This document shows positions 1 to 33,415 of a stretch of 33,415 nt of DNA, one piece after another. A program made the translations under genes and the position numbers. This stretch comes from Anaerolineae bacterium. Its GTDB lineage: Bacteria > Chloroflexota > Anaerolineae > Epilineales > Epilineaceae. The notes below the pieces were generated by a model. It was not told the DNA's origin and ran no database searches. It saw only the letters and a program-made list of their open reading frames with translations. The first letter of the stretch is position 1, and the number at the start of each line of letters is the position of its first letter. The stretch spans positions 1 to 33,415 of the forward strand of contig JAJCYU010000251.1 in the NCBI GenBank assembly GCA_029262755.1, read 5' to 3'.

Positions 1-1
1 C

Positions 2-871
2 GTCGCGCGTACGATTGAACGGCTCCTTGCCATGGACGATGCTCCCGAGCGGCAGGTGCAGGTGGCCATCGATTTCGTCGCACCGGAAATCGACGAGAAC
101 ATTACGGCCAAGGAACTCGGCATCGAGACGCTGCTGCGCGAAGAGACCAGCTACTACCGGGGCAGCTCGCCCGACCGCGTCCACAATGTGGCGCTGGCTG
201 CATCCAAGTTCGACGGCGTGCTCATCGCGCCGGACGCCGTGTTCTCCTTCAACGACACCGTGGGGGATATCTCGGAGGAAGAGGGCTACAAAAAGACCCT
301 GATCATCCTGGACGGCGCCACGGCGGATGGGGTCGGCGGCGGCACATGCCAGGTCTCGACAACCCTCTACCGGAGCGCGTTCTGGACGGGTCTGCCGATC
401 GTCGAGCGCCTCGCGCACGGCTACCGCGTAGCGTACTACGAGCAGAACTCCCCGACCGGCATGGACGCCACGGTGTACGGGCCGACCATCGACCTCAAGT
501 TCAAGAACGACTCCGGTGGCTGGCTGCTGATCGAGACCGAAGCCGACAGTGCGGATCGAGCGCTTACCTTCCGGGTCTATGGCCCGCGCCTGGACCGCGT
601 GGTCGAGATGGAGGGCCCGGTCGTGCATACCCGCGTGCCACCGCCGGCCCCTGCAGTCGTCGTGGATCCTGAGCTTCTGCCGGGCCAGTCTCGCGAGGAC
701 GAACTGGAACGGGAGGGACTTTCGGTCACCGTGGAGCGCATCATCCGCCACAACGGTGAAGAACTGCGCGACGTGTTTCGCAGCTCCTATCGTCCGACCG
801 GCGCCCTTACGGCGATCGGCCCTACGCCGGAGCCGCAGCCCGGCGAGCCTCCCGCACCGGCGCTTCCCTAG
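2..871 (+). CDS. VanW family protein with C-terminal G5-like region (5'-truncated)
   Basis: Frame is open from nt 2. VanW motifs: R-x-x-N (RVHNVALAA), FSFNDTVG, GGGTCQVSTTLY, ERLAHGYRVAYY, GMDATV, DLKFKN. A G5-like beta segment and Pro-rich tail follow. Confidence 0.9.
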   Translation, partial: VARTIERLLAMDDAPERQVQVAIDFVAPEIDENITAKELGIETLLREETSYYRGSSPDRVHNVALAASKFDGVLIAPDAVFSFNDTVGDISEEEGYKKTLIILDGATADGVGGGTCQVSTTLYRSAFWTGLPIVERLAHGYRVAYYEQNSPTGMDATVYGPTIDLKFKNDSGGWLLIETEADSADRALTFRVYGPRLDRVVEMEGPVVHTRVPPPAPAVVVDPELLPGQSREDELEREGLSVTVERIIRHNGEELRDVFRSSYRPTGALTAIGPTPEPQPGEPPAPALP

Positions 872-1120
872 CAGGCCGTTGGGACGCCTTGGCACCGTGC
901 ACGAGGACGTGGCATGGCTGCTTCGTTCCATCGACTCTCGGCCTGCGTCTCGCCCTTACGCCCGTTCCTGACACGGTCCCGCGAAGCGCATGGCCGCTCG
1001 AACTCCGCGTCGATGGCGGGCCGAAGCGTGCAGACACGTTGGTTCCTTTGCCCGCTACGAGTTGCACGTTTCGAGCTGCCCGCATCGAGTTCGGAGCTAT
1101 GACGTGGCATCGCTTTTACT

Positions 1121-2356
1121 GTGCAGCGACGCCGATCGCTGAATCGTGCTCGTGAGCGCGTGAACGGCCCTGCGACCACGCCGGGGCCGTCGGCTCGCCT
1201 CCGCGTCGCGTGGGTCGTGGGCGGCCTGCATGCGGGCCCAGACGATCCGTTTGCGCCGTATCTGGCCACGTCGCTACGCGGGCTCGCCAAGCACGCCGAG
1301 GTCGTCGCGTTTCCGCTGCGCTACCCGGTGGCGCAAGTGCCCTATTCGCTCTTCGGAGCGCGCGTGGAACCGCAGTCGATCGGCGACGTGCGCCTGCGCG
1401 AAAGCCCAGCACTTTGGCGGAGCGTGGTTCGATCCATTGTGCAGGCTCACCGGCGCCGGCCCTTCGACCTGGTTCACGCGGTGCAGGCAGCCGAACCGGG
1501 CTTTGTGGCGTCCCTTGCTGCGGCGCGGATCGGACGGCCACTCGTAGCCCAAGTACTCGGGGGCGAGTTGGTCGATCTCGCGGACATCGGCTTCGGTGGC
1601 AAGCAGGACCGTGCGGGCCGATGGTTCGTGGCCTCCACGCTCCGTCGAGCGGCCCGCGTGGTCGTGCTCAGCGACGAGAGTGCCGGTGCCGCCAGGGCCC
1701 GTTTAGGTTCCGCGCGGGCCGATCGGATCCGGATCGCGCCGCTACCGGTTGAGATGGACCGCTTCCGCCCGCGATTGCTCCGAACGCGTCGCGCCCAGCT
1801 GCGCGCGGGAGAGGCTCCGTGTCGGCTTCTTGCGGTGGCCAACTTACTGCCCGTGAAGGATCACGCAACGCTCCTTCGCGCATTCGCGCAACTCGCCGCG
1901 CTTCGACCCGACGTGCGCCTCCATCTGGTCGGTGGTGGGCCGACGCTAGCGGCCCTGCGGCGCCAGGCGAGCGAGCTCGGGGTAGCGGAGCGTGTTCAAT
2001 GGTGGGGCCAAGTGCCGCATGCCGCGGTTCACGTGGCCTTCGCGGGGGCAGACGCCTACGTGTCCTCCAGCCGGCACGAGGCGCAGGGTGTCGCCCTATT
2101 GGAAGCGGCGTCGTGTGGGCTCCCGGTCGCCGCGACCGCCGTCGGCGCGGCGCGGGAGCTGCCGCCGAGCCTCGTGCACCGCTGCCGCCCGGGCAGCGTG
2201 GAAGGCCTTCTCGCCGCCATGGCCGACGCGCTCCAGAGCGCGCCCGCGCCGCGCGCTTCGCGCCGTGCGGTTCGGGATCTCCTGCGACCTAGGTGGAGTG
2301 AAGCTGCGTGCGCACAGCGAATGCTCGCGGTGTGGCGCGAGATCGCGGCATCATAG
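1121..2356 (+). CDS. Glycosyltransferase family 4 (GT-B)
   Basis: VANLLPVKDHATLL, LVGGGP, SSRHEAQGVALLEAASCGLPVAATAVG (EX7E motif). Start uncertain (GTG 1121 or slightly downstream). Confidence 0.88.
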   Translation: MQRRRSLNRARERVNGPATTPGPSARLRVAWVVGGLHAGPDDPFAPYLATSLRGLAKHAEVVAFPLRYPVAQVPYSLFGARVEPQSIGDVRLRESPALWRSVVRSIVQAHRRRPFDLVHAVQAAEPGFVASLAAARIGRPLVAQVLGGELVDLADIGFGGKQDRAGRWFVASTLRRAARVVVLSDESAGAARARLGSARADRIRIAPLPVEMDRFRPRLLRTRRAQLRAGEAPCRLLAVANLLPVKDHATLLRAFAQLAALRPDVRLHLVGGGPTLAALRRQASELGVAERVQWWGQVPHAAVHVAFAGADAYVSSSRHEAQGVALLEAASCGLPVAATAVGAARELPPSLVHRCRPGSVEGLLAAMADALQSAPAPRASRRAVRDLLRPRWSEAACAQRMLAVWREIAAS

Positions 2357-2523
2357 GTCGCGTGCGGGCCGTAGCGCTACGATAGGCCACGCGCGCGACA
2401 CGCGGCTTCCTCGAGCGTGCGATTCCGTCGATTGGGCGGACGCAAACGCCCGCGTGCGGCTTCGCGTTCAGGGTCACACGCTCCACGCCACCGCGAATAC
2501 CTCCTACCGCGGAGCAACCGCAT

Positions 2524-3897
2524 GTGCAGTCCTCGTTCTTGAACAGCTCATCGTCTCCGGAGTGGAATGATCCGCTCTGGTCGCGCGTTGCGTTGCCCTA
2601 CGCACGAGTGGCCCAATGCCTTGGTTTCACCGTCGGAATTCGCACCAACGACCCGCGCGTCCTCGGGTTGTTCGAAAGCGCGTTCGGCCCTGACGTTTCC
2701 GTAACAGGCGCGCCGGATCTGGATCTTGCGGTGACGGCCGATTGTGAACCGGCGGCACGGGCTCGGCCCGCGGCTCCGGGGACGAGCCAAACGGCGCAAG
2801 CGAACAACCTCGACGAGCCAGATCGCCCCGACACGGCGCCGCATGCGCAGCGCGGCGATCCGGATAGCAACACCCAGGACCGCACGCACGGAGCAACAAC
2901 TCTCCGTCCTCCAGGCCCGGAAGACTCGAGCGACAGGAGTCGCATGCCTGCAGGAGATTCGCGCGCGCCCGGCGTATCGTCGTCCCAGCATCATGAGAGT
3001 GAACATCCTGCGACCCGCTCGGACGCGCTGCCGGCGACCCCGCATGCTCCGGGCGCCTCCTTCCACCGGGAACGCAATGGGCTGTTCGTCGCGGGCGACG
3101 ATCGCGGGAGCGTGGTAAGCCTCGATCTGGTCGCGGGCCGGGGAGCGGCCTTCGTCAGCACCGCCACGCCGCCATTCGTCATACGCCAAGTGCTGCTCGA
3201 GTCGCCGGTTTGGCGGCTGGCGACCGCGCGGGGATTGGTGGCATTGCATGCAGCCACGGTCGTGGTGGACGGTGTCGGGCTGCTGCTGCGCGGCGCAGCA
3301 GGCTCCGGCAAATCGACCCTTGCCGCCGCGATGTTGCGCGCAGGCCACCGCGTGACTTCCGACGAAGTGACCTGGTGGGATCCGCGAGGGAATCGTCCTG
3401 TGCTGCGCGGCGGGGCTCGCTGGATCCATGTGGAGCCTAGGTCGGCGCAGGACTTCGACAGGTTCCGCGACCGCCCCGACCACCCCGAAGGTCCGCCGGA
3501 AGATGGCACCGTCGTCGACGTTCGCGGTATCGACGCTCTCGGCGTCGACGTTCGCGGTGTCGCACCCGGCAAGCGAGCCCTTGAGATTCCGTCCGACCTC
3601 GCCGCACCGGTGGTCGAATTCGGCCGGCTGATCTTGCTTCAGCCGCCAGCCGGGGGCTGGACGCAGCACTATGCTGCGGCGGATGCGTCGATTCGCGAGC
3701 TCACGGCCGATGCGGCGCGCGACGGCTTCGACGCGCTCCGCATCCGCGGCGAGGGCTCACAGGAACCCCGATGTTTCGATCGTGCGCGCGACGACCTATG
3801 TCGGGACGGGGCAATGGAACTCAAACTGGGTAGCGTCCCCGCGAACGTGGCGTGTTTGGAACAGATAGCGCAGCAGGTTCGGAAGGCGCGCGCATGA
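2524..3897 (+). CDS. HPr kinase-related P-loop kinase with a long low-complexity insertion
   Basis: LHAATV...LLLRGAAGSGKSTL (Walker A) followed by VTSDE, matching the HprK C-terminal-like signature. GGAG at 2511-2514 precedes GTG. Stop overlaps the next ATG (ATGA). Confidence 0.72.
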   Translation: MQSSFLNSSSSPEWNDPLWSRVALPYARVAQCLGFTVGIRTNDPRVLGLFESAFGPDVSVTGAPDLDLAVTADCEPAARARPAAPGTSQTAQANNLDEPDRPDTAPHAQRGDPDSNTQDRTHGATTLRPPGPEDSSDRSRMPAGDSRAPGVSSSQHHESEHPATRSDALPATPHAPGASFHRERNGLFVAGDDRGSVVSLDLVAGRGAAFVSTATPPFVIRQVLLESPVWRLATARGLVALHAATVVVDGVGLLLRGAAGSGKSTLAAAMLRAGHRVTSDEVTWWDPRGNRPVLRGGARWIHVEPRSAQDFDRFRDRPDHPEGPPEDGTVVDVRGIDALGVDVRGVAPGKRALEIPSDLAAPVVEFGRLILLQPPAGGWTQHYAAADASIRELTADAARDGFDALRIRGEGSQEPRCFDRARDDLCRDGAMELKLGSVPANVACLEQIAQQVRKARA

Positions 3898-5117
3898 GGG
3901 AGCTCCCCCGCAGACGTGACGGTCGGCCCACGCGGGTGGCGCTCGTCCTGCCCTACTACGATCCGGATGCCGGCGACGACCCCTTCGCGGTTTTGGCCCG
4001 CTACCCGACGATTCCGGGAATCGCGGCGGCTCAGGCATCGCAGGGCCTAGACGTCGCGGCGTTCCAGCTCTTTCCGCGCAGGGCCGACCTCGCCTTGGAC
4101 GGCGCGGCCTTCCACTTCGTGCCCTCCGGCCCCGCCGCACGGGGGGCCTCCCGCGCGATGCATCGTGCGTTCCCACGTTATCGGGCGCCGTACTGGGAAG
4201 CCGCAGGGTCGCTTGCGGCCCGGGTGGGCGCGTGGCGTCCGGACGTCGTGCATGCCTTCGGCGCCACGCTCGACCTCAACCTTGCGATGACGGCCGCGAC
4301 GGCGCGTGCCGGAGGCTCGGGGCTGGTCGTTCACTATCATGGAGGTCTTCCGGACGCAGACCCGCTTACCCAGGCGCTGCGACGGCGCACGTTGCGCCGT
4401 GCGGATCGCCTGCTTTTCACGCATCGCGATCAGGCGCAGCCGTGGATTGCCGCCGGCATGGTCCGGCCGGATCGCGTCGCGGAAGTCGTGGAGACCTCGA
4501 CCCACATTCGGCCGATGGCGCGCGCGCGGGCGCAGGCGATCACGGGGATCTTCGGCGATCCCGCCTGCGTGATGGTCGGCCGCCTCCACGCCATCAAGGA
4601 TCCATTGACCGTGCTGACGGCGTTCGCCATCGTCGCCGAGCGACGCCCCTTGGCGACGCTGCATGTCGTGGGACCGGACGGCGGGCTGGCTACGGCGTGC
4701 AGGGCTATTGTGGCCGCTACACCGTCGTTGGTGGGCCGCGTACACGTGCACGGCGCCGTACCGCACACGCACATGCCCGCCATCTACGGCGCGGCCGATC
4801 TGCTACTCCAGGCCAGCCGCCGCGAGTGGAGCGGCCTCTCCGTGCTCGAGGCCATGGCCTGCGGCGTCGTGCCCGTCGTGACCGACATCCCCGCCTTCCG
4901 CGCGATGACCGGCGACGGCCGCTACGGGCGGCTGGTGCCCGTCGGTGACGCCGGCGCGATGGCACGGGCCGTGCTCGATCTCCCGCCCCGCGTTCGCGCA
5001 CCGTTATCACGCGCGGTGGCCGCCTGGTTCCAGCAAGCACTGAGCTTCGATGCGCTCGCCGCTCGTCTGGGCATCGTTTACGACGATGTGCTGCGGGAGC
5101 GCGCCGGTAGAAGCTGA
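3894..5117 (+). CDS. Glycosyltransferase family 4 (GT-B)
   Basis: VGRLHAIKDP, SRREWSGLSVLEAMACGVVPVVTDIP (EX7E). ATG 3894 overlaps the upstream TGA, so it is preferred over the ORF-track start at 3852. Confidence 0.9.
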   Translation: MRELPRRRDGRPTRVALVLPYYDPDAGDDPFAVLARYPTIPGIAAAQASQGLDVAAFQLFPRRADLALDGAAFHFVPSGPAARGASRAMHRAFPRYRAPYWEAAGSLAARVGAWRPDVVHAFGATLDLNLAMTAATARAGGSGLVVHYHGGLPDADPLTQALRRRTLRRADRLLFTHRDQAQPWIAAGMVRPDRVAEVVETSTHIRPMARARAQAITGIFGDPACVMVGRLHAIKDPLTVLTAFAIVAERRPLATLHVVGPDGGLATACRAIVAATPSLVGRVHVHGAVPHTHMPAIYGAADLLLQASRREWSGLSVLEAMACGVVPVVTDIPAFRAMTGDGRYGRLVPVGDAGAMARAVLDLPPRVRAPLSRAVAAWFQQALSFDALAARLGIVYDDVLRERAGRS

Positions 5118-5428
5118 GGGGATCCCGACCTGACTAGCGAGACAAGGCAGAGGTCGCGGATCGAACGCGCTAGCGTGAACTCTGGCTGTGTGTTTCCGGG
5201 CATGTCAACCGCGGATTTTGGAAAGCTGCCGGCCGGTCTCCAAGGTGGAAGGCAGCGGCGCCCCGTTCGCCGCGGTCAGCTGCGACCGGTCGATCCCCTT
5301 TTCCTGCGCAGCGAGTCTATGGATGTAGGGCTGCGCAGGGAGCAGTGCTGTGCCGCCCCGCGGCGCGACGTCTGTGTCCGAATCGAATGCAGCAAGCACG
5401 ATGTCCACGACCAAGCGAGCGACAATTC

Positions 5429-7660
5429 ATGAGGCACCGCTGCATAGACGAGTCACCACGCCGCCGATCCAAGATCGGCATTCAACGTCGCCTGCCCCCG
5501 TGCCGGTTGTCCGGTCTCGTGGCGTTTCTCGTGGCTGGAATGGGCGCCTTCGCGGCCCTCTCGCCCCATCCGACAACCGCGCGGGCGGCCGGCGATGGCC
5601 TCGTACTCGAATTCGAGCACGGAGGCGCCCTGAGCGCGTTGGCCACCGACGGATCGTGGGCCTACCTCGTCCAGGGCAGTCGCGTCCACGTGGTCTCGCC
5701 GTCAAACCCGGGGGGCTCGCCGCTTGCAAGCAGCAAGCCGGACTCCCTGTCCAGAGTGAAGGCGGCTGTCGCGCGCGACGGAACGGTCGCGTTAGGCGGT
5801 GACGGGTTGCGCATCTTCCATCACCGGGGGACCGATCTTCGCATCACTGATCAATGGCTGCCGCGGCACGGCATCGAGGCGCTGGCCTGGGCTGGTGACA
5901 GGCTGTGGGTGCTCGGCGACGACGGTCAGGCCCACCGGTTGCGCATCGACGAGGAGGGCACGATCGTGCGCCGTGACCGCTGGGCGCCGACCGCGCCGAC
6001 GTTGGAAACGACAGCGCAGATCTCGGCGCTCGCCCCGTCGCCGAACGGCGAGCTGTTGTTCGCACTTGTGCAGTGGGTCGGTGAAACACAACCCTTCCGC
6101 GACCCACCGGTTCGCTCGGCGGAGATTCTCCAGATCGAGGTCACCTCGGGCACGAACCGGGTGATCGCACGCGCGCCCGCCCAGCGATGGCCTCGGCCGG
6201 GTCTGCTCGCCGGGGACACGTGGGCCATGCTCTATGCGCGCTCCGGCTTCGGCGCGACGCCACAAGCGCAGCTGTTTACGAAAGGACCCGCGACGGGACT
6301 CTCCAGCCAGCTCTTGAGATGGGCGGGGGAGTACGGCACCCAGTCGCTGGCCATGATGGACGACGTGCTATGGCGATTGGACCAGAGCGGACAGCTCTAT
6401 CGACACGCGCGTCTAAGCGCTGTTCAATCACAACCCGTTCCGACGCCCTCCTTTACGGGGGTCTCCGTGTTGGGCATCGGTGCGCGATTGGCCCTACTAA
6501 GCCCGGAGCAGATGTGGTGGCTCGAGGACGATGGTTCGGCCGCGCCCGACGTAGCCCTGGACACCCGCGAGATTGCCGAGGTGGCCGCGACGAAGCATGG
6601 CGCGTGGCTGCGTCGCGGAACCCGCGCGATGGACTTTGTACCCGCTACCGGCCCCGACGGCTGGCTCCTCCCCCCGCCGCACACCGGGCCGACGTACGTC
6701 TATCAACTCTTTGGGGCCGGCGAACGCGTTTATTCTCTTGCCAACGGCGTCGTAGAGATCTATGCCGACCGCAGCCGGGACCGTGGCCGGCTCGAACGCT
6801 TGGCCGGGCTCCCTCAAGCCGGCGACCACCGAACGAGCCTGCTGATGGACGCCGAAGGGGACCGGGTCGTCACCAAGGACTCGTCGGGCACGATCTGGCT
6901 GCAGCGCTCGACGGTCGATGGCCGCCCCGCGCAAGAGCTCTACATGCTGACAAGCGGCGACGTCATCGACGAGCACCTGGACGGCGACCTGCTGTGGCTC
7001 GCAATCACGTCGCGACGTACAACCCGGCTCGAAGGATTCGACATCGCAGGCGTGGGCATTACCGCACCCCGGCAAACGAGCCTTAGCCTGCCCGGCTCCA
7101 CAGCCATCAGCTTCGCCGTCGAGCGCGGGATCGCGCTCGTGGGCCGTGGGCCCATCCTCTCCGCGCTACGCGTCTCCGATCCGAGCCGGCCCAAGGAAGT
7201 CGATGTGCTCGACCTCCCGGGATCGATCGTTCACGTTACCGTGCAGGGACTGATTGCGTGGGTCTACTCCACGGGCTCCGCGTCGGACTATCTGAGCGCC
7301 ATCCAGATCGGCCATGGTGGATCCTTGCACGATCTCGGCACCGTTACGTTGCCGCTCGGAGCGACCGAGATCGCCCTCGCGGCCGACGCCGGCGGCGTGT
7401 GGCTCGTCGCAGATCGGGCGCTCCAACGCTACACCTTCGCAACGCCGCTCGATTCTTCCCCGACCGCCGACCCACGCCCGAGCTCGACGGCGCCGGCGTC
7501 GGCGACACCGACTTCGACCGCGACCGCGCCGGAGGCGACCGCGACGACGGCGCTCCCGACGGCAACGCGCACGCCCACAATGCACCGAGAATTGCGCGTG
7601 TTGCTGCCGTGGCTGGCCCGAGGTGGGGCGTCCGCGCTCGTTCGCTTCGGGACACCATAG
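5429..7660 (+). CDS. Secreted or surface protein, probable beta-propeller (LVIVD-like blades), Pro/Thr linker and C-terminal LPWLARG motif
   Basis: Hydrophobic signal-like segment LVAFLVAGMGAFAAL...ARA; repeated short beta strands (e.g. LRVSDPSRPKEV); TPT-rich linker. Start is uncertain. Confidence 0.62.
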   Translation: MRHRCIDESPRRRSKIGIQRRLPPCRLSGLVAFLVAGMGAFAALSPHPTTARAAGDGLVLEFEHGGALSALATDGSWAYLVQGSRVHVVSPSNPGGSPLASSKPDSLSRVKAAVARDGTVALGGDGLRIFHHRGTDLRITDQWLPRHGIEALAWAGDRLWVLGDDGQAHRLRIDEEGTIVRRDRWAPTAPTLETTAQISALAPSPNGELLFALVQWVGETQPFRDPPVRSAEILQIEVTSGTNRVIARAPAQRWPRPGLLAGDTWAMLYARSGFGATPQAQLFTKGPATGLSSQLLRWAGEYGTQSLAMMDDVLWRLDQSGQLYRHARLSAVQSQPVPTPSFTGVSVLGIGARLALLSPEQMWWLEDDGSAAPDVALDTREIAEVAATKHGAWLRRGTRAMDFVPATGPDGWLLPPPHTGPTYVYQLFGAGERVYSLANGVVEIYADRSRDRGRLERLAGLPQAGDHRTSLLMDAEGDRVVTKDSSGTIWLQRSTVDGRPAQELYMLTSGDVIDEHLDGDLLWLAITSRRTTRLEGFDIAGVGITAPRQTSLSLPGSTAISFAVERGIALVGRGPILSALRVSDPSRPKEVDVLDLPGSIVHVTVQGLIAWVYSTGSASDYLSAIQIGHGGSLHDLGTVTLPLGATEIALAADAGGVWLVADRALQRYTFATPLDSSPTADPRPSSTAPASATPTSTATAPEATATTALPTATRTPTMHRELRVLLPWLARGGASALVRFGTP

Positions 7661-7984
7661 ACCATCGCCGGCGTCTTGCGCACGACCGAGCTGCTAGGCC
7701 AGGTGACCCGCTCACTTGGACGCTGAGGTGCTGCGCCCGGGGTGCGACGCCATCGCGTTGCGCCCCCCCCGCGCGAACAATCGCGGCGAGGAGGTTGTGA
7801 CCGCGATCAACGGGGCCGAACGCATCGCGCCACCATCGACTGAGGAGGGAGCCGCACGAACCCCTTGGGTCGTCGTCGTTCCGCTCGATTCGCGACCCAC
7901 GTGTTGTGCACCGCAGAGATGGGCGGGAGCGAGTTCCAAAGACACCAGGGTCACGGACCTTTTCGCGACGACCTGACATCGCGC

Positions 7985-10702
7985 CTACGCTTTCAACTGC
8001 GCCTGCAACCACGCGACGATTGCCAAAGCGTCCGTGCGCAAGGCCCCGTTCTCGGTGACGCCAGTCCTTGATTGCACGCGACACCACGCGTCGCCCGGAC
8101 GCAGGGTTCGCCCCGACTGCGGCGCGAGCACGAGCCACGGTGCTGTGGCCGGCGGCGAGGGTTCGTCGAGCCTAAAACCGGCCTGTTCGCAGGCGTAGGC
8201 GCCATGACCGTCCACCACGGGCCCGTACCAGCCCGATGCCAGCCGCGGAGTGCGCGCACGCCCAGACCCGACGTGGTGAAGCACCAACTGCGCTCCTACA
8301 AGCGGCATTTCGTGGGCGTCGAGTGACGCGCCATCCGCGTCCGGATCGCGCAGGGAGACGACGTGCCGGGCGAGCATCGGCAACCGTCCGGCAAACAGTT
8401 CCAATTGGGTGTAGGCCGAGACGGATGCGACGAGCCGCGGGTTCACCTCGATCACCCAGTAGGCTCCATCTACGTCCCGTAGCAAATCGACGCCGAAGAA
8501 CCCCCGGTAGCCTTCCGCGCCAAGTCCGGTCCCAATGCGCCGCGCAAGCTCGATTCCAGGCGCCGTGTCGAGTGCTTGCTGCCGGGTGGCGCTCCAATCT
8601 TGACCGCACGAACCGAGGGATTGCAGCGTGAGCGCGGGATGCCCCGTGATTTGTAGGAACGGAGCGCCGACGACGACCCCCCGCGCGGTCACGCACGCGT
8701 TGACCGTCCACGTCTCGCCTTCCAGGCGACGGCTGACGCGCGCGGTCCGGCCGCGCAGGGCATCGCGTGCGGACACGAATAGCGGCTCGTCGTCCACCGG
8801 AAAGGTCTTCAGCCCCGCGTAGCCGCTGGGTCCCTGTACAACCAGACGAGGCCCGAGGAGCGAGCTCAACTGCGCATACGAGCTTGTCGCCAGCTCCACG
8901 GCCGCAGAGGGTGGCAGCGGAAGGCCGAGCTCCGCGCCAATCTCGAGAAAGGCAAGCTTGTTCTCCCACCGGCGAGCGAGCTTCGCCGGCGAAGCAATCA
9001 GGGGCCAGCCCATGTCCCGGCAGCGCCGCTCGATGGCATGCGAACTCTTGAAGACCAGGATTGCTGGCGCAGGAGCCTCGGCCAAGAACGCTTCGGTGGC
9101 GGGGGCCTGTAAGACATCCAGCGCGTTACGGCCTGCCGGGCGACGTGTTGCGGGCGGTGAGTTGGACCCCGACGAGGTAGACGGCGATGGGGGAGACGGC
9201 GTCGAAGCATTTGGAGGGTGCGTGCCGTCGCGCGCGGCAGGGCTCGCCGCGGCGGTGGCATTGGGTGCAGCAAGAGGCGCGGCCTCCGGGTCCGCGCTGG
9301 GCGGCGGATCGGCCTCCAGCGCGAGCACCGCGTGTCCCGCCGATCGCAGCAACCGGCCCGCCGGTGTGTCATCCAAGACCGCGAAACGCATGCTCGGCAG
9401 CAACGACTCCAAACCGATCCCATAGTGCGTGTCGGGTCCGACGAAGCTAAGACCGGCAACCTGCCGCGATGCCCACGCGGAGAAGGAAGCAACGTTCCGC
9501 ACAACACCGGCATCCGAAGGCTCCGCGCCGGGCTCATTACGTTCGTCGCCACTCCCGAAGGAGGGCACGGATGAGTCTTGAGAGGCTTGCGGCCACGCGT
9601 CCATCGCCTGCAGGGCAGCGTCCACGTCCTCGACGAAACGTTCGCTCAGTTCGGCCATGCCCTGTACTTGGTCAATAGCGCGAGCGTGATCGTGCGACTC
9701 GTCTTGCGAATCGCCTGCGCGGCGCGGCACATCGACACGTCGGGCGCCGGTGATCACGACCGCGACGTTGCGCAGCCCACGTTCGCGCGCGGCCCGGCCG
9801 GCTGCGGCAAGTGCGGCCGCGCCTTCGAGCGACGAATCGATGCCGGCGTCCAAGAGCAGACGTCCGGCGGCTTCGGCTTCCGCGTCGGTGATGACCCAGC
9901 CCGATCCACCCGTGGAACGCAAGAAGCGCTTCGCTTCCCCGACCCTGCGCGTCTTGCGTGCGCCGAGCTGCCCGACGCGGCTCTGTCGTTGGGCCGGTTC
10001 GAGCACCCGCTTATCGAACTCGCCGGCGACCGGCTGGGCCCCTGCGCCCTGCACGGCGTGGAGCTGCGGTATCGCGAACGTCGGGGCGTGTTCGGGTCTG
10101 TTCGCTGCCGACCGAACCATGGCGGCGAATTCCGGGCGTTGCCAGGCGCGGCCGATGGCCACCAAGGAGGTTGCGCTCGAGACGAACGTGAAGACCGCCT
10201 CGACGGGCGGCTCGATGGCGAGAAGCTCCCAGCCGAGCGTCTGAAACCCTTCCGGCGCCGCTGGATCCGTGGACGGTCGCAGGTTGTGTAAACCCCGTGC
10301 AGCCGCGACATCGCGGGCGAGCGTCAGCGCGCGCTCGGAAACTAGCAACAAGGCGCCTTCCGCCGTGATGCGCGCTCGTTTCGCCGGCGAGGTCCGGGGC
10401 GATACGAACGCCGCCACCGGGATGCCGGCGGCCCGCCCGTAGCGCGCCGTGGCGATCGCGGCGTTACCGGAGGACGAAATGACAAGCCACCGCGGCGGCG
10501 GATCGGCACTGGCCAACAGCGAAACCTGATAGGCCGCGCCACGGTCCTTGTGCGATCCCGTCGGGTTGCGGTCTTCCCGCTTGAGCACGAGCCGCGCGAG
10601 GCCGAGTTGCGCCGCAATCGCGGGCACATCCTCCGCCGGTGTATCTCCCTCTCCGAGGCTGAGACGGCGGCCGGGTGGCGGCGCATGCGCAAACCCCTGC
10701 AC
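7985..10702 (-). CDS. Fusion protein: threonine-synthase-like fold-type II PLP enzyme (N-terminal) plus ATP-grasp ligase (C-terminal)
   Basis: N-terminal: LSLGEGDTP, KREDRNPTGSHKDRG (PLP Lys52), SSGNAA, VVITG (about 9746-10702). C-terminal: ENKLAF..GLPLPP, VVQGPSGYAG, YRGFFGVDLL, WVIEVNPR (about 7988-9500). One uninterrupted 905-aa frame. Confidence 0.85.
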   Translation of the reverse strand: MQGFAHAPPPGRRLSLGEGDTPAEDVPAIAAQLGLARLVLKREDRNPTGSHKDRGAAYQVSLLASADPPPRWLVISSSGNAAIATARYGRAAGIPVAAFVSPRTSPAKRARITAEGALLLVSERALTLARDVAAARGLHNLRPSTDPAAPEGFQTLGWELLAIEPPVEAVFTFVSSATSLVAIGRAWQRPEFAAMVRSAANRPEHAPTFAIPQLHAVQGAGAQPVAGEFDKRVLEPAQRQSRVGQLGARKTRRVGEAKRFLRSTGGSGWVITDAEAEAAGRLLLDAGIDSSLEGAAALAAAGRAARERGLRNVAVVITGARRVDVPRRAGDSQDESHDHARAIDQVQGMAELSERFVEDVDAALQAMDAWPQASQDSSVPSFGSGDERNEPGAEPSDAGVVRNVASFSAWASRQVAGLSFVGPDTHYGIGLESLLPSMRFAVLDDTPAGRLLRSAGHAVLALEADPPPSADPEAAPLAAPNATAAASPAARDGTHPPNASTPSPPSPSTSSGSNSPPATRRPAGRNALDVLQAPATEAFLAEAPAPAILVFKSSHAIERRCRDMGWPLIASPAKLARRWENKLAFLEIGAELGLPLPPSAAVELATSSYAQLSSLLGPRLVVQGPSGYAGLKTFPVDDEPLFVSARDALRGRTARVSRRLEGETWTVNACVTARGVVVGAPFLQITGHPALTLQSLGSCGQDWSATRQQALDTAPGIELARRIGTGLGAEGYRGFFGVDLLRDVDGAYWVIEVNPRLVASVSAYTQLELFAGRLPMLARHVVSLRDPDADGASLDAHEMPLVGAQLVLHHVGSGRARTPRLASGWYGPVVDGHGAYACEQAGFRLDEPSPPATAPWLVLAPQSGRTLRPGDAWCRVQSRTGVTENGALRTDALAIVAWLQAQLKA

Positions 10703-10740
10703 GAATCGCCAGATGCCGATCTCGTTCCTATGCGAAGTCG

Positions 10741-11187
10741 CTACTTCTCCTCCTCCTCGAAGAGGTCGAGCAATAGCGGCTCGCGTTGGATGACCTCAAG
10801 CTCCGCACCGCAGTGGGCGCAGTACAGCACCTCACCCAGCTCGACGTCGCCGGCAACCGGCACGCCTTCCCCGCAGGCGGGACACGGTTGGTCCGCCCCG
10901 GTGGGCACAGCGGGCACCTCGGTTCCAGAAGAAACGGGCGGTGCTTCGAACGAAGCGGCAGTAGCCGTCGAATCGGCTGTTCCGGATCCATCCCCCGTCG
11001 CGATGGACGTAGTCGGGTGGCTGGAAGAGGTCGGAGTGTCGGCTGGAGAGTGACCGGTTTTCGAGGGTGTCTCGTGCGTCACGGGATCCTCCGTGTTTCG
11101 GGTGGCGGCGGGACCGGCCGGATTGGGTTTGGTGCGGGGTCGCTGATGACCCTTGCGGAAGAACAGGCGGATCCAAGTGGGGATCAT
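10741..11187 (-). CDS. LysW-like zinc-ribbon carrier protein with long disordered N-terminal extension and non-canonical EEEEK C-terminus
   Basis: CPACG-x-ELGEVLYCAHCGAELEV..EPLLL resembles Thermus LysW (CPECG...ELGELVVCEDCGAELEV...DPLRL, recalled from memory). GGAGG precedes ATG 11187; a second in-frame GGAGG-GTG start lies at 11082. Confidence 0.8.
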   Translation of the reverse strand: MIPTWIRLFFRKGHQRPRTKPNPAGPAATRNTEDPVTHETPSKTGHSPADTPTSSSHPTTSIATGDGSGTADSTATAASFEAPPVSSGTEVPAVPTGADQPCPACGEGVPVAGDVELGEVLYCAHCGAELEVIQREPLLLDLFEEEEK

Positions 11188-11188
11188 C

Positions 11189-12871
11189 TCAATCCTCCGC
11201 GTCATGGGCGACGGCGCTTGAGGCGGTAGCTTCGCGCAACAGAGCTCGAAAGCCGCGCTCGCCACCACCGTCTACGTAGAAACGTCGAAAGAAGTACGGG
11301 CATGCCGGCGATAGCAACACGATCTGTCCCGGACGCGCCTTGTCGACAACACTGCGAATCGCCGGCGGCAGATCCTCGAATCGATCGATGGCCGGGGCAA
11401 CGACACGATCATGATTGCTGCCCGACTTCGCGATCAACGCCTCCACCGCCGCTGCTATACGCGCACCGCCTGCCCCAGGCAACACGACCAATCGTACGAC
11501 ACGTTTGTGGATCTCCGCCGCGAGGTCGGCCAGCGCGAGCCCCTTGTCGTCTCCGCCTACGATCAGCACGATCCGGTCGCCCAGAGCGCGCAGCGCGGCG
11601 ATGGTGGCCTGGGGGGTCGTCGCGTTCAGGTCGTCGTAGTAGGCCACATCGTCGGCGCCCCACACGAACTGGATGCGATGGCGCAGACCCCGATAGGCGC
11701 GCAGTCCTGCATCAATCGCGCGCAGATCCGCGCCCGCGAGGCGCGACGCGAGCGCCGCGGCGAGCACGTTGCTCTCGTTATGATCGCCCGGTAAGCGGGG
11801 CAAGGCCGGAAGGGTCAGCCGTTCTACGGGCCCGACCGGACTGGCGCGCAGATGGAGCACGCCGTCCACGAGCCACGCCGCGCAATGCGCCTGCCGGCCC
11901 GTGTCATCGCCGTGCCCGTCGATCGTTTCGCGCGCCGCTATCCCTATCGCGCCATCGTCTTCCCCGTCAACGGTGCTCATCCCGTGTCCTTCGTCCGAAG
12001 CGCCGACCTCACCGGGCGTGCCGGAACCGGTCCGGCGCGGCGCCGCGCGAGCGAACAACAGCGCGTGCCCGGGCGCATGGTTCGCGAACCCGGCGGTGAC
12101 GGCATCGTCCGCGTTCAGCACCGCGAAGCCGGAGGCCGGCTGGGCGTCCAGGAGACGGCGCTTCACGGCGGCATAGGCATCGAAGGAGTCGGCGTGCTCG
12201 TCCAAGTGGTTGGGCAGCACGTTGGTCACGACCGCGACGTCCGCACCCTGTCCGGGGGCCAGTTGAAGTCCGCGCAGATGGCGGTTGCTGACCTCGAGAA
12301 CAAGCCAGTCCGTGGCGGACATCTGGTCCATTCGGTCCAAAACCTGCACGCTGCGTCGCTCGTTGCCTGCGTACCAAACGCGCAGCTTCGCCTGCAGCAA
12401 CATGGACTCGACGAGCCGACTCGTCGTGGACTTACCGTTGCTGCCGGTCACCGCAAGGATCCGCGCCGGCGCCAAGCCGAAGTAGAGGTCCATGATGCCG
12501 CGAAGGGGAAGTCCGGCATCGATCAGGGGGGCCAACGCCGCCACGTTACGCGGATACAGGTACCAGGCCTGTCCGGCGAAGATCACCTCCGCGTCCTCGA
12601 TCCCCTCCAAGTAGGCATTGCCCAAACGGCGGGTGAGCGGCAGGCTGGACAACTCCGTCCATAGGCTCGCTCGCTGCGCCTTCGGCAGTCCCACGTGGGA
12701 GCGCGAAAACGCACGTCGGAGCGGTTCGCCTTCTTCGACATCGTGAACCGTGATATCGCGGGCGCCGCGCTCCCATAGGAATCGGGTCACGGCCGTGCCC
12801 TCGCTGCCAGCGAGCCCAACCACGTGGATGCGGCGGCCAAGCAGGTCGCCCAGGGTGTCGGCGTTGATCAC
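11189..12871 (-). CDS. MurD-like Mur ligase (divergent)
   Basis: VVGLAGSEG, VTGSNGKSTT (P-loop), TNVLPNHLDEH, GDHNESN, GLRHRIQFV, LIVGGDDKG, VLLSPAC. GTG start overlaps the NlpC/P60 stop (GTGA). Confidence 0.88.
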   Translation of the reverse strand: MINADTLGDLLGRRIHVVGLAGSEGTAVTRFLWERGARDITVHDVEEGEPLRRAFSRSHVGLPKAQRASLWTELSSLPLTRRLGNAYLEGIEDAEVIFAGQAWYLYPRNVAALAPLIDAGLPLRGIMDLYFGLAPARILAVTGSNGKSTTSRLVESMLLQAKLRVWYAGNERRSVQVLDRMDQMSATDWLVLEVSNRHLRGLQLAPGQGADVAVVTNVLPNHLDEHADSFDAYAAVKRRLLDAQPASGFAVLNADDAVTAGFANHAPGHALLFARAAPRRTGSGTPGEVGASDEGHGMSTVDGEDDGAIGIAARETIDGHGDDTGRQAHCAAWLVDGVLHLRASPVGPVERLTLPALPRLPGDHNESNVLAAALASRLAGADLRAIDAGLRAYRGLRHRIQFVWGADDVAYYDDLNATTPQATIAALRALGDRIVLIVGGDDKGLALADLAAEIHKRVVRLVVLPGAGGARIAAAVEALIAKSGSNHDRVVAPAIDRFEDLPPAIRSVVDKARPGQIVLLSPACPYFFRRFYVDGGGERGFRALLREATASSAVAHDAED

Positions 12872-13950
12872 GAGCTGGTGTGGCCGCTCGGATTGCCATT
12901 CACGCGACCGAGCCCCGGCTCCCCTCCCGATGAGACCGGAGCCGCGTCGGTGTCACGCGGCAAGGGCCGCAGACCCTCCGGAAAGCGACGGGCGGCGCGC
13001 AGGCCGTAGCGGGCAAGAAAGTCGTCCATGGGCTCGACGACGACGGCAGCATGGTCAAGTCCAGCGTGGGCCACCGAAAGGGTCCCACGTGGCGGCTCGT
13101 CCTGCGGTGCGTGGCCCTCGGAGAGGCCGACAAGAGCCGCTCCGACCCACGGCGCCGGGGGCAGCACGAGCGCGGTATGCGAGACGCCGCGCTCGAGATG
13201 GTGCAGCAGGAGCAAATCGCCCATGGCCCAGGACTCGCGCGGCACCCGGGCGCCGAAGCGCGTCTGATCGCTCGAATGGCGCGGGAGCCCAATGCCCTGG
13301 GCTGCGCGGAATACCTTCTGCGTCAGCGCGGAACAATCGATGCCGCTGCGCAGGCGGCCCCCGAGACGATACGGGGAGCCAAGCCAAGGGGCGAGCGCAA
13401 CCAACCAATCCGTCGCGTCCGCGGGGCGGGCGCTTCCCGCCCATCCGTCTCGCCATTCGGCTACGCTGGGCGGACGATCCGCGCTTGGATCGAGATCGGT
13501 CACGCTGGCGGCTTCACACCACCCGACGGTCCGATCCGCGAGCTCGACCGCGAGCCAGCCCGCCGAGGGCCAGAGCCGCCGAATGGGCGGCTCATCGGCC
13601 GACCACTGGGTGGCCAGGTCCCCGTTGGGCGTTGCGTGCACGTCCACGTGCGTTGCACGCGGCGCAATCCAGACGGCGTCGTCGAGTTCGGTCAGCGCGC
13701 GCACACGGACACGCGCCGCATCCGGCTCGTAGCCGCCGACGCGCAGACCGCTCGCCAACGACCGTTCCAGGGCCGCACGCTGAGACGGCACGAGCACGTC
13801 GCCCACAACCCAGGCGCCGCCGTGTCCGTCTGATTGCACGTCGAGCTCCGCCACGACCACCCCGTGTTGCTCCCGCCAGCGGGCGAGCAGATCGCGCAGG
13901 GTGTCGCGCACGTGGGCAATGAGGGCCGCTTCGTGCACGGTGGGCTCCAT
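12868..13950 (-). CDS. NlpC/P60 (C40) cysteine peptidase with SH3-like region, no evident signal peptide
   Basis: [34 protein letters not shown] and a later HAG give a Cys-His-His triad. [13 protein letters not shown] is SH3b-like. Start placed at ATG 13950 because the longer ORF runs across the acnA promoter and start. Confidence 0.85.
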
Positions 13951-14005
13951 CACTGTTCGCGGGGTCGAGTTCCGGCAGTGCCGGAATCGCGGTGAGAGGG
14001 CGCCA

Positions 14006-14011
14006 AGTATA
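14006..14011 (-). promoter_or_regulatory. Putative sigma70 -10 element (TATACT) for the NlpC/P60-MurD-LysW-fusion operon
   Basis: TATACT on the minus strand about 55 nt upstream of ATG 13950 in a GC-rich divergent intergenic region. No good -35. Confidence 0.45.
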
Positions 14012-14076
14012 GGGCCGCCTTGCGCTCGCGCACCAGCCGAAGCAGGTTGCCGCAGCCTGACCGGGCCCTGCGATCC

Positions 14077-14085
14077 TGCTAGAAT
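14077..14085 (+). promoter_or_regulatory. Putative extended -10 promoter (TGcTAGAAT) for acnA
   Basis: TG-n-TAGAAT about 110 nt upstream of the acnA ATG. Confidence 0.5.
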
Positions 14086-14197
14086 CCAGGGTCCGTTCCC
14101 AGCCCAGCCCAAGGCGGTCAGCATACCGTCGTCCCGGCCCGGAGCGCGCAGCCCGCGGGCGGCGCCCGCGCTCGTGCCCCGACCAAGGAGTCGCACC

Positions 14198-16990
14198 ATG
14201 GCCCATCGAGACGCTTTCAACGCGCGCCGTAGTTTGGAGACCGCGGACGGCCCCGTCGCGATCTACGCGCTCGATGCCGTGGCACGGGCGGGCCTGGGCG
14301 ACGTCGACCGATTGCCGCGCACGATACGGGTCTTGCTCGAGGCCGCGCTGCGCAACCTGGACGACTTTTCCGTGACCGAAGAACACGTTTCGGCCATCGC
14401 TGGGTGGTCGCCTAGCGGTGACCAAGAGCACGAGATCCCGTTCAAGCCTTCGCGCGTGATCCTGCAGGACTTCACGGGCGTTCCCTCCGTCGTGGATATG
14501 GCGGCGCTGCGCTCCGCGATGCATCGCTTAGGTGGCGATCCGCAACGGATCAACCCGCAGGTGCCCGTCGATCTGGTAATCGACCACTCCGTGCAGGTCG
14601 ACGCCTTCGGCTCGCTCGCCGCGCTGCTGATCAACGCCGATCGCGAATTCGAACGCAACGAAGAGCGCTACAAATTTCTCCATTGGGGCAAGGAGGCCTT
14701 CGAGCGTTTCCGTGCCGTACCTCCCGCATCGGGGATCGTGCATCAGGTCAACCTCGAGTACCTGGCCACGGTGATCGCGGACGGCGACATCGACGGTCTG
14801 CGCACCGCATGGCCGGATTCGCTTGTGGGAACCGACTCGCATACGACCATGATCAACGGCCTCGGCGTATTGGGCTGGGGCGTGGGCGGTATTGAGGCCG
14901 AGGCCGTCATGCTCGGCCAGCCGATCTACATGCTGTTGCCCGACGTGGTCGGCTTCGAACTCAGCGGCGCGCTTCCGGACGGCGCAACTGCCACGGACCT
15001 CGTCCTGCGCGTAACGGAAATGCTCCGGGCCCACGGCGTTGTCGGCAAGCTCGTCGAGTTCTTCGGCGACGGCTTGGGTCGACTCTCGCTGCCCGACCGG
15101 GCGACGATCGCCAACATGAGCCCGGAATACGGTGCAACCTGCGGCTTCTTCCCCGTAGACGACGAGACCCTCGCGTATCTGCGACGCACGAACCGCGCGT
15201 CGCGCGCCGATCTGGTGGAGCGCTACACGAAGGAGCAGGGCCTCTTCCGCGTCCCCGGCATGGCGCCCTTGGATTACTCCAGCAGCTTGGGTTTGGACAT
15301 GAGCACCGTGGTGCCGAGCATGGCCGGTCCGAAGCGGCCACAGGACCGCGTCGCCGTGACCGATCTCAAGAAGAGCTTCTACATGACCATGCGCGATGCG
15401 ATGGGGCGCGAGGTGCCGGAGGAGTTCCCCGCTTACGTCACGGGCACGGGTTCGGCCACAACCCATGTCAACGGTACGAACGGCCGGGTGGCGCAGCGTA
15501 GCGACTTGTACGGCACGTCGCGTGTACCGGTGCAGCTCAACGACGAAAACTTCACGATGCAGGATGGCGCCGTAGTCATCGCGGCCATTACCTCGTGCAC
15601 CAATACGTCCAACCCGACCGTCATGATCGCCGCGGCGCTGCTCGCCAAGAAAGCGGTGGAGCTGGGTCTGGACAGCAAGCCGTGGGTCAAGACCAGCATG
15701 GCGCCCGGTTCCAAGGTGGTGACGCGCTACATGGAGGCATCCGGACTCGATCCCTACCTTCAGGCTTTGGGCTTCCACACGGTCGGCTACGGCTGCACGT
15801 CGTGCATCGGCAACAGCGGGCCGCTGCCCGAGCCGATCGAGACAGCGATCAAAGAGCACGATTTGGTCGTATGCTCCGTGCTTTCCGGCAATCGCAACTT
15901 CGAGGGCCGTGTCCATCCGCTAACCCGTGCGAATTATCTTGCGAGCCCGCCCCTCGTCGTGGCGTATGCAATTTCCGGCACGATGGATATCGACCTCGCG
16001 ACCGAGCCGCTCGGAACTGACCCCAACGGGGCGCCGGTGTACTTGTCCGACGTCTGGCCGACGCAGGACGAAATCCGGGAAACGGTTGCGGCGAGCCTTC
16101 GCCCCGAGCTGTTCGCCGAGGAATACGGTCAGATCTTCACCGGCAACGAGCGTTGGAACGCCATCGAGGCAGCGGGCGGAGCGCTCTATGATTGGCAAGC
16201 GGATTCGACCTACATCCGCGAACCGAGCTTCTTCCAGGACCTGACCGTCGACGTGCCGCCCATCGAAGGCGTGCGCGATGCACGCGTCCTGGTGCTGGTC
16301 GGCGACTCGATCACGACCGATCACATCTCGCCGGCCGGGGCCATCCCATCCCGTTCGCCTGCGGGCACCTATCTCCAAGCCCACGGCGTCGAACCGCGCG
16401 ACTTCAACAGCTACGGCAGCCGCCGCGGCAACCACGAGGTCATGGTGCGCGGCACCTTCGCAAACATCCGGCTGCGCAATCAACTCGCGCCGGGCACGGA
16501 GGGCGGCTTCACTACGCACTTGCCTTCCGGCGAGGTCACCTCGATCTTCGAGGCGTCCGAGCGCTATCAGGCGGCGGGCACCTCGCTCGTCGTGCTGGCG
16601 GGCAAGGAGTACGGCACGGGCAGTTCCCGCGACTGGGCTGCCAAGGGCACCCTCTTGCTGGGAGTCAAAGCGGTCATCGCGCAGAGCTTCGAGCGCATCC
16701 ACCGAAGCAATCTCGTCGGCATGGGTGTGCTGCCACTGCAGTTCGCGGATGGCCAGAGTTGGCAATCGCTCGGCCTGACCGGGAGCGAGCACTTCGATAT
16801 CCACATGCCGTCGGAACTCGAAGCGGGTCAGCCCGTGGAGGTCACGGCGCGTAACGCCGACGGTGTCGCCACGACGTTCACGACCGCGAGCCGCCTCGAT
16901 AGCCCCGTGGATGTACGCTATTACCGTAATGGCGGCATCCTGCATACGGTCCTGCGCGACATGGTGCGCGGCGAAGCGCAACCGGCGTAG
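14198..16990 (+). CDS. acnA: Aconitate hydratase A
   Basis: [115 protein letters not shown] at 14185-14190. Confidence 0.98.
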
Positions 16991-17428
16991 CCTGCGGATC
17001 GCATGGCGTGGGGGCGAGTCGCGAAGCCCGGGATGGACATTGGACGACAGGACGTGCGAAGGATGCGCTGGAAGAGCCACGCGTAGCGTTTCACCTGACC
17101 CTCTCTTGTTATGTCAATTGCACATTGGGACGTAGCGGTCATCGCAAGCCCAACCTTCGGCGGCCTTGTACGCCTCGTCGGCTGCCGAAGGTCGCACGAG
17201 AGGAGCCGACTTTGGGCCGCCCCGCGTCGGCCATCGACAGAGCGGCCATGGGCGCGCCGCAACGCGACGCCACACGGCCGATTCTCGCGGCTCTCTGCCT
17301 GCGTCGTGTAGGCATTGCCTCGACCCTGTGACGCGAGACGACGTCCCGACAATGAGTAGAGCGATTCGTGCCGTCCCGCCGACCCCGGCAGCCTTATCTG
17401 GCAGCCCATCCCGCCCTGGAGTTATGGA

Positions 17429-20413
17429 ATGTTGTTCTCTGCCCCCTTGGCTCGCACCTTCGTGGTTGTCGGCGTCGTGGTGATCGCCCTGTCTGTATGG
17501 GGCGCTCCGTCCGCAGCGCAGCCTGCAGCGCCGTTTTCCTGGGTCTGGATCGAAGGGGAGGACGCGCAGCGGCATGATTTCAACGGCCACTCTTGGTACT
17601 GCTGTGACGGCGTCCGGGCCGACCTCCTATCACCCGGAATTCCGGAGCAACGGGACGGCGCCTGGCTGGCGCACTATGCGAACGACGGGCAGACCGCGAC
17701 GGCCTCGTGGGATGTGGACGTACCTACGAGCGCCTCGTACACCGTTTGGGCGCGCGTCTCAAGCTGGAACGTCGGCCTGTGGTGGCAGATGGACGGCCAG
17801 ACGCGGCGCGCACACGACGCCGCCGCGGACCCGCGCGAGTACCTGAACCTGCTCGAGCCGGGCCGAATCGACATCCGCTTTCTATCCTGGCAACGGCTGG
17901 GCGATACCGAGTTAGAGGGCGGCGCTCATCAACTAACCCTGGGGCTGGAAGGACATCCGAGCCGCAACGAGGGCCAAGAAGTGCATGGTGGCGTGGACGC
18001 CATCGTGCTGGTCGCCGCAGACGCGCTCTGGGCGCCTTCGGGCGCGATGCAGCCACCCACCGGCAACGAAGCAGCGCCGCAGCGCGATACTTGGTTCCCG
18101 CTCGTACCATCGGACGATCCGTTCTCGGATGCCTCCGTGACCGATGCCGGCGGATTGCTGCATGCGCCGGCCGGTCGACACGGAGCGCTTCGGCCAGACG
18201 GTCGCTCCTTCCGGTTTGAAGACGGCACGCCCGTGAAATTTTGGGGCGTCAACGCGCACCCGCCCGCCACGGAGGAGCTCGCCCAACGCCAGGCTCGTTG
18301 GTTGGTCAAGCAGGGTGTCAACCTCGTCCGCCTCCACCCGGTGCAATCGGTCGTCGGCCTGCTCGAACGCGACCCGGCTACCGGAAACCGGCGGCTGAAT
18401 CCCGAGCACCTCGACAAGCTCGATCGCTGGTTCGCGGTGCTCAAGGAACACGGCATCTACATGACGTGGTCGCCCGTGTATCCGCACATCATCACCGCCG
18501 ATGACGGCTATCCGGTCAACCTCTACAACGAGCTGCAGGATGCCAACACGTGGAATATGCCTCCGGGGACTAGCGGCAAGTCGAGCTCCGGAGTCGTGAA
18601 CGTAATGCGACCCCTTCAAGATGCCGAATGGGCGTGGCTAAAGCCGCTGCTCGAGCACGTCAACCCCTACACGGAGCTGCGCTACGTCGACGATCCGGCG
18701 TTGGCACTCCTAGAGACCCACAACGAGGACTCGATCTTCTGGCATTGGCCGCTCAACAGCTTGCAGGGCGGCGAGTTGCCGGGCCACCTGGCCGCGCTGC
18801 AGGGCATGTGGGCCACGTGGCTCCAAGATCGCTACGCAAGCGACGCCGCGCTGCTGGCCGCTTGGGGACCACCCGGCAGTGGCAGCCGACCGGGCGACGG
18901 CTTGGGCAACGATACGATGGCGATCTACGGCGCCTGGGAGTTCGAAGCAGACGGCCCGCCGCAACATCCGATGGAACAGGCTCGTTTGGGCGATTGGATC
19001 CGCTTCCTTGCCGAGACGCAGGCAGGCTACTTCGCGCGACGCGAAGCGGAGGTACGTGCGCTCGGCTACCGCGGCGTCACTGTGACCACCGCCTGGATGT
19101 CCGGCGGACCCGCTGCTCACCTGGCCAACGTTTGGACCGACGACGTGGCCGAGGCGATCGATCGGCACAGCTACTTCGGAGGTGGCGAGGGCGGGCACAG
19201 CGTGCGGCCGGGCACGGTCAACAACGGTTCACACCTCGGCGCACCGGGCAGCGGCATCTTGCAACGCGGCCTCGAGCAGGTGGAGGACAAGCCCTTCCTG
19301 CTCTCGGAATGGACGCAGTCGCCGCCCAACCAATGGAAGGCGGAGATCGCTCCTTTGTTCGCGTTCTACGGCATGGGTTTGCACGGCTGGGATGCGTCGA
19401 TGCACTTCTCCGCCGATCAAGACGGACGTATGGGCGGTGGATGGCCCGACGAGAATAGCTACGTCTCCGAAACTCCCCACTACGCGGGCCAGTTTCCGGT
19501 TCTCGCGCGCAGCGTCCACCGCGGCGACTTCGACGAAGGGCCGCTCGCTGCCGCACGGCGCTTGGCCGTCGACGACATTTTCCGCGGCGTGGACGCGTTG
19601 ACCCGGGACACGCCATCGGGCGGCTGGGCCGGCGATGCTCCCGGAGGAGCCCTGGCGACGCCGAGAGAGGTCTTCGCGATCGGCCGCACCACGCTCGATA
19701 TCGGCGACGACCTTCCGCGCAGCGAGCGCTTGGACTGGTCGAGCTATTGGGACGAGTCCGCGCGAAGCATCCGCAGCGCAACCGATCAGCTGGAGTGGGA
19801 CTACGGACGCCGCGTGGTCCAGGCGCGTAGCCCGCGCACCCAGGGCGTCATCGGCTGGGCAGGCGCCGACGGTGGGGAAACGTGGTCGCTGCCGGCGCTC
19901 GAGGTCACGGTCCGGACACCCTTCGTGAGCCTGTTGCTGACGAGCCTCGATGATCGCGTGCTTGTAGAGAGCGGACATATCCTGGTCACGGCCCTCGCGC
20001 GCGACCAGCAGACAGGGGCCCGCTACAGCGCGGACGGCTCCCGGCTCGAGGCTCTGGGCGGCCCGCCGCTGCTACTGGAGCCCGTGCAAGCGGATCTCCG
20101 CTTCACCGGTCCGTCCATCACCTCAGCCCATCGCCTTGACATCCACGGTGTGCCCATAGGCGAACCGATTGAACATGACGCGGACTCCGTGACCCTCGAC
20201 GGCCGGTGGGCGAGCTATCAATACGAGATCCGTCGTGACGTGGCGCCGACGGAATCGACGCCGTCCGCATCCCCGGTCCCGAGCCCCATCCCTTCACGCG
20301 AGCCGACCCGTGGTCCGGCGCCCACGGCTTTAGCGACGCAACCGCCCACGGGCGACATGCCTCCGCTGGCTCTGCCTTGGCTTGCTCGAGGCTCGGGGGC
20401 GGCGCTGCGCTAA
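17429..20413 (+). CDS. Secreted glycoside hydrolase, clan GH-A-like TIM barrel (GH5/GH42-like), with N-terminal CBM-like domain and C-terminal Pro/Thr linker plus LPWLARG
   Basis: Signal peptide (..VVVGVVVIALSVWGAPSAAQ); FWGVN, GVNLVRLH, LKEHGIY, HVNPYT..YVDDPA..ETHNE (candidate acid/base), KPFLLSEW (candidate nucleophile). GGAG RBS at 17418-17421. Confidence 0.75.
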   Translation: MLFSAPLARTFVVVGVVVIALSVWGAPSAAQPAAPFSWVWIEGEDAQRHDFNGHSWYCCDGVRADLLSPGIPEQRDGAWLAHYANDGQTATASWDVDVPTSASYTVWARVSSWNVGLWWQMDGQTRRAHDAAADPREYLNLLEPGRIDIRFLSWQRLGDTELEGGAHQLTLGLEGHPSRNEGQEVHGGVDAIVLVAADALWAPSGAMQPPTGNEAAPQRDTWFPLVPSDDPFSDASVTDAGGLLHAPAGRHGALRPDGRSFRFEDGTPVKFWGVNAHPPATEELAQRQARWLVKQGVNLVRLHPVQSVVGLLERDPATGNRRLNPEHLDKLDRWFAVLKEHGIYMTWSPVYPHIITADDGYPVNLYNELQDANTWNMPPGTSGKSSSGVVNVMRPLQDAEWAWLKPLLEHVNPYTELRYVDDPALALLETHNEDSIFWHWPLNSLQGGELPGHLAALQGMWATWLQDRYASDAALLAAWGPPGSGSRPGDGLGNDTMAIYGAWEFEADGPPQHPMEQARLGDWIRFLAETQAGYFARREAEVRALGYRGVTVTTAWMSGGPAAHLANVWTDDVAEAIDRHSYFGGGEGGHSVRPGTVNNGSHLGAPGSGILQRGLEQVEDKPFLLSEWTQSPPNQWKAEIAPLFAFYGMGLHGWDASMHFSADQDGRMGGGWPDENSYVSETPHYAGQFPVLARSVHRGDFDEGPLAAARRLAVDDIFRGVDALTRDTPSGGWAGDAPGGALATPREVFAIGRTTLDIGDDLPRSERLDWSSYWDESARSIRSATDQLEWDYGRRVVQARSPRTQGVIGWAGADGGETWSLPALEVTVRTPFVSLLLTSLDDRVLVESGHILVTALARDQQTGARYSADGSRLEALGGPPLLLEPVQADLRFTGPSITSAHRLDIHGVPIGEPIEHDADSVTLDGRWASYQYEIRRDVAPTESTPSASPVPSPIPSREPTRGPAPTALATQPPTGDMPPLALPWLARGSGAALR

Positions 20414-20447
20414 GGGTGCGCGCTAAGGGCTCGCCCTAAGGTTCGCC
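20405..20447 (+). repeat. Short imperfect tandem repeat (c-g/c-ctaagg) at the GH gene stop
   Basis: gcgctaagggt-gcgcgctaaggg-ctcgccctaaggtt: three ctaagg cores, the first containing the TAA stop. Confidence 0.5.
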
Positions 20448-20535
20448 CAAACATTCGCGGGCGATGGGACTTGTTCGGGGAACCCGGCAAACGCAGAAGG
20501 TCCAAGACCCTACGCGGTGGCCGGGCGCGACCGCG

Positions 20536-21483
20536 TCATGGCTGCGCAGGCGCGGGGAGATCTTCGACAGCGAGAAGCGCATCCACCGCGCGGTGGACGG
20601 TATCGACGTCGAGCCATGACATATCGCGCGGGGACTCCGGCGCTACGACGGATACAGTCGGGCCGCTCGGCGCCCATCGATCCGGCGAGGTCGGGCCGAA
20701 CAGGGCCAAGGTCGGCACGCCGAGTTGCGCGGCGAGGTGTGTCGGCCCGCTATCGTTGCCGACGTAGGCGCGCGCCCCCTGCAACGCCTTGGACAACGCT
20801 CCAAGGCTGGGCGCCACCATCGCGCCGAGATCGTCGCGCCACGTGCGTAGCGCAACATCGCCCCACTGCTGCCATTCTACTTCGCCGAGAATCGGCTGAA
20901 CCACGTGCCCGGACTCGCGCAGTGCTCCCACGAGTTGGGCGAAGTGCGCACGGGGCCAGCGTTTCATCGCGCCACCACTACCTGGATGGATTACGATGGG
21001 GCCACCCTCTGCCGCACGCGAGGTCGCTTCGTCCCGCCCGGAAGCGGGCACCGGATCCACGACGAAATCCTGATCGGCCAGGCACGCCAGATGCCACCGT
21101 GCAACGTGATCCGTCCATTCTTCCGGCGGCCGTGGCGGTACGAACGCGATCTGCGCCTGCGGAGCGAGACGACGGACCGCGTGCGCCCATGCATCATCAC
21201 CACGGCTGACGAAGGACACGATGGAATGGGCGTCGGCCAACGCCGCTTGGAGATCGGAGTCCAGATGATCGAGACCCGGCGCAAAGAGGCGCGCCCAACG
21301 CTCGTGCTGGCCATCCACGGCTTCGACTCCGGGCAGCACGCGTGCGGCAAGCCTTGCCTTGCTCCAGCCGGTGACCGTCCAGGTATGGGTGTCGGTCGCG
21401 ACCGCCTGCTGCCCCAAAGCACGCAAGATTGGCCACGTCAGGACAAAGTCTCCGAGCGCGCTGTCGTGGACCACGATGTGCAT
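20536..21483 (-). CDS. Glycosyltransferase family 9 (heptosyltransferase-like)
   Basis: ALGDFVL, IHPGSGGAMKRWP, YVGNDSGPTHLAAQLGVPTLALFGPTSPDRWAP. AAGGA upstream and an in-frame upstream TAG fix the start. Confidence 0.92.
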   Translation of the reverse strand: MHIVVHDSALGDFVLTWPILRALGQQAVATDTHTWTVTGWSKARLAARVLPGVEAVDGQHERWARLFAPGLDHLDSDLQAALADAHSIVSFVSRGDDAWAHAVRRLAPQAQIAFVPPRPPEEWTDHVARWHLACLADQDFVVDPVPASGRDEATSRAAEGGPIVIHPGSGGAMKRWPRAHFAQLVGALRESGHVVQPILGEVEWQQWGDVALRTWRDDLGAMVAPSLGALSKALQGARAYVGNDSGPTHLAAQLGVPTLALFGPTSPDRWAPSGPTVSVVAPESPRDMSWLDVDTVHRAVDALLAVEDLPAPAQP

Positions 21484-21846
21484 GGCGGTTGCGTCCTTGG
21501 GATGGCAGCGGAAGAAAGACAGGGTGCCAATCTACGGAACGAAGTCGACGTCGAAACCACCAGCACTTCGACCATACGCGACGTGAGCCCCGTGGGGCCA
21601 TCCGCACACGCGGGTGCGCAGAAGAACCGTGACGTTCGTCTACGAAGGCAATCCGCAGACACAAGGCGGATCGGCCAGCGATCCGATCAGGACGATGTCG
21701 AGCTTGCGGCGTAGTCAGGCGGCCGATTGTAGGCCGAGGGTGATGGGCATTCCAATGTGCCTGCCGACCAGCCCGTACAGAGCGCTGGGCCAGCGCCACG
21801 TCGATCGACCGACCTCCGATTGTCGAGAGGGCGGAGGCTGGAGCGC

Positions 21847-24102
21847 CTACGGCTTGCCGGGCGAATCGGGCAGGTCGGGCACGGCGGCAGACGTTGGGAG
21901 TGCGATCTCGATCTGTCGTGCAATCCACGGCATATCCCGGCGGTCGAGCACGCCGGGTGTTGGTCCCTCGCTCTGCGCTCCAGCAGGCATCGTGGCGTCG
22001 AGTTGATCCGGCGCTAGCGGCGCCTGCTGGCTCCACGCAAGCGGGGAGGCGAGACCGAGGCGAGCGCTGATATGTTGCAGATCGTCCAGATCAACGCCGC
22101 CGTCGCGGTCCAAGTCGGTGCAAGGCACGTCGAGTGGGCCGCTCCGCCGGAACCTCGCGGCGACGGCGGAGAGGTCGCCGACGTCGATGCGTCCATCCGC
22201 GTTTACATCGCCCCGGGTCAGGATCGCAGGCGCGATCTGCATACGCTGGCCGGCGCGCAGCGGGATGAGGCCGCCGTCGATGGACAAGCCGCAGGCCATC
22301 GTTGCGGTGATCGGATAGCGGTCGGGAGGCAAGCGGTCGAAGAAGTAGCGACCCGTCGGACCGGTCACGGTGCTGAGCGGTCCGAGGCGAACCACAGCAC
22401 CGCGCACAGGACCTTGGTCGTCAAACAACACGCCGCTGGCGCTCGCGGTATCGCGCGGACAAGGAGCGCTCTTCACACGGGCAGCAACGACCTCCAGCCG
22501 GCGGCATGCGTTCTCGCCCATCGTCACGCCGTCGATCTCGACGAAGCCGCCCAGCATCGCGTCGAGACGTTGGTTGCGTGACGTGACGGTCAGTCCGGGC
22601 GTGCCGTCGCATGCGAGGAGTTGGTATCCGTCGCCGTGACAGTTGTGCAGAGAAGGCACGTATTGCAGCCAACCCGAGGTTGTAAGCTGCGCACGGTTGA
22701 CGGGCGGCAAGGGCAAGCTCGCGAGTAGCAGGCGCCGCGGTTGGCTCACGCCCTCGACAGTGGGGCGATCGGGGAACGAATCCCACACGGCGGTCACGGC
22801 GCCGAGGCCGTCGAGCGCGACGGCCTGACGCCGCGCGTCGATCAGGGCGGGCGCACGGTCGAGGCGCAATGGCTCGTCCGCGAGTCGCTCATCAACCCAG
22901 GCGCCGTATAGGCGTGCGCCCGGATCCCTCGTCTCCCCCCAAGCCACGAACGCGCGGCCGCCGCCACCGCCCAACGCAATGTCCAGCAGCGCACCGCGCG
23001 CCGGGCGATAGCGAATGCGGTCGAGCTCCCACGGGCCGGCATCGTCCGGCCGGCTCGCAACCCGCACCGTTCCGCCATCGCCCTCGTCCACCCATGCCGC
23101 GACGAGGCGCCCTGTGCCGTCCGCCACCACATGCGGTGACCGCTGCAAACCGCCCACGGTTCGCGCTAGAGATTCGTCGGGCCACCACGCATCTCCGCGG
23201 CCGACGTGACTTCCTGCGGGTAGTCGGGCGGCAAAGATTCCGCTGCGCCGGCCACGCGTATCTCGCCAGATCGCGTGAAGATCGCCCGACACGTTCATGG
23301 CCAGGTCGATATCGCGTTGGTCGCCCGGCGCGTGCGCAGCGTGAACAAGAACGGACGGTGTCCACCGACCATCGGGTTCGCGCATAGCGTGGCGTAGATC
23401 GGCGTTTTCACCGCGCAAGTCCGTCCAGGCCGCATGCACCCTCCCCCATGGATCGGCGACCAACGCGGGCTTCCACTGAGGCGCGGCTACGGCGTCGACA
23501 TATTCGGGCTTCGAGAACGAGGATTCGTTGGTTCGCATCACCGCATGAGCAATGGCCGCCCGCTCTAGGAGCGGCAGCTCGAAGAGCACGTGCACGGCGC
23601 CGTCGCTGTCGAGCACAACGACGGGCGCCGCAGCCGGACCGGAGACGACCGTGATGGGTGGCAGCCACGTCCGCGCCCATGGCCGGTGCGCATAGCGAAT
23701 AGAAGCGCCTGGCGCATTCGAGGCAGCCGTCCCGGCCGACCGCTCCTGCCACACGGCGTGCAAGCCGCCCGCATGATCGACCCAGAGATCAACCTCTTCC
23801 TGCCCCCGCCCAGACGCGGACTCGACCAGTGGTTGCGGGAACGACCATCGAGAACTGTCTTGGGCCAGGACTACGGCGCGCTCGTCTGCTTGGAGCGAAC
23901 CGAACAGTGTCGCGGCAAACGAGGCAGCGGCGACCCAGGACCAGAGCGCTCGAGACATGGGGCCGCGTCGCCGCGCCGCGCCGACTCGCGATCGCGAACG
24001 TGACCGTGAATGGGAACGGGATGGGGTACGGGAACGTGAACGGGCTCGACCGGTCATGACCTGGACCGAAGCCAGGATGGGAACCCGCTCTGGATTCGAC
24101 AC
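21847..24102 (-). CDS. Secreted multidomain protein: propeller-like repeats, carboxypeptidase-regulatory-like domain, type I dockerin-like domain
   Basis: Repeats D-x-x-G-x-[LV]-H-[AV]-x-W-x-D; TVTGPTGRYFFDRLPPDRYPITA; paired Ca-binding loops GDVNADGRIDVGD and DLDRDGGVDLDD. GGAGG-5nt-GTG start at 24102 (alternative ATG 23958). Confidence 0.72.
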   Translation of the reverse strand: MSNPERVPILASVQVMTGRARSRSRTPSRSHSRSRSRSRVGAARRRGPMSRALWSWVAAASFAATLFGSLQADERAVVLAQDSSRWSFPQPLVESASGRGQEEVDLWVDHAGGLHAVWQERSAGTAASNAPGASIRYAHRPWARTWLPPITVVSGPAAAPVVVLDSDGAVHVLFELPLLERAAIAHAVMRTNESSFSKPEYVDAVAAPQWKPALVADPWGRVHAAWTDLRGENADLRHAMREPDGRWTPSVLVHAAHAPGDQRDIDLAMNVSGDLHAIWRDTRGRRSGIFAARLPAGSHVGRGDAWWPDESLARTVGGLQRSPHVVADGTGRLVAAWVDEGDGGTVRVASRPDDAGPWELDRIRYRPARGALLDIALGGGGGRAFVAWGETRDPGARLYGAWVDERLADEPLRLDRAPALIDARRQAVALDGLGAVTAVWDSFPDRPTVEGVSQPRRLLLASLPLPPVNRAQLTTSGWLQYVPSLHNCHGDGYQLLACDGTPGLTVTSRNQRLDAMLGGFVEIDGVTMGENACRRLEVVAARVKSAPCPRDTASASGVLFDDQGPVRGAVVRLGPLSTVTGPTGRYFFDRLPPDRYPITATMACGLSIDGGLIPLRAGQRMQIAPAILTRGDVNADGRIDVGDLSAVAARFRRSGPLDVPCTDLDRDGGVDLDDLQHISARLGLASPLAWSQQAPLAPDQLDATMPAGAQSEGPTPGVLDRRDMPWIARQIEIALPTSAAVPDLPDSPGKP
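23982..24048 (-). repeat. Degenerate hexanucleotide repeat encoding an Arg-Ser tract
   Basis: Minus strand CGTTCA-CGTTCC-CGTACC-CCATCC-CGTTCC-CATTCA-CGGTCA-CGTTCG-CGATCG encodes RSRSRTPSRSHSRSRSRSR. Confidence 0.7.
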
Positions 24103-24226
24103 GAAGACCTCCGTGTAGGACATCGGCGAACGCGTATGCTGGCGCAACGTCCTGGCTCAGGTGCGATTCGTGCGGATAGATGGCACGACGTTGTGGGTCT
24201 GCGTGCACCAAAGATGGAGCGAGCCT

Positions 24227-25462
24227 TCACGTACCGGCGTCCGCGAGTGCGTCTCCATAGAGCGGACCGGAGCGTGGTCCCCGCTCTACGAGCGCACGTA
24301 GCGCGTCGTCGTATCGCGGCGCCATCATCGCCCAATCGTAGCTTGCGACCGCGTCGCGCAGGGCGACCCGCGTCGGGTCGAGCGACCAGTCCAGACGCGT
24401 GTCCGGCGCGGATAGGAGGGAGGCGAGTCGTTCGTGCAACGACGATTCGTCGCGCACAAGACAGGCTTCGAGCAACGCGTCGGGCAAGATCTCCGGATAG
24501 CTCAAGCGCCAGGGAGCGACGGGCATGCAGCCACAATAGATGGCCTCGCAGAGGGCAGCGCCGAAAAACTCGTGCCGCGCGGTCGAAACAACGACATCGC
24601 CGCGCCATAGCCAGCGCGCATAATCGCCCCGGCTCTGTGCGTAGCCCCATTGGACAATGCGCGGACCGAGAGCCTCCCGCGCTGCGGCGAAGACGGCGGG
24701 CTCCCGAACGAATTGTTCGCCAAGGATGATCAGCTCGAAGTCGAGATCGCGGGCCGCCAGCGCATGCATTGCGCGAAAGAAGACCTCGGGACCCTTGTCG
24801 TGTTCCCATCTATGGTTCCAGACGATGCGGACGGGGCCGGGGGGACGGGCCTTTGGTCGTGCAGCGTCCAGCACGCGCAGGTCTATGCCCAAGGGTAGGA
24901 CGCTGCTACGGGCGGCGACCGCGTCGGGCGCACCAGGCTCGCGGAAGTCCGGGAATTGCCCCAGGAATCCAGGCAGCGCAGTGAGAAAGCTGTCGCGGTT
25001 GAAGGCGGAGTTCCACCAGACGGCATCCGCGGCGAGACAGGAGCTCAGGTTGGTGAACCCGTAGTGTTCGTCGACGCGCTTGGCTCGGCGCCGGCGGGAA
25101 TCGCTCCAGGCGTCCTCGGCGGGCGGTTCCGGATACGCCAGCTGGTTCTCATGCATGTAGAGCGCGGCAGGGACGTCGGCCAGCCTGGAGCGCGAGAGCG
25201 CGAGGAAGGCGGCGAGATCCAGCATATCGCCGGCAAGCACAACGTCCGGACGGGGACCCTCATCGGAAAGCTGGCGTCGCGCCAAGGTGAGAGCGCCGCC
25301 GTGCATGCGCCACTTCCAAAAGCGGCCGGGCATCGTTGCCCGTTGGATCTCGTGACCGCTGTGGGCGGCGAATCCGTGCAACCACGCAGCGTGTGAGCCC
25401 GTTTCGTAGGGCTCCACGACAAGGACGCGAAGCGTCCTAGGCACGGCGGCAGAGGTAGGCAA
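24227..25462 (-). CDS. DUF3524 / GTDC1 (QTMAN)-like GT4-type glycosyltransferase
   Basis: EPYETGSH..W, PGRFWKWRMHGGA, DMLDLA, YMHENQLAYP, WNSAFN, VWNHRWEHDKGP, HEFFG..CEA. TTG start directly follows the cdaR stop. Confidence 0.88.
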   Translation of the reverse strand: MPTSAAVPRTLRVLVVEPYETGSHAAWLHGFAAHSGHEIQRATMPGRFWKWRMHGGALTLARRQLSDEGPRPDVVLAGDMLDLAAFLALSRSRLADVPAALYMHENQLAYPEPPAEDAWSDSRRRRAKRVDEHYGFTNLSSCLAADAVWWNSAFNRDSFLTALPGFLGQFPDFREPGAPDAVAARSSVLPLGIDLRVLDAARPKARPPGPVRIVWNHRWEHDKGPEVFFRAMHALAARDLDFELIILGEQFVREPAVFAAAREALGPRIVQWGYAQSRGDYARWLWRGDVVVSTARHEFFGAALCEAIYCGCMPVAPWRLSYPEILPDALLEACLVRDESSLHERLASLLSAPDTRLDWSLDPTRVALRDAVASYDWAMMAPRYDDALRALVERGPRSGPLYGDALADAGT

Positions 25463-26845
25463 TCACGGACCCGAGCGCGTTGGGGTCGCCGCAACCGGCG
25501 GAGAAACCGCGGGCGCCCGACCGGGCGTCGGCGTCGGCTCGCTGTTCGGCGTCGGTGTGGGCGTCGGCAGGCGCGTTCCGACGAGCAGCACCTCCACCTG
25601 CTCCGGCGTGATGCTCTCGACGGTCAGACCCTGATCCTCCGGAACCCGCACCAACACGACGAGCCGGTAGGTGCCGGCCGTACGCTCCTCGATGTCTACC
25701 CGCGCCGATAGGTCCGTTGCGCTCAGCTGTTCCAGAACGGGCTGGGAGCCCGTGACCGCGACAAGCACGCGCTGCGGCGAGATCGTCGCGGTGAGACCGG
25801 GTGGTAGTCGTTCGACCACGACATCGAGCGCAAACTCGCTTCGCCCCGGCAAGGCCTCCACGAGCACGGTGACGGTGATCTCGCCCGTCGGCAGACCGTC
25901 GACGCGCAATCCCTCCGGCAAGTCGAGCGGGACGCGGACCTGGCGGGTGGTAGTCATGCCCGTGATATCGAAGATTTGGGCGTTGACAACGCCTTCCGCC
26001 ACGAGGCTCGCCATGCGCTCCCTTGGACCGTATACGGTAACCTCGCGGGGCTCAATCTCGCGCCCGCGAAGCCAGTAGCCGTCGGGGACGCGACCGGTTG
26101 GTGGCGGGACGAGCACGGGTAGGCGCAAGCCCGTCGGGCTGAAGCGCGCGGAGACATCGACGAACGCGGGGAAGGGTGTGAGCGCCGGAACGGGCGTTCC
26201 CGCGGCGTCCAGGGCGGACACCGCAACGTCCGTGTAGCGGCGTGTCACGCCGACGGCCCCCTCGACATCCGGCACGAGTGCGGCCACGCGCTCTACGCGG
26301 GCAAGACTTCGCGCGGGTCCTTGGAGCATGACCGCGTCCGGCGAGACCCGCTCACGTTCCAAGACCATGCCCTGTCCTGCTTGGCCGGCGACCCCGACGC
26401 TCACGCGCAGCGTCTCGGTGACCACCCGGTCGAAGCGTACGAGCACCTGGGGCGGGTCGATGCGCACGATTCGAGCTCCTATCCGGCGGCGCGACGCCCA
26501 CGTACTCGATGGGCTCCATCGCCATTCCACGGGCCGCATCACCGGGCCCGTTGCGGGGTCCACGGACGCGCAATCGGTATAGAGCGTCACATCGTCCGCG
26601 GACATATCCACGAGCCGATCGCCAAGACCCCGCACCGTGAGCACGACCGGCTCCGACGCTCCGATGTAGGCGTCCCATTCGTCCGGAACACCCTCGCAGG
26701 CGATGGCAGCCGCACCACCGCCCGGCAGGAGGTTGATGTCGCTCATCGCGCGTTCGGTATCGTTGCGCACGTACCAAAACAGGAACGCCAGCAGCACCGC
26801 GAGACCGGCTGTGCTCATCCGATCGAATCGACGCGCTTCGTTCAT
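25463..26845 (-). CDS. cdaR: CdaR/YbbR-like regulator of diadenylate cyclase
   Basis: N-terminal TM (AVLLAFLFWYV); repeated YbbR units (P-x-x-V-x-V-x-G: PDAVMLQGP, PREVTVYGP, PQRVLVAVTG). ATGA overlap with cdaA. Confidence 0.85.
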   Translation of the reverse strand: MNEARRFDRMSTAGLAVLLAFLFWYVRNDTERAMSDINLLPGGGAAAIACEGVPDEWDAYIGASEPVVLTVRGLGDRLVDMSADDVTLYTDCASVDPATGPVMRPVEWRWSPSSTWASRRRIGARIVRIDPPQVLVRFDRVVTETLRVSVGVAGQAGQGMVLERERVSPDAVMLQGPARSLARVERVAALVPDVEGAVGVTRRYTDVAVSALDAAGTPVPALTPFPAFVDVSARFSPTGLRLPVLVPPPTGRVPDGYWLRGREIEPREVTVYGPRERMASLVAEGVVNAQIFDITGMTTTRQVRVPLDLPEGLRVDGLPTGEITVTVLVEALPGRSEFALDVVVERLPPGLTATISPQRVLVAVTGSQPVLEQLSATDLSARVDIEERTAGTYRLVVLVRVPEDQGLTVESITPEQVEVLLVGTRLPTPTPTPNSEPTPTPGRAPAVSPPVAATPTRSGP

Positions 26846-27786
26846 GCGCCACCCGCCTCTGCGTCGTCACCGGCGGAGCGACCTTCGGGCTTCGCTGCCG
26901 GCTTCTCTGCGGCGGCGCCGGACGGTTCTTCGACAGGCTGCAATACCGATCCGACGATCTCTGCGACCGCAACGCGAAGCCGATCCAAGGCTCGCTCACG
27001 GGAAGGAGGCGCGACCAAGTAGCCGGTGAGCAAGCTGGCCAACGCGCTTGCATCGAGATGTCGCGATAGCCGACCATCTCTGGCAAGCGATAGGATGCCG
27101 GTCTCCTCGCTGACGACCACCGCCAACGCGTCCGATGTCGCGGAGATCGAGACGGCAGCCAGGTGGCGTGTACCCAGACCGGGATCGCTGACGGGCACGT
27201 CCGCGAGCGGTATGACGGTTCGTGCCGCCGCGAGCCGATCCCCGCGCACAACGACCGCGCCATCATGCAGGGGGCTGTGCGGGAAGAATACCTGCAGTAG
27301 GAGGTCGCTGGTCAGCATCGCGTCCATGCGGACGCCACGCTCCACAAGGTCGTCCAAACCCGTCTCGCGCTCGAGGACGATGAGGGCTCCGTGCCGCAAC
27401 TCCGAAAGCTTCTCCGCGGCCAATCCAATCGCAGCAACAACGGATTCCGCGGTCGTCGGATCCATCGTCGGGCGCAGGATCACGCCGGCGCGACCCAGGC
27501 GCTCCAAGGCACGCCGAAGCTCCGGCTGAAAGACAACGGGAATCGCGAACAGGACACCGGGCAACAACGCCTTCAAGATCCATTGCGACGCGAGGAGGTT
27601 GGCTTGAGAAAGGAGGAGGTACGCGACCGGCGCCAGCAGGAGCACGCCACGCAGCAACTGGACGGCTCGGGTGCCGCGCACGACGTAGAGCAGGGTGTAG
27701 ATCAGCCCAGCGACCAGGGCAATATCCAGCACGTCCCACGGGGAGAGCGCGGAAAGGCGGAGGGCGAGATCGGCGATCCACTGCAT
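26842..27786 (-). CDS. cdaA: Diadenylate cyclase CdaA/DacA
   Basis: Three N-terminal TMs, GTRAVQLL, FQPELRRALERLG, GALIVLERE, PLHDGAV, LGTRHLAA, VVSEETG. Start at ATG 27786. Confidence 0.95.
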   Translation of the reverse strand: MQWIADLALRLSALSPWDVLDIALVAGLIYTLLYVVRGTRAVQLLRGVLLLAPVAYLLLSQANLLASQWILKALLPGVLFAIPVVFQPELRRALERLGRAGVILRPTMDPTTAESVVAAIGLAAEKLSELRHGALIVLERETGLDDLVERGVRMDAMLTSDLLLQVFFPHSPLHDGAVVVRGDRLAAARTVIPLADVPVSDPGLGTRHLAAVSISATSDALAVVVSEETGILSLARDGRLSRHLDASALASLLTGYLVAPPSRERALDRLRVAVAEIVGSVLQPVEEPSGAAAEKPAAKPEGRSAGDDAEAGGA

Positions 27787-27832
27787 CAGCCGCGTTCCAC
27801 GTTGGGCGAATGCTGCACGCGATCCGCCCCGA

Positions 27833-28765
27833 TCACGCGGGGAGCGGCATTCCGCCCGCGAGCCACGCGAGCAGGGCCATCTGGGCATGCATGCGGTTCT
27901 CGGCCTGATCGAAGACCCTGCTTCGCAGGCCGTCGATCACCGCGTCGGTGATCTCGTCTCCCCGATGCGCAGGCAGGCAGTGAAGGACGATCGCGTCGGC
28001 GCCGGCGCGCGCGACGAGGGCCTCATCGACGCGGTAGGGCGCAAAGCGCGCCTTGCGTGCTGCCGCTTCGTCTTCCTGCCCCATGCTGGCCCACACATCG
28101 GTATAGACCACGTCCACGCCGTCCACGCCGTCGAGCGACGTCGTTGCGTGCACGCTGCCTCCCGAGGCCGAGGCGAAGCCTTCCGCCGTGTGCATCACGG
28201 CAGCGGACGGCGCGTGGTTCTCTGGATGCACGATCGTGACATGCATGCCGGCCAACGCCCCCCCGTGCAGCAGGGAGTGCGCCACGTTGTTTCCGTCACC
28301 GACATAGGCCAAACGACGTCCGGTGAGATCGCCGTACGCGTCTCGGATAGTGAGAAGATCAGCGAGGCCCTGGCACGGATGATTGTGATCCGACAGTCCG
28401 TTGATGACCGGAACGCTCGCAAAGCGCGCCAGCTCCTCGATATCCGCATGGGCGAACACGCGCGCCATGATGACGTCTGCGTAGCGCGAAAGAACCCGCG
28501 CGATGTCCGCGGCGCTCTCGCGACTGCCGAGCCCGATTTCTGCCGGAGACAGGTAGAGCGCGTCACCGCCGAGCCGGCGCATTCCGACCTCGAATGAGAC
28601 ACGCGTCCGCAAGCTCGGCTTGGCGAACAACATAGCGAGGGTGCGACCAGCAAGCGGTTGGGGCCGGTCGCTTGCGGTTCCGGACGAGCGCAGTCCGGCC
28701 GCCAAATCGAGCAGGCCGCGCAACTGGTCAGGCGATAGGTCCGCCAGGCTGAGAAAGTCCTTCAA
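27833..28765 (-). CDS. argF: Ornithine carbamoyltransferase
   Basis: KPSLRTRVSFE, HPCQGLAD, VGDGNNV, YTDVWASMGQE, LHCLPAHRG, FDQAENR. AGGAG RBS before TTG. Confidence 0.95.
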   Translation of the reverse strand: MKDFLSLADLSPDQLRGLLDLAAGLRSSGTASDRPQPLAGRTLAMLFAKPSLRTRVSFEVGMRRLGGDALYLSPAEIGLGSRESAADIARVLSRYADVIMARVFAHADIEELARFASVPVINGLSDHNHPCQGLADLLTIRDAYGDLTGRRLAYVGDGNNVAHSLLHGGALAGMHVTIVHPENHAPSAAVMHTAEGFASASGGSVHATTSLDGVDGVDVVYTDVWASMGQEDEAAARKARFAPYRVDEALVARAGADAIVLHCLPAHRGDEITDAVIDGLRSRVFDQAENRMHAQMALLAWLAGGMPLPA

Positions 28766-28798
28766 CGTTGCGGCTCCTCGGGCGCGGATTGCGTCGGG

Positions 28799-28827
28799 AG
28801 TATAGACGTGTGCCGCCCACGTCGCAA
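28799..28827 (-). promoter_or_regulatory. Putative sigma70 promoter for argF-cdaA-cdaR-GT
   Basis: TTGCGA-N17-TATACT on the minus strand, about 33 nt upstream of the argF start. Confidence 0.65.
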
Positions 28828-28991
28828 CGGTCCGAGCGCCCCCGCGAACCGGCTCGCATGGGCGTAGCGGAACGTCGCCTTGGGGTCATGGACGTGGACT
28901 TGTGCCGTGTTGAGCGCTTCGAGAATCGTTTGCGGCACGCGGAGCGCACCGGGGGGGGACGCGCCCATCGATCGCGAATACATTTCGCCGT

Positions 28992-29996
28992 CTACCGTGC
29001 CAGAGAAGCGAGCGCCATGGCCGCGATCAGGAGGACGCGTATCCGATCGATGGCTGCAAAATCGATTCGTTTGCCGCTGTGCGTTCTCACCCTTTCCTCC
29101 GCACCGCTCTCCGGATCAAGGTGTTCATCGGCGTTGTCGGGACGGGCGAGAAGCGGCCAGGCGGCGGCCCAAAGAATTCCCACTCCGATTCCGGCGAGGG
29201 GATGGTCCCAGACAAGAAGCGCGAGCGCCGCGCACAGCCATGGCCAACTTGTGCGCGACGTTTCCAGAGCGCGCGGCGTCCGATTCGGTTCCGCCGCGGC
29301 AGCCACGTCGCGGTCGGTCCCAATCCCGATCAGCGCCACGACCAACATGAGCAATACGAAGGGCCAAAGAGCATTCGTTTGGAGCCAAGCCGCGAGTTCG
29401 GATAGCGCGGAGCTTGCAAGCCGGTGGTCGCCGGACAGCGGGCGTGGACCATCCAGGGCTACCCATGTCAACACGGCCGGGACCATCCACACCGCAGCCT
29501 CTTGCACTCGCTCTATCAGACGCGCTCGATGGGGCGACGTCTTCAACGCAGGCGCGATCAGGTGGGCACCCAATGCGGCGGAGAGGACGGCGATGAGGAA
29601 TCGCAATGACGAGGATCCAAGCAGGGCTCCGATCGCGAGCGCGAGGACCACGCGCATCGCGATCCAGGCCCCTGCGGGCGGCGTATGAACCCGCTCTGCT
29701 CGTTCCGACGGCGCCGAAACATCGCCGCCGTCTGGTGCGAACGCCCATTCTACGATCGGCGTGAGCAGGAAGACGGCAAGCCACCAGAGCACGACGGTAC
29801 GGGCCAAGACGTCCGGCAGAGAGCCCGACCAAGGCGCGGCCGCCATCACGCCGAAGAGCACTGGCCAAATCGCGGACGCCCACGCGATGCCCGCAAGAGG
29901 CGCCAGACTGGGCAACGGTGCATTGAGCATCGCATCGACACGAGCGTGCCGGGCCGATGCGTCCGACTGCGCGGAGGAATTCGGTAGCGGATTCAT
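28992..29996 (-). CDS. Hypothetical polytopic membrane protein
   Basis: 334-aa ORF with many hydrophobic segments, preceded by a strong extended -10. No family recognised. Confidence 0.65.
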   Translation of the reverse strand: MNPLPNSSAQSDASARHARVDAMLNAPLPSLAPLAGIAWASAIWPVLFGVMAAAPWSGSLPDVLARTVVLWWLAVFLLTPIVEWAFAPDGGDVSAPSERAERVHTPPAGAWIAMRVVLALAIGALLGSSSLRFLIAVLSAALGAHLIAPALKTSPHRARLIERVQEAAVWMVPAVLTWVALDGPRPLSGDHRLASSALSELAAWLQTNALWPFVLLMLVVALIGIGTDRDVAAAAEPNRTPRALETSRTSWPWLCAALALLVWDHPLAGIGVGILWAAAWPLLARPDNADEHLDPESGAEERVRTHSGKRIDFAAIDRIRVLLIAAMALASLAR

Positions 29997-30005
29997 GGGC
30001 GCGCG

Positions 30006-30014
30006 ATTATATCA
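30006..30014 (-). promoter_or_regulatory. Extended -10 promoter (TGaTATAAT), near-leaderless
   Basis: Perfect TG-n-TATAAT ending 9 nt before ATG 29996, with no SD between them. Confidence 0.7.
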
Positions 30015-30244
30015 TGCGACGAGCACAGCACTTGCGAGGAACGCCCAGCGCTATTGCTGGCAGATTTTCGGCGGTCGTTCTGGGGCATCGGCACTTTGCG
30101 CAACACGCGGAACTCGACGCCAGGCGTCCCCGCGGAAGCCGAGCCGCGGCACGGCGGTGCCGCTGCGCACCTGTATCACGAAGCCGCAGCGTGCCACGAT
30201 CAACTACGTCCGCTTGCTGGCCTGCAAGGTGGGCCCGGGCTCTG

Positions 30245-30292
30245 TGGCAGCACCGACCCATCTGGCAGCACCGACCTATGTGGCGGCACCGA
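30245..30292. repeat. 18-bp tandem repeat (about 2.7 copies) spanning a stop codon
   Basis: tggcagcaccgacccatc / tggcagcaccgacctatg / tggcggcaccga. Confidence 0.8.
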
Positions 30293-31871
30293 GAAGATCG
30301 CGCGCCTGCGATTGCCACGCTTGCGCGGTTGCCCTTGTAATGGGCAGCACGCCCGGAACGGAGATCGCCGCGACGAGCGCGCTCTCATCCGCGCGGAGCA
30401 AGGCGCTTAGATCATCCAGGCCCGCATCGCGCAACAATGCCGCATAGATCGGCGAGATCCCGGTCACGTCCTCCAACGAAAATTGTGAAGCGGTGATGCC
30501 CGAGCCTGTCTTCGGGTCCGCGGCGCCTATCGACGGCGTGTCCGCTGCCGCCGACTTCGCGGTTGCATCTGTCTGGTCGGAGTCCGCAAATCCAACGGGG
30601 TCCTGCGACAACATCGGATCCGGTGTGGACGTTGGTGGCGACCACGCTTCGGCAGACTGCTCGGCTTTGCGGTCAAAGGCATCGTTCTCGGACGAACGAT
30701 CCTCTGTAGCCGACATCGCCTCCGGCGACCCTGAGCCGGACCTGGAAGCCTCCGACTCGAAGGAAGGCCGATCTTGCCCCGGTGCGCCCGTATGCCATCC
30801 GAGATCTGCGTCGAATGCAGCCTCCGGACGTTGTGATCCGAGATCGGAGCCGTCCGGCGGTTGCCAGGAGGCCGGTTCGCTTCGAGCGGGTCCGCGCGTC
30901 CCCATACGGGAGAGGAGCGCGGCTCCAAATGCCCACGCGGCAAGCACTCCCACCAACATGATCCCGCCGCATACGACAAGCAGGTTGGAGCCGTACATGA
31001 GAGCGCTCAGAAAAGCAGCCAGCACGCCTGTGCCAAGCGCCGTCTGCACGCGCTCGCCCTGGCCGGACACGATCCGGGCACCCAACTTCTGCCCAATGCC
31101 AACCCAGCCAAGCGCTATGGCGACGGCGCCTGCAACGAAGAGCAAGATAGCCCCGAGACCAAAGGTGACAAAACCAACCATCACCGCAGCCGGTACGAAG
31201 AGCAGGAAGGCGATCATACCGACGATCAATGCCCCCAGACCGGCGACAAGATTGTGCCCGGCAGCGAGCCGCAGATTGCGCACCGCGGCCGGAGCCGCGG
31301 TGGCTGTGAGGGCGGCGAAGATCGTGCTGAGCAGCACGGTTCCCAGCGCGGCCAGAACCCGCTCTAAGACGTCGCGTGCGCGAGCCGTAGAGGAGATGGC
31401 GCGCGGATCGGGACGCAGGTCTCGGGCGCTGCGCACTTGCCCGACGTCCGCGCCATCCGCGACGGAAACCGCGCCGCCGGCTGTCACGTCGCCCCCGATG
31501 CGTGCTGTAGAAGCGATGGAAATCTCGCCGATCGCATACACATTGCCGTCCACACGCCCGGAAATCGTCGACGCGTTCCAGCTGTTGAGGTCGCCGCGGA
31601 TGCGGCCCTCGATGACCGCGCCGCCGACGACGTTCGCATCGCCGTCGATCTCTCCGCCCGCTTCGACACGCAGATCGCCCTTCACTACCGACACGTCGCA
31701 ATCCCGCAGCTCTCCGGCAGCGACCACTAGATCTTCGCCGAACACAATGCAGGATTCTTGCGCCATTGCCGGGAGCGGCGCGGCCAGCTGTAGGCCGAAG
31801 GCCAACACCACGGCAACGGCAATGCGTTGCGGCATGGAGATGCGGCCGCGCCGAATCGCGCGAGCGATCAC
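30276..31871 (-). CDS. Membrane protein with bactofilin-like (polymer-forming) beta-helix, multi-TM region and C-terminal helix-hairpin-helix (DUF4332-like) domain
   Basis: Signal peptide (..PAMAQ); repeats GEIDGDA, GRIRGDL, GRVDGNV, ARIGGDV; several TMs; LEDVTGISPIYAALLRDAGLDDL. GTG start overlaps the anti-sigma stop (GTGA). Confidence 0.75.
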   Translation of the reverse strand: MIARAIRRGRISMPQRIAVAVVLAFGLQLAAPLPAMAQESCIVFGEDLVVAAGELRDCDVSVVKGDLRVEAGGEIDGDANVVGGAVIEGRIRGDLNSWNASTISGRVDGNVYAIGEISIASTARIGGDVTAGGAVSVADGADVGQVRSARDLRPDPRAISSTARARDVLERVLAALGTVLLSTIFAALTATAAPAAVRNLRLAAGHNLVAGLGALIVGMIAFLLFVPAAVMVGFVTFGLGAILLFVAGAVAIALGWVGIGQKLGARIVSGQGERVQTALGTGVLAAFLSALMYGSNLLVVCGGIMLVGVLAAWAFGAALLSRMGTRGPARSEPASWQPPDGSDLGSQRPEAAFDADLGWHTGAPGQDRPSFESEASRSGSGSPEAMSATEDRSSENDAFDRKAEQSAEAWSPPTSTPDPMLSQDPVGFADSDQTDATAKSAAADTPSIGAADPKTGSGITASQFSLEDVTGISPIYAALLRDAGLDDLSALLRADESALVAAISVPGVLPITRATAQAWQSQARDLLGAAT

Positions 31872-32401
31872 CGGCCCGCCTCGCGTTCCTGCAAGGCGTT
31901 CGTAGATCGAGGCAACACGAGGACGCCGAACCAAGCGGCGGCAATCGTCAATGCCAGCGCGCCGGAAAGCAGCCAGCCGACCGAACTGCCCGATGCGGCC
32001 TGAAGCATTGCATCGCCCATCGCAAGCAGGCCGAACGCGGTGGCCCGCGTCAGCGTCCATAGCGTGGGGCCAAGGTCTGCAAGCTGCCAGTGTCGGGAGA
32101 GCCCCACACTCGACCACGCAACAGCACCGGTTCCAACCAGCATCGCTGCAATGCGCAACAGATGAGCGCGCCACATCGGAGCCCTGCGTTCCTCCGCCTC
32201 GAGCCGGCCCATGACCCGCATCGAGAAATCCATGGGCGGTTCGACGAGCGGATCGGTTCGCAGCATGTGGTGAACCACGCGCTGTCGTTCCCATTCCTCC
32301 GCCAGCTCGGCAGAGTCGTCGACGAGCTCACGGAGCGCACGAGGGATCGCACCCTCTTCCAGCGCCGAGTCCATCAGGTCGCGAATGTCGGTTGCGTGCA
32401 T
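31868..32401 (-). CDS. Putative membrane anti-sigma factor
   Basis: Directly follows the ECF sigma (28-nt overlap, GGAGG RBS). N-terminal ASD-like helices with PPMDFSMRVM, then hydrophobic segments. Confidence 0.75.
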   Translation of the reverse strand: MHATDIRDLMDSALEEGAIPRALRELVDDSAELAEEWERQRVVHHMLRTDPLVEPPMDFSMRVMGRLEAEERRAPMWRAHLLRIAAMLVGTGAVAWSSVGLSRHWQLADLGPTLWTLTRATAFGLLAMGDAMLQAASGSSVGWLLSGALALTIAAAWFGVLVLPRSTNALQEREAGR

Positions 32402-33018
32402 CGTGTTACTCCTCCCATCGGAGCCGCCGAAGCCGTTTCCCTGCGGCTTCCGGCGGAGATACCAGGCTCATTGGGCCCGCTCTCGGCGATAAGCTCGGCC
32501 AGCCTTCGCCGAGCGCGATGCAGACGGCTCTTCACGGCCGAAACGCTCTCCCCCGTCGTCTCCGCGATCTCCGCGTAGCCCAGATCGTGCCAATACCGCA
32601 GGACAAGCACGAGACGATATTCCTCGGGAAGATGCTGCAACAAAGCGCGAATCTGTACGCCCCGTTCCGATCGGACCACGTTGCGCACCGGATCGACGGT
32701 TTCGGCGGCGAGTTGTCGCCACGGCGGCAATCCGTCCAACGAAACCACCTGGAGCTTCTTGCGACGCAATCGATCGATGCAGTGGTTCGCGGTGATGGAA
32801 AGCAACCACGTTGAAAACTTTCGCCCTGGGTCGTAGGCGCCCAACGCCCGATAGGCCTTTAGGAATGCTTCCTGGGCCGCATCCTCGGCATCGTTCGGAT
32901 TGCCGAGCATCCGGTAGGCCATGTTGTAGACTGGGCGTTGATAGCGTTCGACCAGATGGGCGAAGGCGGAACGGTCGCCGGCACGGGCATCCCGTATCCA
33001 GACGGCCTCCTCGTCCAT
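32374..33018 (-). CDS. ECF RNA polymerase sigma factor (SigW-like)
   Basis: GDRSAFAHLVERYQ, DAEDAAQEAFLKAY, FSTWLLSITANHCIDRLR, LPEEYRLVLVLRY, YAEIAE, VKSRLHRAR. AAGGAGG RBS. Confidence 0.95.
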   Translation of the reverse strand: MDEEAVWIRDARAGDRSAFAHLVERYQRPVYNMAYRMLGNPNDAEDAAQEAFLKAYRALGAYDPGRKFSTWLLSITANHCIDRLRRKKLQVVSLDGLPPWRQLAAETVDPVRNVVRSERGVQIRALLQHLPEEYRLVLVLRYWHDLGYAEIAETTGESVSAVKSRLHRARRRLAELIAESGPNEPGISAGSRRETASAAPMGGVTRCTQPTFAT

Positions 33019-33047
33019 GTTCTCCCTCCTTGCTCGTGTGCTGCCTA

Positions 33048-33073
33048 TACGCGGCGCCCCGGAGGGGGTTGCG
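33048..33073 (-). promoter_or_regulatory. Putative ECF (SigW-type) autoregulatory promoter
   Basis: CGCAAC-N16-CGTA on the minus strand, 29 nt upstream of the sigma ATG. The B. subtilis SigW consensus is TGAAAC-N16-CGTA. Confidence 0.65.
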
Positions 33074-33077
33074 GCGC

Positions 33078-33106
33078 TTGGCGCATTGCTACCGGGTGGA
33101 TACCAT
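33078..33106 (+). promoter_or_regulatory. Putative sigma70 promoter for the small divergent ORF
   Basis: TTGGCG-N17-TACCAT. Confidence 0.4.
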
Positions 33107-33176
33107 CGGCCGCCTCATCGCGGCCTTCCCATGGGCGCAACGTGAACCGTTGAAGCCTCGCCAGCCGGAGCCGACC

Positions 33177-33359
33177 ATGGACTACGATCTCATCATCGAC
33201 TGGCCGGGCGCATATGGCGGCCCGTCCTCGCGCGATGAACTCTTGCGTGCACTCAAAGAAGCGCTAGCGCTCGTCGAGTATACCCCAGGCGACACGGAGC
33301 TGTCCTGCGCAGGAATCCGAATCGAGGTCACCCGAACCGGCAGCCCGCGGGAAGAGTAG
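33177..33359 (+). CDS. Small hypothetical protein (60 aa)
   Basis: GGAG-6nt-ATG; protein-like composition (MDYDLIIDWPG...LLRALKEALALVEY...IRIEV); candidate promoter upstream. Confidence 0.6.
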   Translation: MDYDLIIDWPGAYGGPSSRDELLRALKEALALVEYTPGDTELSCAGIRIEVTRTGSPREE

Positions 33360-33415
33360 CCCGGCGTTTGCCCTACGTCTCGCGCGCATCGCGGCCTCAG
33401 CATGTCGGCGGATCC

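Follow-up and report, generated by a model that had tools for sequence, protein, structure and literature searches.

A LysW-like carrier with a lysine-ended tail and a divergent MurD may mark an undescribed way of placing D-glutamate in the bacterial cell wall

Carrier proteins of the LysW type are known from Thermus and Sulfolobus and from Streptomyces secondary metabolism. They end in EDWGE, the terminal Glu being the site of attachment. To our knowledge, every studied member of this fold family is a covalent carrier. As far as we know, D-glutamate is treated as universal at position 2 of the peptidoglycan stem peptide, and the described routes to it are glutamate racemase and D-amino-acid transaminase. 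In Chlamydia, a moonlighting DapF is reported as a further D-Glu route. According to PMC8788868, bacteria that have no D-Glu genes can rely on MurD2/MurL, a variant MurD combined with a one-way epimerisation driven by ATP.

Here we analyse a window, the whole stretch of 33,415 nucleotides from an Anaerolineae bacterium, in which a gene for a LysW-like carrier adjoins a gene for a divergent MurD-type ligase (MurD* hereafter). Searching the literature outside subscription journals, we found neither an earlier account of this module nor a paper joining LysW with MurD. The main context that we add to an earlier note on this DNA is that the adjoining Mur ligase is the only strong MurD homologue in the carrier genomes, and that glutamate racemase was not found there. 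Lineages under at least four phylum labels, in which neither glutamate racemase nor canonical MurD was found, have a variant MurD and a carrier module instead. This module may mark an undescribed way of placing D-glutamate in the cell wall.

The carrier gene and its lysine-ended tail

The carrier gene occupies positions 10741..11187 of the minus strand and encodes 148 aa followed by a stop codon (10741-10743, minus strand, by ORF translation). The open frame around it is longer (10741..11268, minus strand) and gives a 175-aa frame with the C-terminus DQPCPACGEGVPVAGDVELGEVLYCAHCGAELEVIQREPLLLDLFEEEEK, directly followed by the stop. We place the start at the ATG at 11187, which is the likely one because a GGAGGA ribosome-binding site (11193..11198, minus strand) lies 5 bases upstream and because the opening word is common to the carrier and P0001, its best database relative. 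The conserved N-terminal word reads MIPTWIRLFFRKGH, and P0001 has the same opening, M-x-x-x-WIRLFFRKGH. The stop codon of MurD* lies 1 base before this ATG. After the N-terminal word, the protein continues with about 95 aa of Pro/Thr/Ser-rich low complexity, the LysW-type ribbon and an acidic Lys-ended tail. The span originally singled out in this DNA, 10741-10884, takes in ribbon, tail and stop but not the whole gene.

The globular Zn-ribbon domain with its two CxxC pairs is encoded at 10753..10884 (minus strand). Pfam assigns residues 129-172 of the 175-aa frame to PF21344 (Zn_ribbon_LysW; E 5.9e-12, 45.5 bits, cut-off 27). Both CxxC pairs and the ELGE..C..CGAELEV..P pattern are intact, and the cysteines are invariant in the carrier alignment. 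The LysW-like fold proposed in the earlier note is thus borne out by a match above cut-off. The carrier falls below the cut-offs of the curated NCBIfam LysW models (NF041070, 33.2 vs 75; TIGR01206, 28.7 vs 53.2).

The tail itself reads F-E-E-E-E-K (LDLFEEEEK-stop; 10744..10761, minus strand, by ORF translation). Running phmmer against a whole library of 1.84 billion proteins, we examined the best 150 cluster representatives, of which 39 end in K directly after the ribbon and 15 have a canonical DWGE-type ending. In those 39, the last position is K throughout (39/39). E stands at -2 in 37 (G in the other two) and at -3 in 35, and -6 has F in 25 and Y in five. Eleven loci of relatives were fetched, and eight of these have the neighbouring ribbon, seven ending in FEEEEK and one in FYEDEEK; the other three stop short of the site. 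Since the tail is kept across eight relatives' loci and 39 representatives, a frameshift, an assembly artefact or a chance ending is excluded. The earlier note had reported the ending as non-canonical, and had named variable homologue tails, or a frameshift hiding EDWGE, as grounds that would refute it. On the ending it is borne out: the terminal EEK is conserved among homologues, and no EDWGE ending is encoded downstream within the window.

The Lys is invariant, whereas the residue before it is G in 2 of the 39 representatives, which points to the terminal Lys and not the last Glu as the probable working group. That canonical attachment is impossible here was only inferred in the earlier note; four internal Glu side chains are still available, and the tail offers a free alpha-carboxyl as well. 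Its suggestion of a carboxyl carrier is likewise conjectural.

A five-part module with a divergent MurD

The carrier gene stands outside the lysine and arginine pathways and belongs to a five-part module, together with a cytoplasmic SH3b-like + NlpC/P60 peptidase, MurD*, a fold-type II PLP enzyme and an ATP-grasp ligase. Using a DNA pattern for the carrier alone, we collected 31 loci and scored their neighbours by tblastn with the window's proteins. The loci are labelled Chloroflexota, Myxococcota/'Deltaproteobacteria', CSSED10-310 and Planctomycetota, and some come from Pseudomonadota-labelled MAGs. Beside the carrier we found MurD* in 30 of the 31 loci, the peptidase in 29, the PLP enzyme in 23, the ATP-grasp gene in 18 and all four in 18. 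Several of the incomplete loci stop at a contig edge; the genomes are mostly partial metagenome bins, and related ones do not count as independent samples. Five genomes with a locus lacking the ATP-grasp gene each have one ATP-grasp homologue elsewhere (5/5), and a PLP gene lies directly upstream of it in 4/5.

Gene fusions join several of the parts. In the window and its close relatives, the PLP enzyme and the ATP-grasp ligase form a single protein. In L018, L026, L038 and L043 a single open frame encodes both the peptidase and MurD*, and in L015, L025, L028 and L041 the peptidase has an added D-glutamate-cyclase-like domain (PF14336, E 1e-44 to 1e-58). A gene with an Asp/Glu-racemase domain abuts the module in L027. 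Reading the 683-aa racemase protein of L027 as a racemase-ligase fusion, by analogy with the PLP-ATP-grasp fusion, is not supported; Pfam finds the racemase domain only, and the remainder looks glycosyltransferase-like by eye. This protein has no tblastn match to the racemase-like contig of the window's genome.

An ordinary LysW or ArgW of lysine or arginine biosynthesis, its tail having drifted, would account for the LysW Pfam match, and the ESM Atlas clusters of the relatives are automatically named 'LysW family' only. We consider this highly improbable. The carrier misses both curated LysW cut-offs, and its EEK tail is conserved in the 39 representatives, not drifted. In the window and in 10 annotated loci we saw no LysX/Z/Y/J/K-type neighbours, nor any kinase, dehydrogenase, class III aminotransferase or M20 peptidase. 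The relatives, moreover, have separate ribbon matches in ORFs of 56-90 aa, with tails that do not align to the EEK end.

MurD* (11189..12871, minus strand; 560 aa, with Mur_ligase_M and Mur_ligase_C domains) contains a low-complexity insert of about 80 aa that is absent from its orthologues. It scores 201.4 bits against TIGR01087, whose cut-off is 211.95. Its orthologues score 157-263 bits, most of them starting at model position 75-84, whereas the canonical MurDs of relatives reach 317-465 bits over model positions 1-440. The closest solved relatives of MurD* are MurD (E 2.3e-28).

Searching whole genomes, we found MurD* to be the best MurD match in the window's genome, in 5/5 near-complete relatives and in 5/5 genomes with other phylum labels. 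Among 26 further carrier genomes it is the single match at E <= 1e-38 in 23, and three have no match at this threshold. Canonical MurD was found in no carrier genome searched, so we rejected the view that MurD* is an additional copy with a housekeeping MurD elsewhere. In the cell-division cluster of G013, mraY is followed by ftsW, with no murD in between. A second match of about 100 bits in this genome is a MurC/MurB fusion, and similar second matches in other genomes (model positions 2-340) are taken to be MurC too.

In two separate lineages, the distribution of MurD* follows that of the carrier. Within the window's family, the full-tail carrier is present in 10 relatives and in the window's genome, and ten carrier-less relatives that we checked all have canonical MurD (nine at 317-400 bits over positions 1-440, and one, cut by the contig, at 237). 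Among 31 genomes around G042, the carrier and MurD* occur together in 2, while the other 29 have canonical MurD at 383-465 bits and no full-tail carrier.

Comparing 27 MurD* with five canonical sequences, we find in MurD* some 10 inserted aa within the N-terminal domain and GNDR where the canonical enzymes have GGNIGRP (R172 in 27/27 against G in 5/5). Near the C-terminus, the SPAC.YF--F loop of MurD* is two residues shorter than the canonical SPGGTSFDxF (six MurD* rows against five canonical), and we take this to be the loop that holds D-Glu in E. coli MurD. G-x-x-G-K-(S/T)-T, E193, H222, T418 and K443 of GG.DKG are invariant in the 27 MurD* and the five canonical enzymes. The five canonical MurDs form one clan in a quick tree (SH-aLRT 100). 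As the only strong MurD homologue found in carrier genomes, MurD* presumably adds D-Glu to UDP-MurNAc-L-Ala.

The peptidase (12868..13950, minus strand; 360 aa from the ATG at 13950; NLPC_P60 E 1.5e-14) begins with a conserved stretch of about 180 aa that includes the SH3b-like domain, followed by the NlpC/P60 catalytic domain. Its stop overlaps the start of MurD* (GTGA). The Cys-His-His triad (C206, H258, H295) and D-C-S are invariant in 18 sequences, an alignment that leaves out L040 and L037, whose references have a stop codon, and L030 as a precaution. By eye, the peptidases show no obvious signal peptide, and their N-termini are hydrophilic. The sequence match to solved relatives is limited to the catalytic domain. 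In Foldseek, the predicted model (pLDDT 86.8) best matches 3h41 (9.3e-11), 3npf/4r0k and 2evr/2hbw over 243-318 columns, a length that takes in the SH3b-like part as well as the catalytic one. These structures are SH3b + NlpC/P60 enzymes deposited as putative gamma-D-glutamyl-L-diamino-acid endopeptidases and dipeptidyl-peptidase VI. The earlier note had likened the Glu-Lys end to the stem peptide, and the likeness proves apt: the carrier gene is tied both to a MurD homologue and to a peptidase resembling gamma-D-Glu-L-diamino-acid endopeptidases.

The same likeness could mean that the protein acts non-covalently, as an adaptor, regulator or mimic. Its Glu-Lys end would then imitate the stem peptide and occupy or steer the peptidase, MurD* or MurE, for example by shielding precursors from the cytoplasmic peptidase. 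The tail does resemble a Glu-diamino acid pair, and a peptidase of the stem-peptide type in the cytoplasm, beside MurD, would have to be kept in check. Tight linkage of carrier, peptidase and MurD* also persists in genomes whose PLP and ATP-grasp genes are located elsewhere. We nevertheless find such a role unlikely, as it leaves the co-occurrence of the ATP-grasp and PLP enzymes with the carrier unexplained and departs from the covalent carriage generally known for all studied LysW-fold members. Three-chain co-folds of carrier, MurD* and peptidase gave 0.49, 0.42 and 0.19, with 0.41 for a control in which MurD* was replaced; these values speak neither for nor against binding.

The remaining two enzymes form a 905-aa fusion in the window. 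Residues 1-345 are the fold-type II PLP domain (9668..10702, minus strand; PALP E 7.2e-47), which lies far under every NCBIfam cut-off (best, threonine synthase, 72.8 vs 303). S-H-K, S-S-G-N and R142 are invariant in 22 PLP orthologues, and the S-S-G-N loop is presumably of the serine racemase/dehydratase type. Its reaction class cannot be read from its sequence, which stands at much the same distance from threonine synthase, dehydratases, cysteine synthase and serine racemase.

Residues 400-905 are the ATP-grasp ligase part (7985..9505, minus strand), in which a low-complexity loop separates the first lobe from the remainder. Its ATP-grasp_3 match is weak (19.1 vs a cut-off of 23.2), and PRK06524 matches at 98.4 bits. 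K153, E-N-K and E353-x-N355-x-R357 are invariant in 19 ATP-grasp orthologues. By sequence, the sole solved match is D-Ala-D-Ala ligase (E 0.0035). The structural model (pLDDT 87.3) matches PurK, PylC, biotin carboxylase, PurD and PurT at Z 22.6-25.9. PylC is among the tied best (Z 24.5), and the carboxylases PurK and biotin carboxylase match as well as it does, so the fold does not give away the type of reaction. LysX and RimK are not among the structural matches listed (Foldseek, 50 VIA rows), which leaves room for a kinship with them.

These enzymes could work with the polarity known from LysW. The ATP-grasp ligase or MurD* would then join the amine of an amino acid to a carboxyl of the carrier (the Lys alpha-carboxyl or a Glu side chain), the Lys would serve for recognition only, and the tethered amino acid would be processed and released for the MurD* step. 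The domain is LysW-like, and the tail supplies both kinds of carboxyl. LysX, RimK and the Mur ligases are generally known to activate a carboxyl on the larger substrate, and MurD-type enzymes, one of which stands beside the carrier in 30/31 loci, add Glu to a C-terminal carboxyl. We hold this polarity to be improbable nonetheless. An amino acid tethered by its amine cannot form a PLP aldimine, yet the module keeps a PLP enzyme, fused with its ligase. In the tail the Lys is invariant, whereas the last Glu varies (G in 2/39). With no other strong MurD homologue found, the ordinary UDP-MurNAc-L-Ala reaction requires MurD*.

Alternatively, the encoded C-terminal Lys or Glu-Lys might itself be the substrate, modified on the scaffold and cut off, much as small molecules are built on ribosomal peptide scaffolds, so that the wall receives an unusual amino acid or dipeptide. 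The last residue does not vary, the peptidase stands beside the carrier in 29/31 loci, and, with the Lys amine as nucleophile, a fold-type II PLP enzyme could conceivably carry out a beta-replacement. But one protein would be spent per product unless the Lys were restored, the linked ligase is of the MurD type and not MurE, and the D-Glu-related domains (PF14336 and the racemase domain) indicate Glu chemistry, not Lys chemistry. We therefore rate such a use of the tail as very doubtful.

D-glutamate supply and a proposed carrier-tethered route

Glutamate racemase (TIGR00067) scored above cut-off in none of the 31 pattern-derived carrier genomes and in none of 10 carrier-bearing relatives. Among genomes without the carrier, it did so in 17/30 relatives and in 17/29 genomes around G042; in control genomes the count was 8/14. 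The window's genome has a racemase-like ORF below cut-off on a 2.9-kb contig (TIGR00067 99.7 vs 146.65; Asp_Glu_race E 2.5e-11). D-amino-acid transaminase (TIGR01121) was above cut-off in 0/5 near-complete relatives, and class IV aminotransferases are present at 106-158 bits, which could act on D-amino acids.

A missing racemase is not specific to the module, since 13 of the 30 carrier-less relatives have no match either. We checked five of those 13, each at least 91% complete, and all five have canonical MurD. Canonical MurD without a racemase match implies that other D-Glu sources exist in the class, and these could serve the carrier genomes too.

We tentatively favour, as a possibility still short of the probable, that the module feeds D-glutamate into stem-peptide position 2 by way of a carrier-tethered Glu in genomes where no glutamate racemase was found. 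The ATP-grasp ligase would attach L-Glu, through its gamma-carboxyl, to the invariant C-terminal Lys at the side-chain amine of that residue, with the acidic ribbon and the EEEE stretch serving as a docking handle, as in LysW. Such a tether would leave both the alpha-amine and the alpha-carboxylate of the Glu unbound, and thus open to racemisation by the PLP enzyme, which is fused to the ligase or lies next to it. MurD* would take the D-form, either after release or while still tethered, and the peptidase would cut the gamma-D-Glu-Lys link, freeing the carrier. Covalent loading, the loading site, the polarity and the enzyme reactions are all points that we infer.

A bolder form of this proposal, which we doubt, makes the peptidoglycan precursor through a protein-bound intermediate. 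MurD* would couple UDP-MurNAc-L-Ala onto the tethered, PLP-racemised D-Glu, and the peptidase, recognising L-Ala-gamma-D-Glu-Lys, would release the UDP-MurNAc-dipeptide. Such coupling would account for the replacement of MurD itself, and not of its supply alone, wherever the carrier is present. If true, the carrier would be an amino-acyl carrier of reversed polarity, presenting an amine and not a carboxyl, and the module would be a third D-Glu route into the wall besides MurI/Dat and MurD2/MurL.

Should the favoured, carrier-tethered route prove true, protein-carrier amino-acid chemistry would extend from lysine and arginine synthesis and secondary metabolism to the cell wall, by a carrier working through an amine instead of a carboxyl. 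It would close a gap in how the metabolism of uncultured, abundant Chloroflexota and of other MAG lineages is reconstructed. It would also be a warning for annotation, as the module's genes now pass as 'LysW' and 'MurD'.

Comparison with described systems

Several known systems resemble single parts of the module. Pearlin-type scaffold peptides work with a tRNA-dependent peptide-aminoacyl ligase or a radical SAM partner, both absent from the window's module and from the conserved neighbours; the radical SAM genes of L027 and L028 are not common to other loci. RimK, like the proposed ligase, is an ATP-grasp enzyme acting on a Glu-rich C-terminal protein tail, that of ribosomal protein S6. The module's tail differs in being capped by an invariant Lys, and no RimK-family match was seen for its ligase among the Pfam and NCBIfam models. 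PylC of pyrrolysine biosynthesis acylates the lysine side-chain amine with a D-amino acid, the type of bond that we propose here. PylC (4ffl, 4ffr) belongs to the same ATP-grasp structural class as the module's ligase, but it acts on free lysine and shares about 11% identity with it, and the tie with carboxylases bars a functional assignment.

In the peptidases structurally similar to that of the module, the gamma-D-Glu link that is cut involves the alpha-amine of Lys or DAP and not a side-chain amine, which speaks against the proposed cleavage. The SH3b + NlpC/P60 endopeptidases (3h41, 2evr, 2hbw; 3npf, 4r0k) have the same two-part architecture and Cys-His-His triad. The module's peptidase differs from them in an extra conserved N-terminal helical/beta part and, in some lineages, in fusions to MurD* or to a D-Glu-cyclase-like domain. 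Its proposed bond, to a Lys side-chain amine on a protein, would also be unlike theirs.

As described in PMC8788868, MurD2/MurL of Xanthomonas is likewise a system without known D-Glu genes, in which a variant annotated as MurD stands beside genes of unknown role, and its L-to-D conversion is ATP-driven, as we propose for the module. The two differ in that MurD2 has the single neighbour MurL, whereas MurD* has the carrier, the peptidase, the PLP enzyme and the ATP-grasp ligase. These neighbours all carry other known domains, and MurL is described in PMC8788868 as having no conserved domain. PLP could not serve in an epimerisation that follows MurD ligation, since by that stage the amine is acylated. 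The hosts differ as well, the module being found in Chloroflexota, in Myxococcota-labelled genomes and in other MAGs, as against the taxa listed in that review.

Like the LysW carriers, the module's carrier has the PF21344 fold with an acidic surface and tail, and its gene stands among those for ATP-dependent ligases and a releasing hydrolase. By analogy, the logic of holding an amino acid on a protein during its conversion is likely common to both. The attachment end differs, E-E-K taking the place of EDWGE. Release from LysW is by an M20 metallopeptidase, and the module would use an NlpC/P60 cysteine peptidase. The partner of LysW is LysX, whereas the module's ATP-grasp ligase is structurally of the PurK/PylC/biotin-carboxylase class among the matches listed. 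The module also has a PLP enzyme, which is incompatible with a substrate held by its amine as in LysW. Finally, LysW sits with lysine and arginine genes, and the module's carrier sits with MurD.

The carrier and its terminal lysine

Translating the minus-strand ORF at 10741-11187 (stop 10741-10743), we obtained a protein, the carrier, whose C-terminus reads ...CPACGEGVPVAGDVELGEVLYCAHCGAELEVIQREPLLLDLFEEEEK. In Pfam, the protein matches the LysW-type zinc-ribbon family PF21344 (E 5.9e-12, 45.5 bits versus a cut-off of 27). The earlier note's description of a LysW fold with an FEEEEK end was correct. Both curated NCBIfam LysW models scored far below their cut-offs (33.2 versus 75 and 28.7 versus 53.2). 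The start is probably the ATG at 11187, in an open frame that reaches 11268. This ATG lies one base past the stop codon of the preceding gene, has GGAGGA 5 bases 5′ of it, and is closely followed by WIRLFFRKGH, a word also present at the N-terminus of P0001, the closest relative in the database. Because of the GGAGGA, the gene spacing, and the common N-terminal word, we take the carrier to be 148 aa long, beginning with a short word that is conserved and continuing with about 95 low-complexity residues and then the ribbon. The N-terminal extension (97 aa; 10894-11187, minus strand) is absent from most relatives, which measure 49-71 aa. It opens with the hydrophobic/basic word MIPTWIRLFFRKGH, common to the carrier and P0001, and continues as Pro/Thr/Ser-rich low-complexity sequence; it may be a long tether that bears a membrane-seeking helix.

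Relatives' loci were fetched via the downstream gene (n = 11), and the site beside that gene was included in 8. A ribbon ORF was present there in 8/8, with the tail FEEEEK in seven and FYEDEEK in one. Performing phmmer with the last 60 carrier residues against 1.84 billion cluster representatives, we obtained 181 matches at E ≤ 0.001. Among the best 150 of these, 39 have a terminal K that closes the tail immediately behind the ribbon; 15 others show a canonical DWGE-type ending. The last residue is K in all 39 K-ended representatives; at position -2 there are 37 E and two G, at position -3 there are 35 E, and at position -6 there are 25 F and five Y. The K-ended ribbons are a separate, widespread subfamily, with the terminal lysine as its sole invariant tail residue. 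Variable homologue tails or a hidden frameshift, either of which the earlier note said would overturn its claim, were not what we found, the tail being kept in the 8 loci and the 39 representatives. Many ribbons in the phmmer list have a long acidic tail, and some proteins there contain two ribbons (P0006, P0038, P0068). A second LysW-like ribbon in the window's genome (L002, G000:C358, 663-1037, minus strand; PF21344 E 4.1e-6) has the tail ...DDDDWGDDDDWDDDDDEGDEDSD, adjoins a response-regulator-like ORF, and is in no lysine cluster.

The module and its enzymes

The minus strand of the window carries four closely packed genes in tandem. They encode an NlpC/P60 peptidase (12868-13950), a divergent Mur ligase (MurD*, 11189-12871), the carrier, and a 905-aa protein (7985-10702) in which a fold-type II PLP enzyme is fused to an ATP-grasp ligase. 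An aconitase gene is divergent from the module's upstream end. The window also holds a VanW-like gene (32-871, plus strand), a gene for a diadenylate cyclase (DAC) with a YbbR-domain gene after it (25463-27888, minus strand), and large ORFs of 766-994 aa without a Pfam family (5345-7660 and 17429-20413, plus strand; 21847-24147, minus strand). Two of these three end in Pro/Thr-rich stretches and then LPWLARGG.

Scanning one genome per species with a DNA pattern for the carrier's own motif alone, we obtained 31 loci, labelled Anaerolineae, Caldilineae, Ardenticatenales, 'Deltaproteobacteria'/Myxococcota, Pseudomonadota-labelled MAGs, CSSED10-310, and Planctomycetota. By tblastn with the window's proteins, the Mur ligase was found beside the carrier in 30/31, the peptidase in 29/31, the PLP enzyme in 23/31, the ATP-grasp in 18/31, and all four in 18/31; several incomplete loci run into a contig edge. 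Five genomes without the ATP-grasp at the locus have exactly one ATP-grasp homologue elsewhere, and a PLP gene lies directly upstream of it in four of the five. Pfam analysis of 65 neighbouring ORFs from 10 loci showed no further common neighbour. That the carrier is an ordinary LysW, whose ribbon it has, is most improbable, given the curated scores, the missing EDWGE end, and the lack of LysW-pathway neighbours in the window and the 10 annotated loci.

Some loci carry additional domains. PF14336 (D-glutamate cyclase-like, C-terminal) is fused N-terminally to the peptidase in L015, L025, L028, and L041 (E 1e-44 to 1e-58), all outside Chloroflexota, the peptidases being 560-600 aa long. In the Chloroflexota loci L018, L026, L038, and L043, peptidase and MurD* occupy one stop-free open frame of 855-942 aa, which looks like a natural peptidase-ligase fusion. 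At locus L027, a 683-aa protein (277-2328, plus strand) directly upstream of the module's peptidase has an Asp/Glu/hydantoin racemase domain (residues 13-228), and that genome gave no match to the glutamate racemase model TIGR00067. The C-terminal half of this protein is glycosyltransferase-like in appearance.

The peptidase retains Cys-His-His. Its N-termini are hydrophilic across orthologues, and on inspection they showed no obvious signal peptide. The best structural matches of its model (pLDDT 86.8), across both domains, are SH3b-plus-NlpC/P60 enzymes deposited as putative gamma-D-glutamyl-L-diamino-acid endopeptidases or dipeptidyl-peptidase VI; at the sequence level, the match covers the catalytic part only. 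The PLP enzyme is about equidistant from threonine synthases, dehydratases, cysteine synthases, and serine racemases, and it retains S-H-K and an invariant S-S-G-N loop, which we take to be of the racemase/dehydratase type. For the ATP-grasp model (pLDDT 87.3), the scores against PurK, PylC, biotin carboxylase, PurD, and PurT are tied (Z 22.6-25.9), so the reaction is not readable from these matches. PylC makes the same kind of bond as we propose for carrier loading.

MurD* as the MurD homologue of carrier genomes

We considered the module ligase as a paralogue beside a housekeeping MurD and rejected this, since it is the best MurD equivalog match in the genomes examined. These are the window's own genome, five near-complete relatives (207-241 bits), and five genomes under other phylum labels (174-263 bits). 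In 23 of 26 further carrier genomes, MurD* is the sole match at E ≤ 1e-38; the other three have none at that threshold. A second match of about 100 bits in G013, a 97%-complete relative, is a MurC/MurB fusion. The cell-division cluster of G013 (L050, G013:C4:477000-495000) runs mraY, ftsW, a 604-aa ORF with no family match, the 816-aa murC-murB fusion, and ftsA; the usual place of murD is empty, with no such gene between mraY and ftsW.

The alignment of MurD* to the MurD model usually begins only at position 75-84. MurD of carrier-less relatives spans model positions 1-440 at 317-400 bits in 9 of 10 checked; the tenth is ended by a contig end (237 bits). Aligning 27 module ligases with five canonical MurD sequences, which form one clan in a quick tree (SH-aLRT 100), we find that the N-terminal domain of MurD* contains an insert, that GNDR stands where canonical MurD has GGNIGRP (Arg 27/27 versus Gly 5/5), and that a loop near the C-terminus is two residues shorter. 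This loop presumably corresponds to a part of the D-Glu pocket of E. coli MurD. In the window's MurD*, about 80 aa of low-complexity sequence (residues about 270-350; …RRTGSGTPGEVGASDEGHG…) form a further insert, absent from 26/26 aligned orthologues.

Within the window's taxonomic family, the full-tail carrier occurs in ten relatives and the window's genome, and the ATP-grasp half of the fusion in the same ten relatives and G014 (ended at a contig end). In G002, of the same family, the carrier is absent, MurD is canonical (366 bits), and glutamate racemase is present (229 bits). An independent lineage, sampled as G042 with the 30 genomes closest to it, shows the carrier and MurD* in just two members, G042 and G041; the remaining 29 carry canonical MurD (383-465 bits) and no full-tail carrier. 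MurD is altered together with the carrier, which suggests that MurD* is in direct contact with the carrier or its cargo.

Glutamate racemase (TIGR00067) gave no match in the 31 pattern-derived carrier genomes, at least four of which are identical, by the same coordinates, with relatives counted separately, and none in the ten carrier-bearing relatives. It was above cut-off in 17/30 carrier-less relatives, 17/29 genomes around G042, and 8/14 control genomes. In five near-complete relatives, no D-amino-acid transaminase was found at cut-off, and class IV aminotransferases are present. TIGR00067 was also without a match in 13/30 carrier-less relatives. Five of these that we checked (G004, G017, G021, G029, and G036, all at least 91% complete) have canonical MurD, and neither the module nor a glutamate racemase match was found in them. 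The window's genome has a sub-cut-off racemase-like ORF (L051, G000:C90, 1047-2825, minus strand; TIGR00067 99.7 bits, Asp_Glu_race E 2.5e-11) that adjoins lexA on a 2.9-kb contig; it may encode a divergent MurI, or the contig may have strayed into the bin. Because of the racemase-less, carrier-less relatives, this ORF, and the class IV aminotransferases, the firm association is that of the carrier with MurD*; lacking a racemase match is necessary for our proposed reading, not specific to it.

A proposed carrier-bound route and known systems

We propose that glutamate would be tethered via its gamma-carboxyl to the side-chain amine of the carrier's terminal lysine and racemised while on the carrier. 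MurD* would use the racemised glutamate, after release or still carrier-bound, and the peptidase would regenerate the carrier. We infer every step, and hold the whole scheme tentatively, with somewhat less than even confidence. It is the simplest scheme to cover together the invariant lysine, the constant PLP enzyme fused to the ligase, the gamma-D-Glu-Lys type of peptidase, the D-Glu-related accessory domains, the MurD replacement, and the lack of a racemase match. A version with a protein-bound UDP-MurNAc-dipeptide is unlikely.

A substrate held by its amine, in the manner of LysW, is unable to react with PLP, which is our main reason for preferring the reversed polarity. Loading with the LysW-like polarity is doubtful; such cargo would be closed to PLP chemistry, yet the PLP enzyme is constant and fused to the ligase. 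We give a similarly low chance to the carrier being a non-covalent adaptor or mimic, and a clearly lower one to the encoded terminal lysine being consumed.

The proposed tether-and-racemise module would fall under carrier-protein-mediated amino-acid conversion and could prove a new route in peptidoglycan synthesis. Searching the open-access literature, we found no paper joining LysW and MurD, nor any on the module. LysW is of the same fold family as the carrier, which fails three of its four testable defining features (curated score, EDWGE end, and pathway neighbours). The nearest functional precedent is MurD2/MurL of Xanthomonas (PMC8788868), in which MurD is likewise a variant form, D-Glu genes are lacking, and epimerisation is ATP-driven and one-way; its partner proteins seem unrelated to those of the module.
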